Of a stretch of DNA of 64,000 bases, positions 1-64,000 are shown piece after piece. A model generated the notes under the pieces. It was not told the origin of the DNA. It was given only the letters and a program-made list of their open reading frames with translations, and searched no databases. Numbering within the stretch: the stretch's first letter is position 1; every line of letters starts with the position of its first letter. Both the position numbers and the translations under genes were made by a program. Source of the stretch: a virus (lineage: Duplodnaviria; Caudoviricetes); the IMG/VR virus record IMGVR_UViG_3300031229_000003, positions 3,415-67,414 of that record; one strand, 5' to 3'.

Positions 1-148
1 CGATGATCGGCTCGAGGACGCCCTTGGACTGGACCGACGTCGCGAGCTCGTCGAGGCTGGGGTCGTCCGGGTCGATGACCCGTGTGTTCCACGGGCCGGG
101 GGTCAGAGCTGCCAGGGGCAGCTCCTGAAACTGCAACGCTCTGTCCAT
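1..148 (-). CDS. parB: ParB/Spo0J-family protein, N-terminal part (runs off the window edge)
   Basis: Manual translation from ATG at 148 (GGAGG RBS): MDRALQFQELPLAALTPGPWNTRVIDPDDPSLDELATSVQSKGVLEPII, a typical ParB N-terminal signature. Not in the ORF track. Confidence 0.8.
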   Translation of the reverse strand, partial: MDRALQFQELPLAALTPGPWNTRVIDPDDPSLDELATSVQSKGVLEPII

Positions 149-158
149 CGACGGCCTC

Positions 159-455
159 CTACTCCCGCCGTTCGGCGGTGTCGTGGGGTGGGGGTTGAGG
201 TACGGGACTACGCGAGCCCGTCCTCGCGGCGCGCTGTCGGCGCCGGCTGGCGACGAAGCGCTCGAGGTAGTCGACCGCCGAGGCGATGAGCTCATCCTCG
301 GCGTCGAGCAGACCTCGGGACTCGAGACGAACCGACTCACGGCCGGCGAGGAGCTCGAGCCCCTCGAGGACCCTCGCGCTCAGGTAGGGACGCTTCCTCG
401 CGGGAGCGCTAGTTTTTGGAGGACTGACAGGTGGGTGGGTGCTGCGTCGGGGCAT
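159..455 (-). CDS. hypothetical protein (98 aa)
   Basis: GGAGG RBS, lies downstream of promoter motif at 489-520, abuts the parB RBS. Confidence 0.6.
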   Translation of the reverse strand: MPRRSTHPPVSPPKTSAPARKRPYLSARVLEGLELLAGRESVRLESRGLLDAEDELIASAVDYLERFVASRRRQRAARTGSRSPVPQPPPHDTAERRE

Positions 456-488
456 GTGCGGTGCCTCCGGGGAACCGTGAGTCGGCGT

Positions 489-520
489 GAGAAGTATATC
501 AGGTTGTCGGCGTCCATCAA
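489..520 (-). promoter_or_regulatory. early promoter copy 1 (TTGATG-16-TATACT-TCTC)
   Basis: -10 at 493-498, -35 at 515-520; one of five copies of the motif. Confidence 0.7.
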
Positions 521-837
521 GGGGAGGCCATGAGGTCCACGTAGCGCCGGCCGCGTTCGGTCAGGCGGTAGGCGCGACCGTGCCCGGCGCGTTCCCACTC
601 CACCAGCCGACGCTCGTGAAGCTCGTGGACCAGGTCCGACGTCCGGCCGGCGCTGAGGCCGATCGCCGCCGCGAGATCCTTGACCCTCAGGCCCTCGCCC
701 GCCGGAAGGTGGTAGAGGTTGAGCGCGATCGCGGCTCGGCTGCGGGCCGAGAGCGCCGAGGCGTTGCGCTCGATCCGCTTCGCGAGCTCGTGGTTCGAGT
801 CGAAGCGGCGGACCGGCTCGTCGACGATCTCGATCAT
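517..837 (-). CDS. MarR-like winged-helix DNA-binding protein
   Basis: MIEIVDE start coupled by ATGA overlap; LRVKDLAAAIGLSAGRTSDLVHELHERRLV...YRLTERG wHTH pattern. Confidence 0.75.
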   Translation of the reverse strand: MIEIVDEPVRRFDSNHELAKRIERNASALSARSRAAIALNLYHLPAGEGLRVKDLAAAIGLSAGRTSDLVHELHERRLVEWERAGHGRAYRLTERGRRYVDLMASP

Positions 838-1064
838 GGCAGGAGCTCGAAGTCGAAGCCGTCGACGCTTTCGCCTCCCTCGGCGTCGACGACGTCGAAG
901 ACGACGACGTTGTCCTCGACGGGGTCGTCGGCGATGAGCCACCAGTGGCCGTGTTCGTAGACGGACCGGTGTTGCTCGAGGACGCGGGTTTTCCGATGAC
1001 GCTCGGCCGCGGCGACGATGGCGTCCTCGACCTCCTGGGTCTGAACATCGGAGCGGAGCGGCAT
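834..1064 (-). CDS. hypothetical protein (76 aa)
   Basis: Overlapping start/stop with both neighbours; acidic protein-like composition. Confidence 0.6.
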   Translation of the reverse strand: MPLRSDVQTQEVEDAIVAAAERHRKTRVLEQHRSVYEHGHWWLIADDPVEDNVVVFDVVDAEGGESVDGFDFELLP

Positions 1065-1843
1065 CAGGCGATCTCCTGGACGGTGAGCTCGACGGCGTCG
1101 AAACAGCCTGCGACGTCGGCGTCCATCGACTCGTCGCCAACGTCCGGCGGCCGCGGGCGAAAGAGGGCATGGATGCGTGCGGCGCGGCGGGCGTCGCCAT
1201 TGCGGAGCGCGGCGTCGAAGCGCTCGGTCGCGCGCTGCTCGAGGATCTCCTCATCGTGGGTCATGTCGGATCTCTCGGAGCAAGGTAGATCGTGGCCGGC
1301 TCGGCGGGGGATTGTGAGGCCTCGTTGGGCGAGAGCCCGACGGGCCCGCGAGACGGCGGAATCCACGGTCGACGTGGTGACGCCGAGGTCCTCGGCAATG
1401 CGGCGGCTGCCGTAGCCGTCGACGACGGCGTGCACCACGATCGCCGCGGTGCGGGGTGTGGCGATGGAGAGCAGCTCGGCGCGGAATTGGGTCCTCAGTT
1501 GCTCGGCGATGAGCCGATGGTCGGCGTGCGGTGTCGGATCGGCTACGGACTCCGCACCGGCGTCGTCGCGGAGCCAGTTGCGGCCGTTGCGGACCCTGCG
1601 CGCGCGCCGCAGACAGTCGCAGGCCGTGTTCCTGGCCGCGGCGGCCACGTAGGCCGATGCGCTCGCCTCGTCGAGCTCGGCGAGCCCGTCGAGATCCGGG
1701 CCGAACCGCTCGAGCAATCGGATCCACGTCTGCTGCGTGACATCCTCGACCTCGAAGCGGCGAGGGGCTGCGCGCAGAACGCGCGTGACGTTGGCGCGTA
1801 GGGTGCCCTGGTGTCGAGCGACCAGGTCGGTGGCCTGGGTCAC
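1064..1843 (-). CDS. ECF-type sigma-70 family RNA polymerase sigma factor
   Basis: Region 2 (EVEDVTQQTWIRLL...YVAAAARNTACDCLRR) and region 4 (IAEDLGVTTSTVDSAVSRARRAL), plus a ~70-aa C-terminal extension. Confidence 0.85.
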   Translation of the reverse strand: MTQATDLVARHQGTLRANVTRVLRAAPRRFEVEDVTQQTWIRLLERFGPDLDGLAELDEASASAYVAAAARNTACDCLRRARRVRNGRNWLRDDAGAESVADPTPHADHRLIAEQLRTQFRAELLSIATPRTAAIVVHAVVDGYGSRRIAEDLGVTTSTVDSAVSRARRALAQRGLTIPRRAGHDLPCSERSDMTHDEEILEQRATERFDAALRNGDARRAARIHALFRPRPPDVGDESMDADVAGCFDAVELTVQEIA

Positions 1844-2106
1844 GGCGCGGCCTCACCGTCGACGAGCTTGCCGAGCTCGGCCGCGGCTTCCTCCCACGGG
1901 TCGTCGCCGGGTGTCTCGGGCTTGCCGCCCGGGCGCACGGCCCAGCCGGAGCGCTCGAACGTCGCCTCGCCGAACTCTCCGCAGGACTCGGGATCGACGC
2001 CGGAGATCGCCTTGAGGGCCTCCTCCGGCGAGTCGGCCTCGACCCGGTAGCGGAACCGCTCCCACTCGATGATCTCCTGAACCTCGTACACGTCGTAGAC
2101 GGGCAT
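1840..2106 (-). CDS. hypothetical protein
   Basis: Coupled ORF (YRVEADSPEEAL), typical small phage protein. Confidence 0.6.
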   Translation of the reverse strand: MPVYDVYEVQEIIEWERFRYRVEADSPEEALKAISGVDPESCGEFGEATFERSGWAVRPGGKPETPGDDPWEEAAAELGKLVDGEAAP

Positions 2107-2110
2107 GGCG

Positions 2111-2275
2111 TCAGAGCCTCCTCACGCCGGCGGCGATCGCCTGGCGGTAGAGCGTTTCGTCGTTGCGGATCCACTCGACGCGATCCTCGTCGTTGAGCTC
2201 GACGTGGGGTGCCTGGGCGCGGATGACGGCGTCGATCTCGGCGCGGTGTCGGCGGACATACTCAGCGAGTGTCAT
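2111..2275 (-). CDS. hypothetical protein (54 aa)
   Basis: MTLAEYVRRH start with ATGA overlap. Confidence 0.55.
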   Translation of the reverse strand: MTLAEYVRRHRAEIDAVIRAQAPHVELNDEDRVEWIRNDETLYRQAIAAGVRRL

Positions 2276-2568
2276 CGGCTCTCCCGGTCCTTGATTCCGA
2301 CGCCGGTCATGATGAGCTCCGGCCGGGCGGCCTTCATCGCCCTCCAGCGCTCGAGCGCGAGGTTGAGCCATTTCTCGAACCGCGCGACCGCCTCACGCTT
2401 CGTCGAGCACGACGGCATCCCTCTCCAGGATCGAAACGGCCCTATGTGCCAGCTTCGGCCGACCTTCTGGATCGGGTAGCCCGGCGAGCCCCAGCTATGG
2501 ACGTGGTAGATCAGCGCCGCCTCGTCGTCGGTCAGCGGTTGGAGGCCTCCGAGGTCCGCAGCGTTCAT
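2272..2568 (-). CDS. hypothetical protein (98 aa)
   Basis: MNAADLGG start with ATGA overlaps at both ends. Confidence 0.6.
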   Translation of the reverse strand: MNAADLGGLQPLTDDEAALIYHVHSWGSPGYPIQKVGRSWHIGPFRSWRGMPSCSTKREAVARFEKWLNLALERWRAMKAARPELIMTGVGIKDRESR

Positions 2569-2975
2569 GGACCGATCGCCTTGTAGTAGCCGTCCGCTGT
2601 CACCTGCCAGAGCTGCATCGGCATCGCGACTAGGCCGTCGCGGTGGGTGACGTAGCCGGTGACTTCGCGAATCGTCGGGATCGAGCCGGTCAAGAAGATG
2701 ACCGCCGCCTCGATCGAGGCCTTGGTCGCGGCCCCGGGGACGAGCACGGTGTCGATCGGGAGCTTCCAGTTCTCGGCGTTCGCCACGAGGTTGAAGACCG
2801 CCTGGAGCTGATCCCGGGTGTACTCGACGCCTCGGTAGGGGAACGTGATCTGCGGCCGGACCGGGGTGCGCTCGCCGGTGCGGGCGTCGACCCGCTCGCC
2901 GGTGACGTCGTCGATCCAGACGTTGTCCGGATCGTCGGGGGCCGGGTGGCCGGACCACTCTTGCGTGCTGGTCAT
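2565..2975 (-). CDS. hypothetical protein
   Basis: Coupled ORF in the early operon. Confidence 0.6.
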   Translation of the reverse strand: MTSTQEWSGHPAPDDPDNVWIDDVTGERVDARTGERTPVRPQITFPYRGVEYTRDQLQAVFNLVANAENWKLPIDTVLVPGAATKASIEAAVIFLTGSIPTIREVTGYVTHRDGLVAMPMQLWQVTADGYYKAIGP

Positions 2976-2978
2976 CGG

Positions 2979-3317
2979 TCAGATCCCGCGCACGAACGGG
3001 CGCCACTCGGGCTGGTGGGCCAAGTACTCGGCGAAGGCCTCGAGGGCCTGCGCGCGGGTGGTGGCGACGCCGGCATCGATCGCGTCGAGCAGCGACTGTT
3101 CCACGAGCTGCTCGAAGAAGATCTCGGCCGCGGCGACCTTGCCGGACCGGATCGCGTCGACCAGGTGGCGCCGCTCGAGTCCGTACCCGCCCGTGAAGCC
3201 GAACGGGGCGAACGGGAGAACGGGGTCGGCTTCGAGCCGTTCCTTGGCGACGTCGAAGTCGAAAACGATCGTGGCGGACATGGCGACCTCCTTCGGGTTG
3301 ATGTTGCCGTTTGTCAT
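2979..3317 (-). CDS. hypothetical protein
   Basis: ATG 6 nt after a TATACT box; alternative start MSATIVF with GGAGG RBS. Confidence 0.6.
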   Translation of the reverse strand: MTNGNINPKEVAMSATIVFDFDVAKERLEADPVLPFAPFGFTGGYGLERRHLVDAIRSGKVAAAEIFFEQLVEQSLLDAIDAGVATTRAQALEAFAEYLAHQPEWRPFVRGI

Positions 3318-3351
3318 GAGAGAAGTATATACGAGTTAGCCGCCATGTCAA
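3318..3351 (-). promoter_or_regulatory. early promoter copy 2 (TTGACA-16-TATACT)
   Basis: -10 at 3324-3329, -35 at 3346-3351. Confidence 0.8.
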
Positions 3352-3382
3352 GTGGGGTTTGCAATGGTTTCCGCCGCCGCGT

Positions 3383-3736
3383 CTAACCCTCCGACGGGCC
3401 ATCGAGCGGGACCCGATGGACGGTTCGTGCGTGGCGCGAGATGAGGTAGAGATCGACCCGCACGCCGAGGCCCGCTCGGCCTGGCCGTCCGTTGAAGATC
3501 GGCTGGAGCCCTGGGTCCGCGCTCTCGCTGTCGATGGCTCGACGGGCCTCCACCGCGGCTGCGAGACGGTCGTCGGCGATCCCGAGCGCGATCGTGTTCT
3601 CGCTGAGAACGGCGTGGCGCCGCTCGCCATCGTCGGTCGCCCCGCCGCGGGCTTGGCCGCAGAGGCAGCGGCGGACGGTGCCATCGTCCGGCAGGCGGAA
3701 GATGTCCTGACAGCACAGCGCGTACGCGAGCTTCAT
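3383..3736 (-). CDS. hypothetical Cys-containing protein
   Basis: MKLAYALCCQD...RRCLCG; ATGA overlap. Confidence 0.55.
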   Translation of the reverse strand: MKLAYALCCQDIFRLPDDGTVRRCLCGQARGGATDDGERRHAVLSENTIALGIADDRLAAAVEARRAIDSESADPGLQPIFNGRPGRAGLGVRVDLYLISRHARTVHRVPLDGPSEG

Positions 3737-4023
3737 GTCGAGCCTCCGAGAGCGTCGAGGGCGCGGACCCGCTCGACGGCGCAAGGCGCTTCGATCCGGC
3801 CGCGGCCCTTGCAGTCGGGGCAACGCCCAGGACGGTAGGGTGGCGAGATCGTGGCGGGGGTGACGGCGGCCGTGTCCAGCGCGTCGAGAACGCCGGTCTG
3901 GTCGCAGCGGGTGCAGGGAATCTCGTCGACGTCCTGGTCCCCGTCGCAGCTTGGACACATCCGCTGCCCGGGCTCGAGCTCCTCGGAGCACCAGGCGCAA
4001 GGGATGAGGGGCGGGAGGGTCAT
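3733..4023 (-). CDS. zinc-finger protein (DnaJ-type CxxCxGxG repeats)
   Basis: CAWC, CPSCDG, CTRCDQTG, CPDCKGRG. Confidence 0.65.
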   Translation of the reverse strand: MTLPPLIPCAWCSEELEPGQRMCPSCDGDQDVDEIPCTRCDQTGVLDALDTAAVTPATISPPYRPGRCPDCKGRGRIEAPCAVERVRALDALGGST

Positions 4024-4475
4024 CGTTCGCTCGGTGAGCCGTCCGGCGCCGCACGCCAGCCAGCCGGCGCGAGCTCCATCCAGCGGATGCCGTCCTCGTC
4101 GGGAGCCGACAGCGAGAAGCTCGGTGGCTCACGGCCGTCGGCGACGGCCTCGATCCAGTCGAGGACCGCCGATCTGGGCATCGCCCACGGAGTGACGTTC
4201 TGCGGTACGCGAGCGACCGCCGCGAACTTGAGCTTCTGGTAGAACCGCAGCGGAGGCGCATCGCTGGAACGCAGCGCGTCCGCGCAGATCGCGAGAGCTA
4301 GCTGCGCCGGCCCCGAGCCTCCATAGCCCCACTCGAAGCCGGTCGGACTGTGGTTCCTGAGATCAAGCCGCGGGTCCAGGCGCTTCAGGGAGGCGTCCCG
4401 CGCCTCGAGGATCGCCGCTCCGGCTCCGAGGCCGCCGCGGCGCAGGATGTAGGCGGGATAGCGCGGCGCGCTCAT
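4020..4475 (-). CDS. DUF6166-like protein
   Basis: NHSPTGFEWGYGGSGPAQLALA motif; start MSAPRY. Confidence 0.75.
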   Translation of the reverse strand: MSAPRYPAYILRRGGLGAGAAILEARDASLKRLDPRLDLRNHSPTGFEWGYGGSGPAQLALAICADALRSSDAPPLRFYQKLKFAAVARVPQNVTPWAMPRSAVLDWIEAVADGREPPSFSLSAPDEDGIRWMELAPAGWRAAPDGSPSER

Positions 4476-4558
4476 CGGGCCGCCGGGGTTCGCCGCGACG
4501 GCAGGCTGCGGGCCCGAGGCGCTGATGGACGAGTGGTCGGCCGGCTTGCCTTCCTCCC

Positions 4559-5032
4559 TCATGACGTCTCCAGGTAGCGCGCGTTCGCGATCCCGACCAA
4601 CCGACAGCGGTTCTCGCTGTCCAGGTGATACCAGAAGCGTGCGGGCGAGCGCTGGCGCCACTGCCACTGGTACTGCTCGTCGGCCTCGGGGAACAGCTTC
4701 TCGATCGCGTGTTCCGGGCGGTCTTCGAGCAACCTCAGAACGTTGCCGAGGCTGGTCAGGATGTAGGTCGACGCCGTCTCGACAGGCCACTGCCGCACGA
4801 TGGACCGCGCTGCGTCCAGACGGGCCTCCGACGTCGAGCCGTCGCGGCTCAGGCCGTCATCGCCGGCGGCGCAGCGAGCGATGTGCATCCGGACCTCGAG
4901 GATCGCGGCGTGCTCGCCGCTGCACGCGCGGTCGAGCGTCTCCTGTGACCCCGCGAAGCCGTTCGCCGCGCGGTAGGCCTCCCAGGCCGGGGAGTCGATC
5001 GCCTGGGCGAGATACTGGTGCTGGGTCAGCAT
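4559..5032 (-). CDS. hypothetical protein
   Basis: MLTQHQY start with GGAGG RBS. Confidence 0.55.
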   Translation of the reverse strand: MLTQHQYLAQAIDSPAWEAYRAANGFAGSQETLDRACSGEHAAILEVRMHIARCAAGDDGLSRDGSTSEARLDAARSIVRQWPVETASTYILTSLGNVLRLLEDRPEHAIEKLFPEADEQYQWQWRQRSPARFWYHLDSENRCRLVGIANARYLETS

Positions 5033-5037
5033 GGGTG

Positions 5038-5412
5038 TCAGTCCTCCTCGGGTAGATACACCGTGACGTAGCCGTCCGAGCGGCTGCCGCTCAGACGGAT
5101 TCGTAGGTCGGCCGAGCGGCGGCCAATGCGGACGGGGACGCGGACCGCTTCGTTCTCCGGCAGCGGACGCGAGCCCAGGCCGAGGGCGACCGACAGGATG
5201 TCGTGCCAGATCCCCTTGGGGTCCTGGCGGCCCTGCTGCACGGCCTCCTCGATCAGGCCGTAGACGCCCTGGGTCATGTAGACGGGGAGGGTCGGGCCCA
5301 GGTGCTGCGCGGTGACGTCGCGCCAGGGTTCCTCGCGGCAGTCGACGTAGACGCCGTCGTCGACGGCCTGCTGCGGGGTGTACTCGTAGATCAGATCGGT
5401 TTCGTCGAACAT
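5038..5412 (-). CDS. DUF6573-like protein
   Basis: LIYEYTPQQAVDDGVYVD N-terminus and VTVYLPEED C-terminus. Confidence 0.7.
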   Translation of the reverse strand: MFDETDLIYEYTPQQAVDDGVYVDCREEPWRDVTAQHLGPTLPVYMTQGVYGLIEEAVQQGRQDPKGIWHDILSVALGLGSRPLPENEAVRVPVRIGRRSADLRIRLSGSRSDGYVTVYLPEED

Positions 5413-5669
5413 CAGCTCTCCTCCCTGGACATAGCCACCGGGTCCTCGCAGAGCCAGAACAGCCCGCGATCGTGCCAGCGGCGGTGGATTCGGTCGCACG
5501 CGTCCTCGAGGGTCGCAACCCTCAAGATCGTGGCGACGGGTCGGTGCTTCCGCGGGTCGAACAGACAGACCCTCTGCCCGACCGGAAGCCAAGTCGCGAC
5601 GGCGTACACGGTGCCGCGTTCGAGCTCGACGGTCGCCAGAACTCGCAGCGGCGGCATTTCGTAGGGCAA
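5412..5669 (-). CDS. hypothetical protein
   Basis: Coupled ORF with GAGG RBS. Confidence 0.5.
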   Translation of the reverse strand: MPYEMPPLRVLATVELERGTVYAVATWLPVGQRVCLFDPRKHRPVATILRVATLEDACDRIHRRWHDRGLFWLCEDPVAMSREES

Positions 5670-5681
5670 CGGAACCTCCTC

Positions 5682-5978
5682 TCAGCGACGGCCCTGGATG
5701 GTGTGAAGAAGATCGGCCAAATCCTCCAGCGACGCTCCTAGCGCGTCGAGGACGCGACCGAGCGTCTCGACCGAGGGGTAGGTGTTGCCCTGCTCGTAGG
5801 TCCAGAGCATCGAGCGGGTGATCCCTGCACGCGCGGCGACCGCGGTCTGACTCTCGCCGTTGGCCTGCCGGAAGCGCCGCAGGGCCTCTCCCACACCCGC
5901 AAGACAGCCGGCGTCGTGGTTTCTGGCGCGGAACGAACCGATCGTCTCGAGGGCCGTGTGGTAGCGGGCGGGGTCCAT
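5682..5978 (-). CDS. XRE-family helix-turn-helix regulator
   Basis: LRRFRQANGESQTAVAARAGITRSMLWTYEQGNTYPSVETLGRVLDAL. Confidence 0.85.
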   Translation of the reverse strand: MDPARYHTALETIGSFRARNHDAGCLAGVGEALRRFRQANGESQTAVAARAGITRSMLWTYEQGNTYPSVETLGRVLDALGASLEDLADLLHTIQGRR

Positions 5979-5985
5979 CGGCTCC

Positions 5986-6276
5986 TCACTCCTGGGCGCA
6001 GGCGCCGCGGTCCGGCGTGGCGGACTGCGGATCGAGCGGGATGGCCCACGCGACGACGACGCCCTGAACCGAGGCGACGGGCCACAGGTCGGCGCTGTGG
6101 CTCCACCGCGCGCGTTCCTTGTCGACCGTGGGGACCGTCCAGCCATCCGGGAGGACGGCGCCGACCGGGATCACGTAGTCGGCGCCGCAGTCCGCTTCGC
6201 AGCCCGAGCAGGGCTGGGGACAGGGCTCGTCGTGGCGGGGATGGACACAGACCATCCGGTAGATGCGCGGGGTCAT
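5986..6276 (-). CDS. hypothetical Cys-rich protein
   Basis: MTPRIYRMVCVHPRHDEPCPQPCSGCEADC; ATGA overlap. Confidence 0.5.
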   Translation of the reverse strand: MTPRIYRMVCVHPRHDEPCPQPCSGCEADCGADYVIPVGAVLPDGWTVPTVDKERARWSHSADLWPVASVQGVVVAWAIPLDPQSATPDRGACAQE

Positions 6277-6650
6277 TCGGTCCTCTCCTCGCCGTTCAGG
6301 CGGCCGAGGGTGCCGCTGTAGCGCTTGCCGTCGACGGTGACGAGCTCGACGTGCATGCGTTCGTCGTCGCCGACCACGAAGCGGACGCGGCTGCCGGGGC
6401 GCGGCGAGAGCGCCTCGTCGACGGCGTGCCACAGCTCGCCGATCTGAACCCTGGCGTCGGCGCCGATCGTGTAGTCGACCGAGACGGCCGCGCGGATCAC
6501 ATGGGCGACCCACCGGCACCAGCGGTCGTCCTCGTCGTCACCGCTCTGGAACGCCTCGAGACCATCCGCGACGGCGGCGAGGCCCTCGAGGCCGTGGAAT
6601 CGCAGCGCCGAACGGGTGGCGAGCGACAGGTTCAAGCGACGATCAGCCAT
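6273..6650 (-). CDS. hypothetical protein
   Basis: MADRRLNL start with GGAGG RBS. Confidence 0.55.
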   Translation of the reverse strand: MADRRLNLSLATRSALRFHGLEGLAAVADGLEAFQSGDDEDDRWCRWVAHVIRAAVSVDYTIGADARVQIGELWHAVDEALSPRPGSRVRFVVGDDERMHVELVTVDGKRYSGTLGRLNGEERTE

Positions 6651-6736
6651 CGGGTCCTCCCTTCCTGCACCGGTCCATCCGGCCGCCTGGAGCTGCCCCC
6701 CGCCCGGAGGCGAGAGGCAACCCCCGGCGCCGGCGG

Positions 6737-7237
6737 TCACGCGGCGGCGGACTCGAGGGCGCGGGCGGCCGCGCTCGGGAGGGTGAAGGTCCGCGCGCCG
6801 CCGCCGGGCCCGCGCAGCGGCTCGTCGTCGGGCAGCAGCGCCCGCCACGCGCCGCCGGTCGGCGTCTTCTCGAGCCGGCCGTGGGCGCCGACGACGTCGT
6901 CGCCGTCGAACTCCCATCCGACGAGCTTGCCGAACTCCGGGTCCTGGTCGGGCGCGACCGCGGGGTAGCGGAGATCGCCCGGGGCCGTCGCCGGCGCGGC
7001 CTTCTTGGCGCCCTTGGCCTTGGCCGGCTTCGGGGCCAGCATGGCGAGGATCTTCTCGGCGGCGGCGATCGCGGCGGTCGGCTCGCCGAAGTAGCGGCGC
7101 GGGACGACCTCGCCGCCGATCTCGACGACCCACTTCTTGGAGGGGCAGTAGACGGCGCCGCCGCCCTCGTCGCGCGTGAACTTCGCCTTGCCGTTGTCCT
7201 GCGTCGTGGTCCAGCCGGTGGGGGTGGTGGTGCTCAT
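6737..7237 (-). CDS. hypothetical protein
   Basis: MSTTTPTG start with AAGGAG RBS; two small domains joined by a K/A/P linker. Confidence 0.6.
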   Translation of the reverse strand: MSTTTPTGWTTTQDNGKAKFTRDEGGGAVYCPSKKWVVEIGGEVVPRRYFGEPTAAIAAAEKILAMLAPKPAKAKGAKKAAPATAPGDLRYPAVAPDQDPEFGKLVGWEFDGDDVVGAHGRLEKTPTGGAWRALLPDDEPLRGPGGGARTFTLPSAAARALESAAA

Positions 7238-7485
7238 GCTCGTCTCCTTCCGTGGTTCTGGTGGGACTGCGGTTTCGGCCGTGCGGGGGCCGTCGTTGCC
7301 CGTCGCGCGTGCACCTGCGCGGCGGGAAGAATCCGGTAGCTCGGGACCAGCCCTTCGATGGCTGCCAGCTCGCTCGGGGTGAGCTCGAGGACGGTCGGGT
7401 CCAGACCGTCGACGATCGGCAGACCGCCGAGGGTGGTCTCGACCGCTGGAGTCCAGTCGGTGCCCTCGATTTCGACGAAGACCAT
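7234..7485 (-). CDS. hypothetical protein
   Basis: GGAGAG RBS; ATGA overlap. Confidence 0.5.
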   Translation of the reverse strand: MVFVEIEGTDWTPAVETTLGGLPIVDGLDPTVLELTPSELAAIEGLVPSYRILPAAQVHARRATTAPARPKPQSHQNHGRRRA

Positions 7486-7494
7486 GTCTCTCCT

Positions 7495-7875
7495 CTAGGC
7501 CTTGTACCAGGCGTCGATGTCGTCGCTCAGGTAGAGCCGTCCGCGACGGTCCAGCGTGAGCGGGACGGTGTCGATCCGGAGAGCGATGTTCGCCTCGACC
7601 TTGATCAGCGAGCCGTAGACCGACGCGGCGAGGCTGCTGCGGGCGCCGGGGCCTGGGATCGAGACCTCGGCGACGTGGGCGGACCCGCGGTTGTCCTCGG
7701 ACACCGTGACCGCCGGCAGGTGAGGGAGGTTGAGGGTGACGACCAGACCGCGGCGGGTCGAGTCCACCGTCGCGAGGACCTGGTCCCCGTAGAAGTTGAA
7801 CGGTGAGCGGAACTGCGTGGGCTCGGGAAAGCTGATCGACTGCTGTTCCATCGGGGCCTCCTGTCCGTGTGTCAT
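7495..7875 (-). CDS. hypothetical protein
   Basis: ATG 6 nt after TATACT; second start MEQQ has GGAGG RBS. Confidence 0.6.
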   Translation of the reverse strand: MTHGQEAPMEQQSISFPEPTQFRSPFNFYGDQVLATVDSTRRGLVVTLNLPHLPAVTVSEDNRGSAHVAEVSIPGPGARSSLAASVYGSLIKVEANIALRIDTVPLTLDRRGRLYLSDDIDAWYKA

Positions 7876-7909
7876 GTGAGAAGTATATACGAATGGCCGC
7901 CGATGTCAA
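7876..7909 (-). promoter_or_regulatory. early promoter copy 3 (TTGACA-16-TATACT) with AT-rich upstream element
   Basis: -10 at 7882-7887, -35 at 7904-7909, AT-rich tract to about 7933. Confidence 0.8.
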
Positions 7910-7930
7910 GGGGTTTTCCGAAAGAAAATA

Positions 7931-8116
7931 TTACGGTTGTGGACGAGGGGCGATTTCCCGGAGAAACCGTTTCCGATCGCGCCCGCAAGGACCGCAGAGC
8001 CCGTTCTCGAGCGCCGCCCGCTCGAAGCAGATGAAACAGGTCGGCGTCGTACGTCGAGCGTCGATCGTTGGGGTGGGGGATGGGGAAGGAGCCGCGAGCC
8101 GGCGGCGTCTAGCCAT
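7931..8116 (-). CDS. small zinc-ribbon protein
   Basis: CFIC...CGPC; start overlaps the methylase stop. Confidence 0.45.
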   Translation of the reverse strand: MARRRRLAAPSPSPTPTIDARRTTPTCFICFERAALENGLCGPCGRDRKRFLREIAPRPQP

Positions 8117-9185
8117 CGAACAGCTCCATCTGCGGGTGGATGCCCCGCGCGACCGCGGCCGGGTTGAACCACAGCGCCTCGGTCCGCATCCCGCTCTCCG
8201 TGTTCGCCTCGAGCGTGCGTCGCTGCCAGCCTCGGGCCTCGTACAAGCTCTCGTAGAGCGGCGACGGGTAGCCGGAGAGCACCACCATGCCGCGCACCCT
8301 CTGAAGCGCCCTGGCGAGCCGCTCGTGATCCTGCGGCCGGTCGAACTCCAGAGCGTAGGCCTTCCGTCGCCAGCGGACCGAACGGACCTCGGCCAGGTAC
8401 GGCGGGTCCACGTAGAACATCGTCTCCGCGCTGTCGTAGCGGCGGATGATATTCAGGCCGTCGTCGCAGTCGATCGCGACGGTGCGCAGCCGCCGCGCGA
8501 CGATCTCGAGGTGGCTCGTGTCGAGGAAGTCCGCCGGCGGAGGCCGGTCCCGGACGTCGTGCTTCCAGACCCGCCAGCCGGTCTTCCACTGCGTGCGGAG
8601 ACCGCCGCGTCCCTGCCAGGCGCGCACGTAGAGACGGCGGGCGATCTCGAGCTCGTCGCCGTCGGCGACCGGCTCGCGGGCAAACTCGAACTCCCGACGC
8701 GCGAAGGGAGTCCGCTCGATGGCCCGGAGCAGGTCCAATGGTCTCTCTCGGAGCACACGGAAAAACGTCACGACGACGTCGTCGAGGTCGTTCACGAACT
8801 CGAACGTCGACGGCGGCTTGCGGAGCAGGACAGAGAGTCCCCCGCCGAACGGCTCGACGTAGCACTTGTGGGCGGGGAAGTGCGCCGCGATCCACGGTGC
8901 GAGCCGCCACTTCGACCCGAAGTAGCGAAGGGGCGGCCGGCCGGGAACCTGGGAGCTCTGGATCCGCTCGAGCCAAGTCCCGGTCGCCTTCTGCCGGTTG
9001 AGCCGGCAGTGCGTCTCCGGCTCGCCGACGAGCCGCTTGACCGCCACGCCCCATAGACAGAGCGGCTCGCCCTGCGCGCGCGGCTCGACGCGGCGGACGG
9101 CGTCGGCGATCGGGCCGGTGGCGTGGAAGCAGCAGCCCTCGCAGTCTCGGGTGAGCTGCTTGACGGTGCCCATCCAGTCCTTCAC
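8109..9185 (-). CDS. dam: DNA adenine methyltransferase (Dam/D12 class) with Cys-containing N-terminal extension
   Basis: LRYFGSKWRL, YVEPFGGGLSV, FVND, FYVDPPY. Confidence 0.92.
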   Translation of the reverse strand: MKDWMGTVKQLTRDCEGCCFHATGPIADAVRRVEPRAQGEPLCLWGVAVKRLVGEPETHCRLNRQKATGTWLERIQSSQVPGRPPLRYFGSKWRLAPWIAAHFPAHKCYVEPFGGGLSVLLRKPPSTFEFVNDLDDVVVTFFRVLRERPLDLLRAIERTPFARREFEFAREPVADGDELEIARRLYVRAWQGRGGLRTQWKTGWRVWKHDVRDRPPPADFLDTSHLEIVARRLRTVAIDCDDGLNIIRRYDSAETMFYVDPPYLAEVRSVRWRRKAYALEFDRPQDHERLARALQRVRGMVVLSGYPSPLYESLYEARGWQRRTLEANTESGMRTEALWFNPAAVARGIHPQMELFDG

Positions 9186-9191
9186 GGGAGC

Positions 9192-9662
9192 TCAGGCGAG
9201 GAGCGGGCCCGGATCACGGAATGCCTGCGGCTCGAGATGCACCAGGCGGGCGTGGAGCCGTTCGGCGACGAGCTCGCCGGCGTCCCGGCGGTGGCAGTGG
9301 CGCGCGGTCTTGCAAGCGCACATGAGGATCGGATGGAGGCCCCGCCCGAGGAAGTTTCTGATCTTCTCGACGCCGAGCTCCGGCGCGACGAGCTTGACCG
9401 GGCCGCCCTTGTAGTTTTCGTTCCCGAACTCGCGAAGGTGGAGGTAGTGGAGGTCGAACGTGCGCTCGAGCCGTGCCCTACGCCAGCGCGGGTCGCGGCT
9501 CGTCGGCTTGTAGCGGATGTCGACGAGCAAGCCGCGGGTGCGCGCGATCGCCTCTCGGATCTCGGCGTCGGACCAGCCGGCCCCGTAGCCGAGGGTGTAG
9601 ATCGTGGGGCGATCGGTGGTGAAGGGCTCGTCGTCGCGGTCGTCGGGCATCGGTGTCTCCAT
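9192..9662 (-). CDS. DUF488-family protein
   Basis: TIYTLGY, LVDIRYKP, LREFGN, LMCAC...CHRR. Confidence 0.8.
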   Translation of the reverse strand: METPMPDDRDDEPFTTDRPTIYTLGYGAGWSDAEIREAIARTRGLLVDIRYKPTSRDPRWRRARLERTFDLHYLHLREFGNENYKGGPVKLVAPELGVEKIRNFLGRGLHPILMCACKTARHCHRRDAGELVAERLHARLVHLEPQAFRDPGPLLA

Positions 9663-9680
9663 AAGGGAAGTATATATCTT
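9663..9680 (-). promoter_or_regulatory. early promoter copy 4 (-10 only), probably leaderless
   Basis: GATATATACT-TCCCTT-ATG; no recognisable -35. Confidence 0.5.
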
Positions 9681-9683
9681 TGG

Positions 9684-10436
9684 TCAGGGAGCCGCACGGT
9701 AGCGGAGGACCTCGGCGCGGTAGTCCCACCCGCCGACCGGGACCTGGTGGGCCATCTCGAGGATGCGGCTGATGAGCGGGGCCGCGAGCCGGCTGTGGAG
9801 CGAGGCCGGCACGTCGCGCTCGAAGCGGTAGTTGCTCGTGAAGATCGTCGGCAGCCGCTGCGTGTAGCGGGTGTTGATGACCCGGTAGAGCGTCTCGACC
9901 GTGTGGTCGGTCGGCTTCTGCGCGCCGAGCTCGTCGAGGACCAGCACGCGCACTCGCAGGAGGGGCGAGATGACCTCCTCCGTCCGTTCGTCCGAGCCTT
10001 GGGCGTAGGTGGAACGCACGCGGGCGAGAAAGTCGGTGAAGTCGACGAACCGCCCCGTCACCGCGTAGTCGGTCACCACGGCGCGCAGGACCGCCGTGGC
10101 CAGGTGGGTCTTGCCACCGCCCGGCGGACCGACGTAGACGAGCCCGCTCGTGCGCAGCTCACCCGTCCGGTCGTCGAGGAAGTGGTCGAGGTAGCGGCGA
10201 CTGACCGCCTTCGCGCTGAGAAGCGTCGCGGCGACGTCGGCGTCCTGGTGGTCGGTCCGAAAGCCGTCCAACGAGGCCATCGCGTACTTGGGCGGGATGG
10301 CGAGAGACGCCAGAAGCGCCCGGCGCCGGACGTCGAACGAGCAAGGGCAGCGCCTGGCGCTGCCGGCTCCCCGGTCGCGATCGACGATCCAACCGCGGCC
10401 GTCGCAGCGGTCGCACTCGCCAGCGCCAGGCATCAC
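9684..10436 (-). CDS. dnaC: DnaC/IstB-like helicase loader ATPase
   Basis: N-terminal CDRC...CPC, Walker A GPPGGGKT, Walker B LVLDELG, IFTSN. Confidence 0.9.
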   Translation of the reverse strand: MMPGAGECDRCDGRGWIVDRDRGAGSARRCPCSFDVRRRALLASLAIPPKYAMASLDGFRTDHQDADVAATLLSAKAVSRRYLDHFLDDRTGELRTSGLVYVGPPGGGKTHLATAVLRAVVTDYAVTGRFVDFTDFLARVRSTYAQGSDERTEEVISPLLRVRVLVLDELGAQKPTDHTVETLYRVINTRYTQRLPTIFTSNYRFERDVPASLHSRLAAPLISRILEMAHQVPVGGWDYRAEVLRYRAAP

Positions 10437-10810
10437 GCGATGCGCGGAGCCTGGCAGACGACGTCGACGGTTGGAGCGGCGCCGCCGCCGAAGCGGAACG
10501 ACTGGCCGGGGAAAAGCCCTCGGATGGCTTCGACCTCGTCCGGCCCGAGGCCATCACGATTCGCCTCGAGAAACTCCTCGAGGTCGTCGATCAGCGCCGG
10601 CGCGCAGTCGTCGACGACGAGCTCGTAGCGGAGCGGACCGCCATAGCGCAGCGAGACGTCGAACCACGGTGGTGTCAGTGCCTCGCCCAGGGCGTCCCGT
10701 GCGGTCGAGTGTTCGACCGCGCAACGGACAGATCTCTCGAGCTGCTGCTGTCGCGGCTCGGGGAGGAAGGTCGACGTGACGGTGACCAAAACCATGTAGC
10801 TGCGCTCCAT
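10433..10810 (-). CDS. hypothetical protein
   Basis: MERSYMV start coupled to the upstream stop. Confidence 0.55.
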   Translation of the reverse strand: MERSYMVLVTVTSTFLPEPRQQQLERSVRCAVEHSTARDALGEALTPPWFDVSLRYGGPLRYELVVDDCAPALIDDLEEFLEANRDGLGPDEVEAIRGLFPGQSFRFGGGAAPTVDVVCQAPRIA

Positions 10811-11079
10811 CAGGTGTCTCCTTCCGGCGTGCGGACCTCGAGGATCGTGGCCTCGCCGGCGCGCTCGGCGTCGGGGAGCGGCCGGAACCGCCCGCGCTCG
10901 AGGTCGCGGACCAGACGTCGGGCTCCCTCCCGGAGCAGCTCCGAGCGTGTCCAGACCTTCGGCCGGCCCTTCCAGTCGGCCTTCTGGACCAGCGCGAGCA
11001 CGGCGTCGATCCGCTCGACCAGAGCCTCCGGAACGACGACGAGCACGCGGGTCGACTTCTCGAACTTCTGGGTCGCCAT
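10810..11079 (-). CDS. ribbon-helix-helix (CopG-like) regulator
   Basis: RVLVVVPEALVERID...TRSELLREGARR. Confidence 0.7.
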   Translation of the reverse strand: MATQKFEKSTRVLVVVPEALVERIDAVLALVQKADWKGRPKVWTRSELLREGARRLVRDLERGRFRPLPDAERAGEATILEVRTPEGDT

Positions 11080-11085
11080 CGACGG

Positions 11086-12285
11086 CTACCTCCACGTCAT
11101 GATGAGTTGAAGGGGTTGAAGATCGTAGGGCTGAGGGACCGCGCCGGTGGGCCGAAAGACGATCGCGTCGAGGACCTTCTCGGGCTCCGGCCCGAGCTTG
11201 CTCGGCCTGAGCTCCAGAAGCACCGTCGTCGCCGGCGCGAAGGACTCCGCCGCCTCCAGCACATAGCGCGGGTTGATGTTGAACGCGACCGCCTCCTCGG
11301 GCTCGCTCAGGAACTCGATCGCGTCCTCGTAGACGGGGTCGCCTCGCCTGCGCCAGCCGCTGATCGTCACGGTCGGCTGGTTCGGGGTGAAGGTGAACGA
11401 GACGACGTGGGCCATGACCTCGAGAGCCGCGGCTTTCATCGAGTCGACGAGCGCAGCACGATCGACGGAGAGCGCCAGCGGGTAGTCGTGCGTGACGAGC
11501 CGTCGCCAATCGGGGAACGTTCGGTCGTCGCTACGATGGGCGAACCTCCGGCCGTCGACGACGAGCCCGACGATCTCCTCGTCCGGCGACCAGCGCAGCT
11601 CCGTCTCGATGCCGCTCAGACCCTCGAAGCCCGCGATCTCGCGGAGGATCCTCCCGTGGACGTTCGCCTCGCCCTCGCCGGGAAGCCAGGCCGCCGCCCG
11701 ATCGGACTCCCGCGGAATCGCCAGGCGACAGTGAGCGAGCCGGTGGCCGTCGGTCGCGCAGACGTCGAGCGTCGTCAGCTTTTGGTCACGCCGATGCTCG
11801 AAGTGGGCGCTCTGCAGCTGGAAGCGGCTCTCCTCGAAACTCACCGCCGTGACGACGCGCACGGCGATCTCACGAAGGACGTCGAGCGGCAGGTGAGCGT
11901 AGACGGCGCTCGGAAGGGAGAGCTCCGCCACGGGATCCCCGCCGAGCCGGCCGGACAGAACCACTGACCGCTCGCTCGTCTTGAGCCGCACGGTGTGTGA
12001 ACGCTTCCGCGGGTCGTCGCTCGTCTCGACGACGAGCGTGAACTCGCCCTGGGGCATCGCCTTCACGCCGCGGCGTAGCTCGTCGATGTCGATCGTCAGG
12101 GTGCCCGTCCGAAGGACGCGGCTCGGGAGAAGCGGCAGGTGGGCGCTCCGCTTGACTGCGGAGCCGCGAAGCGACAGGCCCGAGCCGTCGGCCCGGAGCT
12201 CGATCTTCGTCGTCTCCCTGCCGAGCCACTTCGCCGCGAGCTCGAGCTCCTCGAGGAGGAACTTTTTCGAGACGGCGACGATCAT
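11086..12285 (-). CDS. dnaN: DNA polymerase III beta sliding clamp homolog
   Basis: ATDGHRLA, FPDWRRLV, FNINPRYVLEA; about 400 aa. Confidence 0.88.
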   Translation of the reverse strand: MIVAVSKKFLLEELELAAKWLGRETTKIELRADGSGLSLRGSAVKRSAHLPLLPSRVLRTGTLTIDIDELRRGVKAMPQGEFTLVVETSDDPRKRSHTVRLKTSERSVVLSGRLGGDPVAELSLPSAVYAHLPLDVLREIAVRVVTAVSFEESRFQLQSAHFEHRRDQKLTTLDVCATDGHRLAHCRLAIPRESDRAAAWLPGEGEANVHGRILREIAGFEGLSGIETELRWSPDEEIVGLVVDGRRFAHRSDDRTFPDWRRLVTHDYPLALSVDRAALVDSMKAAALEVMAHVVSFTFTPNQPTVTISGWRRRGDPVYEDAIEFLSEPEEAVAFNINPRYVLEAAESFAPATTVLLELRPSKLGPEPEKVLDAIVFRPTGAVPQPYDLQPLQLIMTWR

Positions 12286-12449
12286 CGCCGGGCCAACCTG
12301 CTCATCGCGGCGACGTCACCGCAACGCCGGCAGACCTCGGAAACGCCGTCCCGCGTTGGATGGTAGCGGTGTCCGAGCCGGCGACAGCGCGCCTTCTGCC
12401 ACCAGCGCTTCAGACGACGGACAACGGGGGTGGGGTGCGGATCGGCCAT
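12282..12449 (-). CDS. small DUF1660-like Cys/His protein (55 aa)
   Basis: Manual translation MADPHPTPVVRRLKRWWQKARCRRLGHRYH...CRRCG; GGAGG RBS; ATGA overlap with the clamp gene. Confidence 0.6.
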   Translation of the reverse strand: MADPHPTPVVRRLKRWWQKARCRRLGHRYHPTRDGVSEVCRRCGDVAAMSRLARR

Positions 12450-12498
12450 GTGCGGTGGCCCTCCATCGGTTCGGGGTTCTGGGGTTCCAGCCTCACAA

Positions 12499-12531
12499 GA
12501 GAAGTATATACGATAGTCGGCCCGGGATCAA
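12499..12531 (-). promoter_or_regulatory. early promoter copy 5 (TTGATC-17-TATACT)
   Basis: -10 at 12503-12508, -35 at 12526-12531. Confidence 0.75.
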
Positions 12532-12595
12532 GGGAGGGCGGTCCGCCGGCCGGGATCGAGGGCGCAGCTCGGCCACCGACCGGCGGAACGTCTCC

Positions 12596-12994
12596 TCAGG
12601 CGCGTTCGGGTCCCTGCGCCGGCAGCGCCCGGGCGAGACGTTCCTCGCGCGGCGGCGCCGCTCGGCGCAGGTTCTCGCGGGCGGCTTCGTGCTCCGCGGC
12701 GGCCTCCCTTCGGTCGCGGATCTGGCGCATCGGCTCCTGGAGCCGCGCGACGCTGAAGCTCGCCGTCGAGACACCCGCGGTCGACAGCGCGACCAGCAGG
12801 TACTCGCCGTAGGTGCCACCGTCCGGGTTGATGAACCAGCCGATCGTGTAGAGCGCGATCGCCACGAGAGACGTCAGGCAGGGCGAGAGTCCCTTCGGGA
12901 TGCGGTAGATCTTGATCAGCTCGGTGATCGCTGGCGCGGCGGCCGTCGCGAAGACGGTGCCGAGGACGAACATGGGATCGCTCGTGATCGTCAT
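12596..12994 (-). CDS. holin-like membrane protein
   Basis: Three hydrophobic segments and a charged helical C-terminus. Confidence 0.55.
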   Translation of the reverse strand: MTITSDPMFVLGTVFATAAAPAITELIKIYRIPKGLSPCLTSLVAIALYTIGWFINPDGGTYGEYLLVALSTAGVSTASFSVARLQEPMRQIRDRREAAAEHEAARENLRRAAPPREERLARALPAQGPERA

Positions 12995-13009
12995 GGGGGG
13001 TCCCCTTCG

Positions 13010-13438
13010 CTACTCGAAGATGACCGTCCCGGTCACCGTCGTGCAGCTTCGGTTCGCCTGGTCGTTCTCGCGGGCGCAGCCGCAGGCCGTGGACGACCAG
13101 GACTTTTGCGTCGGCAGGGACGTCACACCGCGCCAGACGACGACGCCGCTCTGCGCCTCGGAGCTCGCGGGCGAGCCGCCGACGAAGGACCAAGAGAAGC
13201 GGGCGGCGCCGGCGGCCGTCACCGCGTACGAGGCGGCACAGTCGCCCGCCACGCAGCCGTCCGGGTCGACGATGGCGTTGACGACGTCGGGCCGCTCGTC
13301 CTCCGGCGCCGTCGTGACACACGGCGTCGGCGGGCCCGGCGCGGTCGGCGGGGGCAGCTGGTCGCCCTCGTCGGTGTAGGAGCAGCCGGTCCAGCAGCCG
13401 GCGAGCAGCAGGGCCAGTACGGCGAGCGTGCGCTTCAT
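13010..13438 (-). CDS. putative lipoprotein with a Cys-rich, PKD-like beta domain
   Basis: MKRTLAVLALLLAGC lipobox; Pro-rich linker; RFSWSF. Confidence 0.7.
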   Translation of the reverse strand: MKRTLAVLALLLAGCWTGCSYTDEGDQLPPPTAPGPPTPCVTTAPEDERPDVVNAIVDPDGCVAGDCAASYAVTAAGAARFSWSFVGGSPASSEAQSGVVVWRGVTSLPTQKSWSSTACGCARENDQANRSCTTVTGTVIFE

Positions 13439-14100
13439 GGACGGGATCTCCTCGTCAGGTAGTTGTTGAGGGCCATCTGCGCCCGGATGGCGCCATCGTA
13501 CATCGACACCGGCATGCCGGCGGCCTCGAACTCGGAGACGACTTCGTCGAGCTCCTCGAGCGCGCGCCGCATCGCAGCTTCGGCCGCGGGGTCGGGCCGG
13601 ACTTCGATGATCGGCTCGGCGGTCTGAAGGATGATCGCGTCCTCCAGCGGCGGCGCCGATCGCTCGACGACCCGGACCGGAACCAGCGTGCCGCGGACGG
13701 CCGCGTAGAGAAGCGACAGGTAGGGGTCGGGGATCTCGTTGTTCGCCTTCCACTGTTGGGCGAACACGCCGGGTCCGTCGATCGCCGCGGCCGACGTGAT
13801 CGTCAGGATCGTGCCGAAGTCGATCGCGTCCTGGACCTGACGCGCGTCGGCGGCGCCGAACCGGACCAGCGTGCGAGCGTTGCGCAGCTCCGACCACATC
13901 TCGACCTGCTGCTCGAGGCTGCCGGCCGCGGCCGGCGCCGGCGAGGTCAGGACCACGCCGCGGTCGGCCGCGACCGACTGCGCGCCGACCGCTCGGCGCG
14001 CGCCGGACATGACCCGGCCGCCGATCGACTCGGAGTTGATCGTGCCGCCGCTGCAGGCCAGGGTGACGACCGCGAGAGCCGCCAGGGTGAACCTCCGCAT
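13435..14100 (-). CDS. putative lipoprotein
   Basis: MRRFTLAALAVVTLAC lipobox-type signal; AAAGGAGG RBS. Confidence 0.7.
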   Translation of the reverse strand: MRRFTLAALAVVTLACSGGTINSESIGGRVMSGARRAVGAQSVAADRGVVLTSPAPAAAGSLEQQVEMWSELRNARTLVRFGAADARQVQDAIDFGTILTITSAAAIDGPGVFAQQWKANNEIPDPYLSLLYAAVRGTLVPVRVVERSAPPLEDAIILQTAEPIIEVRPDPAAEAAMRRALEELDEVVSEFEAAGMPVSMYDGAIRAQMALNNYLTRRSRP

Positions 14101-14127
14101 GGGATGCCTCCTTTCGGGTGGCTGAGT

Positions 14128-15180
14128 CTAGCGCGTTTCCGCGTCGGCGACGACGAGGCGCACGGAGACGCCTTCGCCGGCGGCGAGCGCGATGGCTTCT
14201 CGGAACCGCATGACCAGGTGCAGGAACGAGGGGTTGGGCGCCGCGAGGACCAGCGAGCTCGGTGTCTCCTCGACGACGTCGAGCGGCCGGAGCCACGCTG
14301 CGACCTCCTCGACCCCGAGCCTAGCCTGGAGCCGCTCGAGGATCTCGGACCAGAGTACGGACTCCGTGGCGGCCGCCACCGGCTCGACAGGTGTCGCCGC
14401 GGCGGTGAGCTTCTGGTGAGCCGCCCACTGCTCGGCTACCACACCGCGGAAGTAGGCGAGACGCTGCGGCCGACGTCCACGACGGCTCGCGACCTCGGAC
14501 ATGGCGGTGACGACGATCTCGAGCGGGATGCCCTGGGCGTACCACTCGAGGATGATCTCACCCTCCGTCGGACTGAGGGTACGCGCGGTCGAGAGAACGG
14601 TCAGAAAGGCCTCCTCGACGGCCAGCGCGTAAGCCTCCCGCTCCACGTCGCGGGGAACGCTCCGCGGCACCACGACCCGGCCGCGGGTGGGTATCGGCGG
14701 GAGCAACGACGGCAGCCACGGCAGGTGCGGAAAGCGCAGCCAGAGGTCGACGCCACAGCGCGGGCAGAGCCGGAGCCATCCGTCCCCGAGGTCGACCTTC
14801 TGGCCGCGGGCCCGGCATTCGGGGCAGCCGTGCTGCTTGAGCGAGCCCAGGTGCGCCGCGGCGACCTTCTCGATCGACTCCCGGTAGACCGTCCGCCCGC
14901 GCGGGTTGTAGAGGCCGAAGTGGTCGCCGACAAACTTCGGCCGCTTGGTCTTCCCGCCGGCCTGGAGGCTGTTCCAGGCGCTACGGAACCGTTTCGCGGG
15001 CCAGGTCGTGAGCCGGGCCAGCCGTTGGAGAGCCTCGACGTCGTCCGGCAGCACGCAGTGCTCGCTCCAATGGACGAACAGGAGCTCGTAGTAGACGAGC
15101 CGAGGCTCTGGTGCCATCGCCTTCGTCGCGTCGAGAAGCGAGGTCACCCACAGCGGCATGTAGGGCAAGAGCCCGGACAC
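14128..15180 (-). CDS. replication initiator: DUF1376-like N-terminus, zinc ribbon, C-terminal DnaA N-terminal-like domain
   Basis: LPYMPLWVTSLL...YYELLFVHW; CPEC/CPRC; WSEILERLQARLG...WLRPL...LVLAAPN. Confidence 0.75.
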   Translation of the reverse strand: MSGLLPYMPLWVTSLLDATKAMAPEPRLVYYELLFVHWSEHCVLPDDVEALQRLARLTTWPAKRFRSAWNSLQAGGKTKRPKFVGDHFGLYNPRGRTVYRESIEKVAAAHLGSLKQHGCPECRARGQKVDLGDGWLRLCPRCGVDLWLRFPHLPWLPSLLPPIPTRGRVVVPRSVPRDVEREAYALAVEEAFLTVLSTARTLSPTEGEIILEWYAQGIPLEIVVTAMSEVASRRGRRPQRLAYFRGVVAEQWAAHQKLTAAATPVEPVAAATESVLWSEILERLQARLGVEEVAAWLRPLDVVEETPSSLVLAAPNPSFLHLVMRFREAIALAAGEGVSVRLVVADAETR

Positions 15181-15200
15181 GGTCGCGACGCGGCTCGGGT

Positions 15201-16379
15201 CTACGCGAGGCTTCGCTGCGCGGGCTCATCCTTCTTGGCCTTCTTCTTCGGCAGCCGGTCGACCGCGTCCCTGGCCTTGTCGAAGTCCTCGATCGGCAGG
15301 AACTTGACCTGGGCGATCTCGCCCTGTCCGATCGACTCGAGGAGCTCGTACTCGGACGCGCCACGCTTCTCCAGCATCGCCTGCAGCGCCTCGACCTGGT
15401 CGGGCGAGATCGTCTCCCACGGCGGCTGACCCTCGGCGACCGGCGTGTCGGCCGGTGAGGTTTCGCCGTCCCCGGTCGCCTCGGTCGCCTCGGCCTGTGG
15501 TTTGCCGCCGTCCGTCCGGAGCTCGTGGACGACCTCGTCGGTGCGCGTCGGACCGAAGGCCGAGCCGACCTGATGGATGCCCGCCGGAGCCTCTCCGAGA
15601 TCCTCTGCCTCCGGCAGCAGGACGCCGGTGATCACCCGGTAGAGGTCGCGCAGGGCCTTGCGCTTGGCCTTCCCCTCCGAGGCCTCGACCGCGACGACGT
15701 TTCGACGGTTGACCCGGACCGAGTAGACGCCGTGGAACCTTCGGTTCGGAAATTCTTTCTCCGGGTCGGCCGGGTCCTTCTCCGGGTCGTCGTGGAGCCG
15801 GTACTGGATGCGTACCGGGCACTTGAGGTAGCCACCGTTGTCCCAGAGCTCCTTCGGTAGCGGTGGAACGTCGACCTCGATCGTGTACTTGGCGAGGGCG
15901 GCCACCAGACCCTCGAAGCCTTCCTTGCGCGGGTACATCGTCGACGCGATGATGTTCCACGCGTTGCCGATCAGCGGCAGGCCGTGAAGCCACGCCTCGC
16001 AGGCGCACTCGAGGACCACCGCCTTCGGATAGGCCGGCCCGTCATAGCCGCCCTTGCCCGGATGCTTGTCGGTGTCGAACCCGATCGCCGTGTTCATCAG
16101 CGGCATGATCACCGCGTCGAGGATCGGACCCTTCAGAGCCTCCCGTAGGCGTACGAGCGCCGTCGACGAGAGGATCGTCCGTTCCGGCACGGTCAGGTCG
16201 GGACTCTGCAGCGCTCCGAAGAAATGATCGTGGGCCTCCTGCAGGGCGACCATCGTCTCCGGGGGGACGACCTTCTCGAGGAACGTGCGTCGGTCCGTCT
16301 TCGTGAGGCTGGCTCTCGTCGCCGGCAATGTCTCGGCGGCGGTCGGCTCGGCGGTGGCGGTCGTCGGTTCGTCGGTCAT
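15201..16379 (-). CDS. putative single-strand annealing protein (RecT-like recombinase)
   Basis: Directly downstream of YqaJ exonuclease; HGLPLIGNAWNIIASTMYPRKEG resembles the RecT core; acidic tail. Confidence 0.55.
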   Translation of the reverse strand: MTDEPTTATAEPTAAETLPATRASLTKTDRRTFLEKVVPPETMVALQEAHDHFFGALQSPDLTVPERTILSSTALVRLREALKGPILDAVIMPLMNTAIGFDTDKHPGKGGYDGPAYPKAVVLECACEAWLHGLPLIGNAWNIIASTMYPRKEGFEGLVAALAKYTIEVDVPPLPKELWDNGGYLKCPVRIQYRLHDDPEKDPADPEKEFPNRRFHGVYSVRVNRRNVVAVEASEGKAKRKALRDLYRVITGVLLPEAEDLGEAPAGIHQVGSAFGPTRTDEVVHELRTDGGKPQAEATEATGDGETSPADTPVAEGQPPWETISPDQVEALQAMLEKRGASEYELLESIGQGEIAQVKFLPIEDFDKARDAVDRLPKKKAKKDEPAQRSLA

Positions 16380-16407
16380 CGGTCACTGCTCCTTTCGGGT
16401 TCTGGTT

Positions 16408-17340
16408 TCACCGCTTCTTCTGGATCCGCGGTGTGCGGGAGGTCCCCGAACGTAGACAGCGCTGGTAGACGTCCGGGTGGTTGAACTTCAACGCCGTCTG
16501 ATCGAGCCGGGTCGACGACTGCTCGAAGTAGGTCAGCCACTTGAGCGGATCGCCGTACTCACCGGCCTCGGCGTCGCCGAGCGCGGCGAGCATCTTCGCC
16601 TTCGCTCGCGTTTCGGCCTTCTCCGTGTCGAGTCGTTTCTTCCTCAGGCGCGCCCACTCGTCGACGAGCTCCTTGTCGCACGGGACGACGCTTCGCGGGA
16701 TCCTGCGGATCCGTTTGAGGACGTCGACGGACGGCGGCTCGCCTTCGGGAGGCACGCCGGCGACGACGTGGCGTTGCCACCACTCGCGGGCCCGGCCGAC
16801 GAGGATCTCGATCAGGGCCTCGTTTCGTTCCACGCGAAACGTCTCGACGTCCGGTCGACCGAACCGTGAGAGCAAGACGGCCGGGCGGACGAGCTCGAGC
16901 TCGCCGCAGAACATCTGGTGGTGGACCTGGACGATGACGCGCTTGGGGACCTGGTCGCTGCCCGGCTCGCCCCACTCCTTCTCGCCAAGCGCGGTCCACT
17001 TCGCCTCCAGCGCCTCGGCCGCCGGTCGCCCGTCACGAAGAACCCGGGCGTCGAGGTGGCAGCGGAACAGAGGATCCGCCGGGCTCGTGAGGTGCAGCAG
17101 GGAAGGATCGTCGAGCTCGACGTCGATCGCCAGGTCCTCGGCCGCCTGCTCGAGGATCGAGCGCTCGAAGCGGTTGCCGAGCGCGATCGAGCGGTTCTCG
17201 TCGAGGTCCTTGAGCTCGTAGGTCTTTTCGGCCCAGACGTCCGCCGCGGAGCGGAACGGGTCCATCCCCAGGATCGCGGCGATGTCGGACGAGCCGATCG
17301 ACGCGCGGCGCCCGGCGCGTTGTGCCTCGGTAATTGGCAT
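16408..17340 (-). CDS. YqaJ/lambda-exonuclease-family nuclease
   Basis: IGSSDIAAILG, GNRFE, CHLDA, LEAKW, QVHHQM. Confidence 0.9.
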   Translation of the reverse strand: MPITEAQRAGRRASIGSSDIAAILGMDPFRSAADVWAEKTYELKDLDENRSIALGNRFERSILEQAAEDLAIDVELDDPSLLHLTSPADPLFRCHLDARVLRDGRPAAEALEAKWTALGEKEWGEPGSDQVPKRVIVQVHHQMFCGELELVRPAVLLSRFGRPDVETFRVERNEALIEILVGRAREWWQRHVVAGVPPEGEPPSVDVLKRIRRIPRSVVPCDKELVDEWARLRKKRLDTEKAETRAKAKMLAALGDAEAGEYGDPLKWLTYFEQSSTRLDQTALKFNHPDVYQRCLRSGTSRTPRIQKKR

Positions 17341-17350
17341 CGCAGGCCCC

Positions 17351-18181
17351 TCAGCTTACATTAGTTTCGGCCGCGCTGCCCGCATGGACCGCGGCGTTGA
17401 ACCGCTCGACCTGCTCTTGGTCGAAGTGCATCACGTAGAGCTTGACGGGAAGGGAGGGGCCGACAAACTCGGGCTCCTGCGAGTCTCCTTCGAGCATGTC
17501 CTCGCGGAGCAGCGCCATGAGCTTCTTGACATGGCGGCCGTAGCCTGGAGGATGGAGGTAGCGCTTGTAGATCTTGCCGGTCTTCTCCACTTCCCAGCCC
17601 GCCTCGACGAGCCCGATCGCGTCGTCGGGATGGACGCCGCCGCAGTAGCTACAGGTCCGCGGTGGCTTGGAGCCTTCGGGCCACCGCTCGCCGGGCCGAC
17701 TCCAGCGATCCGTTTCCCATCTCGCCACGTGCTCGAGTTGGACGGCCATCGTCGCCTCGACCTGTCGAGGACAGCCACCCTCGATTGGTTCGGCCACGGT
17801 GCCGTCGTCGGAGGACCTGACCTCCCCACAGAAGACGGCCGAACCGTAGCGGCGCCGGTGGCGCGCACGCCAGCGTCGGGGGACGGCGAAGTAGCGGACG
17901 CCCGGAAGCGGCTGCTGGGGCCAGGACTTCTCGTCGCCTTGCCAGTTGACGTGTGAGGCCGGCTCGCCGCAGGTCCGACAGTCGATCATGAACGGAGAGG
18001 GGATGTACGTGCCGGCCTCGCGGAGGTCCAGCGGACCCTCGACGCCGACACCGAGGTACATCCTCTCCACGTGGCCGGCACCGCAGCGGTAGAGCATCGA
18101 GCCCCAGACGAGGTCGTGGCGGCCGTCGACGGCTGCCTGGATTGCCTTCATCTGCTCGATCGCTTCTCGCTTCATTTTCAT
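17351..18181 (-). CDS. hypothetical protein with two Cys motifs
   Basis: MKMKRE start (ATGA overlap); CRTC and CSYC; may be two genes. Confidence 0.55.
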
Positions 18182-18486
18182 CGCCGCTCGTTCGGGCGCC
18201 GGCGGCCACCATTGCGACCCTGACGCCGGTCCTGGCGATCGTAGATGGCGCTTCGTAGCTCGTCCTTCGGCGGGCTCGCCGTCGAGCCGATCACGCGGAC
18301 ATCCTTCGCGGCCGGTCCGCGCTCGCCGTCGACCCGGTCGAACTCCACCCGATCGCCGTCCTCGAGCTTGCGGTAGCCCCTCTGGTCGATCGCGCTGAAG
18401 TGGACGAAGACGTCCTTCTCGCCACCGTCCGGCGTGATGAACCCGTATCCCTTCTCCGCGTTGAACCACTTCACCGTACCCTGCAT
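18178..18486 (-). CDS. cspA: cold-shock domain protein with Arg-rich tail
   Basis: [33 protein letters not shown]. Confidence 0.95.
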
Positions 18487-18553
18487 GCTCCTCTCCCTTC
18501 GGATCGTGGGTGCCGAGCGTTTTCGCCCTGCGGGATGTTCGGTCTTGTGACGG

Positions 18554-18829
18554 CTACTTGACCTCGGTCTTGTCCTCGAGCGGCTCGAGTGCCGCGGCGA
18601 CATCGGCTAGGAGCTCGCGGATGGAGCTCACCTTGCGGGGCGAGAGCCGGAGGGTGCGGATGACGCCGTACGCCCGCGAGACATGGATCGTGCGGCCGAC
18701 CTCGAGGCCGCGTCCGTCGTTCTCGGTCTTGAGTGTGTAGTGGCCGGCGTAGCCGGCGATCTGGGCGAGCTCGTCGCGCGTCGCCAAGACGATCATCTCC
18801 TCGTAGCTGCCCTGGCCGATGATCTTCAT
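18554..18829 (-). CDS. hypothetical protein
   Basis: MKIIGQG start; ATGA overlap. Confidence 0.55.
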
Positions 18830-19086
18830 GTCGAGGACCTCCGCGGCCGCCGGTGCCACCACAGCAGACCGAAGGTGATCGCCGCGGCCAGAAGCCCCCA
18901 CAGCAGCCGGGGCAAGATCCTCTCGTAGAGGTAAGGCGCCACGACGAAGCCGGTCAGAAGGATCGCACCGAGCGACGGCAGCAGCAGCACGAACGTCACG
19001 ACCGCGGTGGCGACGATCGCCATGAGGCCCAGCGTGTCCAGCGCGCCCGTTCGCATCGCGGCGCGTTCCTGCTCAGGTGAGAGCAT
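18826..19086 (-). CDS. small membrane protein
   Basis: Two to three hydrophobic segments. Confidence 0.55.
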   Translation of the reverse strand: MLSPEQERAAMRTGALDTLGLMAIVATAVVTFVLLLPSLGAILLTGFVVAPYLYERILPRLLWGLLAAAITFGLLWWHRRPRRSST

Positions 19087-19117
19087 GCCTTTATCTCCCT
19101 TCGGTTATGCCGACCCC

Positions 19118-20176
19118 CTACACGGACGGCCGGAGGATCGGCGGATACTCCTTCCTAGCCCAGAGCCGCTCGGGTATCCGACCCTGCTGGCCGGGCCGCG
19201 CCCCGGCGTCCTGCTTCACGTAGAGGGCGGTGTCGCTGGCGCCACAGACGTCGGCGACGGCCTCGACCCACGCGATCTCCATCGGTCGGTGCTGGGGTCC
19301 GCTCTCGCCTCCGACGATGATCCAGTCCACGAGCCGCTCCTCGCAGAACAGTCCGCCCTCGCAGTTCGCGTCATGCTCCTCGCGTGTGAGGATGCACTGC
19401 GGCCAGACCCACGGCTCGTAGTCGACCGGGCCAAGAGCCGGCTCGTAGGAGACGAAGCGAGCAGCGGCCGGACACCGCAGCAGCTCGAGGATTCGGCCGT
19501 CGGCCTGCGCCTGGTTCTCCACGGAGGTTCCCTGAATCACGTTCGATAGCGGCCACGGCAGCGTCTCCCCCCAACGCTCGAGCGCTGCGTCGAGCTCTGG
19601 AATCGGTTCCTCGAGTCTGCGAAGGCTCGCCTGGAGCTTACGCAGTGCGTCGAGGATCTTCTGCGGTCGCTCTGGTGCGCTGAGGTAGAGACGGGCCAGG
19701 TCCGGTCGCTTCGTCAGGATCTGGAAGCGGTGCCGGTCGGCGATCGCCATGACGCCGTAGATGATGTCGAGATGGTCGGGGCCGAGAGCTTCGTGGTGAA
19801 GGTCCGACATCGAGTCGACGAAGATCAGGCGCGGCCTTTTCCAGTGGATCGGCTTCTCGTAGACGCTGAGGTCGGTGACCACCCGTCCGTTCCAGCGCGG
19901 AAGCGCCACGTCGTCGTCGTCCGCCGGGCGATCGCCGCCCCGCTGCCAGCGGACGACGATTCGGTAGGCGGATTCTGTGGGGCTCAGGGCGCGGATGCGG
20001 TCCCTCTCGTCGCCCCCGCGCTCGGTGACCGCCCGGAGCTTCGCCTGGGTGGCGTTGGCGATCCGGGCGGAGACAGCCTCCGCGTAGCAATGGCGGCAGC
20101 CCTCGGACTTGCGCGAGCAGCCCTTCGTCGGGTTCCAGGTGGCGTCGGTCCATCCGATCCCGGAGCGGTCAGCCAC
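19118..20176 (-). CDS. DUF5131 (phage Gp37/Gp68) family protein
   Basis: IGWTDATWNPTKGCSRKSEGCRHCYA, IFVDSMSDL, FQILTKRP, GTSVENQ, WIIVGGESGP. Confidence 0.9.
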   Translation of the reverse strand: MADRSGIGWTDATWNPTKGCSRKSEGCRHCYAEAVSARIANATQAKLRAVTERGGDERDRIRALSPTESAYRIVVRWQRGGDRPADDDDVALPRWNGRVVTDLSVYEKPIHWKRPRLIFVDSMSDLHHEALGPDHLDIIYGVMAIADRHRFQILTKRPDLARLYLSAPERPQKILDALRKLQASLRRLEEPIPELDAALERWGETLPWPLSNVIQGTSVENQAQADGRILELLRCPAAARFVSYEPALGPVDYEPWVWPQCILTREEHDANCEGGLFCEERLVDWIIVGGESGPQHRPMEIAWVEAVADVCGASDTALYVKQDAGARPGQQGRIPERLWARKEYPPILRPSV

Positions 20177-20429
20177 CCGCGGCCTCCTTCTCCGCTCGGT
20201 GGAGCACATCTCGCAGCCACCGGATCTGCCCCTCGAGGTCCTCGGCGCGCTTGAACTTGTCGAGCTGGTACTGGAGAACCAACCGCTCGCAGGTGTGCCA
20301 GAGCGGTCCCGGAGGCACCAGCATCGTAGCGGCGTTGAGCAGGTCGGGAACGGGGTCGCCGCCGTAAGAGAACTCCCCGAGCGCAGCGCGGGTCAATCGC
20401 TCGGCTTCGTACCGCTCTCCGTCAACCAT
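20169..20429 (-). CDS. hypothetical protein
   Basis: MVDGERY; overlapping neighbours. Confidence 0.5.
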   Translation of the reverse strand: MVDGERYEAERLTRAALGEFSYGGDPVPDLLNAATMLVPPGPLWHTCERLVLQYQLDKFKRAEDLEGQIRWLRDVLHRAEKEAAGG

Positions 20430-20655
20430 TGTCGTGTCCTCTCTCCGGGAGGTCCTCGGAGGGGCGGACGCCGAGGACGTCGTGCAGTTCGTCGAGAGCC
20501 CGTAGCGCCGTCCCGCGCTTGGTCTCGTCGCGGGAGACATAGAGGCCGCCTGCGCGCACGGCGCGGTGGAGTGTCTCGAGCGCCTTGCGGTGGCGAGCGA
20601 GCGCGGTCTGACTTCGCCCGAGGCTGGTCGGTTCCGACTTTGACCGGCGGGCCAT
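20422..20655 (-). CDS. hypothetical protein
   Basis: MARRSKS start coupled to the upstream stop. Confidence 0.5.
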   Translation of the reverse strand: MARRSKSEPTSLGRSQTALARHRKALETLHRAVRAGGLYVSRDETKRGTALRALDELHDVLGVRPSEDLPERGHDNG

Positions 20656-20981
20656 CAGAGCTTCCGCGGCTCGACGTCTTCCGCGACGACGGAGCGGACG
20701 ATCTCGTCTTTGGCGAGGTCGGACGCCTTCTGCAACATCTCGTCGTCCAGCTCGAGGTACTGCGGATCGCGGTCGTCGAGGCGCGCCAGGACCCTGCGTA
20801 GCCCACTTCGGGCGCGAAGGCTTGCTCGGGACAGAGCTTGTCGGGCGGCCTTGTTTTTCGGCCGGTCGGGAGAGAGGAAGTGGTCGACCTCGCGGAGTAG
20901 CGACTCGAGGATCTCCTGGGTGCCCCCGAGCGCGTAGGCGACCCGCTCCGAGGACAGCATCGCTCGGCGCTCGTCGCTCAT
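20655..20981 (-). CDS. hypothetical protein
   Basis: Helical; coupled at both ends. Confidence 0.55.
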   Translation of the reverse strand: MSDERRAMLSSERVAYALGGTQEILESLLREVDHFLSPDRPKNKAARQALSRASLRARSGLRRVLARLDDRDPQYLELDDEMLQKASDLAKDEIVRSVVAEDVEPRKL

Positions 20982-21235
20982 GGACGAGTCCTCTTGAGCA
21001 AGTCGTCGGTGGGTTCGAGATAGCCGAGATGGTCCCCGTCGCTGGCCGACGCACGCCGGCGACGAGGGACGACCTCCTGGAAGACGGGGACGAAGCCAAC
21101 CATTTCGTAGGTGCGCTCACCGCCCGGGATCTGTCGGATCTGGGCACGGCCCAGACCGGCTTCTTTTCGGTGTTCGACCGAGAGGCCGCCGTCTGCGCTG
21201 AGCAGGACGGCCACGTTGGGGATGAGCGGCCTCAC
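20978..21235 (-). CDS. hypothetical protein
   Basis: GTGA overlap with the ATPase stop. Confidence 0.45.
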   Translation of the reverse strand: MRPLIPNVAVLLSADGGLSVEHRKEAGLGRAQIRQIPGGERTYEMVGFVPVFQEVVPRRRRASASDGDHLGYLEPTDDLLKRTRP

Positions 21236-22932
21236 GCGGCCTCCGACGCCTTCTGCGCCGCCTCGGCGAGCATCCGGTAGGCCTCGACCCACTCCGGCGA
21301 GCCGACGAGAACGTGATGGAGCTCGTCGATCCTGGCCGAGGCGACCTCGGTCAGCCCGAAGATCCTCTCCTCCCGGCAGACGCGGTGGAGCTGCATCATC
21401 TCCTCGATCTCGAGCGTCTCCCAGATCGCGCCGTCGAGCTGGATGATCGAGTGCGGACCGAAGCACCGGGCGCCAAGCCGGAACGCCGCCGAGTTGCGCT
21501 GACCGGTCGAGACGTACTTGCTGTTCCAGTCGAGCGGGACCTTGTCCTGGCCGACGTAGGCCAGAAAGCCGTTGTAGATCGTGATCTCGGGGACCCGCGT
21601 CTCGGCCGTGACGAGCTCGCCGAGAGCCGCCCAGGCGCCCTTCTCGATCCCTCGCAACGCCTCGGCGCGGACCTCGGCGTGCGTGCGCTCCTCGGTCGTT
21701 TCCTTGATCGCCGTCTGGAGCTCGGCGTAGCGTTCGGCGATGCGGGCGACGGTGAGCTTGCGTTCGGCGGCTTGCGCCGCGGCCTCGGCGCGGTCGACCT
21801 CCTCCTCGGACGGGCCGGTCGGCTCCTCGCGGAGCTTCGCCATCGTCTCCGTCCAGCGGGCGAGGGCGCCTTGTCGTTCTTCCAGTCGTCGCTCGGCACG
21901 CCGGAAGTGATGAATCTTCGTCTCTCGATCGGCTTCGGCGACCTCGGCCGCTGTCTCCGCGGTGGCGAGCTCGCGACGCAGCCGCTCGACGGTGCGTGCC
22001 GCGTCGTTCGAGGCGGTGACGGCGGCGAGGTGGGCATCCGTCGCCTCGGTGAGCTCCACCCGGACCGGCTCGAGATCCGGCTCCTCGCCGACGGTCGCCT
22101 GGAGCTCGGCCCGCTCGCGTTTCTTGTCGAGACAGGCTTGGCGCTCGGAGCGGATCCGGCCGAGCGACTCGTCGGCCATGGCCTTGGCCCTGGCAACGTC
22201 GCCGACCGGCTTCGCCGCGGCGAAGGCCTCGAGGACTTTCGTCTTCGATGCCGGCGTGCCGCTTGCCGACAGCGCCCGCGTCGCCTCCTCGAGGCGCTCC
22301 TCGAGGGCTCCCCGGCTCTGGCCGAGCCGTCGCTCGGCTCGTTCGACCGCCTCCTCGCGCTCGCGGGCCTGCGCCTGGACCCAGGAGCGCATGATCTTCA
22401 CGGCGGCGAGCATGTCGCCGACCTCACGCTCCTCGATCGCCGCGGCGAGGAAGGTGAGCGTCTCCTCGTCGCCGGCGGCGACCTTCAGGAGTCGGTCCTC
22501 GGTGACCGGGAGCGGGACGAGCTCGAGAAGCGCCTTCAACTGCTCGCGCTGCTTCGCCGACGGGTCCTTGATCCCCGGATCGATGAGACGCGACACAGGT
22601 GAGGTGTCGGCGAGCGAGAGGTCGGCGAGCATCTCCCCCGAGCGCGACACGGCGCCGGTGCGCGAGATCGTCAGCGTCCGGCCGGCCACGGTCGCCGAGC
22701 CGAGCAGAGCATCGGTGCCGTCGCGGCGGGCGTCGGAGACGCCGACCGTGAGGTGGCGTTGCGAGCCGACCGTCTCCTCGATCGCGGCCCGCGCGCGGGT
22801 CTTCATCGAGGCGTTCGGCCCCCACAGCTCGTTCATGCCGTGGCGCAGGAGCAGCGCGAGTTGGTTGATGCCGTCGAGGTTCAGGATCTCGACGGGGACG
22901 ACGGTCGGGTCAGGTGCTGCGGTTTTCGGCAT
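21232..22932 (-). CDS. SMC/Rad50-like coiled-coil ATPase (degenerate motifs)
   Basis: Start MPKTAA with GGAGG RBS; Walker-A-like GPNASMKT, long coiled coil, signature VSTGQ, Walker-B-like IIQLDG. Confidence 0.7.
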   Translation of the reverse strand: MPKTAAPDPTVVPVEILNLDGINQLALLLRHGMNELWGPNASMKTRARAAIEETVGSQRHLTVGVSDARRDGTDALLGSATVAGRTLTISRTGAVSRSGEMLADLSLADTSPVSRLIDPGIKDPSAKQREQLKALLELVPLPVTEDRLLKVAAGDEETLTFLAAAIEEREVGDMLAAVKIMRSWVQAQAREREEAVERAERRLGQSRGALEERLEEATRALSASGTPASKTKVLEAFAAAKPVGDVARAKAMADESLGRIRSERQACLDKKRERAELQATVGEEPDLEPVRVELTEATDAHLAAVTASNDAARTVERLRRELATAETAAEVAEADRETKIHHFRRAERRLEERQGALARWTETMAKLREEPTGPSEEEVDRAEAAAQAAERKLTVARIAERYAELQTAIKETTEERTHAEVRAEALRGIEKGAWAALGELVTAETRVPEITIYNGFLAYVGQDKVPLDWNSKYVSTGQRNSAAFRLGARCFGPHSIIQLDGAIWETLEIEEMMQLHRVCREERIFGLTEVASARIDELHHVLVGSPEWVEAYRMLAEAAQKASEAA

Positions 22933-23302
22933 GTGCGGATGCCTCCTCGGTTGGTTGGGGCTGTGCGGCCTGGCCGAGAGCGATTCGCTCCCGGAGCTGG
23001 TCGCGGTACATGGCGAGCAGGATGCCGACGATCGCCGAGCGGCGAAGGTGCAGCCGGTCGGCCGCGGCGTCGAGCTCGCCCTTGACGTCGTCGGGCAGCT
23101 CGAGCGCCACGCGGACCTCCTCCTCCTCCGTCCACGGCTCGAACCCTGGGAAGCCCGCGTGGACGCGGCCTTCGATCTCTCCCCCAAAGCTGCGCAGGAT
23201 GAGCAGGATCGCACCGCGGACGCCGCTCAACTGGTGTTCGGCGACGATCGTCTCGAGGACCTCGCGAAGCTGGACTGGCAGGAACGTGAGGTGGTTCTTC
23301 AT
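22910..23302 (-). CDS. putative ribbon-helix-helix regulator
   Basis: VRVALELPDDVKGELDAAADRLHLRRSAIVGILL; the N-terminal half looks like a second copy. Confidence 0.6.
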   Translation of the reverse strand: MKNHLTFLPVQLREVLETIVAEHQLSGVRGAILLILRSFGGEIEGRVHAGFPGFEPWTEEEEVRVALELPDDVKGELDAAADRLHLRRSAIVGILLAMYRDQLRERIALGQAAQPQPTEEASAHAENRST

Positions 23303-23325
23303 CGAGCCTCCAAGGGGCGACGGTG

Positions 23326-23334
23326 TGGTAGGAT
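23326..23334 (+). promoter_or_regulatory. extended -10 promoter (TG-G-TAGGAT)
   Basis: TGnTAnnnT match pointing into an intergenic gap on the strand opposite the operon. Confidence 0.45.
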
Positions 23335-23340
23335 CGCGGC

Positions 23341-23410
23341 GCTCCGATCGTCGTGGTTCTGGGGCACCCGGCCCCGCGGGATGTGCGGTCCCGCGGGGCC
23401 AGTTCTTTTC
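23341..23410 (+). ncRNA. candidate ~70-nt small antisense RNA
   Basis: Extended -10 upstream; ends in a 12-bp hairpin followed by TTCTTTTC; loop complementary to CCGCACAT start boxes. Confidence 0.4.
23370..23410 (+). terminator. intrinsic-terminator-like hairpin
   Basis: GGCCCCGCGGGA-TGTGCGG-TCCCGCGGGGCC perfect 12-bp stem, then AGTTCTTTTC. Confidence 0.6.
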
Positions 23411-23567
23411 AGGTGGCGTGCTCGGTGTGGCAGCTCGGACAGACCGCGATGCTCATCAGGTCGCGGGCCGGGTTCTGGATCATCATCGAGATGAGGATCG
23501 GCGGCATCGCCCGGCAGTGAAAGCAGCCTCCGTGTCGAGGCTTCGGTGTCTCGGGTCGCTCCGTCAT
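23409..23567 (-). CDS. small zinc-ribbon protein (52 aa)
   Basis: Manual translation MTERPETPKPRHGGCFHC...VCPSCHTEHAT; GGGAG RBS; first gene after the leftward promoter. Confidence 0.55.
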   Translation of the reverse strand: MTERPETPKPRHGGCFHCRAMPPILISMMIQNPARDLMSIAVCPSCHTEHAT

Positions 23568-23601
23568 TCGCTGCGCTCCCCCCGTAGAATCTGTTCATCC
23601 C

Positions 23602-23633
23602 GATTGTATTCCATGTCCGTCCAGAGTACAATC
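23602..23633. promoter_or_regulatory. overlapping divergent promoter pair
   Basis: Plus strand TTGTAT(23604-09)-17-TACAAT(23627-32); minus strand TTGTAC(23626-31)-17-TACAAT(23603-08); sits where gene orientation switches. Confidence 0.75.
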
Positions 23634-23715
23634 CCGGTGACATGAGAGGCAGTGCCGCCGAGGTCCACCATGTTGGCGCGGTGCAGGCACTGGCGCCGAG
23701 CCTGGGAGGTAACGC

Positions 23716-24237
23716 ATGTCGGAAGAGAGCAAGGAATCCACCCTCGAGCCGATCACCGAGAAGCCCGTGATCCAGCTCATCAAGAGCCTCATCGAGGCCC
23801 ACCATCCGAGCCTGGAGTCAGCGGCGATCGAGGCCTTCTGGATCAAGGGCAAGGCGCTGACCTTCTGGGGGTCGATCGGGACCGCCGAGGAGGTCCTCTG
23901 GTGGCTGTCGAACGCCGATGTCCTCCTGCGGTTCAACCAGGGGCTCTGGGCCAAGCTGTCGGCGGACGGCCGCAAGGGTCTGGTCGACCACTTCCTCTCC
24001 CAGGTGGCCGCGAAGACGGGTGGCGTGACGTCGATGCAGACGTCGCGTGGCGAGCGGCAGCTCTACGAGGTCTTCCGGCCCTCGCTCGCCGTGCACCCGC
24101 AGGTCGTCGCCCGCAACCCGGGGCTCGTCGACGAGATCTCGGAGCTGCGCGAGCTGCAGGCCGCCATGTCGGACCCCGACCAGTTCCTCCTCGACTTCGC
24201 GAAGCGCCAGGACGGCGAGGCGGCCGAGGCGGCGTGA
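23716..24237 (+). CDS. phage putative-metallopeptidase-like protein (degenerate HExxH)
   Basis: GGAGG RBS; W..LS...RKGLVDHFLSQ in place of DHELxH. Confidence 0.6.
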   Translation: MSEESKESTLEPITEKPVIQLIKSLIEAHHPSLESAAIEAFWIKGKALTFWGSIGTAEEVLWWLSNADVLLRFNQGLWAKLSADGRKGLVDHFLSQVAAKTGGVTSMQTSRGERQLYEVFRPSLAVHPQVVARNPGLVDEISELRELQAAMSDPDQFLLDFAKRQDGEAAEAA

Positions 24238-25088
24238 GCGGGGCCCCGGAACCACGACTCCTGGCCCGCTTCGAGATCCCCGGGGAGGCCGCAGGCAAGA
24301 AGACGAGCGGCCGCGTCACCTACCCGGGGCTCCTCGAGCTCCGTCTCCAGAAGACGGAGAATCAACTCTTCCGGGCTCGGCAGCGCGCGGTCGCCCGCGG
24401 CCGCAGTCCGAAGCGCGTTCCGCGCCTCGTGTCGAGCCCGGCCGACCTCGTCGAGTGGGCGAGCCAGTTGGCGATCGCCCAGCCGGCCCGTGTCGAGCGC
24501 GTCCTGCGGGAGGCCGTCCAGCGCGTCGCGCCACGGATCCAGCCACCGACGTCGCACCGGAGCTGGCACCGCAAGGCGATGAAGCTCCTCGCGGAGCGGG
24601 ACTTCCCGCGGCCGCTCTGCGCCGACTCGCACCTCGTCCGGGTGGAGGTCGTCGTCTACATGGGCCAGGGGCAGCGCGGCGACCTGATCAACTTCGAGGA
24701 GGCGGTCTGGGATCTCCTCGAGGAGGCCGGGCTCCTCGCGAGCGACGCCTGGATCAACTCCCACGGCGACTCGCGGCGCGATTGGACCCGGCCCTGGGCG
24801 CCCGGCGTCGAGATCGCGGTCCACGACCTCGGACCGCGCCAGGCGTGGGCGCCCGCGGTGACCGTGTACGGACTTGCGGCAGCCGGTGGCGGCCTCGGCC
24901 CGATCCGCTTCGAGGTCAAGCAGGACGGTCAGGTCACCCGCGGCACGGCCGCGAAGGACGCCAACCGCGCCGCCCTTCTCCGCGCGGCCAACCTGGCCGT
25001 GCTCCAGAGCTTCGGCGTCTCGCTCGAAGACGGCGCCGAGATCCACTGCGAGGTGCCCGATGAGCAGTCGCTCCCGCTTCCGGGGTGA
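24234..25088 (+). CDS. rusA: RusA-like Holliday junction resolvase with extra C-terminal domain
   Basis: RFEIPGEAAGKK...RGDLINFEEAVWDLLEEAGLLASDAWI; GTGA overlap. Confidence 0.7.
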   Translation: MSGAPEPRLLARFEIPGEAAGKKTSGRVTYPGLLELRLQKTENQLFRARQRAVARGRSPKRVPRLVSSPADLVEWASQLAIAQPARVERVLREAVQRVAPRIQPPTSHRSWHRKAMKLLAERDFPRPLCADSHLVRVEVVVYMGQGQRGDLINFEEAVWDLLEEAGLLASDAWINSHGDSRRDWTRPWAPGVEIAVHDLGPRQAWAPAVTVYGLAAAGGGLGPIRFEVKQDGQVTRGTAAKDANRAALLRAANLAVLQSFGVSLEDGAEIHCEVPDEQSLPLPG

Positions 25089-25089
25089 G

Positions 25090-25749
25090 GTGCCGTGGAC
25101 GTTCGTCGAACCGCTCGCCTGGCCGGTCGGGTGGGCGCGAACTCCGGCGGCCGAGCGCCAGCGGTCTCAGTTCAGCTACGGTCGCTCCCGGGCGTCACGT
25201 GCCCACGGAGCCTCGTTGCCCTCCGCGGCGCAGCGTCTGCGAGAAGAGCTCGAGCGCCTCGGCGCCGAGGGCACGATCCGGATCGCGACGAACCTGCGGG
25301 TGCGCCTCGACGGTCAGCTCCACGCGAACCAGACGGAGGTCCAGCCGGACGATCCGGGGATCGCGGTCTACTTCGACCTCGACGGGGAGAGCCAGGTCAT
25401 CCCGTGCGACCGCTGGGACCGGGTCGGCGACAACCTGCACGCGGTCGCGCTCTCGGTCGCCGCACTGCGCGGTCTCGACCGCTGGGGGACGCCGTCGATC
25501 GTCAAGGCCTCGTTCCGGGGCTTCAAGGCCCTGCCGCCGGCATCCGGCCCGACGTCGGTCGACCAGGCGATGCGTGAGATCGAGACGCTCTCCGGAGTGC
25601 CGATCGCGAACGACGAGGACCTCCGGCGTGCCGTGCGCGCCGCGGCGAGCAAGTGGCATCCCGACCGAAGCGGTGGCGACGCCGGGCAGTGGCACCGGCT
25701 CGACGCCGCACGACGGTTCCTGATCGACAACGGTCGGCTCAGCGACTAG
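25090..25749 (+). CDS. phage J-domain (DnaJ C-terminal HPD) protein
   Basis: PLAWPVGWARTP, DPGIAVYF, IPCDRWDRVGDNLHAVAL, KWHPDRSGGD. Confidence 0.8.
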   Translation: MPWTFVEPLAWPVGWARTPAAERQRSQFSYGRSRASRAHGASLPSAAQRLREELERLGAEGTIRIATNLRVRLDGQLHANQTEVQPDDPGIAVYFDLDGESQVIPCDRWDRVGDNLHAVALSVAALRGLDRWGTPSIVKASFRGFKALPPASGPTSVDQAMREIETLSGVPIANDEDLRRAVRAAASKWHPDRSGGDAGQWHRLDAARRFLIDNGRLSD

Positions 25750-25784
25750 CTGTGAGGCGCGGCGCTCCCGCTGCGACCTGAGCT

Positions 25785-26156
25785 ATGCTCATGGCCATGT
25801 TCGTCCAACCTCGTACAAGGCCGGAAGTCTACGGGTGCCTGATCTGCGGCAGGGAGCTACCCCGGACGGAGGGGAAGACCCCCAGGGAGCTCTGCCGTCC
25901 GTTTTGCACGGACGTCAACCGCTACCTGGCGGCGCTTGAGCGCGCGCTCGAGGCGCTGCTCACCGGGTACACCGAGAAGCGCTGCGACCCTCCGCTGCCG
26001 AGCGGGGGGGTCTGGGACCTGTCCGACGAGCACTCGGCGGCCCACGCGAAGCGCCTACGCCAGCGGCTGATGCTCCTCACCCACCAGGTCCCGGTCCAGT
26101 ACCACAACGTCCGGGACGACCACGGCCGCTTCGCCCCGAAGCCGGACGTCGTCTAG
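25785..26156 (+). CDS. zinc-finger hypothetical protein (likely start 25797)
   Basis: CLIC...CRPFC; converges on the endolysin gene. Confidence 0.6.
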   Translation: MLMAMFVQPRTRPEVYGCLICGRELPRTEGKTPRELCRPFCTDVNRYLAALERALEALLTGYTEKRCDPPLPSGGVWDLSDEHSAAHAKRLRQRLMLLTHQVPVQYHNVRDDHGRFAPKPDVV

Positions 26157-26160
26157 CTCC

Positions 26161-26775
26161 TCAGACGGTGGCGAGGACCCGCGCGAGGCTCGAAGCGGCG
26201 ACGGCGGCACGGAGTCGATCGAGCTCCCGGCGGATCTTCTCGTCGTAGCGGTTCTTCTTGTAGCCGCGGCCGTTGTAGATCTTGGCGAACCGCGTCTCGT
26301 CCTCACGCATCAGCGCGAGGTGGAGCTCCTCGTCCCAACGGATGAACGCGACGAAGGCCCGCAGGTGGTCGGCCTCGTCGCCGAGGATCATCGCGTTGAG
26401 GAAGCCCTGGATCGTCTGGAAGCCCGCGAAGCGATGGTTGAAGCCCATGATCTGGAACTTCCCCCACGAGGCGGACTGGACCGCGGCGATCCGATCTAGC
26501 TTCGCCGCCCGCCCGAGCCGATCGTGCTCCCGGCCAGCGCCGAGGTAGCCGCCAGGGTCGGGGTTCGAGATCCCGGGATGCTGGCGGCTGAACCGACCCT
26601 CGGTGAAGCGATGGAACCAGTGCCGCTCGAAGAGGATCCGGCACTGCCCGTCGGAGAGGAAGCCGCCGAACGGTGCCTCCACGCGCGCGACCGCGGCGAT
26701 CATCAGCGGATCGCACTCGAGCATCCAGGCAGCGCCGAGCCAGTCGGCGGTCGACAGCGGGGCTTTCTCTGCCAT
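26161..26775 (-). CDS. endolysin, N-acetylmuramidase (DUF3380 family)
   Basis: AVARVEA, ILFERHWF, SASWGKFQIMGFNH, FAKIYNG..Y..NRYD. Confidence 0.92.
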   Translation of the reverse strand: MAEKAPLSTADWLGAAWMLECDPLMIAAVARVEAPFGGFLSDGQCRILFERHWFHRFTEGRFSRQHPGISNPDPGGYLGAGREHDRLGRAAKLDRIAAVQSASWGKFQIMGFNHRFAGFQTIQGFLNAMILGDEADHLRAFVAFIRWDEELHLALMREDETRFAKIYNGRGYKKNRYDEKIRRELDRLRAAVAASSLARVLATV

Positions 26776-26785
26776 GCGCCCGATC

Positions 26786-27238
26786 CTACCGCGTCGAGCT
26801 TCCTGGTTTCGGCGCGAGGACGGCCGGCATGCGGCCGGAGGCGTTCGGGACGACCAGTGCCCTGACCCCTCGGATCAGGATGCAGACGCCGACGGCCGAG
26901 AGGACGGACCCGGCCGAGTAGCCCAGGTGACCGATCGGCTCGGGGCCGCCGTCGAGGTGGACGAGCCACCGCCAGTCTTCACGGTAGCCGAACAGGATCA
27001 TCGCGTCGAGAAGCGTCAACGCGGCGAGCCCGATCCCGCCCGACGCGATCAGCCACAGACCGCCACGCACCGCCGGGTTGACCCGTCGGCGGATGCGGCC
27101 GAACCACGTCTCGTCGAGGTCCTCCACCCGCCGCCCGGCCGCCTCGCGGAGAAACCACAGCGCGCCGACGACCATCCAGACGAGCGCCGCGGTGCGCAGC
27201 ACCATCGCGACCACGAACACCCACATCGCCACGGTCAT
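26786..27238 (-). CDS. membrane protein of the lysis cassette
   Basis: Three hydrophobic segments; lies between holin and endolysin. Confidence 0.6.
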   Translation of the reverse strand: MTVAMWVFVVAMVLRTAALVWMVVGALWFLREAAGRRVEDLDETWFGRIRRRVNPAVRGGLWLIASGGIGLAALTLLDAMILFGYREDWRWLVHLDGGPEPIGHLGYSAGSVLSAVGVCILIRGVRALVVPNASGRMPAVLAPKPGSSTR

Positions 27239-27705
27239 GACCCTTTCTCCTCCTTCTCGTCTCGCTCCTTGTCGTCGAGCAGGAACTCCGGGGGTTCGGG
27301 CGGCGCCGGCGGTCGCTCACCGCGTTCGATCACGATCCGGCGGTGGAAGACGAAGTGGACGACGGCACGGGCGAACCCCAGCGGATCGGCGGCCACCCGA
27401 GTCCAGAATGCGTCGATGACGACCAGCAGGGCGTCGCCTCCCATGACGATGAACGCGGCGAGCAAGAGCTGCCAGCCGAAGGCCAGGTCCGTCTCGCGGA
27501 CCGCGAGCATGACAAACAGGCCCACGAGGAGCGACTTGAAGAGGACCAGCACCCAGGCCCGCAGGGTCGAGTGCCCGCGCTTCATGGCGAGGAGCGTCCC
27601 TGCGGCGAGCGAGACGACGATCCAGGCGAGGTACTCGCGGATCCAGGCGACGACCTCCTGCAGCATGATGGGTTGGTCCCTCATCGTTTTGGTGCTCGAT
27701 GGCAT
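27235..27705 (-). CDS. putative holin
   Basis: Three transmembrane segments, highly charged C-terminus, upstream of the endolysin. Confidence 0.7.
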   Translation of the reverse strand: MPSSTKTMRDQPIMLQEVVAWIREYLAWIVVSLAAGTLLAMKRGHSTLRAWVLVLFKSLLVGLFVMLAVRETDLAFGWQLLLAAFIVMGGDALLVVIDAFWTRVAADPLGFARAVVHFVFHRRIVIERGERPPAPPEPPEFLLDDKERDEKEEKGS

Positions 27706-27719
27706 GGCATCCTGTCAGG

Positions 27720-29627
27720 TCAGAGACGTTCTCGGACCTCGAGGTCCGAGCGGAAACGCGTCCCGTGGTCGTGGGTCAGCTTGGGGTCCCGCAACGGGCC
27801 CCAGACGAAGGCGATCCTGCGGAAGTCGGGGTCCTCCGGGAAGATCATCAGCAGCACGTCGCCTGTCACCCCCAGGCGACGGAACAGGTAGTCGAACAGG
27901 TCGCCCACGGCGACCTCTTTGACCAGATTCGTCAGGCGCAGCCGGAAGAGCCGATAGGTCGGCTCCTCGTCCTCCCAGAGGACTCCGGACGGCGTTTCCT
28001 CGACGCGCGAAAGGTCGACGGCCTGCACCTCGAAGCCGCCGGCGAGGTTCATCCCCGACAGAGCGGGTCCCTCGGCGAGACGCGAGGCGTCGAGCCAGGT
28101 GACGAGGTTGCCGTCGCGGTCGGTGTAGCTCCACTCGCCGGGCTGCTCCGGCTCGAAGAGGAGCTCGAAGCGGATCCGCCGCGCGGTCAGCGTCACGAGC
28201 TCGCCGCTCGAGGCCGTGTAGGGATGGGCGATCGAGCGCGGCACGGGCTTGCCGACCGTCTCCGGGATGATCTCGCCCCAGAGCGACGTCGCGAGCGGGG
28301 GAAACGCCTCGAGCCATCCGGAGTCGTAGTCCCACGGCACGCGGTCGAGCGCAGCGAGCCAGCCCACGGCGTAGACCTTGACGTTCTGACCGCCGTCGGG
28401 CGTCGTCAAGATCCGGGCTTCGACGTCCGCGGCGGTGGCCGCGCCGAGCTCCGAGGCGCTCCAGCGGATGACGAGGTAGTGAATCTCGTCGTCGGTGAGC
28501 ACCTTCGACTCCGAGAGCGCCGTCGCGCTGCCGTCGATCCAGAGCTCGAGCTCGACCGTCGGGTCGCCGCCGGCCGCGGTCCGCTGGACCGCGGCGACGA
28601 GTGTCTGGGCGTCGGCCGTCGCCGCCAGCCCGACGTTCCCACCGCCGTCGCCCTCGCCGAGGCCGGGGTCGTCGAAGCCGATGCGGAAGTCCATCGCCGA
28701 GCCGAGCGTTTCCGGCTCGACCGCGGAGAGCGTCGTTGCGGCCTCGTCGAACGGGTCCGGTGCGTAGACGAGCCCCGGATCGCCCTCGCCGGTATTCGTG
28801 GCGGCGAGAAACGCTCCCTCGACGTCGGCGGGCCGGATGCGGGTCGCGGGCTCGTAGATCCACTGCACCGCGGCGAGCTTGATGTTCTCCGTCGTGTCGC
28901 CGAAGGCCGGCGCCGTGACGGCGCGGAGCTCGAGATCGGCGCCCGAGGGGTCGGCGAGGTCGGCGACGTCGAACTTGACGTCGAGGATCCAGTGCCCAGC
29001 CTCGCCGGCGGGCCAGCCGCGGGCTCGGCCGGTGATCCCGCTCGGCGAGCCGGCCTGGTAGATCTCGACGTCGAGGTCCGGGTTCGCGACGGTCGTATCC
29101 GTCGGAGCGTAGGAGATCCGCAGCGTGTGGCGGCGGGCGCCGGCGCCGGCACCGCCGTGCGGATCGGGCAGGGCCAGGCGCACGGTCATCGACTGCTCGA
29201 CGTCGGTCGGCGTCACGTAGGCGGCGCCCGGGGCGAGCGGGTCGTCGACGAGGTCGTGCGGTGAGCCCGTCGCGTTCGTCGCCTCGAGGAAGGCGTCGGC
29301 CGCCCCTTCGGCGTGGACCTGCGGCCGCAGGCGGCGCTCCGTCAGTTCCTCGCCGCGGCGGACGCGGTAGTACGAGCCGGCCTCGGGGATCACGATCTTG
29401 CCGAGGAAGATCGCTCGGCTGGGCCGCGCGGCCCCGGCCTCGTAGACGACGTCGAGGACCGTGTGGTGCGGCTTGAGGCTCGGCGAGCGCCAGTGCTCGT
29501 GCATCTTGTTCGTGCGCAGAAGCGAGACTCCGAGGCCGCTCACCTCGCCGCCCGCCGACAGCGTTCCCGCGTCGAGGTCGATCCAGTTCGGCGCGCAGGC
29601 GATGAGGAAGTTGATCCGGTCGGTCAT
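27720..29627 (-). CDS. tail tip/baseplate protein with an internally duplicated beta domain
   Basis: 635 aa, second gene after the tape measure; repeated segments. Confidence 0.7.
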   Translation of the reverse strand: MTDRINFLIACAPNWIDLDAGTLSAGGEVSGLGVSLLRTNKMHEHWRSPSLKPHHTVLDVVYEAGAARPSRAIFLGKIVIPEAGSYYRVRRGEELTERRLRPQVHAEGAADAFLEATNATGSPHDLVDDPLAPGAAYVTPTDVEQSMTVRLALPDPHGGAGAGARRHTLRISYAPTDTTVANPDLDVEIYQAGSPSGITGRARGWPAGEAGHWILDVKFDVADLADPSGADLELRAVTAPAFGDTTENIKLAAVQWIYEPATRIRPADVEGAFLAATNTGEGDPGLVYAPDPFDEAATTLSAVEPETLGSAMDFRIGFDDPGLGEGDGGGNVGLAATADAQTLVAAVQRTAAGGDPTVELELWIDGSATALSESKVLTDDEIHYLVIRWSASELGAATAADVEARILTTPDGGQNVKVYAVGWLAALDRVPWDYDSGWLEAFPPLATSLWGEIIPETVGKPVPRSIAHPYTASSGELVTLTARRIRFELLFEPEQPGEWSYTDRDGNLVTWLDASRLAEGPALSGMNLAGGFEVQAVDLSRVEETPSGVLWEDEEPTYRLFRLRLTNLVKEVAVGDLFDYLFRRLGVTGDVLLMIFPEDPDFRRIAFVWGPLRDPKLTHDHGTRFRSDLEVRERL

Positions 29628-32080
29628 CCCCAGACCTCCAGGAGCGTCGAGTAAAGCGAGGCGGTGCGGCCGACGATTTTGAAGCGCTTGCCGGCCTCGG
29701 TCGAGCCCCAGCCGTCGTGCCTCACGAGGACGCTGGCGCGCCGCGGCGCGACGGTGAGGCCCTGGAGCTTCGTGCGGACGCGGAAGAACTCGCGGTCGAC
29801 GCCGTAGAGGTCGAACTCCTGCTGGGCGACGAGCCGTGCGTGCGGCTTGCGCCGCAGGTACGTCTCGAGCCGATCCTCACCGACCGCGACCTGGTTGAGC
29901 GACTGTGCGGGCGGAACGATCAGGCTCGTGTCGTTCGGGACGAACCGCCAGGGGTTCGTGAGGAAGTCGATCCAGGCGAGCCCGGGACCCGACGAGTCCT
30001 CCTGGACGGCGCCGGCGAGCTCGTCCCACTGGAGCGGTCGGAAGTTCGGTGCGTAGCTCGCCACGCAGCGGGTGACGGCGGGGACCGTCCGCTCGCGCTC
30101 GATCGAGAGGATCGAGCTCTCGTCGAGCTGCAAGTCGAGCTCCGCGGGCGGTGCCGGGTCGGGTGCTTCATCCGCGACGAGCTCGAGGTCGCCGCTCTCG
30201 GGCTCGGCGCCCCAGGAGTGCCCGATCGAGATCGCCAGGCGCGACAGGACGATCGTCGCCTCGACGTGCTCGATCGAGGTCGCGTAGCCGGCCGGCCAGG
30301 GGTGGCTCGCCGCGACTGCGGCGACCGACGCACCGACCCGGCCCTGGTCCCAGCCGCAGAAGTCCACCGCGTAGCGCTCGAGGATCTCGGCGGCGCTGTC
30401 GACGTAGCCGCCGACGTCGTCGCCGCGCACCGCACAGGTGATCGGCAGCGTCGCCGCGGCGCGCAGGGTGAAGGTCGAGGTCGCGAGGTCGAAGGTGTAG
30501 TCGTGCCGATCCGTCGTCGTCGCGACCGTGACCGAGGGGCCCGCGGCCACGGTCGTCACGGCCTCGAGGACGGAGATCCAGCGGCCGGCCACGTCGTCGA
30601 CGCGCACCAGGGTCTTCATGCCGTCGTTGGCGCCGGCGCCGCTCACCGTCACGTTCTGGCCCGGCGCGTACTGGCGGAAGTCGACGGCGCCGGCGGTGAC
30701 GATCCGCTGGCGGGTCGCGTCGAAGCTGATGTCGGTCGCCGTGTCCGACTTGACCGGAGCGAGCTTGCGGCCGCCCTCGAAGACGCCGTCGAGCGCGTGC
30801 GAGCTCCGCGAGTGCCACTGGTAGGTGTAGCGGACGGCGTCGACGAGGACCGCGTCGCGGTGACCGATCTCGCCGAGCGACGTCGGCCGCGGGACGTCGG
30901 CGAGGTCGGCGCCGCCTTCCATCGTCGGCTCCCAGGTCGCGCCGGCGCCGTTGAAGGTGCCGACCTGGTCGGAGACGCTGTCCCAGGTCGTCGCGTCAAC
31001 CGCCTCGTTCGTCTTGGCGTAGAGGACGAGCCCGGTCGTGTCCGTGTCGTCGAGCTCGCGAAGGGCCGCGGCGTAGATCTCCTCGTCGGAGCGCACCGTG
31101 TCGACGAAATAGCGCACGTCCGTGGCCCAGCCGCCGAGCGTCTCCGCGCTGTTCCAGCCGAGCACGAACTGATCGGCGAGCGCCCCGGTGCCGTCGAGGC
31201 TCTTCGGCGTGCCCGAGAACGGGACGCCGCCGGTTTCGATGACGCCGTCGATCGCCACGTCGAGCTTCGTGCCGTCCCAGCGCCCCGAGATCCGGTAGCT
31301 GACCCCGGCGGAAAGGGTCGCCATCGAGGTCCGCGAGACGACGGCGTCGGCCGAGTCGACGAGCGAGAAGATGACGTGCCCGGTTGCGTCGACGCGCAGC
31401 GCGGGGCCGCGGGTGACGTCGCCGTGGCCAGCCACGCGGCGGGTGCCGCCGAGGCTGTCGAGTCGGATGAAGGCCTCCAGGCAGACGGCGGAGGTCGGGT
31501 TCATCGCGGCCGTGTGAGGGAAGCCGACGTAGCTCGAGCTCCGCAGGCCCACGGCGTAACCGAGCCCGCGGTAGATGTCCGTCTGGAGGTTCTTCGCGAA
31601 GATCCGGTCGCGTGAGGTCAGCACCAGCTCGACGAACCGGCCGTCGCGCGACGGCAGAACCTCCTCGCAGAGCCCGTCGAGGACGATCTGGTGCTCGGCG
31701 TAGGCGAGCGAGGGGCTTCCGGCGCGGACGACGGCGTCCTGGCCGGCGGCGAGGAAGTCCGTCGCCAGGCGGTTGAGCCCGCGGTCGACGTTGATGAGCT
31801 CGAGCGAGCCGAAGTCGGCCTGGGCCCGGCCGCGCAGCAGCGTCCCGTCGACACGGCTCCAGCGAACCTCGTAGCCGCCGCGGATGCGAGGGGCGTAGAG
31901 GCGGTGGGCCGGCGTGTCGGTCGGCCGCGTCGTGTAGTCGCGGTTCGACCAGGCGCCGAGCCCGGACGTCGAGACGGGGACGACGGCGCCCGTCGCGGGG
32001 TCGAGAAGCGTGAGCTCGACGAGCGCGAGCTTGGGAGAACTCCGCTCGCTGGAGAGCGTCCGGAAGCCGTCGCTCGTCAT
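29624..32080 (-). CDS. tail protein with LamG/concanavalin-A-like domain
   Basis: Start MTSDGF (ATGA overlap with the TMP stop); VCLEAFIRL...ISGRWDGTKLDVAIDG...DVRYF..VRSDEEI. Confidence 0.8.
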   Translation of the reverse strand: MTSDGFRTLSSERSSPKLALVELTLLDPATGAVVPVSTSGLGAWSNRDYTTRPTDTPAHRLYAPRIRGGYEVRWSRVDGTLLRGRAQADFGSLELINVDRGLNRLATDFLAAGQDAVVRAGSPSLAYAEHQIVLDGLCEEVLPSRDGRFVELVLTSRDRIFAKNLQTDIYRGLGYAVGLRSSSYVGFPHTAAMNPTSAVCLEAFIRLDSLGGTRRVAGHGDVTRGPALRVDATGHVIFSLVDSADAVVSRTSMATLSAGVSYRISGRWDGTKLDVAIDGVIETGGVPFSGTPKSLDGTGALADQFVLGWNSAETLGGWATDVRYFVDTVRSDEEIYAAALRELDDTDTTGLVLYAKTNEAVDATTWDSVSDQVGTFNGAGATWEPTMEGGADLADVPRPTSLGEIGHRDAVLVDAVRYTYQWHSRSSHALDGVFEGGRKLAPVKSDTATDISFDATRQRIVTAGAVDFRQYAPGQNVTVSGAGANDGMKTLVRVDDVAGRWISVLEAVTTVAAGPSVTVATTTDRHDYTFDLATSTFTLRAAATLPITCAVRGDDVGGYVDSAAEILERYAVDFCGWDQGRVGASVAAVAASHPWPAGYATSIEHVEATIVLSRLAISIGHSWGAEPESGDLELVADEAPDPAPPAELDLQLDESSILSIERERTVPAVTRCVASYAPNFRPLQWDELAGAVQEDSSGPGLAWIDFLTNPWRFVPNDTSLIVPPAQSLNQVAVGEDRLETYLRRKPHARLVAQQEFDLYGVDREFFRVRTKLQGLTVAPRRASVLVRHDGWGSTEAGKRFKIVGRTASLYSTLLEVWG

Positions 32081-35000
32081 GGCGAGCTCCGGGTGCCGGC
32101 GACCGTCGTCGACCGACGCGGCGAGCTCTTGTCGGCGAGCAGAACCCCGATGAGCTTGTCGAGCCGCCCGTTGAGGCGCGCGATCTCGTCGGCGAGCCGC
32201 TCCTCGCGCTGCTCCGCGTCGAGCCGGGCCCGCTCGGCGGCCGGCGTCGGCGGCGAGGTGGGCGGCAGGACGACGCGGATCGCGTCCGCACGCGGTAGCG
32301 CCTGCGCCTGGAGCTGCAACGGGCCGAAGCCGCTCGAGAGTCCGATCAGCCGCTTGAGCGATCCGGACTGCTCGCGGGTGAGGACGACCTCGCCCGCGTG
32401 CAAGAGCGCCAGACCGCCGCGCAGGATCTCGCCGCCGATCGCGAGGGAGGCCCGATCGGCGACGAGCTGGGTGTTCGCGACGATCTCGGCCGCCCGGTCC
32501 GCGGTGAGGCCGGTGTTGGTCTCCGTGCCGCTGGCTCGGTCGACGACGAGCCGGGTGTTGCCCTCGATACCCCACAGGGCGGCGAGCATCCAGGGAAGGT
32601 TGTCGAGGTTGAAGCCCTGGTCGATGAGCTGATCGAGCAGCGACGGGACGTTGTCGAGGGGGATCTCGAGCTCGCGGAACGCGGCCATGATCTGCGAGAG
32701 CTGGGTGAGCGGGATGCCGTTCGTGCGGAGCTGGTTCGCGATCGCGGCGATCTGCGGCAGCGCGGCCAGATCGAAGCCGTTGTCGAAGATCGCGTCGAGG
32801 ATCGCCGGCAGCGCGCCGAGCGGCACCTGCTGGCCCTCGAGGACGGTTACGATCTCCTCGAGCTTCGAGAGCGGCACGCCGTGCTCCTGGAGGCTCGCGA
32901 GGATCGCGGCGACGTCGGAGAGTGGTAGGTCGAGGCTGCGCAGAAAGTCGATCGCCGAGTCCTGTGTCGCGATCGTCTCGGTCCAGAAGCCCGAGTGGCG
33001 GACGACCTCGTCGCGGATCTCTGCCAGCAGGTCGTTTCGGTCAGCGTCGAGGTCGATCCCCGTGAGGTCGACGTCGATGCCCTCGTCGATGAGGCGCGAG
33101 AGCTCCCGGTCGATCGTCGAGCGGAGGTTTCGGAACCCGCCGGTCGAGGTCCCGAAGTAGGCGGCGCCGACGTCACGGAGCTGGACGGCCAGGTCGGACA
33201 CCTCCTGGATGCGGGACAGATCTCCACCCCGGACGGCGGCCGCGGCGGCGAGGAACTGGCTGCGCAGGGCGAGGAAGTTCTCCTGCGGCTTGGCCTCCGG
33301 ACCGCGGCGGATCGCCTCGCGAGCCTCGCGAAGCGGCGCCAGAGCCTGGTCGAGGATGCGCTGGCGCGTCTCCGCGAACTCCTCCTCGAGGACGATGAGG
33401 TCCGCCGTCGTCCCGCCGGCGGCGAGAAGCGCCTCGCGGAGCCCGTTGAAGGTCCGCGTCAGGTCGACGACCTCGCGGGTGACCGGGTCGAGCGTCGCGT
33501 CGCGCCAGTCGCGGATCTGCGAGCGGATGGCAGCCCGGGCCTCGGCCAAGGGGTCCGTCGTCGAGCCCCCGCCGCCTCCACCGCCGGTCCCGCCGCCGGC
33601 CATCCGGGGCGCAAACTGCGAGCTCTCGAACGAGGCCCCGAGGATCCAGGAGACGAGATCGTCCAGGCTGAACGACAGCGTGTCGAAGGCCCCCGCCGCG
33701 GCGAGCGCGGCGGCCGAGGAGATCGCCTGCATGCGGGCGAGCTCGAACTCGGCCATCGCGAACTCGTAGACGGCCTCGGTAGGCAGCGACACCCCCAGGG
33801 CCTCGAGGGAGCCGACGAAGTCGATGCCGATCTGGCGGATGGCGATCTGCTCGGCGCTGTCGAGAAGATCGAACTGCGTAGCGAGCCCCTGCGTCGAGTG
33901 GCCCAGGTCGCGGGCCGCCTGCGCGGCGTCGGCGAGGCCGTCGCGCGCCGCGGTGAAGGTCGCCCGGGCGTCCAGGAGACGGCGCTGGTGGGCTCCGATC
34001 CCGAGGGCCGCGTCGGTCCATTCCTGGATCGTCTGGAGAATCGACTGGCGCACGTCGTCGATCGCCAGGGCCTCGGCTTGGCGCAGGAGCGTCAGCTCCT
34101 CTTCGCTCGCACCGAGGATCTCGGCCTGGGCGTAGACCGCGGCGAACTCGAGCGCGATCTCGCGGAGGCTGGCCTGGGTCTCGGTGAGGCCCAGGGCGCG
34201 GTCGATCCACTCCTGGACGCCGGAGACGTCGAGCCCCTCGGTGAAGGTCATGCCGCCGAACGCCTGCTCGATCGTGGCGATCGCCGCGAGGACGGCCGCA
34301 GCCATCTCGTCGAGCCCGTCGACGATCGCCGCCAGCTCCGGCGGCAGGTCCATCTCGGCGAGCGCGGTGAGGACCTCGAGGAAGCCGCGCAGGCCCGCGA
34401 CGTCACCGGCGGCGATCAGGTCCGCGAGCCCGCCGACGAGAAGCGCCTCGAGCTCGCGCCCCAGGGCCTCGGCGACAGGGCCACCGATCCGGGCGAGCTC
34501 GTCGGCGAACGTCGTGCCGTGGACCGCGGCGGCCTCCCGCGCGATCTCGATCGCCTCCTGCCACGCGGCCCGGTACTCGTCGACGAGCTCGAAGGCCTGA
34601 CCGCCCAGCTCACCGCCGAGAGGTGCCCGGTAGCGAACGGCGAACTCCCGCTCGAGGACGGCCAGGTTGTCGCGCCGCGCCTGCGCGAGCTCCTCCTCGG
34701 CGAACCCGAGCCGCCGCGCCTCGTCGATCCAGTCGTGGAAGGCGAGAAGGTCGCGCCGCAGCGCCAGCGCGCCGTCGGCGACGCCGGCGGCCGCCAGCCG
34801 GAGCTCGTCGAGCTCGCGTCGGATCCGCTCGCGCTCCTCGGCCCGCTGCGCACCGCGGCCGGCGCCGAGGAGCCGTAGCGTCGAAAGGTCGATGTCCGGC
34901 AGTCCCTCGAGCGAGGAGATCAGGTTGCGCAGCGCGTCGATCTGGACGTCGAGGATCGTGCCCCCGGCCTCGACCACCGTGGCGAGCCCGATCATCGCCT

Positions 35001-38000
35001 CGCGGCCGAGGTCGATCTCGGCGTCGTAGAGCAGGGCCCGGCCACGAAGGTTGTGGATGCCGAACTCGATTCGGCGCCGCTCGATCTGCTTGTCGGCCTC
35101 GAGCAGGGCGAGCCGGCCCCGGAGCGTCGCGAGGCGCAGGGCCTTCTCGGCGTTCCAGATCCGCCCCTGGGCCTGCTGGATCTCGCGCTGCTCCTCGATC
35201 GACGGCTCCTCGCCGGTGATCGCCCGGCGGGCGTCGCGGAAGCGTTCGACCTCCTCGAGCGCAGTCTGGTGCAGGCCGAAGGCGAGCTGCTCGAGGTCGT
35301 CGGCGAGCAGCCGGAGCAGCTCGTCCCAGACGACGTCCATCGAGCGACCGATCTCACGGATCCGCTGTTCGGCGTCGGAGCGTCCGAAGCCCTCGACCAT
35401 CCGGCCGAGCTCGATCTCGGCCTTCAACTGCTCGCGCGTCAGGGCCCGCGAGCCGCGGATGACGGCCTGGACGAAGTCCGAGACGCTGTCGCCGAACTCG
35501 GCACCGCGGATCGCCAGGGTGGCGATCGCCTCCTCGAGCTCCTCGGCCGACGCGCCGCGCAGAACGGCCGCCGCGGGTCCGGAGCGGACGGTGTAGACGC
35601 CGGCCGTCTTGTCGACCACGGTGTCGGCGAACCTCGTGATCTCGAGGTCGGTTTGCTTGAGGAAGTCGTTGAGGAGTTCGAACGCCTCCCGGATGTGCCG
35701 GATGGCGAGCTTGGCGTTTTCGCCGACCGCCTCGGTGATCGCGAGCGAGCCCGGCTCGCCGCCGAAGGTCGCCCGCCCGGTGGCCGGGTCCTTCGACCCC
35801 CACCAGCCGAGCGAGTAGCCGATCGCGCCCACGATCCCGACGACGACGGCCGCGTAGCCGAGCGCGGCCCAAGACACCCCGCCGCTGCCGCCGACGACGC
35901 CGCCCGTCACGCCGCCCGTCGTGCCGCCGGTCTGGAGCGCGGCACCCGCGGCCGTGGCCGCCTCGATCAGGATGCCGCCGGACTGCGTCACCGACACCAC
36001 CCACCCCGAGCCCGCGGTCTGCGCGCCGGTGACCATTGCGGCCGCGGAGGCGGCGCCCGCCGAGCTGAATTCACCCGAGACGATCGCGCCGGCGACCGCC
36101 GTCGTCTGCGAGGCGATGTCCGCCCCCGAGACGAGAGCCGAGCCGGCGCTCTTCGCGCCGCCGACGAAGAGGTTCGCCGTCGTGTCGCCGGCCGACGTCA
36201 GCGCCTTCGCCGCGTCGGCGATGGCCCCGGTCAGCGCGGCCGAGCCCGCGTCGACGACGATGCCGGAGGCGTCGCTTCGACCCTGTGGGCGGCCGAGCGC
36301 CATCGACTCCCACAGGGTCTTGCCCCCAGAGATCGTCCAGTAGGCGAGCCAGTCGGCGACGAAGCTGCGGGCGAGGTCGAGGACGCGGTCGAAGAAGTCC
36401 TCGAAGCTCTCGAGGCCGTCCTCGAGCGCGGCGTTGAAGGCGCCGGCGAGGTCGCGCTGCATCGACTCGATCATCGTCGACCAGGCCTGCTGGGCGGTCT
36501 TGAGCGCGTCGAGGACCTGCTCGTCCTGCCGCGCGAGCTGGCTGCGCACGGCGAGAAGGATCTGAGCCTCCGCGGTCATCGCCGCGAACTGCTCGTTCGT
36601 CTCGGCCAGCGCCCGCTGGTAGTCGTCCTCGCTCTTCCAGGCCCGGCTCTTGAGCGCCACCTCGGCGGCGATCCGCTGGTTCTCGATCTCCAGGAGCCGG
36701 GCCCGGAGCTCCTTCGCCTCGTTGCCGCGCTCGATTGCCCGCTGGTAGGCCTCCTCGGTCGCGAAGTCCTCGCGGCGGATCTGCGCCAGGACCCGCATCT
36801 CCTCGACCTGGCGGCGGATCGCGTCGACGCTCTGCTGGGCGGCGACGACCGCCCGCAGGCGGCTCTCGGTGGCGATGCGCTCCTCGAGCGCCAGGCGTTC
36901 GGTGTCGATCGCGCTCGCGGCCTCCTGGTGCAAGCGGTTGGCGATCGCCTGCTCGGCCTGGAGCCGGACGACCTCCTCGCGACCGCGCGTCCAGGCCTCG
37001 GCGAGAGCGTTGACCTGCGCCGCGGCGCGGTCGAGCCCAGCCTTGCGCTCGTCGAACTCGAAGGCCGCCTGTCCCTCGAGCCATTGGCGGACGAGCCGCT
37101 CGATCGCGGCCCGGTTCTCCTCCGCGGTGCCGGTCTGCTTCTCGAGGATGAGCTCGAGCGCGGCGTTTTCCCGGCGCGCGGCCTCGAGCGCGCCGAGGCC
37201 ATCGCCGCGGGCCTGCGTCAAGCGCTCCTGCGCCGCGACGAGCTCGCTCAGGACGGCGATCGCCTCGGCGCCGCGGGTCTTTCGCGCCTCCTCGTCGAGC
37301 AGGCGGATCCGCTCCCTCAGCCGGACGGCGTCTTCGGCCAGGAGGTCCTTCGTCGCCGAGCGCGCCGCGGCCTCGGCCTCCGCGGCCTCGACGGCCTCCT
37401 GCCCGGCCAGGACCCCAAGCTCGTACGCGGCCGTGGCGGCCCGCTGGGCGGCGATCTGGAGCTCGATCTCGCGGTTGAGCTCGACGTACTTCTCCCGCTT
37501 CTTTCGGACCTCCTCGGTTTCGAGCTCGCTCTTGCGGCGGGCATCCTCCTGACTCTTCGCGTAGTCGTCGAGCCGCTGGCGCGCCTCGCGGTAGAGCCCG
37601 ACGATGTCCTCGAGCGGCTCGGTCGGGAAGATCCGCTCGTAGATGTCGGTCGGCAGCGAGCGCAGGAGGTCCTCCCAGGCCTCCATGTCGCCGCGGCGGA
37701 AGAGCTCGCCGAGCCGGTTCTGCACGCCGGGCACAACCTGGCGCGCGATCCGCTCCTCGGTGCCAGCGAGCTCGCGTCGGGCCCGCGCCGCGTCCGACGC
37801 GAGCTGGCGGACCTCGCCCTGGAGCCTACGCAGCGCCCGAAAGAAGATCTCCCCCTCGCCGCCGGCCGCCATCATGTTGGCGATCGCGACCTGGGCCGAG
37901 GCCGCCTGGGCCTCGAGGTCCGCCAGCGCGGCCCGCTGCTCGAGCCGCAGCGTGACCTCGGCCCGCAGCGTCCCTTCGGCGTCGGCCTGCATCGCCTGAT

Positions 38001-39927
38001 AGACGGAGCGGATCGAGGCTCCCGACTCCTCGATACCGCGGGCCGTGCGGGCAGCGTCCGTCTCGAGCGCCCGGACCTCGAGGCGGACCCGCTGGAGCAC
38101 GGCGCCTTCCTGGAGGCTTTGGAAGGCGATCCCGAGCCGCTCGGCCTCGACCACCGCCTCGCGGTACGCCGCGACGTCGCCCGCGTCGAGCGCCGCTTCC
38201 ATCGCCTCGAGGACCGGCCGCAGCGCGGCCAGCTTCTCCTCGGCAGCGGCGCCGGTCGAGGCGAGCTCGCGCCGGACGCGAAGCTCGGCCTCGAGCCGGT
38301 CGACGAGCTCGGCGTGCGCGCGGACCTCGGCCTCGATTTCCGGGGTGCCGTAGCGCAGGCGGTCGTAGTAGCGATCAGCAGCCTGCTCCGCGTCTTCGTG
38401 ACGGCTCTTCGCCAGCACCAGAGCGCCGACGAGGGCTCCGAGGACCAGGGCGACGAGGCCGATCGGGTTCGTCGCCATGACCGCGGTCAACCGGGTCCAG
38501 GCGAGCGAGAGCTCCGCGGTCGCGACGGTCGCGAGGCCTTCGGCGGCCGCCAGCGCGACGAAGGCCTTCGCGTAGGCCAGGGCGCCGGCGATGAGGGGTC
38601 CGAACTTGAGCACCGCGAACGCCGCGACGAGCCCGAAGAGGCCGGCCTTGACGAGGTCGACGTGGCGCATCAGGAACAAGAAGATCTCGACGACGGCGAC
38701 GAGGGCCTGACCGACCGAGCGCCCGAACGAGCGCGCCTCGTCCTGGCCGGTGCGGAAGAACGCGGTGAGCTCGAGCGCGGCCTCGCGCAGCGCCGGGTTC
38801 ATTCCCTGGCCGAACTCGATCTTGAGCGACTCGATCGTCGACTCGAGCTCGTCGGCGGCGCCGACCAGGGTGTCCATCATGGTGGCCGCCATCCGGTCGG
38901 CCGCCCCCTCGCTGTCCTCGAGCAGGGCGTTGAGCTCGCGGAGCCGATCGGCCTTCGAGGTCAGGGCCAGGATCGCCGGCCCACCGCGGTCCTGGAAGAT
39001 CGACATCGCCGCGGCGGCGTCGAGCCCGGCGTCGGCGAGGCGCTGGATGATGTCGCTGAGGAGGTTCGTCTCGGGGTTGACCTCGGCGGCGGTCAGGCCG
39101 AGCCTGGCGAGCTCCTTCTGCGCTTCCGCCGTCGGGTCGGCGAGTTCGGAGAGGATGCGCCGCAGGCTCGTGCCGGCCATCGAGCCCTGGATGCCGGCGT
39201 CCGAGAGGACGCCGATCGCAGCGGCGGCCATCTCGATCTCGATACCCAGCGCCGCGGCCAGCGGCGCGACGTAGGACATGCCCTCGCCCATCATCGCCAC
39301 GTCGGTGTTGGCGTTCGCGGCGGCGGCGGCCAGGACGTCGGCGACCCGGTTCGACTCGCCGGCCTCGAGGTTGAACCCGCGGATCGCCTGGGCGGCGATG
39401 TTCGAGGCCTCGGCGAGACCGAGCTTGCCCGCCGCGGCGAGGTCGAGAAGCCCCGGCATCGCGCCGACGATCTCGGAGGCGCGGAACCCGGCGCGGCCCA
39501 GGTAGTCCATCGCCGAGCCGGCCTCCGAGGCACTGAAGATCGTCGCTTCGCCGAGGCGCTTCGCCTCCGCGGTCATCGAGGTCATCTCGTCCTTGGTGGC
39601 ACGGGTGACGGCCTGGACCGACGACATCGTGAACTCGAACTGACTCCAGATGCGGATCGCCCCGGCGACCTGGCGCGCGGCGGTGACGATGCCGAGATAG
39701 GCGCCGCCGAGCGCGACGAGCTGGCGCAGTTGACCGAGAAGGGCGCGGTCGACGCTCGCGGCCGCGTTCGCCAGGCCGCGGTTCGCGGTCGACAGCCGGC
39801 GGGTCTTGCCCTCCGTCGTGACCGCCTGGTCACCTACCCGTCCGAGGTGTCGATCGAGCCGGAGGAGCTGGGCGTCCGCCCCCCCGGCCTCGATCTCAAT
39901 GAGCAGCGTGTCGATGATCGTGCTCAA
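32077..39927 (-). CDS. tail tape measure protein (TP901-type core), 2616 aa
   Basis: AKRLGEATIFSASEAGSAMDYLGRAGF...GIQGSMAGTSLR; long coiled coils; C-terminal ALLHAGEVVL. Confidence 0.95.
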   Translation of the reverse strand: MSTIIDTLLIEIEAGGADAQLLRLDRHLGRVGDQAVTTEGKTRRLSTANRGLANAAASVDRALLGQLRQLVALGGAYLGIVTAARQVAGAIRIWSQFEFTMSSVQAVTRATKDEMTSMTAEAKRLGEATIFSASEAGSAMDYLGRAGFRASEIVGAMPGLLDLAAAGKLGLAEASNIAAQAIRGFNLEAGESNRVADVLAAAAANANTDVAMMGEGMSYVAPLAAALGIEIEMAAAAIGVLSDAGIQGSMAGTSLRRILSELADPTAEAQKELARLGLTAAEVNPETNLLSDIIQRLADAGLDAAAAMSIFQDRGGPAILALTSKADRLRELNALLEDSEGAADRMAATMMDTLVGAADELESTIESLKIEFGQGMNPALREAALELTAFFRTGQDEARSFGRSVGQALVAVVEIFLFLMRHVDLVKAGLFGLVAAFAVLKFGPLIAGALAYAKAFVALAAAEGLATVATAELSLAWTRLTAVMATNPIGLVALVLGALVGALVLAKSRHEDAEQAADRYYDRLRYGTPEIEAEVRAHAELVDRLEAELRVRRELASTGAAAEEKLAALRPVLEAMEAALDAGDVAAYREAVVEAERLGIAFQSLQEGAVLQRVRLEVRALETDAARTARGIEESGASIRSVYQAMQADAEGTLRAEVTLRLEQRAALADLEAQAASAQVAIANMMAAGGEGEIFFRALRRLQGEVRQLASDAARARRELAGTEERIARQVVPGVQNRLGELFRRGDMEAWEDLLRSLPTDIYERIFPTEPLEDIVGLYREARQRLDDYAKSQEDARRKSELETEEVRKKREKYVELNREIELQIAAQRAATAAYELGVLAGQEAVEAAEAEAAARSATKDLLAEDAVRLRERIRLLDEEARKTRGAEAIAVLSELVAAQERLTQARGDGLGALEAARRENAALELILEKQTGTAEENRAAIERLVRQWLEGQAAFEFDERKAGLDRAAAQVNALAEAWTRGREEVVRLQAEQAIANRLHQEAASAIDTERLALEERIATESRLRAVVAAQQSVDAIRRQVEEMRVLAQIRREDFATEEAYQRAIERGNEAKELRARLLEIENQRIAAEVALKSRAWKSEDDYQRALAETNEQFAAMTAEAQILLAVRSQLARQDEQVLDALKTAQQAWSTMIESMQRDLAGAFNAALEDGLESFEDFFDRVLDLARSFVADWLAYWTISGGKTLWESMALGRPQGRSDASGIVVDAGSAALTGAIADAAKALTSAGDTTANLFVGGAKSAGSALVSGADIASQTTAVAGAIVSGEFSSAGAASAAAMVTGAQTAGSGWVVSVTQSGGILIEAATAAGAALQTGGTTGGVTGGVVGGSGGVSWAALGYAAVVVGIVGAIGYSLGWWGSKDPATGRATFGGEPGSLAITEAVGENAKLAIRHIREAFELLNDFLKQTDLEITRFADTVVDKTAGVYTVRSGPAAAVLRGASAEELEEAIATLAIRGAEFGDSVSDFVQAVIRGSRALTREQLKAEIELGRMVEGFGRSDAEQRIREIGRSMDVVWDELLRLLADDLEQLAFGLHQTALEEVERFRDARRAITGEEPSIEEQREIQQAQGRIWNAEKALRLATLRGRLALLEADKQIERRRIEFGIHNLRGRALLYDAEIDLGREAMIGLATVVEAGGTILDVQIDALRNLISSLEGLPDIDLSTLRLLGAGRGAQRAEERERIRRELDELRLAAAGVADGALALRRDLLAFHDWIDEARRLGFAEEELAQARRDNLAVLEREFAVRYRAPLGGELGGQAFELVDEYRAAWQEAIEIAREAAAVHGTTFADELARIGGPVAEALGRELEALLVGGLADLIAAGDVAGLRGFLEVLTALAEMDLPPELAAIVDGLDEMAAAVLAAIATIEQAFGGMTFTEGLDVSGVQEWIDRALGLTETQASLREIALEFAAVYAQAEILGASEEELTLLRQAEALAIDDVRQSILQTIQEWTDAALGIGAHQRRLLDARATFTAARDGLADAAQAARDLGHSTQGLATQFDLLDSAEQIAIRQIGIDFVGSLEALGVSLPTEAVYEFAMAEFELARMQAISSAAALAAAGAFDTLSFSLDDLVSWILGASFESSQFAPRMAGGGTGGGGGGGSTTDPLAEARAAIRSQIRDWRDATLDPVTREVVDLTRTFNGLREALLAAGGTTADLIVLEEEFAETRQRILDQALAPLREAREAIRRGPEAKPQENFLALRSQFLAAAAAVRGGDLSRIQEVSDLAVQLRDVGAAYFGTSTGGFRNLRSTIDRELSRLIDEGIDVDLTGIDLDADRNDLLAEIRDEVVRHSGFWTETIATQDSAIDFLRSLDLPLSDVAAILASLQEHGVPLSKLEEIVTVLEGQQVPLGALPAILDAIFDNGFDLAALPQIAAIANQLRTNGIPLTQLSQIMAAFRELEIPLDNVPSLLDQLIDQGFNLDNLPWMLAALWGIEGNTRLVVDRASGTETNTGLTADRAAEIVANTQLVADRASLAIGGEILRGGLALLHAGEVVLTREQSGSLKRLIGLSSGFGPLQLQAQALPRADAIRVVLPPTSPPTPAAERARLDAEQREERLADEIARLNGRLDKLIGVLLADKSSPRRSTTVAGTRSSP

Positions 39928-40322
39928 CGTTTCCTCGGCGCTTTCGGACCTCTTGCGGCGGTCTCCGACTTCTCCCGCTGGCGCTCCATCTCCTCACGGT
40001 CGATCGCAGCGTTCTCCTGGGCGATCGCCTGGCACTTGGCGATCAAATCATCCCGGGAGGCACCGCGCTCGCCCCACGAGTCGAGGACATCCAGCACGGA
40101 GCAGTTGAGCGCCGCCGCCTCGTTGAACAAGACGACGGCGAGGTTGTTCTCCAGCCAGAGGGGCTCCTCTGGCGGGAGCTCCCCGCCGCCGAGCTCCTTC
40201 GCGATGTCAACCGGACCGCCCTCGTCGTCGTCGCGGTCCTTCAGCTCTTCGAGGCCGGTTCGCTGGCTTCGGGTGAGCCCGGACCACCATCTGGAGTACC
40301 GGACCCACCGACGAAGTTTCCC
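39924..40322 (-). CDS. tail assembly chaperone, -1 frameshift extension (G-T form)
   Basis: Open -1 frame KLRRWVRYSRWW... from the slippery site to a stop overlapping the TMP start. Confidence 0.8.
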   Translation of the reverse strand, partial: GKLRRWVRYSRWWSGLTRSQRTGLEELKDRDDDEGGPVDIAKELGGGELPPEEPLWLENNLAVVLFNEAAALNCSVLDVLDSWGERGASRDDLIAKCQAIAQENAAIDREEMERQREKSETAARGPKAPRKR

Positions 40323-40933
40323 AGCTCCTCCTCGAGGCCCTCGGCCCCCTCCTCGACCAGCAGGCGCCGGCAGTTGCCGACCTGGTTGACGAAGTCCGGG
40401 TACTTGAGCAGGCGATCGATCTGCTCGGCGCTCGCGACGAAGGCCTCCGGCGGATCCACCTGGACGGGGATCATCCAGCGCCCGTCGGTCATCAGGCGGT
40501 AGAGCTCGCGGATCTCCTTCGGCAGGCTCTTCATGCCGTAGGCCTCGGCCACGTCGGGCGGCAGCGGCCCGTCGGGGTCGTCGATGATCGGCCCGACGAG
40601 GGCGACCGCCAGAAGCGCCCCGCTTTCGCGGATCGCCGCGCGGTTGGCCCGCGGCAGGGCCGGCGCGTCGATCGTCAGCGGGTTCGTCGCGTTCTCGTTG
40701 AACCGGCGCCGCTCCGACGGCGAGAGCCCTTTCGCGTACGCCTGGGCGCCCTTGGTCCAGCCGCGCTGCCACGCCTCGCCGCCGGAGGCGACCTTCACCT
40801 TCAGCGGCAGGGACGCCGTGTCGCCGAACCGTCGACCCTCGAGCGGGAACCACCGCTCGTCGACGTCGACCTGATCGGCTTGGGCTTCGACCTTCTCGAG
40901 GTCGAAGAACGTCTTTTTGTCCTTCTCGGCCAT
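40241..40933 (-). CDS. tail assembly chaperone (G form)
   Basis: Between tail tube and TMP; GGAG RBS. Confidence 0.8.
   Translation of the reverse strand: MAEKDKKTFFDLEKVEAQADQVDVDERWFPLEGRRFGDTASLPLKVKVASGGEAWQRGWTKGAQAYAKGLSPSERRRFNENATNPLTIDAPALPRANRAAIRESGALLAVALVGPIIDDPDGPLPPDVAEAYGMKSLPKEIRELYRLMTDGRWMIPVQVDPPEAFVASAEQIDRLLKYPDFVNQVGNCRRLLVEEGAEGLEEELGNFVGGSGTPDGGPGSPEASEPASKS
40316..40322 (-). other. -1 ribosomal frameshift slippery heptamer G GGA AAC
   Basis: In-frame CTG GGA AAC near the end of the chaperone gene. Confidence 0.85.
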
Positions 40934-41080
40934 CTGACTCTCCTCGGGTTAGGTGGGCCGCGGGCGGGCAGGTCCGGCCATCCCTGCCCGTAGGCTCCGA
41001 CGCCACGCGAGGGCCGGGTGTCCCGAGGTCTCGACGGCGCCCGTGTCCCGCGGGTCCCATAGGGTTGGACCTCGGATCTT

Positions 41081-41509
41081 CTACTTCGGGCCCTCCTCGG
41101 ACTTCTCCTTCTCCTTCTCCTTCTCCTTGGCCGCGGCGGCCTCCTTGGCCTCCTTGGCCTCCTTGGCCGCGGCGGCCTCCTTGGCCTCCTTGGCCTCCTT
41201 GGCCGCGGCGGCCTCCTTGGCCTCCTTGGCCTCCTTGGCCACGGCGGCCGCCGTCTTCGGCTTGGCGGGCTCCTCGACGCCGGTGGACACGAGCACCTGC
41301 TCGAGGACGCCGGGGACGGAGAGCAGCGCCCGCCGGTTGGGGACGGTGTCGATGTAGTGGCGGTTGCCGTCGGCGCTCGAGCCGGCGACGAGCTGCGTCG
41401 CCGCGGCGTCGAGCTTGCTCTGGCCCGTGTCGAGCTGCTGACGGTAGGCCTCGGCCTTGGCGGGGTCGACCTTGAGCGAGCCGACCAGGGTGACTTCCAC
41501 TTGGTGCAT
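41081..41509 (-). CDS. hypothetical protein with (AKEAKEAKEAAA)3 tail
   Basis: GGGAGG RBS; follows the tail tube gene. Confidence 0.7.
   Translation of the reverse strand: MHQVEVTLVGSLKVDPAKAEAYRQQLDTGQSKLDAAATQLVAGSSADGNRHYIDTVPNRRALLSVPGVLEQVLVSTGVEEPAKPKTAAAVAKEAKEAKEAAAAKEAKEAKEAAAAKEAKEAKEAAAAKEKEKEKEKSEEGPK
41123..41240. repeat. in-frame 36-bp tandem repeat x3 plus partial copy
   Basis: Unit ctccttggccgcggcggcctccttggcctccttggc. Confidence 0.9.
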
Positions 41510-41588
41510 CAGCGCTTCCTCCCTCGGTTGCGGGAGACGGTTCGGGACCGTCCTCCCCGGTTGAACGTCTTCGCGCCGCCTTCGTCGC

Positions 41589-42824
41589 CTACAGGGTCAG
41601 CGGGACGCCGGTGAACCGCGTCGTGCAGGCCTGGAGGCCGTAGGTCGCGCTCTTGGCCGTCTCCCACGGCGTCGGGACCTCGAGGATCGAGTCCTGGCCG
41701 CCCCCCTCGTGGCCCGCGTCGACGTACTGGAGCAGCGGGAACCAGTAGTGGACGGCCCGGGTGACGCCTCCGTCGGTGCGCTGCAGCGCGTACCAGATCG
41801 ACGAGTCGACCTGGTCGTGGGCCTTGTCCTCGATCGCGCCCGCGGCGTCGTTCTTGAACCAGTTGAACGTCCCCGAGAGCTGCTGGCGGATCTTCGTGTG
41901 GGCGTAGGGGCCGTCGACGCCGGCCGGATCGACGACCGCCGCACCGAAGTTGTAGGTCCAGTTGATCGCGCGGACCAGGAGGTCGCTGACGATCGCGCCG
42001 CCCTCGCGCAGGTGCTTGAGGTGGCCGCCGAAGTTGTACGGCTGGGTCGTCGGCGCGGCCACCTCGGTCCCGGTGCCGAAGGTCGCCGTCGCGCGGTCGG
42101 CGTTGAGCCCCATCATCTCGATCGCCCAGGTCGGGTCCGAGCCCTTCTGGCCGTTGAACTGGAGGCTCGTCGCGAACATCCCGAACCCGGCGTGGAAGTG
42201 GCCGATCCCCTTCTTGACCCGCTCGACCATCGCGAAGATGTCGAGCGTGCCGTTCTTGAGGACCCCGGAGTGCATCACCTGCACGTTGTCGCCCTCGGCG
42301 ACGTCGGTCAGCGTGATGCCGTTGTTCGCGTCGGTCGCGAGCACGAGCTCGGCGCCGGCGGCGAGGACCTCCGTGGCGAGCACCGGCTGGCCGGGGATCG
42401 CGTCGGCGCCGGCGCGGCAGAGCCACACCGGGCACGGCACCTGCGCCGACAGGCCGGCGAACGGCGTCCCGGCCGAGGCGACGAGCTTGTTGCCGACCGC
42501 GACCGACGCGATGGTGGCGAGCACGGTCGTGTCGAACGCCGCCAGCCAGCGCTCGGCGAAGACCTGCTCGAAGACGGGGTCGTAGATGCCGTAGCGGCAG
42601 ACGTTCTGGAAGCTGAACGGCACGGTGAAGTTTCTGGCGACGTTGCCCTGGACCGTGAGGTCCGAGGTCACCTCGTCGGTGGGTCCCCGCGAGTAGGGCT
42701 TGTGGGGGCCGGTCGGGTTCCCCGAGTGGGGCAGGACGAGCATGTCCGTGGCGGTGGTCGTGGCCTGCTCGGCCGTCTCGATCCACCGCAGTTCCTCGCG
42801 AGCCCCGGAGTCGAAGTCGGGCAT
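41589..42824 (-). CDS. major tail tube protein
   Basis: 411 aa, beta-rich, between tail terminator and chaperones. Confidence 0.8.
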   Translation of the reverse strand: MPDFDSGAREELRWIETAEQATTTATDMLVLPHSGNPTGPHKPYSRGPTDEVTSDLTVQGNVARNFTVPFSFQNVCRYGIYDPVFEQVFAERWLAAFDTTVLATIASVAVGNKLVASAGTPFAGLSAQVPCPVWLCRAGADAIPGQPVLATEVLAAGAELVLATDANNGITLTDVAEGDNVQVMHSGVLKNGTLDIFAMVERVKKGIGHFHAGFGMFATSLQFNGQKGSDPTWAIEMMGLNADRATATFGTGTEVAAPTTQPYNFGGHLKHLREGGAIVSDLLVRAINWTYNFGAAVVDPAGVDGPYAHTKIRQQLSGTFNWFKNDAAGAIEDKAHDQVDSSIWYALQRTDGGVTRAVHYWFPLLQYVDAGHEGGGQDSILEVPTPWETAKSATYGLQACTTRFTGVPLTL

Positions 42825-42836
42825 CAGCGTTCTCCT

Positions 42837-43268
42837 TTACGCGGCGGCGACGATCTCCCTCCGGACGAACGGGAAGGAGGCGACCGCCAACCAATGGGAC
42901 CCGTCCGCACGACCGTCGCGCAGATGCGGGGCTTCCTCGAACTCCAAGCCGTCCGCGCCGGTACGAAAGGCCGGGCGGACGGCATCGAACAAGGCGACGA
43001 GCGTGTCGTCGCCGACCTGTAGCGGTGCAAGAAAGTCCTGGTAGATGATGCCCTGGTTCTCCTCCGGCGCGGTCTCGGTGGCGCCGACGCGGCGGGCTCC
43101 GACGTGGCGGAAGTAGGCGCGCTGGTAGGTCGTCTCGGGATCGAGCCGGACGCTCTTGCGGTTGGCGCCGGCGATGATGAGCTCGATCGTCGGCTCGACG
43201 GCCTTGGCGAGCGCGAACGCGTCGTCGAAGCGGGCACGGATTGCGGTCCACATGGCTTCGGTCGTCAT
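42837..43268 (-). CDS. tail terminator/completion protein
   Basis: MTTEAMWTAIRARF...GIIYQDFLAP..GDD; position before the tube gene. Confidence 0.7.
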   Translation of the reverse strand: MTTEAMWTAIRARFDDAFALAKAVEPTIELIIAGANRKSVRLDPETTYQRAYFRHVGARRVGATETAPEENQGIIYQDFLAPLQVGDDTLVALFDAVRPAFRTGADGLEFEEAPHLRDGRADGSHWLAVASFPFVRREIVAAA

Positions 43269-43372
43269 CCGCCGACCTTTCCGAGGTGGCAGCGCGCCGC
43301 CCAAGCGAGCGCGAAAAACCCAGCGAGCAGCAGCCAGAGCCACCAGAGCGGACGGTCTGCGTGAGCGCTCAT
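43265..43372 (-). CDS. 35-aa single-pass membrane peptide
   Basis: ATGA overlaps at both ends; LWWLWLLLAGFFALAW. Confidence 0.55.
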   Translation of the reverse strand: MSAHADRPLWWLWLLLAGFFALAWAARCHLGKVGG

Positions 43373-45720
43373 CGTCCCTCTGCCCAGAACTGTGTTGGGG
43401 GGCTTGCAAGAATGTTCATGGACACTCCGGCATCGTGGGCAACGCGGCACTCAAGATAATCCGAGGCCGCCAGCTCATAGAGTGTCGTAACGTTCTGCGA
43501 CCGAAATATGGCGGCGGCGCCGGTATCCACCTCGCGGACGGTGGCGAGCTCCGTCGTCCCGTTGAGGTAGATGCGAAGCGTCGTGTTCACGCCTCCCGTG
43601 CCCACAGGCACCTCCCAATCGACGCCGCACCCGACGAGGTAACGACCGGCGTGTCCGCTCGGGATCGTGATCCGCGAGGGGTTGGTCGAGGTGTCGTGGA
43701 AGGCGGCGTCGTCGAAGTCTTCGACTTCAAACGTCACCGCATGTAGGCCCCCGCTAGGGATGCTCTGCTGGGGGTTCTTTCGAACTCGGACTGCGGGGTG
43801 ATCGCCGGAGCCGCCGCCGCCACCAGCGCCCGCGCGGTAGCCGGCGCCGCCGGCGTGGAGGACGAGCCGAGCCTTGACCGGGAGCTGCGCGGTCGCCGCG
43901 CCGTTGAAGGCGAACACATGGGCCGCGTCGGTCCAGTGCTGCAAGCGGACCGTGGTCTCCTCAGCGAGCGTGAGCTGACCGATCAGCATCGTCGTGGTCG
44001 AGTCGCCTCCGGTGCTGTTGTAGCTCCATGCGCCGGTGCCGGTCAGCAACGGTGCAGCGGCGCCGACGTCGTAGAGGCGGAGACCGTGGCCGAGGCACCG
44101 GTGACAGGCCGCCGTCGCCCACACCTGGTAGGTGCCGGGCGGAACGATGAGGTCGCCGGTCGACAGGGTCGCCCCGATCCCGTTGACGACGAGGTCGTCG
44201 AGGCCCCGGTCGTTCCAGGTACTCGCCGTGCTGGCGCCGCCCGTCGTCTCGTCAACGACCAGGATGTCGGGCGTCGTGTCGCCGCTCAGGGTGACCTCGG
44301 TCCCGACGATGCCGGCGAGCCCGTCGGCGTCGGTCCGCGACCGGAAAAAGTGCACCGTCCCGCCGGCGCCCACCGATCCGTTCTCCGCGTTCAAACTCCA
44401 GCCGATCTTCACCGGGACACCGGGCAGGGTGTGGCTGACACCGGTGGAGGTGAAGTGGACGCAGTCCCCGGAGTACCAGGCGGTGAGGTTCTTCGTCGAG
44501 TCGACGTAGCGCCACTGGAGACACGGGGCTTGCGGCTTCGGGTCGAGGTACGAGCTGAGCGTCACCCGCGCCGCCCACGTGGCCGTGTACGAGGTGTGCT
44601 GGAGCCACTGGACGGCGCCGCTCTCGCGGAGGTACAGGTGCTCGAGCTGCGTCGGGCTGGCGACCGTGCCGGAGGCGAGCACGGAGATCCCCGCCGCGGC
44701 GAAGTTGGAGTTCTCGTGGGGCGTGACCGATGCGGTGAGGACCCAATCGCCGCTCGGCGGATCCACCCACTGCGCACGGATGTTGTTCCCGCTGGCGGGG
44801 GGTGCTGTCGCGTGCGCGGCACCGGCGAAGATCGACTTCGTCGTCGTCGACCAGTTGCCGGCCTCCCAGTTCAGGGTCTCGACGCCGAGCTCGTACTCCT
44901 CGCAGAGCTCGCACTCTGGCGGCTGGGCGCGGGGGTCGTAGCCGAGGTTCGACACCAGTGGCGAGACGCCGGCCTCCTGCTCGATCCAGACCTCCGTATA
45001 GACCTCGGGCTCCCCTGGCGAGCCCACGGTTCCGGAGGCGACCCCGAAGTCGATTCCCGACGCGTTGTCCTTCTCTTCGATCCATTGCTCCAGAGTGAGC
45101 TCGGTCGGCTCCGCGAGCGAAATGCGGCAGACGAGGATCGCGACGCCACTCTGCTGTGAGGGGTCGCTCTGCGCGAAGCTGTTCTCTCCAAGACACAACG
45201 TCGTGGTGGCACCGGATCGAAGCCGCAGACGGTGCCGCAGAACGGCGTGGACCGGGCCAAACGCCGTGACCCGGAAGTCGCCGGCCGGGACCGTGAGCTC
45301 CGACGTCGAGGCGTTGAGTGAAGCGCCAGAGATCGAGTTGTAGACGACGGTGTCGAGGGTTCGCTTGACCCAGGCGAGCTCGGCGCTCGCGTCGCCGCCG
45401 TTCGTTCCGACGGGCTCCTCGTGGCGAGCGTAGAGCAGGGGAAAGATCACGCCCTCCGCGCCCGACTCCCCGCCACCGGACAAGGCGACCCACTCGCCGG
45501 TGGCGGTCCCCGGGTCCCAGACGCAGCGGTAGAGGACCTGCTCGTCGGCGGCGACGCGGTGATGATCGGCCGCGCGGTCGTCGCAGAGCGGCAGGCTCGC
45601 GACGTCGGCCACCGTCTCGCGCCAGATCCGGGCCGCCGGCGGGTTGAGCCGGCCGAGCTCCTGGGCGCCGAGGCAGCCGGCGACAAGGACCGCGACGAGG
45701 ACGCCGATCGAGCGCTTCAT
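43369..45720 (-). CDS. exported/lipoprotein with C1q/TNF-like and lectin-like beta domains (783 aa)
   Basis: MKRSIGVLVAVLVAGC signal/lipobox; three related segments (LTVPAGDFRV, LIVPPGTYQV, ITIPSGHAGRYLV). Confidence 0.7.
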   Translation of the reverse strand: MKRSIGVLVAVLVAGCLGAQELGRLNPPAARIWRETVADVASLPLCDDRAADHHRVAADEQVLYRCVWDPGTATGEWVALSGGGESGAEGVIFPLLYARHEEPVGTNGGDASAELAWVKRTLDTVVYNSISGASLNASTSELTVPAGDFRVTAFGPVHAVLRHRLRLRSGATTTLCLGENSFAQSDPSQQSGVAILVCRISLAEPTELTLEQWIEEKDNASGIDFGVASGTVGSPGEPEVYTEVWIEQEAGVSPLVSNLGYDPRAQPPECELCEEYELGVETLNWEAGNWSTTTKSIFAGAAHATAPPASGNNIRAQWVDPPSGDWVLTASVTPHENSNFAAAGISVLASGTVASPTQLEHLYLRESGAVQWLQHTSYTATWAARVTLSSYLDPKPQAPCLQWRYVDSTKNLTAWYSGDCVHFTSTGVSHTLPGVPVKIGWSLNAENGSVGAGGTVHFFRSRTDADGLAGIVGTEVTLSGDTTPDILVVDETTGGASTASTWNDRGLDDLVVNGIGATLSTGDLIVPPGTYQVWATAACHRCLGHGLRLYDVGAAAPLLTGTGAWSYNSTGGDSTTTMLIGQLTLAEETTVRLQHWTDAAHVFAFNGAATAQLPVKARLVLHAGGAGYRAGAGGGGGSGDHPAVRVRKNPQQSIPSGGLHAVTFEVEDFDDAAFHDTSTNPSRITIPSGHAGRYLVGCGVDWEVPVGTGGVNTTLRIYLNGTTELATVREVDTGAAAIFRSQNVTTLYELAASDYLECRVAHDAGVSMNILASPPTQFWAEGR

Positions 45721-46136
45721 GCGGCCACCGTCCCGCGCTGGACGACGCGCCGGATCGCGAGCTCGGGGGTGTGCGAGCCCTCGAACGTCTCGCTGCCCTC
45801 GAACACCCAGACGGCGTACTCGACGTGGTTGTAAATGAAGCGCTTGGCCTCGAGGGGAGCTCGATCAATCAACGTGACGAACGTCGCGACGGGCTCCGGC
45901 TCGTAGCGCTCCTGTCCCTCCGGTGGGTAGTGGTCGCCGACGACGAAGACCGAGATCGCCCAGCCCGAGCGGAGCCGGCCGGTTTTGACCGGGTGCTCCG
46001 GGTCGCTGATGATCTCGGCGTAGAGCGCGAACGTGATGCCGTTGACGATCAGTGTCGCCTTCCGGCGCATCTCTGGCACTCGACCGCGCAGGTTGACCCG
46101 GAAGCGATGCGCCCGCACGGGCCGCCCGAGCGTCAC
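45717..46136 (-). CDS. HK97 gp10-like tail component
   Basis: HPVKTGRLRSGW...YNHVEYAVWVFEG. Confidence 0.8.
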   Translation of the reverse strand: MTLGRPVRAHRFRVNLRGRVPEMRRKATLIVNGITFALYAEIISDPEHPVKTGRLRSGWAISVFVVGDHYPPEGQERYEPEPVATFVTLIDRAPLEAKRFIYNHVEYAVWVFEGSETFEGSHTPELAIRRVVQRGTVAA

Positions 46137-46537
46137 GCCGTCCTCCGGCGTGTGTCGGCCGTCTCGCGGCGGTTGCCGGCATGCGCCTCGTAGAGGATGG
46201 GAACGCCGCCGGGCTCCACCGGGCCCGGCTGGACGACGACGACCTTGCGGCCGCCGACCTCGAGCAGGTCGTCGCGGCTCAACGTGAACGGCTCGCCCCA
46301 GGCGCTGCCGGTCCACTCGAGGGCAGCGAGCGTCACCTGGACATCGTCGAGGAGGATGTTCTCGCCGTCGACTTGCTGCGGCCGGAACTGCTCGAGGACC
46401 CCGTACGTGAGCCGCTCGGTCCAGCCGGTCCGGACGTCGCCCGTATAGACCGGCTGATGGACCGTGACCGGAAGCTCGACCTCGAGGCGGATCCGCTCCG
46501 CGGCCTCCAGACGCTTCGTGGCGGCGTCGAGTGCCAT
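46133..46537 (-). CDS. head closure/head-tail adaptor
   Basis: Position; VDGENILLDD...GRKVVVV...PGGVPILY. Confidence 0.7.
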   Translation of the reverse strand: MALDAATKRLEAAERIRLEVELPVTVHQPVYTGDVRTGWTERLTYGVLEQFRPQQVDGENILLDDVQVTLAALEWTGSAWGEPFTLSRDDLLEVGGRKVVVVQPGPVEPGGVPILYEAHAGNRRETADTRRRTA

Positions 46538-47049
46538 CAGGCCCCCCGCTCGAGCTCCACGCCGAACCGGACGAGGCCGTGCAACAAGACCTCGACGGCC
46601 GGGTAGAGCCGCTGCTTCGTGTAGGCGTGGCTGAACTCGCTGACGAGCGACCGGCCGGTCGTCTCCTTGGTCACCCCGCGCTTGTCCTCGACGACGTGAC
46701 CGAGCGGTTCACCGGCGGCGGAGAGCTCGGCCGCCTCGAAGGTGGCGTTCTTCCAGCGCTCGGGGACCTCGGCGCCGGGGATCCGCCGCTCCTCGTACCA
46801 GACGCCGTAGCGGGGCCAGAGCAGGCCCTGCTCGCGGAACGCGCGGCGGCCGTCCATCTTCTCGCGGGCCCAGTTCTCGACGTACTCGGTGCCGCGGAGC
46901 AGGTGGATGTCCTGATCGGCCGCCGAGAGGGCGGTGAACCGCGTGCGGCCCCGACGAGTGAGCCAGGCCTCGGCTTCGGCCGAGTCGGCGTAGACGATCG
47001 CCGTCGGCTTGCCGCTGCCATCCTCGATCTCGTCGGGGTCGAAGGCCAC
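46537..47049 (-). CDS. head-tail connector (DnaT-like family)
   Basis: YADSAEAEAWL...LLRGTEY..GRR...QGLLWPR...VPERWKNATFEAA. Confidence 0.8.
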   Translation of the reverse strand: MAFDPDEIEDGSGKPTAIVYADSAEAEAWLTRRGRTRFTALSAADQDIHLLRGTEYVENWAREKMDGRRAFREQGLLWPRYGVWYEERRIPGAEVPERWKNATFEAAELSAAGEPLGHVVEDKRGVTKETTGRSLVSEFSHAYTKQRLYPAVEVLLHGLVRFGVELERGA

Positions 47050-47062
47050 GTCGTCTCCAGAG

Positions 47063-47575
47063 TCAGCCGCGGACGGCGTCCGCGCGGGCGGGCATCGCGC
47101 GCCGGCGCATCTCGGCGTCGATCACCGCCTTGAGCTGCTCGACGGTGAGCTCCTGGCTCGGCGCCTGGCCGGTGACCTCCCGGACCTGGCCGCGCCAGTA
47201 GGCGAGATCGTCGTCGGAGGCCTTCGCCCCCTTCGGGCGCCAGCGGCCGGCCGCGTGGCCGCCCTCGACGTCGGCCTTCGGGATCTCCCCCTCGAGGGTC
47301 TTGCCGTCGTTGCCGACGGTCCACGGGTAGCCCCAGCGGTGGATCGTCTCGCCCGGCGTCATCGGCCGGGCGGCGAAGCACACGCAGGTCGTCGTCTTGC
47401 CCTTCGGCTTGACCGCGGGCTCCGGATCGGAACCCTCGGCCGCCTTCGCCTCGGACTTTGCCTTCGCGGCCTCGTCGTCCTTCGCTGCGGCCGCGGCCTT
47501 CGCGGCCTCGTCGTCCTTCGCTGCGGCCGCGGCCTTCGCGGCCTCGTCGTCCTTGGACTTCGCGCTTCCTGCCAT
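47063..47575 (-). CDS. hypothetical capsid-associated protein with Ala/Lys/Asp repeats and HeH-like end
   Basis: (AAAAKDDEAAKA)n; ELTVEQLKAVID; immediately after the capsid gene. Confidence 0.7.
   Translation of the reverse strand: MAGSAKSKDDEAAKAAAAAKDDEAAKAAAAAKDDEAAKAKSEAKAAEGSDPEPAVKPKGKTTTCVCFAARPMTPGETIHRWGYPWTVGNDGKTLEGEIPKADVEGGHAAGRWRPKGAKASDDDLAYWRGQVREVTGQAPSQELTVEQLKAVIDAEMRRRAMPARADAVRG
47461..47554. repeat. in-frame 36-bp tandem repeat x2.6
   Basis: Unit ccttcgcggcctcgtcgtccttcgctgcggccgcgg. Confidence 0.9.
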
Positions 47576-47658
47576 CGGTTCCTCCAGTCGTCGGGGGCGG
47601 CCGGCCGCTCGTCGCCAGCCGCCCGTCTCGGGTTCGACTACGGTGGCTCAGCCGCCGG

Positions 47659-48606
47659 CTACGTGGTCTCGAGCGAGGCGAGCCGGGCCAGGGCCCGGCG
47701 GTTGAAGTTGACGAAGTTCGTGTACCACTTCACCCGCCAGATCTCCTCGTCGAGGGTTTCCGAGGTGCCGACCTCCTCGACCATGATCCCCGCCTCGCTG
47801 TTGCCGGGGTAGATCGCGCTCAGGCCGACCTTGCGCGTACCGTCGTCCCAGACGCCGGCCCACAGCGAGGTCATGTCGCCCCCGGTGAGCGCCGCGGCGT
47901 TGGCCGTCTCCGCGATCGACAGGTAGTCGTTGCGGAAGAACGGGATCCCCTCGTAGGTGAGGACGGTGCGCTCGGTGCCGTCGGGCATCTTGACGACGAT
48001 CGTCGTCGGGTCCGCGCCGCCCAGGGCGCGGTAGAGCGCCTTGAACTTCCGGAGCAGCACCCTGTGGCCCATGATGAAGTCGACCTCGCCGTCCTTGGCG
48101 AGCACCAGGTCGAGCAGCTCGTCCATGAGCTCGAACGACAGCGCCCGCGCGACGCCGGAGGCGGTCGCGAACTGCTCGCTGTCGACGAGCGAGTGAAGCG
48201 AGTGCATCGAGGGGGCGACGCCCGTGCCCTGGGCCATCTGGGTCTGGAAGAGCCGGGCCACGGTCTTCGACTTCGACGAGATCTCCTGGCTCGTCATGTC
48301 GACGCCGTCGGACTCCCCCTGGACCTGGACGAGGTTGTCCATGTCGACCTGGCCGATCAGCTTCGTCGCGGTGAACGACGCGGGCTGGGCCTGCGAGGGC
48401 GTACGGTGGGTGATCGTGTCGGAGACGCCGTAGAGCCCGGCGTCGCCGAGGGCGAGCTCTCGGTTGACGGTGACCGCGTCGCCCGAGTAGTCCTGGAACG
48501 GCAGGAAGTTGAAGATGGGGTTGACCGTGATGATGTCCTCGGCCACCCCGCCCACCAGGTCGTCCTGGACGAACTTGGCGAGCTCGGCGAGAGTCTGGGT
48601 CGTCAC
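47659..48606 (-). CDS. major capsid protein
   Basis: 315 aa after the scaffold; TLAELAK...LPF...NRE...YEGIPFFRNDY...RVKWY...ALARL. Confidence 0.88.
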   Translation of the reverse strand: MTTQTLAELAKFVQDDLVGGVAEDIITVNPIFNFLPFQDYSGDAVTVNRELALGDAGLYGVSDTITHRTPSQAQPASFTATKLIGQVDMDNLVQVQGESDGVDMTSQEISSKSKTVARLFQTQMAQGTGVAPSMHSLHSLVDSEQFATASGVARALSFELMDELLDLVLAKDGEVDFIMGHRVLLRKFKALYRALGGADPTTIVVKMPDGTERTVLTYEGIPFFRNDYLSIAETANAAALTGGDMTSLWAGVWDDGTRKVGLSAIYPGNSEAGIMVEEVGTSETLDEEIWRVKWYTNFVNFNRRALARLASLETT

Positions 48607-48652
48607 GTCGGGTCTCCTGTCGAGGAAACCCGAGGGGCCTCACGCGGCGACG

Positions 48653-49486
48653 CTACGAGGCGGCCTGCGATCCCTTCTGCTTGCGCAGTCCCTTGGCGAT
48701 GCGGCGCTGGCCCGTGGCGCTGCCACGTTCCTGGCCGGTCGTCGAGGTCGGTCGCAGGTTGCGGCGGGTCGGGCCCGAGGGGTCCTCGAACCACACGCCG
48801 CTCTTCGTCCCCTTCTCCTGGATCTGGCGCAGGTAGCCCTCGATCCGCACCGGCTTGCCGTCCTCGCCCACGAGAGGGGTCTTGCCCTCCGGGTCCTGCT
48901 CGAGGTCGGGGATGTAGGGCTGGAACTTCTCGTCGAGTCGAGCCACGGTGCGCACGTGGAGGACGACGTCGTCGTGGGCGGGCTCCTTGAACCCGCCGAT
49001 CCGAGACATCGCCGCCCGCGTGCCGCCTTCGAGACGCTCGGTCTCGAGCTCACGACGCATGACCGTCGTCTCGTCGGTCAGCTTCGTCGCTTTCTCGCCG
49101 GTCGCCTTCAGCTGTGCCTTGACGTGGGGGAGGTCGGTGCGCAGCACCTTGATCTTGCGGTCGCCGAGCTCGATCTCGCCCAACCGCTGCTCGATCAGCT
49201 CCTCGACCCGCTCGCCGTGGGCTCCCTCTTCGAGCTTGCGGCGCAGCTCCTCGATCTCCTCCTCTTTCTTCGCGGCCTCTTCAGGGGACAGTCCGCCCTC
49301 GCGTTGACGCTGGAGCTCCTCGAGCTTCCGGGTCAAGTCGAGGTTCTTCTGCCGGAAGTCGTCGAACTCGGCCGCCGGGCGGTAGCCCGCCACGTCGAGA
49401 TAGAACTCGCCGTTGACCTCCTTGAGGTCGTCGCGAGCCCACTCCGGAGCCTCGTCTCTCGTCTTCCACTTGGTCGGAAGCGTCAT
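48653..49486 (-). CDS. capsid scaffolding protein
   Basis: Coiled coil; FYLDVAG...EFRQKN; WFE..SG near the C-terminus; directly upstream of the capsid gene. Confidence 0.8.
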   Translation of the reverse strand: MTLPTKWKTRDEAPEWARDDLKEVNGEFYLDVAGYRPAAEFDDFRQKNLDLTRKLEELQRQREGGLSPEEAAKKEEEIEELRRKLEEGAHGERVEELIEQRLGEIELGDRKIKVLRTDLPHVKAQLKATGEKATKLTDETTVMRRELETERLEGGTRAAMSRIGGFKEPAHDDVVLHVRTVARLDEKFQPYIPDLEQDPEGKTPLVGEDGKPVRIEGYLRQIQEKGTKSGVWFEDPSGPTRRNLRPTSTTGQERGSATGQRRIAKGLRKQKGSQAAS

Positions 49487-49640
49487 CGTTCTCCTTCGCG
49501 GCCGGCCCCCGGCCGCTAGCTGTCCCCCGGACAGCGCGGTTCACGTCCAGCAGGACCGATCCCCCGAACGGACGCCCCGCGTCCGCGCTGCCACCCCCGG
49601 TGGCCGGTCGATCGGAGCTGAAGGCTTCTCACGGGACAAG

Positions 49641-49670
49641 GTTCTACACGATGGCCGGCGCCGGCGTCAA
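49641..49670 (-). promoter_or_regulatory. candidate promoter for the head/tail operon (TTGACG-18-TAGAAC)
   Basis: Located in the intergenic gap about 150 nt upstream of the scaffold gene. Confidence 0.45.
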
Positions 49671-49931
49671 GCGGGGGGGGTCGGGTAGAGTCCGCGCCGG
49701 CCTGGTGCACGACGCCGTCGGCGGGCCACGCACGTGCCCTGCTACGCGGGATGGAACTTCCCGGCCAGGTCAACTCTCGCGGCGTCGTTGATTTGCCTCG
49801 GTCGGCCCCAGCCGCTTCAAATCTGGGAACCGCCGAGGACTTACGGACGTGGCCCGTCTCCGCGGCCGGTGAAGCGGAACCGACCGGGTCGAGCCGCGAC
49901 GGGCTGGTCGCCGCGGCGGGGACCGAGTGAC

Positions 49932-50714
49932 CTACGATCCTACACGACGCTCGTCGGGAGCGCCCGGCAAGGGGCGACTGCGCTTGCGCCGCCGGTTCGG
50001 CTGCGCCCGGACGAGCCCGGCGGCGCGCAGGTAGAGGTAGACGGTCGGCTTGCTCACCCCGGTCGCGGCGACGATCGCGGCGTACGTCGCACCGGTCTGG
50101 CGCAGCTCGACGACGAGCGCCCGGCGCCGAAGTCGCTGCCGAACGTCTTCGGTCGGCGCGGTCCACTTCTTGGCTCGCTGGGCGGTCGCAGGGTCGCGGC
50201 GCAGGTCGGCCGTCCAGCGCTTGACGCTGCGCCGGGAGACGTCGAGCCGCTTGGCGATCGCCGGTACTCCGAAACCCTGGCGGTAGAGTCCTCGGGCGCC
50301 CTCCTCGAGGACGGTGTAATCGCGTCGGGCCTGGACCTTGCGGCGGGCCCGCTGGCTCGCGCTCTTGTCTCGGAGGAGGCCGCGCTCCCGAAGGCGAGTC
50401 GCCACCCACTCGTGGCTCGGTCCGTCGCCATCGAGCTCGCGAGCGAGCTGCTCGGCGACCGCGCGACAAGACAGCCGCTGCTCGAGGTAGAGCTCCAGGG
50501 TCCGCGGGATCAGTGCAGCGGACCACGAAGGCGAGACGTTGCGCATCTCCCCGCCCTTCGCCACGATGCCGTAGACCCAGGAGACCGAGACGCCGAGCTC
50601 GACGGCGACCTGCTCGAGCGAGCGACCGCTGCGGTAGAGATCAAGTGCCGATCGGCGACGACGCGCACCGTAGCGACGACGGCTCACCGGCGACGAAACG
50701 TCTTGCGCATCCAC
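49932..50714 (-). CDS. protein with four tandem helix-turn-helix units
   Basis: LYRSGRSLEQVAVELGVS; LYLEQRLSCRAVAEQL; LYRQGFGVPAIAKRLDVS; LRQTGATYAAIVAATGVS. Confidence 0.8.
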   Translation of the reverse strand: MDAQDVSSPVSRRRYGARRRRSALDLYRSGRSLEQVAVELGVSVSWVYGIVAKGGEMRNVSPSWSAALIPRTLELYLEQRLSCRAVAEQLARELDGDGPSHEWVATRLRERGLLRDKSASQRARRKVQARRDYTVLEEGARGLYRQGFGVPAIAKRLDVSRRSVKRWTADLRRDPATAQRAKKWTAPTEDVRQRLRRRALVVELRQTGATYAAIVAATGVSKPTVYLYLRAAGLVRAQPNRRRKRSRPLPGAPDERRVGS

Positions 50715-50884
50715 GAGCGCCAGGCCTCACCCGGGGTCGCCTCGCCGAAGACCGACCCGAACCCGCCCGGCGTCGCTTCGTCCTCGCGGCGCCGCCGACG
50801 CCGTTCTCGCCGCTCGCGGATCGTCCGGGCCTCGGCTCGCTTCCGGCGCCGGCGGGCGGATCGGTTCTTCGCCGCGCGGCCCAT
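50684..50884 (-). CDS. Arg-rich basic small protein (66 aa)
   Basis: Start coupled to the upstream stop (TGATG). Confidence 0.45.
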   Translation of the reverse strand: MGRAAKNRSARRRRKRAEARTIRERRERRRRRREDEATPGGFGSVFGEATPGEAWRSWMRKTFRRR

Positions 50885-51381
50885 CAGTTGACACCCTCCG
50901 GCACCGACGTGTCCATCTCGGCGATGTTCGCGGCCGTCGCGTTGGCCCCCAGGTACTCCTTGACGTTCACGAGGACTTGGGCCCGGATCTCCTCCTCGTC
51001 GTCGCACCCGAGCGTGGCCTGGGCGACCGCGAGCTGACCGAGGACGACGCCAGCCCGGGCCTTGCCGAGCGTCGTGATCTTGACCCGCGTCGGAGCGTCG
51101 ATCCCGGTCTTCGGGTTTCGTATGTGCGCTCGGCGTGCCTCCTCGACGACCTCGGAGATCTCCCGTAGGTACGCCGCGCCGGCGGTGCCGACGTTCTGCA
51201 GCGCTCGGTGAGAGCGCTGGAAGCGGCGAAGATCGCGCTGGGTCTGGAGCGCGGTCGAGATCAGGCGGCCGCCGAAGTCGGCGATCCATCGGAGCCGCTC
51301 CTCGTCGGTCTGCGCCGCGGCGTAGGCCATCGCGGCCTCGGTCAACTCCTCGGGAGTGAGGGTCCTGCGAGATCCGGTCAT
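50884..51381 (-). CDS. hypothetical protein
   Basis: GGAGG RBS; helical. Confidence 0.65.
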   Translation of the reverse strand: MTGSRRTLTPEELTEAAMAYAAAQTDEERLRWIADFGGRLISTALQTQRDLRRFQRSHRALQNVGTAGAAYLREISEVVEEARRAHIRNPKTGIDAPTRVKITTLGKARAGVVLGQLAVAQATLGCDDEEEIRAQVLVNVKEYLGANATAANIAEMDTSVPEGVN

Positions 51382-52311
51382 CGTCGCCTCCGTGCGGTGA
51401 GGGGGGGGATGAAGGGGTGTGGGTGGGGTTCCTCGAGATCGTACAGATCCAGGCCGTTGAGGTCAAGCGGGGTCCGGCACGGGCGTTGCTACGCGCGCCC
51501 GCCGGTAGTACTCCTCACCGGGTCTAACCCCGCCTGTACACCCTCACGTAGTAGATGTTCTCTGACGCTAACTCTATGGATGGGGTGGAGGTGGATGGGG
51601 GGTCCGGGGGGAAGGCGGAGGCGGGGAAGGGTAGGGGCCTCCCGAGCTAAATCGTCTCAACAAGCCGTAAGCGGTGGCGGGTCAGGCGGTTTCGATAGGT
51701 CAAACTACGTTGAAGCGAGGACTGAGCGACCTATTTAGACGGGTGTCGCAAATCGGGGAGGCCGATTTAGACGCGGAGGGGTCACCCCCGGGCAATGATC
51801 GTGCCACCGGCGTAGTCACCTGGTGTCAGCGACTTACGACGACTTTTCGCGTTTCAGTGCCCGTTGACCACATCTGAAACGTCCTCTCCAGGGTACGTCA
51901 TTTGATGAGGACGATCGGTATTTACGGTTTTTTGGATCCGTCGATCTCATTAGCCTGACCACTTCAAAGCCCTTGCTGGCGGACTTTGTCCGCTTCCGGT
52001 CTAACGATTCAAAATCCCGTAAATAGGCGGTACTGCGGCAGGTGTCCTCTTTAAATGACCCTACGGTCAAGTTGGCGGTGTCATTTGGAGAGGTCAAACG
52101 CTCGTTGGCACCATTCGTAACAGAAAAACGGACGACTGTGCGTGGTTGAAGCGCTCACTCGCTGGGCGGGTCGCTGCAAGCCATTGGGAGCGAAGCGGAT
52201 CCGCAGCGCGACTTTCTTTGTCGATTTAGAGCGTCCGTGGCCTATCAAGACAAAAGACCGCCCCGCGCGGCCGGCAGCACCCGCCGCCAGGGCGCGGAGG
52301 GGCCTCTGGGC
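51382..52311. other. about 930-bp apparently non-coding, lower-GC region with G-runs and short repeats
   Basis: No convincing ORF; AT-rich stretches at 51890-52130; G-tract clusters; CTAAAT(C/A)G x4. Confidence 0.65.
51438..51466 (-). promoter_or_regulatory. sigma70-like promoter TTGACC-17-TACGAT
   Basis: -10 at 51438-51443, -35 at 51461-51466, upstream of the 3-gene HTH unit. Confidence 0.6.
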
Positions 52312-52647
52312 CTAAATACGCTCCTCGACCCGCTGGCGCAGCAGTGCGAGAGCGATGTCCTTCCGGCGGTGACGAACCTCGAGCGACGAGCCGTCCGGGA
52401 GCGTCGCGATCGCTCGACCTTCCTTGCCGATCCAGCGTACCGGGACACGGAGCGGGCGGCGGCGAACGCCGGTGGGGCGTTCCTCCGACCGCGGTTCGCG
52501 GAGATCGCGGGCGAGGATGCGCCGGTGGTAGGTGACCGTCGAGAGGGGCACCTTGTACGCCTCAGCGACCCGGCGAGGACGGACGCCGCGGGCCAGCATC
52601 GCACGCAGGCCCTCGATCTCGACGGGCTGGAGGCGGCGTCTCGACAC
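52312..52647 (-). CDS. helix-turn-helix protein
   Basis: LRAMLARGVRPRRVAEAYKVPLSTVTYHRR. Confidence 0.7.
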   Translation of the reverse strand: MSRRRLQPVEIEGLRAMLARGVRPRRVAEAYKVPLSTVTYHRRILARDLREPRSEERPTGVRRRPLRVPVRWIGKEGRAIATLPDGSSLEVRHRRKDIALALLRQRVEERI

Positions 52648-52660
52648 GAGGAGGGGGGGT

Positions 52661-53773
52661 TCAGCCGGCGCTGGCAGTGGAGAGGTTGGCGATCGGTACG
52701 ACGCGGCCTTCCGGCGTCACGAGGTCCTCGAGGCGGAGCTTCCCGTCTCGCCAGAGCTTCGCGCGGGTCGGTCCCAGGACGCGGTCCTGGAAGGTCTCGC
52801 TGCGGCCTTCGAGAATCGCTTCGCCAGCTTGCTCAGCCGGCGGAGCCACCCCGAAGTACTCCCGGAACTCCCCGGGAACCTCGGAGGGCTCGATACCCAG
52901 CTCGGCCAGCGAGCGAACGAGCGGAGCCTCGATCGAGCGGCAGTTGACGTGTCGAGGTACGCCGCCGTTGTACGGCAGGGTGTGCCCCAGAGGCTCGTAC
53001 AAGCCGTCCTCACCGCGCACGAAGCCCTTCCCCGCGTAGGCGAGGCAGACGATCGTGGTGTGCTCGTCACGGGTCGTCACCTGGTAGATCCCGCGGACGA
53101 CCGAGCCGTTGGCCGCGTAGAGCTCGTCGCGGGCGGCCGCGCCGACTGCCGTGTTCGCGGTGCGAGCCAAGGCCTCGGCCCACTCTCGCGAGACGGGACC
53201 GATCCCCTGGTGCGCACCGCCGCCGGCGATCCGGCGGGTGAGCTCCGGGATGCCTTCGCCGCGGAGCAGGCCCTGGCGCATTTGCTTGGCGAACGCCTCG
53301 ACGAGGTTGCGCTGCTGCTCGGCGAGCCAGTCTCGGACCGGTGCAGCGCCGGCGACGTCGCCCATCGAGACGAGCGTCTGGCCGGCGAGCGCCTCCAGGA
53401 GCTCGGGGCTCGTGACGACGGTGTTGACGTTGACCAGGTTGAGGATCGGCCCCACGGCCGTCCTCAGCGTCCCGTGCGTGAACTCGAGCGAGAACCGGGC
53501 GGTGCCCTGGAGCCTCTCGTCGAGGCGTCTGCCGATCTCGTCGTAGCGGCCGGCGATCGTGCCGCGGGTCTGCTCGAGCAGGCGCTCGGCGCGGGCGAGG
53601 CGGTGCGTCCGGCGGCGGCCGGGCGTGAGATCGGCCAGGCGGATCTGCTCGACGAGCTCGCGCTCGAGCTCCTCGAGGATCGGGAGGATGCTGGCGACGA
53701 GCGCGTCGTCGAGGTCGGCCAAGCGGGTCGAGAACGCCGCGATCCGCGCCAGGACGTCGTCGTGGAGCGTCAC
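52661..53773 (-). CDS. MuF-like (SPP1 gp7) minor head protein
   Basis: ALARTANTAV, VTTRDEHTTIVC, PRHVNCRS. Confidence 0.9.
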   Translation of the reverse strand: MTLHDDVLARIAAFSTRLADLDDALVASILPILEELERELVEQIRLADLTPGRRRTHRLARAERLLEQTRGTIAGRYDEIGRRLDERLQGTARFSLEFTHGTLRTAVGPILNLVNVNTVVTSPELLEALAGQTLVSMGDVAGAAPVRDWLAEQQRNLVEAFAKQMRQGLLRGEGIPELTRRIAGGGAHQGIGPVSREWAEALARTANTAVGAAARDELYAANGSVVRGIYQVTTRDEHTTIVCLAYAGKGFVRGEDGLYEPLGHTLPYNGGVPRHVNCRSIEAPLVRSLAELGIEPSEVPGEFREYFGVAPPAEQAGEAILEGRSETFQDRVLGPTRAKLWRDGKLRLEDLVTPEGRVVPIANLSTASAG

Positions 53774-53792
53774 GGCCGCGAGTCTAGCGGCT

Positions 53793-54128
53793 TCAGAACC
53801 TCACGGTGCCATCCGGCAGAAACATCGCCGGGAGGGCCTGAACCTCGGCGAAGGTCCGGTGGAGGCGGGCGTGGATCGGATCGCCGGCGGTCCGGCCGGC
53901 GCGGTTGACGATCTGGCCGCGGCGGACGTCGTAGCCGGGGGGCAGCCGGTCGTAGACGGCGGCAACGCGCTGGTCACGCCGGCGACCGAAGCGACGAAGG
54001 ACTTGCCCGGCGCCCACCCTGGCGGCCACCTTGTCCTCGTGGACGCACCAGGCCCAGCGCTCACCATCGAACATGCGGACCAGCCACCGGACGCTGTCGG
54101 TCGAAGCACGACGCCGGCGAGCCCTCAT
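53793..54128 (-). CDS. hypothetical basic protein
   Basis: ATGA overlap. Confidence 0.5.
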   Translation of the reverse strand: MRARRRRASTDSVRWLVRMFDGERWAWCVHEDKVAARVGAGQVLRRFGRRRDQRVAAVYDRLPPGYDVRRGQIVNRAGRTAGDPIHARLHRTFAEVQALPAMFLPDGTVRF

Positions 54129-54418
54129 GTCGGGCTGGGCCAACCTGCCGGATCGGACAGGCAACCGAGGTCCGACAGGTGCATGTGGAGCGAGACGGGG
54201 TAGATCGTCAGGCCCCGCTCCCAGGGGATCAGCTTGGCGTCGGCCCGGTCGGCGAAGCAAGGGAGGCAGAGGATCGAGTCCCGAAGGCTGGGGTGGACGA
54301 CCGCTGCCCAGACCTCGTTCGGGACGTGGAAGCCGAGGCCACGGATCTGGTGACAGACCTGGCAGCGCTCTCGGGTGGCGATGCCTGCGAGCGCTCGATC
54401 CGTGGGGGCGTCGCTCAC
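54125..54418 (-). CDS. zinc-binding hypothetical protein
   Basis: CQVC...FHVPNEVW...LCLPCF. Confidence 0.6.
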   Translation of the reverse strand: MSDAPTDRALAGIATRERCQVCHQIRGLGFHVPNEVWAAVVHPSLRDSILCLPCFADRADAKLIPWERGLTIYPVSLHMHLSDLGCLSDPAGWPSPT

Positions 54419-54684
54419 TCGATCCAGCCCTCAGAGGAGGACTCGCCGTTGCTCTCGCAGAGCCGGTGGAGGAGGTAGCTGCAGCCGGCGACGAGCTCGT
54501 GGCTGTTGCCCTCGGCGGGGTCGTTGATCCAGAACGTGCCGATCCGGTGAGCGGGTCGCACGACGACGAGCGCGAGAGACGTGATCTCGCCAGCCCGCGC
54601 CCGGGCGGCCATCGCCTCGAGCTTCGCGGCCATCTCCTCGCCCACCGACACGGCGCGGCGGGGGAGCTCCCGGATCTCGCTCAC
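54415..54684 (-). CDS. hypothetical protein
   Basis: GTGA overlaps at both ends. Confidence 0.5.
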   Translation of the reverse strand: MSEIRELPRRAVSVGEEMAAKLEAMAARARAGEITSLALVVVRPAHRIGTFWINDPAEGNSHELVAGCSYLLHRLCESNGESSSEGWIE

Positions 54685-55127
54685 GTCCGCGGCCAGCTCG
54701 CGAGGACGGTGACCGGGAGCGACGTGTTGTCGCGGCACAGATCGGCGACGATCTCGACCGGGGAGCGGATCTCCTCGTCGCGGAAGTATCGAGCCAGGCT
54801 CGTGGCGGTGGCCCACACGCAGGCGCTCAGGTTGACGCCGGCCAGCCGGACGAGGCTCGGCCATAGCTCGCGGCCCTTGAAGTAGGCGGCGAGGACTGTG
54901 CCGCCATCGTCGTGTTCCTTGTAAAGCTCTACCGCTTCCTCGGGGAGGTCGACCACCGACGCGCCGCTCGAGCAATAGAGGAGGTGGAGGACCAGGCCGC
55001 CGGCGTCGACCACGGCCTGCGCGCGCTTCTGGATGGCGGCGATCAGAGCCGGGTCGCGAGCCGCCGGATACTCCGACTGCATGTCGACGACCACGAAGAC
55101 GAGGGGCCGGTCGGCGTTGGTCGTCAA
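54681..55127 (-). CDS. isochorismatase/nicotinamidase-like cysteine hydrolase
   Basis: FVVVDMQSEY, ELYKEHDDG, LAGVNLSACVWAT. Confidence 0.8.
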   Translation of the reverse strand: MTTNADRPLVFVVVDMQSEYPAARDPALIAAIQKRAQAVVDAGGLVLHLLYCSSGASVVDLPEEAVELYKEHDDGGTVLAAYFKGRELWPSLVRLAGVNLSACVWATATSLARYFRDEEIRSPVEIVADLCRDNTSLPVTVLASWPRT

Positions 55128-55483
55128 CCGCGGATCGCGTGGACGGCGAAGGTGAAGTCGCCTCCGGTGCCGGCGGGCAGCGTGTAGCGGACCTTCAGGT
55201 TGCCCGGGCAGGCGTCGATGATGACGGACTGCTGGCCCGTCTCGTCGGCGGCGAGCTGCGCGAAGGCGTGAAGCAGGTGTTCGACGCCACCGACGACACC
55301 GTAGACCTCGACGTCGAGCGTTCGATCGCCTGGGGAGGCGGCCGAGACGTCGAGAAAGAGGCGCACGGCCAGCGACCCGGTGACGATCGTCCCCACGCCG
55401 GCCATCGTGTCGACGGTCCCACCTTCACCCGTCTCGGTGGCGGTGACCTCTGGCAGAAGGGCGAGCTCTCGGTAGGCGGACAT
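55124..55483 (-). CDS. small beta-sandwich protein, possible virion decoration
   Basis: LFLDVSAASPG..TLDVEV...VRYTL..GT...FTFAV. Confidence 0.55.
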   Translation of the reverse strand: MSAYRELALLPEVTATETGEGGTVDTMAGVGTIVTGSLAVRLFLDVSAASPGDRTLDVEVYGVVGGVEHLLHAFAQLAADETGQQSVIIDACPGNLKVRYTLPAGTGGDFTFAVHAIRG

Positions 55484-55489
55484 GAGAGC

Positions 55490-55960
55490 CTACTTTGAAG
55501 GCTCGGAGCCGCTGGAGGTGCCGCCGTCCGCGTCCTCGGGGGTCTCCCGCTGTCCCGGAGGGCTCGCGACCGGCAGGCCCGCCGCAAGCGCGGCGTCCAC
55601 CTTCGCCGGGTCAGCGGTGAAGGTCAGGTGGATCAGGGGGTGAGCCTGCGCTTCGTAGCCCCACGCGGCGACGTTGATGAGGTCGTTGTAGTGAACGAAC
55701 GTGATCGTGCCGGCGAGCGGCGCCGCGCCTTCGTTGGGGTCGCGGACCCACACGGGGTCGCCGACGACCGCGCGTGGAGACCTCGAGGCGTGCAAGGCGA
55801 CCACCGGAGAGGCGTCTTCGAGGAGGATCTTCTCGATGGTAGCGATGCGGGCCTCGAGCGGTTTGCGCTGGGGGTCGAGATCGAGCTCGCCGGCGACGCG
55901 GGGCTTCGGCCGGGCGGCTGCTGCGGCTTCCATCTGGGCGGGGTCCTCGGGTGGGTTCAT
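55490..55960 (-). CDS. hypothetical protein
   Basis: AAAGGAGG RBS. Confidence 0.65.
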   Translation of the reverse strand: MNPPEDPAQMEAAAAARPKPRVAGELDLDPQRKPLEARIATIEKILLEDASPVVALHASRSPRAVVGDPVWVRDPNEGAAPLAGTITFVHYNDLINVAAWGYEAQAHPLIHLTFTADPAKVDAALAAGLPVASPPGQRETPEDADGGTSSGSEPSK

Positions 55961-56252
55961 GGTGCTGGACCTCCTTTCGGTCCAGAGGTTAACAGAGGCC
56001 GCGGCCGTCGACCAGCGGCAGCCGCATCAGCGCCTCGAGACGGTCCCAGCAGGGCGCCTCGAGATGGCGCCGGATCTCGGAGTCGAGCGCGCATGCCCGC
56101 TCGACGTGCAGCCGGATCTCTTCCTCGAGGCGTCGCAGCCGGTCGGCATGACGAGCGCTCGCCGCTGTCGGACGCGGTCGGACGGGGATCGAGCGGGCAG
56201 GAGCTCGCAGCGGTTGGCGGGTCGTGCCAGGAGCCGCCGACCCGATGTACCG

Positions 56253-56444
56253 TCACCGCCCGAGCCTCGGTGGATCGAACGCACCGCATTCGTCGATTCG
56301 GTGCGGCCCCTCGATCGGGCAGTCGGGGCGGACGAGGTGTGAGCAGAGCTCCGGAGCGCAAGCCCAAGCCACGAAGACGACCGTCTCGTGGTCGGGGAAG
56401 CCGGGCGCGTGCTGGCAGTCCGTCTGCCGGGGTCGGGGCGTCAC
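56253..56444 (-). CDS. small Cys-rich protein
   Basis: GTGA overlap with DUF1353; five Cys. Confidence 0.45.
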   Translation of the reverse strand: MTPRPRQTDCQHAPGFPDHETVVFVAWACAPELCSHLVRPDCPIEGPHRIDECGAFDPPRLGR

Positions 56445-56887
56445 CGACGTCGTCCGAGGATCCGTCGTTCAGCACGGCGCCACGGCAGCCAGCCCGCCAA
56501 GCGGACCGCACGGTAGGCGGAGCGTCGCTTCCACCGGACGACGCCGCTCTCGCGGAGGAGACGAGCAAAGAGCCGATCTGCATCCTCGCGCGTCCAGGGT
56601 GTCGAACAGGGCTCGCCCTCGATCAGGAAGAACCGCCCTGGGACACGCCCGGCGTAGCGGTAGACGAGATCGTGCGCCAGAGCGCCCTCCGTCAACTCGG
56701 CGGGAGCAATCAAGCCCCACAGCGGCCGCGGGATGCTGCCGAGATCGGTGACGAAGCCGGCCGCCACATGGAACTCTCGTGTTTTGCCACCGTGATCCCA
56801 CTCGTAGGACCAGCTCTCGATGAGCCGGTGGTTGCGCCGGTCCGGCTGCAGCTCGAGGCGGGGAAAGCGGACCCGAACCGCCATCAC
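56441..56887 (-). CDS. DUF1353-family protein
   Basis: VAAGFVTDLGSIPRPLW, ALAHDLVY, READRLF, AYRAVRLAG. Confidence 0.88.
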   Translation of the reverse strand: MMAVRVRFPRLELQPDRRNHRLIESWSYEWDHGGKTREFHVAAGFVTDLGSIPRPLWGLIAPAELTEGALAHDLVYRYAGRVPGRFFLIEGEPCSTPWTREDADRLFARLLRESGVVRWKRRSAYRAVRLAGWLPWRRAERRILGRRR

Positions 56888-58395
56888 GCTGCGTCCTGGG
56901 TGAGGTCCGGCTGGTCCTCAGCCTCGTCGGCCTTCGCGTCGGTCGGCACCCGGCCGCCACCGGGAACCGGCATCGTGAGGAGCCGCTTCATCTCCTCGTC
57001 CTGACGCTTGCGGGCCGCCGTCGCGGCGCGGTCGGCGTCGAAGGCCTCGCCGTAGACGCCCAGCCGCTTCATCTCCGGGTAGTAGAGCTCCGGCTCGAGG
57101 TCGCCCTCGAGGTAGTCCTTCTGGATCAGCTTCGCCCGCTCGAGGTCCTGGGGCGCGGGCCCGAAAGCGGTGAACAGCCCCACCGTGAAGCGATCCGGCA
57201 GCCGCGCGTAGCGGGCCATCGCGTGGAGGACCTGGTTCCAGGAGTCTTGCCAGCCGAGGGTCCATGCCTGCGCGGTGGTCGTCGCCCGCGAGAGGTCGAT
57301 CATCCGCCCGGTCGCCGTGACGCCGCTGTCGTCGCTGACCAGCGGCTGGAGGCTCGCCACCTCGATCTGCCGGGTCAGACGCTCGAGGTCCTTCATCGAG
57401 ATCTCGAAGCTGGCTCCGGTGTGCTCGACGAAGTAGAACCTTCCCCGCGGCTCGGTCATGTACCACAGTCCCTTGTGGCTGACCGTGTCGATCTTCTTGG
57501 CCTCGTCCTCCGTCAGGCCGGACGCTGCGCGCTGGGGGACGTTGCCGATGTGGAGGCCGTAGTCGAGGTCCGACTGCTTGTTGAGCAGCACGCGGTTGGC
57601 CTCGGCCGTGTCGTAGAGGGGGGGCACCGACACCCACGGCAGGCGCTCGCCGCAGACGCCGGTCCCCGTGTAGATCGGGAACAGCGGGATGAACTCCTGG
57701 GGCGAGAAGTACCCGCTGAGCTCTTCTTTCGGTTCCTCGCGGAACGGCGACTTCGGGTCCTTCGGCTTCTCGCGCTCATAGACCTCCCAGCGCGCGTAGC
57801 GGTCGAGCCCGCCGGCGGTCGGCTCACCGTCGTAGAGCGCCCAGATCTGGTCCTCGTGCCACTTGATCCAGGGCTTGGCTTCGTCGCGGTTGACGATCGA
57901 CATGCGGATGCGGACCGGCGCCCCTTCCTCCCAGGGGTCGAGGACGTCCTCGGAAGGGATCTCCACCAGGTAGGGGCGACCGTCGTCGGCATCCCAGGTG
58001 ACGAGGACGAACATGAGTCCCATGCCGACCGACGTGATGCAGCTCGCCCGCATGACCTGGCGGAGGTCCCGGTCGAACCCATCGACGTCGTTGGCCCAGG
58101 GCCCGGCGGGCTGGAGGACCTCCGGAGCGTCGTCGCTCCACTCGAGCTGCCGAGTGAACGGCTGGCCGCCCAGGTGCTCCATGGCGGACCAGTAGAGCGG
58201 ATCGAACCGGAGGGCGTTGAGCCGGCGCTGGTAGTCGTGGTCACGCTCGCGCGGGCTGCGCCAGAGGTGCTCGTCAGCGCATTCGCGAAGCTTCAGCACG
58301 CCACCGCGAAGGTCGCGGGGGAGCTGCCGGTAGCGTTCCATCAGCGTCCACTCGGCCGAGGGCGTGTCGACCGTGGCCTCGGTCTTCCGAGCCAT
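56884..58395 (-). CDS. portal protein (DUF4055-like)
   Basis: 503 aa after terL; YQRRL, PPLYDTAEAN..L.KQSD...LH, TATGR.ID. Confidence 0.88.
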   Translation of the reverse strand: MARKTEATVDTPSAEWTLMERYRQLPRDLRGGVLKLRECADEHLWRSPRERDHDYQRRLNALRFDPLYWSAMEHLGGQPFTRQLEWSDDAPEVLQPAGPWANDVDGFDRDLRQVMRASCITSVGMGLMFVLVTWDADDGRPYLVEIPSEDVLDPWEEGAPVRIRMSIVNRDEAKPWIKWHEDQIWALYDGEPTAGGLDRYARWEVYEREKPKDPKSPFREEPKEELSGYFSPQEFIPLFPIYTGTGVCGERLPWVSVPPLYDTAEANRVLLNKQSDLDYGLHIGNVPQRAASGLTEDEAKKIDTVSHKGLWYMTEPRGRFYFVEHTGASFEISMKDLERLTRQIEVASLQPLVSDDSGVTATGRMIDLSRATTTAQAWTLGWQDSWNQVLHAMARYARLPDRFTVGLFTAFGPAPQDLERAKLIQKDYLEGDLEPELYYPEMKRLGVYGEAFDADRAATAARKRQDEEMKRLLTMPVPGGGRVPTDAKADEAEDQPDLTQDAA

Positions 58396-58535
58396 CGTCC
58401 CCCCTTCTGTCGTCCGGCCTCGGTTCGGGGATTCTCTCCCGCCGGCCCGGGCAAGCGCAAGGGTGCCTCACCTGTGGGGCACCTGGTGGGGTACTTCTGG
58501 ACACCTCGGATCGTGACGAAAAAGCGGCAGCGAGC

Positions 58536-59954
58536 CTACGAGACGTGCTCGAGGACGCCGGCGGTGACCTCGTCGCCGTGCAGGCCGTAGCTCACCGCGT
58601 CGAGGCCGTGGTCCGTGTCGCACTTGAGCGGGACCTCGCGGTCGACGGGATCGTGGACCAGGAAGGGGACCGTCTGCCAGAAGTACCAGCAGCGGGTCGA
58701 GACGTAGAGCCCGGGCTCCTCGAAGTTGCCGGCGGCCTTGAGCATCCGCTTGATCTGGAGCATCCGCGGCGCCCGGTAGCCCTTACGGGCCTTGCGCCAG
58801 CGCACGCCCTCGGCCGCGTACTCGTCGGCGATCGAGCCCCTCTTGTGGCCCTCCTGGGCGAAGCAGGCGTCGTCGGCTGGACCCGCGGGCGGGATCGACC
58901 AGCGGCGGGCGAGGCCGTGGATGTAGACGGCGACCTGCGGCACCGTCCAGCCGAACGCCGTCCCGAGATCTCCCTCGCGGTGGCAGACCCACTCGTCGAG
59001 GACGAGCAGCGACCCGGCGGGGTAGAACCGGCCGTCCGGGCCGAGGCTGCCGGGGCTCTTCGCGATGACGTAGCAGGCCGCCGGCGAGGCCGAGCCGTGG
59101 TCGTAGCAGAGCCAGAACTTCCAGCCGGCGGGTGACCAGGAGCCCCATCCGTCGGGCTCGGGCCACTCGAACTTGATGCGCGGGTTGTCGATGACGGCCG
59201 CAAAGTAGGCGCCACGGGCGATCTTCCAGTCCCCCGACGTCCACGCCCGCAGGAGCTCGAGGTCGTTGCCGGCCGCCAGAGCGAGCGTCGTCAGGTAGTC
59301 GGGGCCGTTGAACGGGTTGTCCCGGTAGGTCGACGGGCAGTTGATCCACGTCTTCGCGAACTTGCGGACCTGCCCTGCGAGCAGGACCTCCGTCTCGACC
59401 GTGTAGGGCCGGAACGGCTCGCCGGCGAAGACGTGACGCTGGGCGAGCCACTGGTGACCGATGCCGCCCGGGTTGGCCCCGAGGGTCATCCTCGAGGGGA
59501 TCGGGCCGCGGAGGTTCGAGCTCAAGAGGTCGATCACCAGGGCGCTCATGAACTGCTGAGCCTCGTCGACGTAGATGTCGGTGAAGCTGCGTCCCTGGTA
59601 CGTCTGCTCGTAGTAGCGGCGTCCCTCCTCACCGTCCGGCTGGATGCCGAGCTCGAAGTGGGTCCCGGTCGGGATCGTCCACTGCATCGAGCTCCGGTTG
59701 AGGCTGTGGCGCTTCGGGCCCCAGAACTGGTCGAAGACGCTGTGCAGGACCTCGGTGATGTCCGAGAGCGACTTGTACGGCCCCTTGCGGATGTAGAGGA
59801 TCCGGGCCCGCCGCTGGTAGCGCTCGGCCCGGATGCCGATGCCCTGAGCGAGCCCTACGCTCTTGCCCCCGCCGCGGCCGCCACCCAGGAAGCGGTTCCA
59901 GGGCTCCGGAACCGCGTGCACCAGGCGCTGGAAATCGGTGTACCCGAACCGCAC
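58536..59954 (-). CDS. terL: terminase large subunit
   Basis: GGGRGGGKS, YQGRSFTDIYVDEAQ, GANPGGIGH.W, YDHG, LDEW, DHGLDAVSY; exact start uncertain (GTG 59954). Confidence 0.93.
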   Translation of the reverse strand: MRFGYTDFQRLVHAVPEPWNRFLGGGRGGGKSVGLAQGIGIRAERYQRRARILYIRKGPYKSLSDITEVLHSVFDQFWGPKRHSLNRSSMQWTIPTGTHFELGIQPDGEEGRRYYEQTYQGRSFTDIYVDEAQQFMSALVIDLLSSNLRGPIPSRMTLGANPGGIGHQWLAQRHVFAGEPFRPYTVETEVLLAGQVRKFAKTWINCPSTYRDNPFNGPDYLTTLALAAGNDLELLRAWTSGDWKIARGAYFAAVIDNPRIKFEWPEPDGWGSWSPAGWKFWLCYDHGSASPAACYVIAKSPGSLGPDGRFYPAGSLLVLDEWVCHREGDLGTAFGWTVPQVAVYIHGLARRWSIPPAGPADDACFAQEGHKRGSIADEYAAEGVRWRKARKGYRAPRMLQIKRMLKAAGNFEEPGLYVSTRCWYFWQTVPFLVHDPVDREVPLKCDTDHGLDAVSYGLHGDEVTAGVLEHVS

Positions 59955-59958
59955 AGCA

Positions 59959-60534
59959 TCAGGCGTCCGGCGGCGCCGCGGCGAGGTCCTCGTCGACCGC
60001 CTCGTCGCCGGCGCTGCCCGGCAAGCTCCCGGACCGGCGCATCGCCTCGGTGAGCTGCGTGTAGGCGTCCGCCGGGAGAGCCACCGGCAGGACCAGTGCC
60101 TCCGGCATCTCGCGCGAGCCCTCGGCCGACATGACGCCGGTCGAGCGGAGCACGTCCTCCGCGTCCGCACCCTGGCCCATGACGTTGCGACCGTAGCGGT
60201 TGCGGTTGCGGCGTTCGAGCCTCCACGCGGCCGCCTGCCAGGCCTGCTCGGCTGCGGTGCCGATGATGCTCATGTCTTTCAGTTCGGCTTGAGCGACTGC
60301 TTTTAACATGGCGTCAGAAAATTCTCGGCAGAGCCGTTGCTTCTTGGTGAGCCGAACTCCCTTCTTTGCGTCACGAGCCTTCGCGCCGGTCCGGAGCCAC
60401 TCGTACAGGGTCTCCTTGTGGATTCCCGCGAACGCGGCCGCCGTTTCGATGTAGGCGCCGCCGGCGACGAGCGCCCGAATCTCGTCGATCTTCTGCTGGC
60501 TGATCTTGGGCGGTCGACCGCGTCGCTTCGCCAT
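59959..60534 (-). CDS. terS: terminase small subunit
   Basis: GRPPKI, HTH AAAFAGIHKETLYEWL, WQAAAWRLERR. Confidence 0.85.
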   Translation of the reverse strand: MAKRRGRPPKISQQKIDEIRALVAGGAYIETAAAFAGIHKETLYEWLRTGAKARDAKKGVRLTKKQRLCREFSDAMLKAVAQAELKDMSIIGTAAEQAWQAAAWRLERRNRNRYGRNVMGQGADAEDVLRSTGVMSAEGSREMPEALVLPVALPADAYTQLTEAMRRSGSLPGSAGDEAVDEDLAAAPPDA

Positions 60535-61367
60535 CAGCCGTCGTCCTTTCCGTCCTCCGCCGCGCGGACTTCTGCGAGAGCGACTTCGGTCAGCTTGGCG
60601 ACGGCCGTGCCCCCCGAGAGGATCTTCCGGACCCTGGCGTACTGAGCGCAGGCCGAGACGAACTCCTCGAAGGCCTCGACCGGGGCGACGACCACGAGCT
60701 CCTGCTGGCCGTCGAGGGCTTCGAGAAGCTCCTCGAGCGCCTCGAGCTGGTGAGGCAGGAACGTGAAGGTGATCGTCTTCCACGAGAACTCGGCCCGCGG
60801 CATCAGAAGCGTTCCGCCGTCCCCCTCCGGGGCGGTCAGGAGCGTCTCGTCGGCGCCGCTCGCGATGAGGTCCTCGGGGTTGTCGATCCGTCCGAGAAGC
60901 TCCCGGACCAGGTCCTCGTCGTCGTAGCCCACCAGGAAGTTGTGGGCCAACTGCTTGGCGATCAGCTCAGAGCGAGTCATCTCAGCGCGGTCGACCACCA
61001 CCCAGGCCTCGAGGATCCCGGCGGCGCGCAGCGCGCGGATGCGGTGGTGGCCCGAGACGATCGTGATCAGGCCGTCGCCGGCGGGCTGCGCGCAATACGG
61101 GAACTCGCCCTCGAGGCCACCCCGCTGTTTGATGTTGGCGACCATACGCTCGAACTTCGCCTTCGGCATGACGTGGGCGTTGAGGTCCGACTCCCGGAGC
61201 TCCCCGAGCGGCGCGTGGACGAGCCAGAAGCCGTTGCCGAGGTCGAGCTCGCGGAGCTCCGCGGACGGTGCGGCAGGGGGTTTCGAGCGGGGCACTGCCC
61301 CTTTCTTGGCGCGCTTCGAGGGCGCGGTCTTCTTTTTCACCCGGCCGGCTGTCGATGCTTTCGCCAC
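60534..61367 (-). CDS. ParB/sulfiredoxin-like N-terminal domain protein
   Basis: NAHVM...FERMVANIKQRG...IVSGHHRIRALRAAG; GGAGG RBS before GTG 61367. Confidence 0.8.
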   Translation of the reverse strand: MAKASTAGRVKKKTAPSKRAKKGAVPRSKPPAAPSAELRELDLGNGFWLVHAPLGELRESDLNAHVMPKAKFERMVANIKQRGGLEGEFPYCAQPAGDGLITIVSGHHRIRALRAAGILEAWVVVDRAEMTRSELIAKQLAHNFLVGYDDEDLVRELLGRIDNPEDLIASGADETLLTAPEGDGGTLLMPRAEFSWKTITFTFLPHQLEALEELLEALDGQQELVVVAPVEAFEEFVSACAQYARVRKILSGGTAVAKLTEVALAEVRAAEDGKDDG

Positions 61368-62761
61368 TGCGTCTCCCTCCGTTTCCACTCCTCGAGCGTC
61401 TCGGCCAGGGAGCGATCGAGAAGGTCAGTACCGTAGACCAGCCGCTGTCCGAAGCGGGGGTCGGGGGTGCGCTCCTGGAGCTTCATGATGCCACGGAGGC
61501 CCTTCGCTTCGGGATATGGTGAATACTCCACCGTGACGAGACGTCGGGTCAGGGCCAGCACCCAGGGGTCCATCGCGACTTCGGCCGCGGTCCGCGTGCA
61601 GGCCACCATCGTCACGAGGCGGGTCAACCGGGCATCGTGCGGGGCGCCCACCGAGTAGAACAGGATCAGGGCGTCACGCATGCGGAAGGGCTGGCGGATG
61701 GCCTGGTCCGAGTAGCCGAGAAGCCCGACGAGCTCCCCGTCGAGGAGAACGGCGACGTCGGCGGTGGCCGGGCGCGGGTCGAGCTTGTGGATCCACAGCT
61801 CCTTGTAGTAGGCGGCGTTCTTGCCCTTGATCCGGACGAGGGCGAGCTCCTCGCCGGCTTCGGGGTGGCTCGACGTCGAGATCTGGCGGACGCCGAGGGG
61901 CTCCATCTCGACCGGCTTGCGGGGGATGGCTGAGAGCCCTACGTGGCCGCGCACCGTCTCGGGTCGGTTCGTCCAGATGACCACGAGCTCGTCGCGGGAG
62001 AGGTCCCGAGCGTGGACCACGGTCTTCGCCGCGGCGTGTCCTTTCTTCGCCTGTTGCTGGCAGAGCACCAGGGCTTTCCAGCCGGCCGCGGCCGCCGCGA
62101 GCCGGTACTGGTCGACGGCACCGTCCCAAACCGTGTACGAGGGCGCAGCCCAGGTCAGTCGACCGTCGGTGTCGAAGAACTTCTCGTAAGCCCCCTTGTA
62201 CGTCGGCGGGTTCATGGTGACGATCGTTCGCGGGTCGTCCGCGACAGCCTCGAGGTGTCCCCAGGGATCCGACGAGCGGAACCGGCAGCCGGTGAAGGCG
62301 AGGCGGTTCGCGTCGAGCTTCGAGCGCAGGACCGCCAGGTGCTCTGGCTTGCGCTGGCCGAGGTCCTCGACGATGTCGCCGAAGTAGTCGGTGCCAGAGC
62401 GGCGCTCCATCCGAAGACGGAGCTGCTGGTAGAGGATCTCTGCGCCGTCCGCGAGAGGGTCGCCGGTCAGAGGAAGAGGTGCTCCGTCGACCGCCACCGC
62501 GAGCTCCTCGAGATCGGTGCCCGACACGATCGACCCTATGACGGCGCTGAACAACCAGACGTCGGAGGTCTCGATCTGCTCAGCCGACCAGCCGGCGGCG
62601 AGGTGGACCTTCGGCAGCGCGAAGGCGCCGACGCAAGGCTCGACGATCCGATCGTAGGAGCCCGACTTGCGCAGCTTCTTCGACAGCCGGTAGAGATAGT
62701 CCCGTTCGGGCTTGTCCCAGGTCGAGAGGAACAGGATCGAGGGGGAAGTGAAGCCCGGCAT
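61337..62761 (-). CDS. adenine methyltransferase-like domain fused to a GNAT-like C-terminal domain
   Basis: IVEPCVGAF, SDV, NPPTY; C-terminal VLLDGELVGLLG...RLTRLV...PEAKGLRG. Confidence 0.7.
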   Translation of the reverse strand: MPGFTSPSILFLSTWDKPERDYLYRLSKKLRKSGSYDRIVEPCVGAFALPKVHLAAGWSAEQIETSDVWLFSAVIGSIVSGTDLEELAVAVDGAPLPLTGDPLADGAEILYQQLRLRMERRSGTDYFGDIVEDLGQRKPEHLAVLRSKLDANRLAFTGCRFRSSDPWGHLEAVADDPRTIVTMNPPTYKGAYEKFFDTDGRLTWAAPSYTVWDGAVDQYRLAAAAAGWKALVLCQQQAKKGHAAAKTVVHARDLSRDELVVIWTNRPETVRGHVGLSAIPRKPVEMEPLGVRQISTSSHPEAGEELALVRIKGKNAAYYKELWIHKLDPRPATADVAVLLDGELVGLLGYSDQAIRQPFRMRDALILFYSVGAPHDARLTRLVTMVACTRTAAEVAMDPWVLALTRRLVTVEYSPYPEAKGLRGIMKLQERTPDPRFGQRLVYGTDLLDRSLAETLEEWKRRETQWRKHRQPAG

Positions 62762-62771
62762 GGCGGTTGGG

Positions 62772-62847
62772 TGGACCACCCGCCTGGATTCGAACCAGGG
62801 ACCTCTCAGTACGGAACCGAGTGCTCTATCCGCTGAGCTACGGGCGG
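62772..62847 (-). tRNA. tRNA-Arg (anticodon CCG), encoded CCA
   Basis: 76-nt cloverleaf: CCGCCCG/CGGGTGG, GCTC/GAGC, CTCGG-TTCCGTA-CTGAG, CCTGG-TTCGAAT-CCAGG, then T-CCA. Confidence 0.93.
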
Positions 62848-62860
62848 TCGTCCGCCGGGA

Positions 62861-63223
62861 TTATCCCGTCCGGGACCTTCGAGCGCAAGTCGAGACGACC
62901 TCGTCGACCGAGGGGAAGCTGCCGGCGGGGACCTCGAGGGAGCGCGGGCTGAGAAACAGGACGGCGCCGTCGGAGGGACGGGTGCTCACGAGCAAGGCCT
63001 CGACGAACTCGCCGTAGTGGCGGCGAAGCCACTCCTTGACCCTCGTTTCCGGGAACCTCAGAAGACGAGGGGCGAGCACCTGGACCACGAACGCATTGAG
63101 CAGGGCTTGGAGGAAGCCGCGGCTGCCGGGGCGTGGTCGCCAGTGCTCGAGATCCCAGGCGGGAGCGAGGCCGTCGTGCTCGGCGAGGACCGCAAACTCG
63201 ACGGCTATGAGCGGATTCGTCAC
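62861..63223 (-). CDS. hypothetical protein
   Basis: GTGA overlap. Confidence 0.55.
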   Translation of the reverse strand: MTNPLIAVEFAVLAEHDGLAPAWDLEHWRPRPGSRGFLQALLNAFVVQVLAPRLLRFPETRVKEWLRRHYGEFVEALLVSTRPSDGAVLFLSPRSLEVPAGSFPSVDEVVSTCARRSRTG

Positions 63224-63585
63224 AGCTCCTCCGGCGGCAGCGGGACGGCAGCGTCGAGATCCTCAGAAGCGGCGGACGGCTTTGCTGGAGACAGGCCGTC
63301 CCCGAGGATGCAGGTGAACTCCTCCCAGCCGACCTCGAGCTCACCCGAGGCTTCGATCGCCTGGGTGATTCGGGTGATGATCCTCACGAGCTCCCGGCCG
63401 ATGAATGTCGAGGCGCCTCCCAGGTCCTCGAGTCGCCCGTGATCTCGATCTGTCGGCTCGCGCCAGTAGAGGTTTCCGAGCACGTCCGTTCGTTGCACGA
63501 CGAGATCGCCGTGCTCGGTCAGACCGAGCCGGATCGTGTCGGCCGGTCCATTGGCGATCAGCCACTCATGCCTTGGGTTGACCAT
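63220..63585 (-). CDS. hypothetical protein
   Basis: GAGGAG RBS. Confidence 0.55.
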   Translation of the reverse strand: MVNPRHEWLIANGPADTIRLGLTEHGDLVVQRTDVLGNLYWREPTDRDHGRLEDLGGASTFIGRELVRIITRITQAIEASGELEVGWEEFTCILGDGLSPAKPSAASEDLDAAVPLPPEEL

Positions 63586-63609
63586 CGGAGCTCCTCTCTC
63601 GTCAACTCG

Positions 63610-63840
63610 TCAGTGGGGGCCGAAAAGCCGCTGCGCTAGGCGGACCCGCCAGCGACAGCGGAGGCAGGCGAGCGAGTCCTCGACGTCGAACGGCAAGCTC
63701 GGCCGAGCGACGACGATCATCTCGCAGATCGAGAGACGTTGGACGGGGACGACACCCGGGCCAGGCCAGCGGACCACCGCGTGGCGGATCTTTCGGGCGT
63801 CGCCGAGCTCCCAGGCGGTGATCCAGTCCGCCTGGGTCAT
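63610..63840 (-). CDS. hypothetical protein with a CxxC motif
   Basis: MTQADW start with ATGA overlap; CLRC. Confidence 0.5.
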   Translation of the reverse strand: MTQADWITAWELGDARKIRHAVVRWPGPGVVPVQRLSICEMIVVARPSLPFDVEDSLACLRCRWRVRLAQRLFGPH

Positions 63841-64000
63841 GTCGGCCTCGGCGAGCACAGGTCACAGCGGACGCGGCGGGGAGCCGTCCGGTCACCGGTC
63901 CGGTGTCGGATCGCCCGGTGGCCGCACTCGAGCTCCAGGCGCCAGACCTTCATGAGCCTCGGTCGGTTCGAGAGGATGCCGACACCGCCCTCAGATGTTC
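63837..64000 (-). CDS. partial zinc-binding hypothetical protein
   Basis: Manual translation ...WRLELECGH...VRCDLC; the frame is open to the window edge. Confidence 0.45.
   Translation of the reverse strand, partial: TSEGGVGILSNRPRLMKVWRLELECGHRAIRHRTGDRTAPRRVRCDLCSPRPT

Follow-up and report, generated by a model that had tools for sequence, protein, structure and literature searches.

A candidate antisense RNA gene complementary to a leader cassette shared by several genes of a GC-rich phage

The window analysed here, a stretch of 64,000 nucleotides (64 kb), covers most of a 67.4-kb record of an uncultured phage of 70% GC that comes from metagenomes only; the record is estimated to be 88% complete, and nearly all of its genes are carried by the minus strand. 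The locus under study lies, as an initial annotation of this DNA had claimed, in the gap between two minus-strand genes, both delimited by GC frame plot and open reading frame. The first gene of this leftward operon (23409-23567) encodes a 52-aa CxxC...CxxC (zinc-ribbon-like) protein, which has a homolog in the related genome G001 and no match in Pfam or PHROG. On the other side of the gap, a 130-aa protein is encoded (22910-23302) whose C-terminus is, judging from the sequence pattern, probably a ribbon-helix-helix (RHH); residues 67-101 match chain 3h87_C weakly (E 0.73). The end of this gene is overlapped by the gene of a 566-aa ABC/SMC-like ATPase (21232-22932, minus strand). Beyond the 52-aa gene, the interval 23568-23715 contains conserved blocks and, at 23602-23633, two back-to-back TACAAT promoters found by promoter scan and comparison with G001. 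The rightward promoter leads to a rightward 173-aa gene; the leftward one leads to the leftward operon and crosses the locus in the sense opposite to the candidate RNA gene.

This phage has no close relative in GenBank. No GenBank phage gave a megablast match to positions 20000-28000, the portal protein is at best about 26% identical to known portals, and host inference from it failed. The comparison set consisted of four related records (G001, G002, G003 and L015). The system is carried by only three or four genomes, two of them close relatives. G001 (87 kb) has the same gene order and an ATPase 54% identical to that of the window. G003 (70 kb), which was retrieved by an exact search with the ribosome-site box, has the same arrangement at the locus, with a divergent gene of 50% identity (E 1e-54) and an RHH-type gene of 33% identity (E 1e-14); it has no zinc-ribbon gene there, and its SMC-like ATPase is a different one. 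G002 is a 13.7-kb fragment near G003, and L015 is a distant metagenome record, lower in GC yet syntenic. The 130-aa protein has homologs in G001, G003 and L015; used as a query, it brought up no relatives. The ATPase protein retrieved only G001, L004 (too distant) and the low-GC L015, and nothing from the genome contigs collection. A further ATPase relative known as a protein match, P0003 (43% identity), turned up in none of the phage, plasmid and viral collections, and an alignment search with the 173-aa protein yielded no new relatives. Two pattern searches gave candidates that were rejected: the sole match of CCAGAACCACG...GATCnTACCAC, in L017, was spurious and coding, and the 13 contigs matched by the 17-mer GAACCAGCAACCGCACA were, all except L019, chance matches within unrelated coding sequence. 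In L015, gene 1 of the operon (2253-2420) encodes a 55-aa ribbon-helix-helix protein of the size of Arc.

A small RNA gene on the plus strand of the gap is plausible. Promoter and terminator geometry delimit a predicted antisense RNA of about 68 nt (23341-23409), which would start 7 nt past the -10 element and end at the T-tail. A 29-nt leader precedes a perfect 12-bp hairpin (23370-23400), detected by terminator scan and RNAfold, with arms at 23370-23381 and 23389-23400 and the loop TGTGCGG at 23382-23388. The T-rich tail AGTTCTTTT follows (23401-23409) and reaches into the stop codon of the 52-aa gene on the minus strand. Leader, hairpin and tail are all where the initial annotation had placed them. 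Its description of the loop was right as to TGTGCGG but too wide: the true loop is 7 nt long, so that the quoted 9-mer AUGUGCGGU takes in the closing A-U pair, and in RNAfold a U.G pair shrinks the 7-nt loop to 5 nt. The predicted RNA has a fold energy of -41.3 kcal/mol (z = -3.8), and the terminator scan called the hairpin of the locus on the plus strand only. The 5′ part contains a module TCGTGGTTCTGGG (23351-23363) that is identical in the alignment with G001 and complementary to the leader motif CCAGAACCACG; it is partly paired within the predicted first stem-loop, with just 5-6 predicted free loop bases. Rfam searches returned only tRNA for the whole window at the gathering score, and three chance-level matches to unrelated families for positions 23250-23720 at E up to 10. 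The predicted RNA is therefore not a homolog of the phage c4, sar or OOP RNAs.

The hairpins of the window, G001 and G003 all have 11-13 pairs and keep the loop GUGCGG, while their stems differ on both arms (GGCCCCGCGGGA in the window, GGCCGGGGGGT in G001 and GGCCCCCGGGG in G003) by compensatory changes. This comparison rests on individual folds, as MAFFT set the three hairpins out of structural register and RNAalifold with two sequences misaligned the 5′ part. The non-coding stretch from the hairpin to the RHH start is 65% conserved between the window and G001, with 60% for neighbouring coding sequence. Sense and antisense hairpin energies were -26.6 and -28.6 kcal/mol in G001, -23.1 and -28.4 in G003, and -15.5 and -23.2 in L015. 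Since in both G003 and L015 an A.C mismatch of the sense strand becomes a G.U pair in the antisense strand, the antisense hairpin is more stable there by 5 and 8 kcal/mol, respectively; the strands differ little in the window. The U-tail on the antisense strand is rich in the window, rich/partial in L015, moderate/partial in G003 and missing in G001, which leaves 3′ end formation uncertain beyond the window. In L015, the hairpin and a promoter-like site persist, but not the loop or the boxes described below. The loop motif of this record, AGGGAAA, also occurs at the start of its ATPase gene; it was not counted as covariation because it is merely the SD-like motif of that phage. In L015 (2474-2516), the sense strand of the hairpin loop is SD-like (AGGGAAAGAA), and the antisense loop would thus be anti-SD-like.

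The predicted RNA is preceded by an extended -10 element, TGTGgTAGGAT (TGTGGTAGGAT, 23324-23334), with the hexamer TAGGAT at 23329-23334 and no -35 element, located within the 5′ UTR of the 130-aa gene; the shorter form reported initially, TGGTAGGAT, is present at 23326-23334. About 1.3-1.7 copies of the pattern TGTG.TA...T are expected in a genome. The 67-kb genome and G001 have one copy each, both at the locus; G003 has two, one of which is found, with unchanged relative strand, at the syntenic position. At the locus, the pattern is always directed at the hairpin and lies 21-32 nt ahead of the RHH gene start. The element reads TGTGgTAGGAT in the window, TGTGgTACGAT in G001, TGTGcTATCCT in G003 and cGTGaTATGTT in L015. 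In the first three, the bases that vary (TAGGAT, TACGAT, TATCCT) are exactly the non-consensus positions of the -10 hexamer; the TG stands one base before TAnnnT, and the consensus positions are kept in the relatives, as in extended -10 promoters. An identical 9-mer TGGTACGAT also stands ahead of two ordinary genes in G001. Two further promoter-like sites were seen on the minus strand of the window: TGTACGATC (51435-51443), which has a TTGACC -35 and stands before the 165-aa gene starting at 51381, and TGTAGGATCG (about 49933-49942), which heads a non-coding stretch of 445 nt. Both belong to the class TG(n)TA(C/G)GATC, and their G001 counterparts are TGGTACGAT.

The loop of the hairpin is complementary to a box found at gene starts. 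The octamer CCGCACAT occurs four times in the window: at 454-461, 12448-12455 and 22931-22938, which are starts of minus-strand genes, and in the hairpin. An exhaustive search thus bore out the proposed box between GGAGG and the start codon at 455, 12449 and 22932, as each of the three copies outside the hairpin terminates in the ATG of its gene with GGAGG ahead. The bare count of this octamer is weak (1.2 expected; four reached by 5 of 100 shuffles), and the evidence is strong because of the position at ATGs: by our estimate, chance would put CCGCAC ahead of about 0.05 starts (0.07 in the initial annotation), against three observed. The box CCGCACATG was found at three starts in the window, four in G001 and two in G003, always on the coding strand, with none to two in controls. 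Three of the G001 sites are orthologs of window sites; the fourth and the G003 sites are not, so that in related phages the box is kept at orthologous as well as non-orthologous starts. Furthermore, CCGCAC is enriched in sense start zones (-45 to +3), with seven copies against 1.6 expected in the window (P 0.0013) and ten against 3.3 in G001 (P 0.0024). Neither its complement nor a composition-matched control was enriched in the start zones.

When the leaders were folded, the motif formed the loop of a 4-5-bp hairpin in seven of eight, the stem of which includes the end of the SD and the AUG. These small stems co-vary between genes, from GGCA/TGCC to GGCCA/TGGCC. The first form is found at the 98-aa gene (159-455), whose start box lies in the hairpin GGCA-CCGCACA-TGCC (451-465), with an early promoter ahead at 489-499. 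The second form is found in the leader (12444-12484) of a 55-aa protein, gene 1 of the clamp operon, which carries CCCCAGAACC at 12484-12475 and GGCCA-CCGCACA-TGGCC at 12460-12444. The gene that follows it encodes a DNA_pol3_beta_2 domain, and the leader of its G001 ortholog keeps both box and hairpin. At the 566-aa ATPase gene, the start box CCGCACATG (22930-22938, minus strand) could be framed by a GGCAT/ATGCC mini-hairpin, and the G001 ortholog has the same box. The partial ACCGCAC reported ahead of the ribosome-binding site of the 165-aa gene (start 51381) was recovered as well: CCGCAC (51392-51397, minus strand) lies in the loop of CCTC-ACCGCACG-GAGG, a predicted fold that sequesters the SD and whose CCGCAC loop is kept in the orthologous G001 leader. 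A second CCGCACA was seen 24 nt upstream of the ATPase start box (22939-22975, minus strand), within the end of the 130-aa gene; its CCGCAC is kept in G001 despite different amino acids.

The genes with the box had been described as early, which was only partly confirmed. A strong promoter, TTGAC(A)-N18-TATACTTCTC, occurs five times on the minus strand of the window (489-499, 3320-3330, 7878-7888, 9665-9675 and 12499-12509). Two of the three box genes follow such early promoters, but the ATPase gene follows TACAAT and not TTGACA-N18-TATACT. At three of the five, the ATG lies 6 nt past the -10, which would give leaderless mRNAs of the genes starting at 3317, 7875 and 9662; the CCGCACATG box is found only with the two that have leaders. 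In G001, the promoter is present six times, and five of the leaders behind it contain CCGCAC.

A second conserved block, CGTGGTTCTGG, which the initial annotation had not noted, lies in the 5′ part of the predicted RNA, and its complement abuts the SD of further genes. Exact copies of the 11-mer CCAGAACCACG are confined to the locus and to positions beside SDs, numbering two in the window and three on the main coding strand of G001; a fourth G001 copy lies within conserved N-terminal coding sequence of the divergent cluster. Directly ahead of the SD, it is found at gene 7237 and at two G001 genes, each time 4-14 nt past a small hairpin whose loop is C(C)GCAC. At gene 7237 (166 aa), the cassette (7251-7292, minus strand) consists of the hairpin CGGCC-CCCGCAC-GGCCG (7292-7276) followed by CCAGAACCACG (7261-7251), which abuts the SD. 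Shorter versions of the 11-mer stand ahead of genes 12449 and 16379; in the latter, which encodes 392 aa, CCGCACA (16438-16432) and CCAGAACC (16405-16398) precede the SD on the minus strand (16398-16438). On the plus strand of the window, CCGGAACCACG (24246-24256) lies at codons 5-8 in gene 2 of the rightward operon; G001 has the exact CCAGAACCACG there, encoding the conserved PEPRL. This may be coincidence, due to coding, or else an additional site for pairing, on the RNA's own strand.

In G003, the block is TGAACCAGCAA, with an exact identity of 13 nt between the hairpin locus and about seven leaders, which usually read TGAACCAGCAA-CCGCACA-GGAGG. The block thus differs between phage groups while each locus carries the version of its own leaders, which is covariation. 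The sense strand of the locus resembles the leader cassette, with a hairpin loop, a block and an SD-like element that has no start codon behind it in any of the three phages (window, G001, G003). These data provide what is expected of a trans-acting small RNA, a conserved complementarity to unlinked ribosome-binding regions that changes on both sides together; a reader of the sense strand fits the same data.

That the hairpin is an ordinary terminator or a stabilising hairpin, whose loop would match strong ribosome-binding sites by chance, agrees with the octamer count, only weakly above chance. However, the loop is conserved amid the turnover of the stem, the block co-varies with the leaders, the motif is enriched by position and the promoter signature is kept, which together make chance and a plain terminator very unlikely, and we give this reading hardly any credence. 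We also consider it quite improbable that the motifs are DNA operators of a phage repressor, similar to the stoperators of cluster A mycobacteriophages, with the inverted repeat as the operator of the RHH protein. The sites are indeed asymmetric, have a single orientation and lie in short leaders straight after promoters, and an RHH-type gene adjoins the palindrome. Nevertheless, the arms of the large hairpin vary by compensatory changes while the spacer is conserved, the reverse of what an operator would do; the small flanking stems co-vary too, and the two motifs stand at very variable distances from one another in the window genome.

In several leaders, the order of the motifs (block, then CCGCACA) is opposite to that at the locus, so that both modules cannot pair coaxially with one RNA. 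With duplexfold, the 9-nt loop module gave -14 to -15 kcal/mol against the box leaders, and our own nearest-neighbour estimate for a loop-loop contact of 6-7 bp with CCGCAC(A) is about -11 kcal/mol. A duplex scan of the genome with the whole RNA was uninformative because melting of the GC-rich stem dominates, and in a genome scan, 8-mer complementarity to the 5′ region of the RNA was no commoner than with shuffled queries.

The explanation that we prefer, with a rough probability of 0.45, is an antisense RNA that targets the shared leader cassette both in cis and in trans. A host-type extended -10 (TGTGgTAGGAT) would start a plus-strand RNA of about 68 nt near 23341, antisense to the leftward operon between the 52-aa zinc-ribbon and the 130-aa RHH-type genes. 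This candidate RNA would comprise a 5′ part CGUGGUUCUGG, a GC-rich terminator hairpin with the loop UGUGCGG and a U-rich tail. As the DNA copied is an imitation of the leader cassette lacking a start codon, the RNA can be seen as an 'anti-leader'. Its loop would be complementary to CCGCAC(A), which the leaders would present in the loop of a small hairpin with part of the SD and the AUG, and its 5′ block to the CCAGAACCACG that abuts the SD of other genes. A loop-loop kiss, a duplex of 11-13 bp beside or over the SD, or both would block access of the 30S subunit to these mRNAs. In cis, full pairing with the intercistronic RNA between the zinc-ribbon and RHH genes may cause cleavage or uncouple the RHH-ATPase genes. 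From the observed sequence features, conservation, covariation and positional enrichment, we infer transcription and termination of the candidate RNA, its pairing, the repression and its timing. Among the readings considered, it alone makes use of the promoter signature, the strand asymmetry, the strong stem, the missing start codon and the covariation. If true, in each genome six to ten genes with a common leader cassette would be under one small RNA with two recognition modules, and the phage would have an RNA-run translational regulon of its own.

The role of an RNA-based lysogeny switch, which the initial annotation had suggested, was not supported. Tyrosine and serine integrase profiles had no match in the window genome or in G001, and the window carries an HTH_3 (XRE-type) gene (5718-5882, minus strand), possibly a Cro/CI-like regulator, which has no counterpart matching that profile in G001.

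Alternatively, the CCGCAC and GAACCA motifs could be sense-strand, start-associated RNA elements whose reader is a protein, of the phage or the host, or else the ribosome. Such elements would be comparable to the translational operators of T4 RegA or MS2 coat protein. We hold this reading, the main rival, to be possible though somewhat unlikely. The large hairpin would then be an extra copy, a high-affinity site or a stabiliser of the early transcript, and an antisense RNA would be unneeded. Every copy is on the coding strand, beside or within ribosome-binding sites, and small hairpins comprising the SD and the AUG present the motif in their loops; a sense-motif reader predicts the enrichment, the covariation and the mini-hairpins equally well. 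A candidate reader, or else an RNA chaperone or helper, is the cold-shock-domain protein encoded in both phages (window 18292-18486, minus strand, E 8e-32; G001 2729-2923, E 1e-23). However, this reading leaves unexplained the conserved antisense promoter signature, the greater stability of the antisense hairpin in G003 and L015, and why, in this copy alone, the stem is 12 bp long and the start codon missing. A search for RegA homologs found none but had little power, as it matched no control genome either. T4 RegA, a protein that represses many early mRNAs through a short sequence at the start codon, would be the functional analogue of such a reader.

A third possibility, an RNA that acts only in cis on the downstream RHH-ATPase genes in the manner of P22 sar or lambda OOP, makes the same use of promoter, hairpin and tail, and its perfect complementarity in cis is given. 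The order of a small gene, an antisense RNA and a second gene is like that of arc-sar-ant in P22, and gene 1 of L015 is the 55-aa RHH gene. The resemblance to leaders would then be that of a decayed copy of the cassette. Against this, the RNA would stop about 39 nt before the start codon of the RHH gene, leaving the SD uncovered. Moreover, loop and block match the leader motifs even though the RHH protein is only 33% identical, and the block has co-changed in G003, which neutral decay would not produce. We therefore regard action in cis alone as unlikely.

To our knowledge, the known phage antisense RNAs (c4, sar and OOP) each control one neighbouring gene. In layout, the closest is P22 sar, which is transcribed from the opposite strand of the intercistronic region that follows the small gene heading an early operon, and whose 3′ end lies at a hairpin terminator; it is 68/69 nt long, the candidate RNA about 68 nt. 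In contrast to sar, which covers the ribosome-binding site of the next gene and has a single target, the candidate stops about 39 nt short and matches leaders elsewhere. In recognition logic, with short modules in loops near the ribosome-binding site, the closest is c4 of P1 and P7. This RNA is processed from a transcript of the same sense as its target and has one target operon, whereas the candidate RNA would be made from a separate antisense promoter and act on many unlinked targets. The complementary segments of c4 are borne on loops, and more than one short module pairs around the ribosome-binding site and blocks translation (PMC12197685). With several targets, two modules and an antisense promoter of its own, the candidate would vary the theme of phage antisense RNAs in a new way.

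The leader motifs also recall the start-associated sequences (SAS) of cluster K mycobacteriophages, a likeness that favours a sense-strand reader. These are short asymmetric repeats in one orientation, a few bases from the ATG of non-structural genes of different families; they are conserved across subclusters, and whether they are read by an RNA or a protein has been open since 2011 (PMC3203893). The likeness is limited to the rules of placement and orientation: the cluster K SAS is a 13-bp sequence, GGGATAGGAGCCC, located 3-7 bp before the start, while the motifs here are CCGCAC(A), CCAGAACCACG or TGAACCAGCAA, and thus are not SAS. The SAS description contains no candidate antisense RNA gene, and for the ESAS inverted repeats it found little support for an RNA hairpin, unlike the small stems here, which co-vary (PMC3203893). 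If the cis and trans antisense RNA is real, it would answer what reads start-associated sequences in actinobacteriophages, RNA or protein.

The two leader motifs further look like neighbouring stretches of the sequence complementary to the 16S rRNA 3′ end (primer AAGGAGG-TGATCCAG-CCGCA), which is again in line with a sense-strand reader. In the universal primer AAGGAGGTGATCCAGCCGCA, which may not be the host's sequence, CCGCA and TGAACCAG with one mismatch are adjacent, in the order of the G003 cassettes (L024-L027, e.g. G003 15481-15510). The predicted RNA would thus echo the 16S 3′ end: its parts GUGCGG, CUGGUUCA and, in G003, CCUCC recall GUGCGG-CUGGAUCA-CCUCC of the 16S rRNA (window 23351-23388). 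The 16S partner of CCGCAC lies in helix 45 and is paired in the mature ribosome. As to the ribosome being the sense-strand reader, GAACCA would mispair with the near-universal 16S UGGAUC. We take this resemblance as a lead only. That the RNA is a master 'anti-leader' imitating the mRNA-binding 16S 3′ end, for which the leaders of early genes bear the complements, with ribosome recruitment by extended complementarity early and shut-off by the RNA decoy later, appears improbable.

In an intergenic region of the divergent cluster of G001 (G001:C1:78939-79049, locus L028), which contains a pair of hairpins not conserved in the window, the two loops, CCGCACC and GUGCGG, are mutually complementary, and the GUGCGG hairpin, with a stem of 7 bp, stands directly before an SD.

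What the first reader, a model, noticed from the sequence alone, without database searches (positions are those of the whole stretch)
59959..62847. tRNA - methyltransferase/GNAT fusion - ParB - terminase module: possible packaging-linked DNA hypermodification
Seen in sequence: a 474-aa protein with N6-adenine MTase-like motifs (EPCVGAF; NPPTY rather than NPPY/F) and a GNAT-like C-terminal half overlaps a ParB-like gene, which is coupled to terS. A separate canonical Dam is encoded at 8109. Established knowledge: phage Mu Mom is a GNAT-fold enzyme that modifies adenine N6, and ParB-like plus modification genes recur beside phage terminases. Inference: this locus may install a non-methyl or two-step adenine modification on DNA as it is packaged. 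The chemistry is unknown to me.
Basis: partly seen in the sequence, partly recalled or inferred. Interest (0 to 1): 0.7.

Follow-up and report, generated by a model that had tools for sequence, protein, structure and literature searches.

The report
Phage DNA-modifying enzyme with private tRNA
Just ahead of its DNA-packaging genes this phage carries an odd arginine tRNA, a methylase-like/acyltransferase-like fusion enzyme and a ParB-like helper that always travel together, which suggests (untested) that the phage puts tRNA-carried arginine onto its own DNA, much as phage Mu's Mom enzyme does with glycine.

Summary
On the minus strand lie tRNA-Arg(CCG), a 474-aa protein (Pfam DAM-like-phage1 + GNAT-phage-like; AlphaFold pLDDT 90; best folds E. 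coli Dam and GNATs including Mom), an overlapping ParB-like gene, then terS, terL and portal.

Comparison makes it a probable component. A same-strand tRNA(-like) gene sits 0-1200 nt upstream of the fusion gene in nearly every lineage, across Actinomycetota and Bacillota phages. The ParB-like gene follows in 101 of 103 loci. tRNA isotype tracks the enzyme clade (Arg; Lys, Pro, Gly-like). In the Arg clade, A20, C35 and G/U36 (ArgRS determinants) are always kept. U33, purine-37, the wobble base and even loop length are not.

Best reading (about 50%): an aminoacyl-tRNA-dependent, ParB-assisted modification of phage DNA, working like Mom but not a Mom family member by sequence.

Caveats: no chemistry has been shown. 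The CCG acceptor stem is shared by many phage tRNAs that lack this enzyme. Whether the Dam-like half uses SAM is open.

The scan has already noted the same kit on other genomes (e1-5839119, e1-5324024, e1-5795234). I found no paper describing it.

The parts
62772..62847 (-). tRNA-Arg(CCG), the only tRNA in the window. It has C1-G72, C2-G71, G3.U70, discriminator U73 and an encoded CCA. The anticodon loop is UUCCGUA (U37 instead of a purine). G18G19A20 and C35G36 are kept. Proposed private aminoacyl donor.
   Evidence: ARAGORN. The covariance model R1 scores it 85.7 bits. Sequence. A homologous element sits upstream of the fusion gene in nearly all lineages.
61337..62761 (-). 474-aa fusion protein: Dam-like Rossmann/TRD half (about residues 8-270) plus GNAT-fold half (about residues 300-450).
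   Evidence: Pfam PF22555 and PF22559. AF2 pLDDT 90. Foldseek and VIA give Dam, DpnM and T4 Dam for the N-half, and GNATs and Mom for the C-half.
62621..62641 (-). EPCVGAF (residues 41-47): the motif-I-like loop of the Dam-like half. E41 and G45 are invariant across both deep clades.
   Evidence: Alignments A1 and the cross-clade alignment. hhalign places it on the EPFGGG of the window's own Dam, although the score is not significant.
62198..62212 (-). NPPTY (residues 184-188): a motif-IV-like site with one extra residue. PP(T/S)Y is invariant. The N is A or C in whole subclades. Inteins are inserted right after NPPTYK in at least 10 relatives.
61352..61864 (-). GNAT-fold half (residues 300-470). 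It carries the family signature TVE..(P)E.K(G/E)xRG and R-L-x-R-L where GNATs normally have the acetyl-CoA loop Q/RxxGxG/A.
   Evidence: PF22559. VIA Z 10.1 to GNATs and 9.8 to Mom 8bv8. Alignment.
60534..61388 (-). ParB-like protein (284 aa): ParB/Srx nucleotide-binding domain with SGHHR in place of GERR, plus a helical C-terminal part. Obligate partner of the fusion gene.
   Evidence: phrog_7405. The A3 profile hits ParB N-domains in the PDB (7bnr, E 8e-8). Foldseek gives KorB, ParB and Noc. It lies immediately downstream in 101 of 103 loci.
59959..60534 (-). Small terminase subunit, translationally coupled to the ParB-like gene (TGATG).
   Evidence: phrog_4102, E 1e-28. Junction read.
58536..60170 (-). 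Large terminase subunit. These are the longest-ORF coordinates; the true start is probably near the terS stop.
   Evidence: Pfam Terminase_3 and phrog_2.
9192..9662 (-). DUF488 protein, 6 nt upstream of the canonical Dam and inside the replication module. In most relatives a DUF488-like gene sits directly upstream of the tRNA. Here it lies elsewhere, so its membership of the system is uncertain.
   Evidence: PF04343, E 1.6e-8. DUF488-like ORFs lie upstream of the tRNA in about 10 other lineages and in ValentiniPuff. Context.
8109..9185 (-). Canonical D12-class Dam methyltransferase (EPFGGG, DPPY). It is separate from the fusion enzyme.
   Evidence: PF02086, E 1e-16. ORF.

Best explanation
The cassette tRNA - Dam-like/GNAT fusion - ParB-like is a phage DNA hypermodification system that works like phage Mu Mom. 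The proposed steps are as follows. The phage tRNA is matured and charged by the host ArgRS. Its ArgRS determinants are kept, while the features needed on the ribosome are not. The GNAT half takes the aminoacyl group from the 3' end of this tRNA. The Dam-like half binds dsDNA and flips out the target base, most likely adenine, presenting N6 at the PP(T)Y pocket. The ParB-like protein activates or loads the enzyme on dsDNA. The product would be an arginine-derived adduct on phage DNA that blocks host nucleases. Sister clades use Lys-, Pro- or Gly-type tRNAs. What is shown: the folds, the motif conservation, and the strict gene linkage of tRNA, fusion and ParB-like. What is inferred: the tRNA as donor, DNA adenine as acceptor, arginine as the transferred group, and any role of SAM.
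For: (1) Folds. The N-half's best matches are the DNA adenine methyltransferases EcoDam (Z 12.9), DpnM (12.0) and T4 Dam (11.2). The C-half matches GNATs (10.1) and Mom 8bv8 (9.8). Mom-family clusters are the nearest named neighbours of the C-half in the ESM Atlas; this is a lead only. (2) Precedent for the donor. Mom, a GNAT, transfers glycine from Gly-tRNA to adenine N6 in dsDNA (PMC13219725). (3) Linkage. A same-strand tRNA(-like) gene lies 0-1200 nt upstream in 47 of 57 sources searched, and in 12 of 14 protein clusters at 70% identity with strong scores. The same holds in 20 prophage loci, 10 diverse metagenome loci, and the cultured phages FP_Brigit and ValentiniPuff. In ValentiniPuff the tRNA lies at the right genome end, behind a terminator-like hairpin, while the fusion gene is gene 1 at the left end. 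The tRNA therefore cannot be a mere mRNA leader there. (4) Isotype follows the enzyme clade. (5) In about 21 distinct Arg-clade anticodon loops, C35 plus G/U36 and G18G19A20 are always present. Position 33 is U, C, G or A; position 37 is A, C or U; position 34 takes all four bases; and 6-nt loops occur, including in a cultured phage. This is selection for charging, not for decoding. (6) CGG makes up 34% of Arg codons here, so no rare codon needs a supplement. (7) The GNAT half lacks the acetyl-CoA loop signature. (8) The ParB-like partner is obligate (101 of 103 loci), and phage ParB homologues are proven activators of a cognate DNA base-modifying enzyme on dsDNA (PMC13229309). (9) Inteins sit in the NPPTYK/G motif in at least 10 relatives, which marks it as an essential site.
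Against: No modified base, enzyme activity or tRNA charging has been measured. The GNAT half has no detectable sequence similarity to Mom (hhalign probability 0.5%; no PF25680 hit). The structural match to Mom ties with generic GNATs. The CCG/CGG acceptor stem is not private: of 47 distinct phage tRNAs with that stem and at least 2.5 kb of downstream sequence, only 5 are followed by the fusion gene. Shared inheritance of the block inflates the apparent number of independent associations. The N/D of the (N/D)PPY motif is A or C in whole subclades, and the motif carries an extra residue, so adenine N6 as the target is uncertain. The tRNA-like elements in the Oscillospiraceae clade are very degenerate (about 25 bits). 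SAM-related neighbours in some relatives (PNP_UDP_1, MetK) hint that ordinary SAM chemistry may be part or all of the story.
Confidence: 0.5

Rival explanations
1. This is a two-step modification without tRNA. The Dam-like half methylates adenine with SAM (or transfers another SAM-derived group), and the GNAT half adds an acyl group from an acyl-CoA. The tRNA is an ordinary phage tRNA that sits at the head of the late operon and is inherited with the block.
For: E41, G45 and D67 (the positions that hold SAM in Dam-type enzymes) are invariant. A PNP_UDP_1 (MTA/SAH-nucleosidase superfamily) gene lies next to the fusion gene in two clades, and FP_Brigit carries a SAM synthetase. Phage tRNAs with the same acceptor stem are common without the fusion gene.
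Against: The acetyl-CoA loop motif is absent. The N-terminal KWAGGK-type motif of Dam is absent, and the N of NPPTY is not conserved. A decoding tRNA would keep U33, a purine at 37 and a 7-nt loop, and these are lost, while the ArgRS determinants are kept. The tRNA is retained in two phyla with very different codon usage.
Confidence: 0.2
2. The enzyme aminoacylates a protein rather than DNA, like ATE1 or L/F-transferase. For example, it might arginylate a phage or host protein, with the NPPTY pocket holding a side-chain amide or amine as in HemK/PrmC.
For: tRNA-dependent GNAT-fold protein transferases exist (listed in PMC13219725). HemK/Mtq2-type protein methyltransferases are among the fold matches (Z 9.6-10.0).
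Against: DNA adenine methyltransferases, including their DNA-binding insert, match best (197-210 residues aligned, Z 12-13). The obligate ParB-like partner and the terminase context point to DNA.
Confidence: 0.1
3. The tRNA is the substrate, not the donor. The fusion enzyme methylates and/or acetylates the phage tRNA or its aminoacyl group, as TacT/AtaT-type GNATs and RNA m6A methyltransferases do.
For: GNAT toxins acetylate aminoacyl-tRNA (PMC9177977, listed). RlmJ and METTL16 appear among the fold matches (Z 9.3-10.6). Gene adjacency alone cannot tell donor from substrate.
Against: This does not explain the obligate ParB-like partner or the terminase linkage. The anticodon arm, the usual target of tRNA modification, is hypervariable. 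The best fold matches are DNA enzymes.
Confidence: 0.08
4. The tRNA-like element is only a cis-acting processing or stability signal (RNase P/Z punctuation that yields a leaderless mRNA). The two proteins have some other packaging-related role.
For: The tRNA ends 0-10 nt before the start codon in the window, L003 and the 47-member gut cluster, leaving no room for a ribosome-binding site. The anticodon arm drifts while the acceptor, D and T arms, which RNase P/Z read, are conserved.
Against: The ArgRS determinants (A20, C35, G/U36) would not be conserved. In many lineages the tRNA is 100-1200 nt away with genes in between. In ValentiniPuff a terminator-like hairpin and the genome end separate it from the fusion gene.
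Confidence: 0.07

Closest known systems
Bacteriophage Mu Mom (Pfam PF25680; PDB 8bv8; Silva et al. 2026, PMC13219725)
   Same: It is a GNAT-fold phage enzyme. It lacks the canonical acetyl-CoA loop. It uses aminoacyl-tRNA as the acyl donor to modify adenine N6 in dsDNA after replication. It matches the C-half structurally (Z 9.8, 142 residues).
   Different: There is no detectable sequence similarity (hhalign probability 0.5%). Mom is a stand-alone dimer with an HTH-like insertion and uses host Gly-tRNA. Here the GNAT is fused to a Dam-like domain, comes with its own non-decoding tRNA (Arg type in this window), and needs a ParB-like neighbour. No activity has been shown.
ParB-dependent phage thymine dioxygenases (5mYOX176/ParB176; PMC13229309) and the 'ParB-terminase large subunit loci' of Iyer/Aravind (described in PMC4738411)
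   Same: A phage ParB homologue (nucleotide-binding domain plus a C-terminal part) is encoded next to a post-replicative DNA base-modifying enzyme, often beside the terminase genes. In that system the ParB is required for activity on dsDNA.
   Different: The partnered enzyme here is a Dam-like/GNAT fusion, not a dioxygenase or a plain methylase. ParB dependence is inferred only from linkage in 101 of 103 loci.
D12-class DNA adenine methyltransferases (E. coli Dam, DpnM, T4 Dam; PF02086)
   Same: Best structural match to the N-half, including the inserted helical domain. Motif-I-like EPxxG, an acidic residue after strand 2, and PPxY after strand 4.
   Different: No Pfam PF02086 hit. The motif is NPPTY, APPTY or CPPTY instead of DPPY. 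The N-terminal KWAGGK motif is missing. A true Dam is encoded elsewhere in the same phage.
Non-proteinogenic tRNA-Gly of staphylococci used by FemXAB transferases (own knowledge; FemX is cited in PMC13219725)
   Same: A dedicated tRNA that is charged by the normal synthetase but is poorly suited to the ribosome, and that feeds a GNAT-fold aminoacyl transferase.
   Different: That is a cellular system acting on peptidoglycan precursors. Here the system is phage-encoded, the presumed target is DNA, and the charging and non-decoding status are inferred from sequence only.

Membership tests
Pfam PF22555 DAM-like-phage1 + PF22559 GNAT-phage-like (uncharacterised phage fusion family; phrog_7858) | Significant match to both profiles in one polypeptide. 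| tested here: met
   E 5.7e-51 and 4.8e-34, both far above the gathering score. phrog_7858 E 3e-67. All 37 homologues carry both domains.
D12-class N6-adenine DNA methyltransferase (Dam, PF02086) | Rossmann methyltransferase fold with a Dam-type inserted DNA-binding domain. | tested here: met
   VIA Z 12.9 to 2ore (197 aligned), 12.0 to 2dpm, 11.2 to 1q0s. Foldseek E 8e-5.
D12-class N6-adenine DNA methyltransferase (Dam, PF02086) | Catalytic motif IV, (D/N)PP(Y/F/W). | tested here: not met
   The window has NPPTY, with one extra residue. Whole subclades have APPTY or CPPTY. Only PP(T/S)Y is invariant.
D12-class N6-adenine DNA methyltransferase (Dam, PF02086) | Sequence-profile membership and the N-terminal KWAGGK-type motif. 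| tested here: not met
   No PF02086 hit at E 0.1. hhalign to the window's own Dam gives probability 0.5%. The N-terminal region is not conserved between clades.
D12-class N6-adenine DNA methyltransferase (Dam, PF02086) | SAM binding and methyl transfer. | not testable with these tools
   E41, G45 and D67 are invariant, which is compatible with binding an adenosine-containing ligand. No ligand modelling was available.
GNAT superfamily | GNAT fold (a beta sheet with the beta4/beta5 splay). | tested here: met
   VIA Z 9-10 to many GNATs over residues 301-449. Foldseek E 6e-4.
GNAT superfamily | Acetyl-CoA pyrophosphate-binding loop Q/R-x-x-G-x-G/A after beta4. | tested here: not met
   That position reads R-L-T-R-L (clade B) or R-L-G/N-R-L (clade A), without the glycine pattern. 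This was read from the alignment, not from a superposition.
Mom family (PF25680) | Sequence-profile membership. | tested here: not met
   No PF25680 hit at E 0.1. hhalign of A1 against Mu Mom gives probability 0.5%.
Mom family (PF25680) | Essential residues R111, S124, D149 and R151, and the HTH-like insertion. | tested here: inconclusive
   Only residue ranges of the structural alignment are returned, so equivalents could not be mapped. The family has its own invariant R378, T410, E412, E418, K420 and R423.
Mom family (PF25680) | Aminoacyl-tRNA as co-substrate and dsDNA adenine as substrate. | not testable with these tools
   Supported only indirectly, by the conserved private tRNA.
ParB/Srx (ParB-CTPase fold) - the 284-aa neighbour | N-terminal nucleotide-binding domain with the GxxR arginine patch. 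| tested here: met
   The A3 profile hits ParB 7bnr at E 8e-8, with SGHHR aligned to GERR. Foldseek gives KorB, ParB and Noc at E 6e-6 to 1e-4. Pfam PF02195 itself gave no hit at E 0.1.
ParB/Srx (ParB-CTPase fold) - the 284-aa neighbour | Central HTH DNA-binding domain and parS binding, as in chromosomal ParB. | tested here: inconclusive
   The sequence match covers only profile positions 33-107. The model has helices after the nucleotide-binding domain, but pLDDT is 40-85 there. The activator ParBs of PMC13229309 also lack this domain.
Elongator tRNA-Arg | Cloverleaf with canonical T-loop and G18G19, plus the ArgRS determinants A20, C35 and G/U36. | tested here: met
   ARAGORN call. Sequence. 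Conserved across the Arg clade.
Elongator tRNA-Arg | Decoding features: U33, purine 37, 7-nt loop; usual bacterial G1-C72. | tested here: not met
   The window tRNA has U33 but U37, together with C1-G72 and G3.U70. Relatives have C, G or A at position 33, C or U at position 37, and 6-nt loops.

The most novel reading that the evidence does not exclude
Phages of at least two bacterial phyla carry a family of 'programmable' DNA aminoacylation systems. A private tRNA that cannot decode is charged by the host synthetase. Its amino acid (Arg here; Lys, Pro or Gly in sister clades) is written onto phage DNA bases by a Dam-like/GNAT fusion with the help of a ParB-like protein. This would yield several previously unseen amino-acid-derived DNA hypermodifications.
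Probability: 0.4. Interest if true: 0.9.

Novelty: new variant of a known kind. Interest (0 to 1): 0.78.

Why it matters
tRNA-dependent DNA hypermodification is known from a single enzyme, Mom, with a single amino acid, glycine. If this cassette works as inferred, the principle extends to a large family: about 1300 representative clusters, spread across soil Actinomycetota and gut Bacillota phages. That family is unrelated to Mom in sequence, supplies its own non-translational tRNA, and apparently switches amino acid by switching anticodon. This would add new DNA chemistries of interest for restriction evasion and for enzymatic DNA labelling. It would be a second case of ParB-assisted base modification. 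It would also give phage tRNA genes a function that has nothing to do with codon usage. Two cultured phages carry the cassette (Microbacterium phage ValentiniPuff and Faecalibacterium phage FP_Brigit), so the idea can be tested directly.

Tried and rejected
(1) Sequence-level links. A profile search of the PDB with A1 found nothing. hhalign of A1 against the window's Dam and against Mu Mom gave probability 0.5% each. Only fold-level similarity exists.

(2) I first read the invariant C1-G72/C2-G71/G3-C70 acceptor stem as a private identity mark read by the enzyme. A reciprocal scan of IMG/VR refuted that. At least 119 loci (67 distinct tRNAs: Arg, Ile, Lys, Val, Met, Gln) share the stem. Of 47 distinct ones with at least 2.5 kb of downstream sequence, only 5 are followed by the fusion gene.

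(3) tRNA as a prophage attachment site: rejected. It is a complete gene inside an operon, 13 nt after the stop of an upstream phage ORF, with no promoter or terminator match nearby. It also occurs in the cultured phages ValentiniPuff and FP_Brigit and in viral contigs.

(4) tRNA as a rare-codon supplement: unlikely here, because CGG is 34% of Arg codons in seven genes.

(5) G3.U70 (the alanine determinant noted in e1-5989197) as a family trait: it occurs only in the window and in its nearest relative L002.

(7) Iyer et al. 2013 (NAR), the source of the ParB-terminase locus concept, is not held. It is cited only through PMC4738411.

(8) No paper mentions PF22555 or PF22559.

(9) The 120-aa and 121-aa ORFs upstream of the tRNA have no Pfam match and no homologue in the other loci.


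Full report
WHAT IS THERE. The window is positions 3415-67414 of a 67.4-kb linear IMG/VR virus record, about 88% complete, with 70% G+C. At its right end, on the minus strand, the elements lie in this order:
- two small coupled ORFs of unknown function
- tRNA-Arg(CCG), 62772-62847, the only tRNA in the window
- a 474-aa ORF, 61337-62761, whose ATG lies 10 nt after the tRNA's CCA
- a 284-aa ParB-like ORF, 60534-61388, overlapping the previous gene by 52 nt
- terS, whose ATG overlaps the ParB-like TGA (TGATG)
- terL and portal

A canonical Dam (PF02086, DPPY) lies at 8109-9185.

THE FUSION PROTEIN. Pfam already holds both halves as uncharacterised phage families. They are PF22555 'DAM-like-phage1' (E 6e-51) and PF22559 'GNAT-phage-like' (E 5e-34); PHROGs lists the protein as phrog_7858, function unknown. 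I found no paper that mentions these families.

An AlphaFold2 model built on 32 homologues has pLDDT 90. Its N-half matches E. coli Dam (VIA Z 12.9, 197 residues aligned), DpnM (12.0) and T4 Dam (11.2). Its C-half matches GNATs (Z up to 10.1) and the Mom crystal structure 8bv8 (Z 9.8). At sequence level there is no significant similarity to any solved structure, to the window's own Dam, or to Mom.

Across both deep clades of the family the invariant residues of the N-half are E41, G45, D67 and PP(T/S)Y, followed by xxG.(Y/F)E(K/R)(F/W)(F/Y)DT. The N of NPPTY is replaced by A or C in whole subclades, and the Dam N-terminal motif is missing. At least ten representative homologues carry an intein inserted exactly between NPPTYK and (G/S)AYEKFF. 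Inteins typically sit in essential active-site motifs, so this one is likely essential too. The GNAT half lacks the Q/RxxGxG/A acetyl-CoA loop and has its own signature, T-V-E...P-E-x-K-(G/E)-x-R-G.

The N-half is therefore Dam-like in fold but fails two defining Dam features. The C-half is a GNAT that probably does not use acetyl-CoA.

THE PARTNER. The 284-aa protein gave no Pfam ParBc hit. A profile of 24 homologues, however, matches the CTP-binding N-domain of ParB (7bnr, E 8e-8), with SGHHR aligned to the GERR box. Its model matches KorB, ParB and Noc.

A homologue lies immediately downstream of the fusion gene in 101 of 103 loci examined. A large terminase of varying Pfam family follows in 7 of 10 representatives tested, and in both cultured phages that carry the cassette. 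This fits the 'ParB-terminase locus' of Iyer and Aravind, whose enzymes were predicted to modify phage DNA (PMC4738411). It also fits a 2026 experimental paper showing that phage ParB homologues are required activators of a cognate thymine dioxygenase on dsDNA (PMC13229309).

THE tRNA IS PART OF THE CASSETTE. The trigger for looking at the tRNA was the 2026 finding that Mom, a GNAT, transfers glycine from Gly-tRNA to adenine N6 of dsDNA (PMC13219725).

ARAGORN, Rfam and a covariance model built here (R1) find a tRNA or tRNA-like gene on the same strand, 0-1200 nt upstream of the fusion gene, in these sets:
- 47 of 57 sources searched
- 12 of the 14 protein clusters (70% identity) from IMG/VR, with strong scores
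- Streptomyces, Planotetraspora, Oscillospiraceae and Lachnospiraceae prophages
- ten further diverse metagenome loci
- Faecalibacterium phage FP_Brigit

In Microbacterium phage ValentiniPuff the fusion gene is gene 1, at nt 10 of the genome. An unannotated tRNA (67 bits) lies about 90 nt from the right end, after a DUF488 gene and before a terminator-like hairpin. The pair is thus adjacent on the circular or concatemeric genome. The tRNA cannot simply be the leader of the fusion mRNA there.

The maximum-likelihood tree of the enzyme has two deep clades. Clade B holds the Actinomycetota prophages, ValentiniPuff and uncultured viral contigs of unassigned host, including the window; its tRNAs are of Arg type throughout. 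Clade A holds the Bacillota prophages and Faecalibacterium phage FP_Brigit; it has subclades with Pro-type, Lys-type and degenerate Gly-like tRNAs.

WHAT THE tRNA SEQUENCES SAY. The acceptor, D and T arms are canonical and conserved. In about 21 distinct Arg-clade anticodon loops the pattern is as follows:
- Always present: C35 followed by G or U, and G18G19A20. By established knowledge these are the ArgRS identity elements.
- Not conserved: position 33 (normally a universal U) is U, C, G or A. Position 37 is A, C or U. The wobble base takes all four values (TCG, CCG, ACG, GCG, TCT). Several loops have 6 nt, including that of the cultured phage ValentiniPuff.

Among near-identical tRNAs, the anticodon stem is replaced with compensatory changes while the rest of the molecule is unchanged. 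The window's own tRNA has U33, but also U37, C1-G72, G3.U70 and U73.

This pattern is what selection for 'can be charged with arginine' would give. It is not what selection for 'can read a given codon' would give. It also argues against a pure processing-signal role. CGG is 34% of Arg codons in the window's genes, so no rare codon needs help.

A CORRECTION TO MY OWN FIRST READING. The invariant C1C2G3...G71G72 acceptor stem looked like a private identity mark. A reciprocal scan of IMG/VR for tRNAs with this stem returned at least 119 loci and 67 distinct tRNAs (Arg, Ile, Lys, Val, Met, Gln). Most of these have canonical anticodon loops. Of 47 distinct ones with at least 2.5 kb of downstream sequence, only 5 are followed by the fusion gene. 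The stem is therefore a trait of a wider phage tRNA family. The enzyme nearly always has such a tRNA, but such tRNAs mostly lack the enzyme.

OTHER PARTS. Earlier notes of this scan describe the same kit on other genomes, with a DUF488 gene as a fourth member. I tested this.
- The ORF directly upstream of the tRNA gives DUF488 or DUF488-N3a hits in about ten lineages. Most of these are below Pfam's threshold. The ValentiniPuff hit is clearly above it.
- In this window the ORF upstream of the tRNA has no match.
- The phage's DUF488 (PF04343, E 1.6e-8) sits at 9192-9662, 6 nt upstream of the canonical Dam, in the replication module. Its closest homologue is in L002, 1.7 kb upstream of that locus's tRNA.

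Some relatives carry SAM-related genes beside the cassette. A PNP_UDP_1 (MTA/SAH-nucleosidase superfamily) gene occurs in the Oscillospiraceae clade and in L071, and FP_Brigit has a SAM synthetase. SAM chemistry by the Dam-like half therefore remains possible.

MOST LIKELY MECHANISM (about 0.5). The host ArgRS charges the private, non-decoding tRNA. The GNAT half takes the arginyl group. The Dam-like half binds dsDNA and flips the target base, most likely adenine. The ParB-like protein activates or loads the enzyme. The result would be an arginine-derived adduct on phage DNA, possibly rearranged as in Mom; that last point is speculation.

Shown here: the folds, the motifs and the linkage. Inferred: the donor, the acceptor, the amino acid, any SAM step, and the timing relative to packaging.

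Rivals:
- SAM/acyl-CoA chemistry with a hitch-hiking tRNA (0.2)
- protein aminoacylation (0.1)
- the tRNA as substrate (0.08)
- the tRNA as a cis-acting processing element only (0.07)

COMPARISON AND NOVELTY. The system works like Mom but is not a Mom family member: the sequence test was not met. It is Dam-like in fold but not a Dam: motif IV and profile membership were not met. Its partner is a ParB-fold protein of the activator kind. The literature searched holds no description of this fusion, of its tRNA, or of arginine-type DNA aminoacylation. The scan itself has flagged the same kit several times on other DNA. I class it as a new variant of a known kind. It is untested, but directly testable in two cultured phages.

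Noticed in passing
IMG/VR loci L104-L222: A large family of phage or prophage tRNAs (Arg-TCG, Arg-TCT, Ile-TAT, Lys-TTT, Lys-CTT, Val, Met, Gln) shares the unusual acceptor stem 5'-CCGC...GCGG-3' (C1-G72) whatever the anticodon. This looks like one phage tRNA lineage that switches isotype by anticodon change. Most members are not near the fusion gene.
   Followed up: partly
L004-L045 cluster (human-gut contigs of about 31 kb) and Streptomyces prophages L066-L100: Among otherwise identical tRNAs the 5-bp anticodon stem is swapped wholesale with compensatory changes (for example CCCAA/TTGGG against CCTTG/CAGGG). This suggests diversifying selection or recombination focused on the anticodon arm.
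   Followed up: partly
MH825712 (ValentiniPuff) 62354-62428 = L304:2855-2929: An unannotated tRNA with a 6-nt anticodon loop (CUCGUU) lies at the extreme right end of a cultured phage genome. A DUF488 gene (gp112) precedes it and a terminator-like hairpin follows.
   Followed up: yes
P0014, P0021, P0027, P0044, P0047, P0048, P0063, P0091, P0097, P0167: Inteins (some with a LAGLIDADG domain) are inserted at one and the same site, between NPPTYK and (G/S)AYEKFF of the Dam-like domain.
   Followed up: partly
L067:8131-9342: A second DAM-like-phage1 protein (404 aa, no GNAT domain) is encoded directly after the ParB-like gene in one lineage.
   Followed up: no
L046:5049-5915, L071:5097-5789; NC_047909 gp17: PNP_UDP_1 (nucleoside phosphorylase / MTA-SAH nucleosidase superfamily) genes lie next to the cassette in two clades. 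FP_Brigit has a methionine adenosyltransferase 1.6 kb upstream of the tRNA.
   Followed up: no
ESM Atlas clusters: A related architecture exists in phages: Amidoligase_2 + DAM-like-phage2 (PF22556) + GNAT-phage-like, about 690 aa, 62 members. Stand-alone GNAT-phage-like proteins of about 194 aa also exist.
   Followed up: no
window 62772-62847 and L002:5892-5969: Only these two sister tRNAs carry G3.U70, the main AlaRS determinant, on an otherwise Arg-type tRNA. Dual Arg/Ala charging cannot be excluded.
   Followed up: partly
window 23878-23965 (-): Weak match to the tRNA covariance model R1 (23 bits, E 0.024).
   Followed up: no
L085:2960-3183, L058:548-797, L092:125-272: In the Oscillospiraceae clade, two or three tandem, very degenerate tRNA-like elements (22-28 bits each) replace the single tRNA, about 0.8-1 kb upstream of the fusion gene.
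   Followed up: partly
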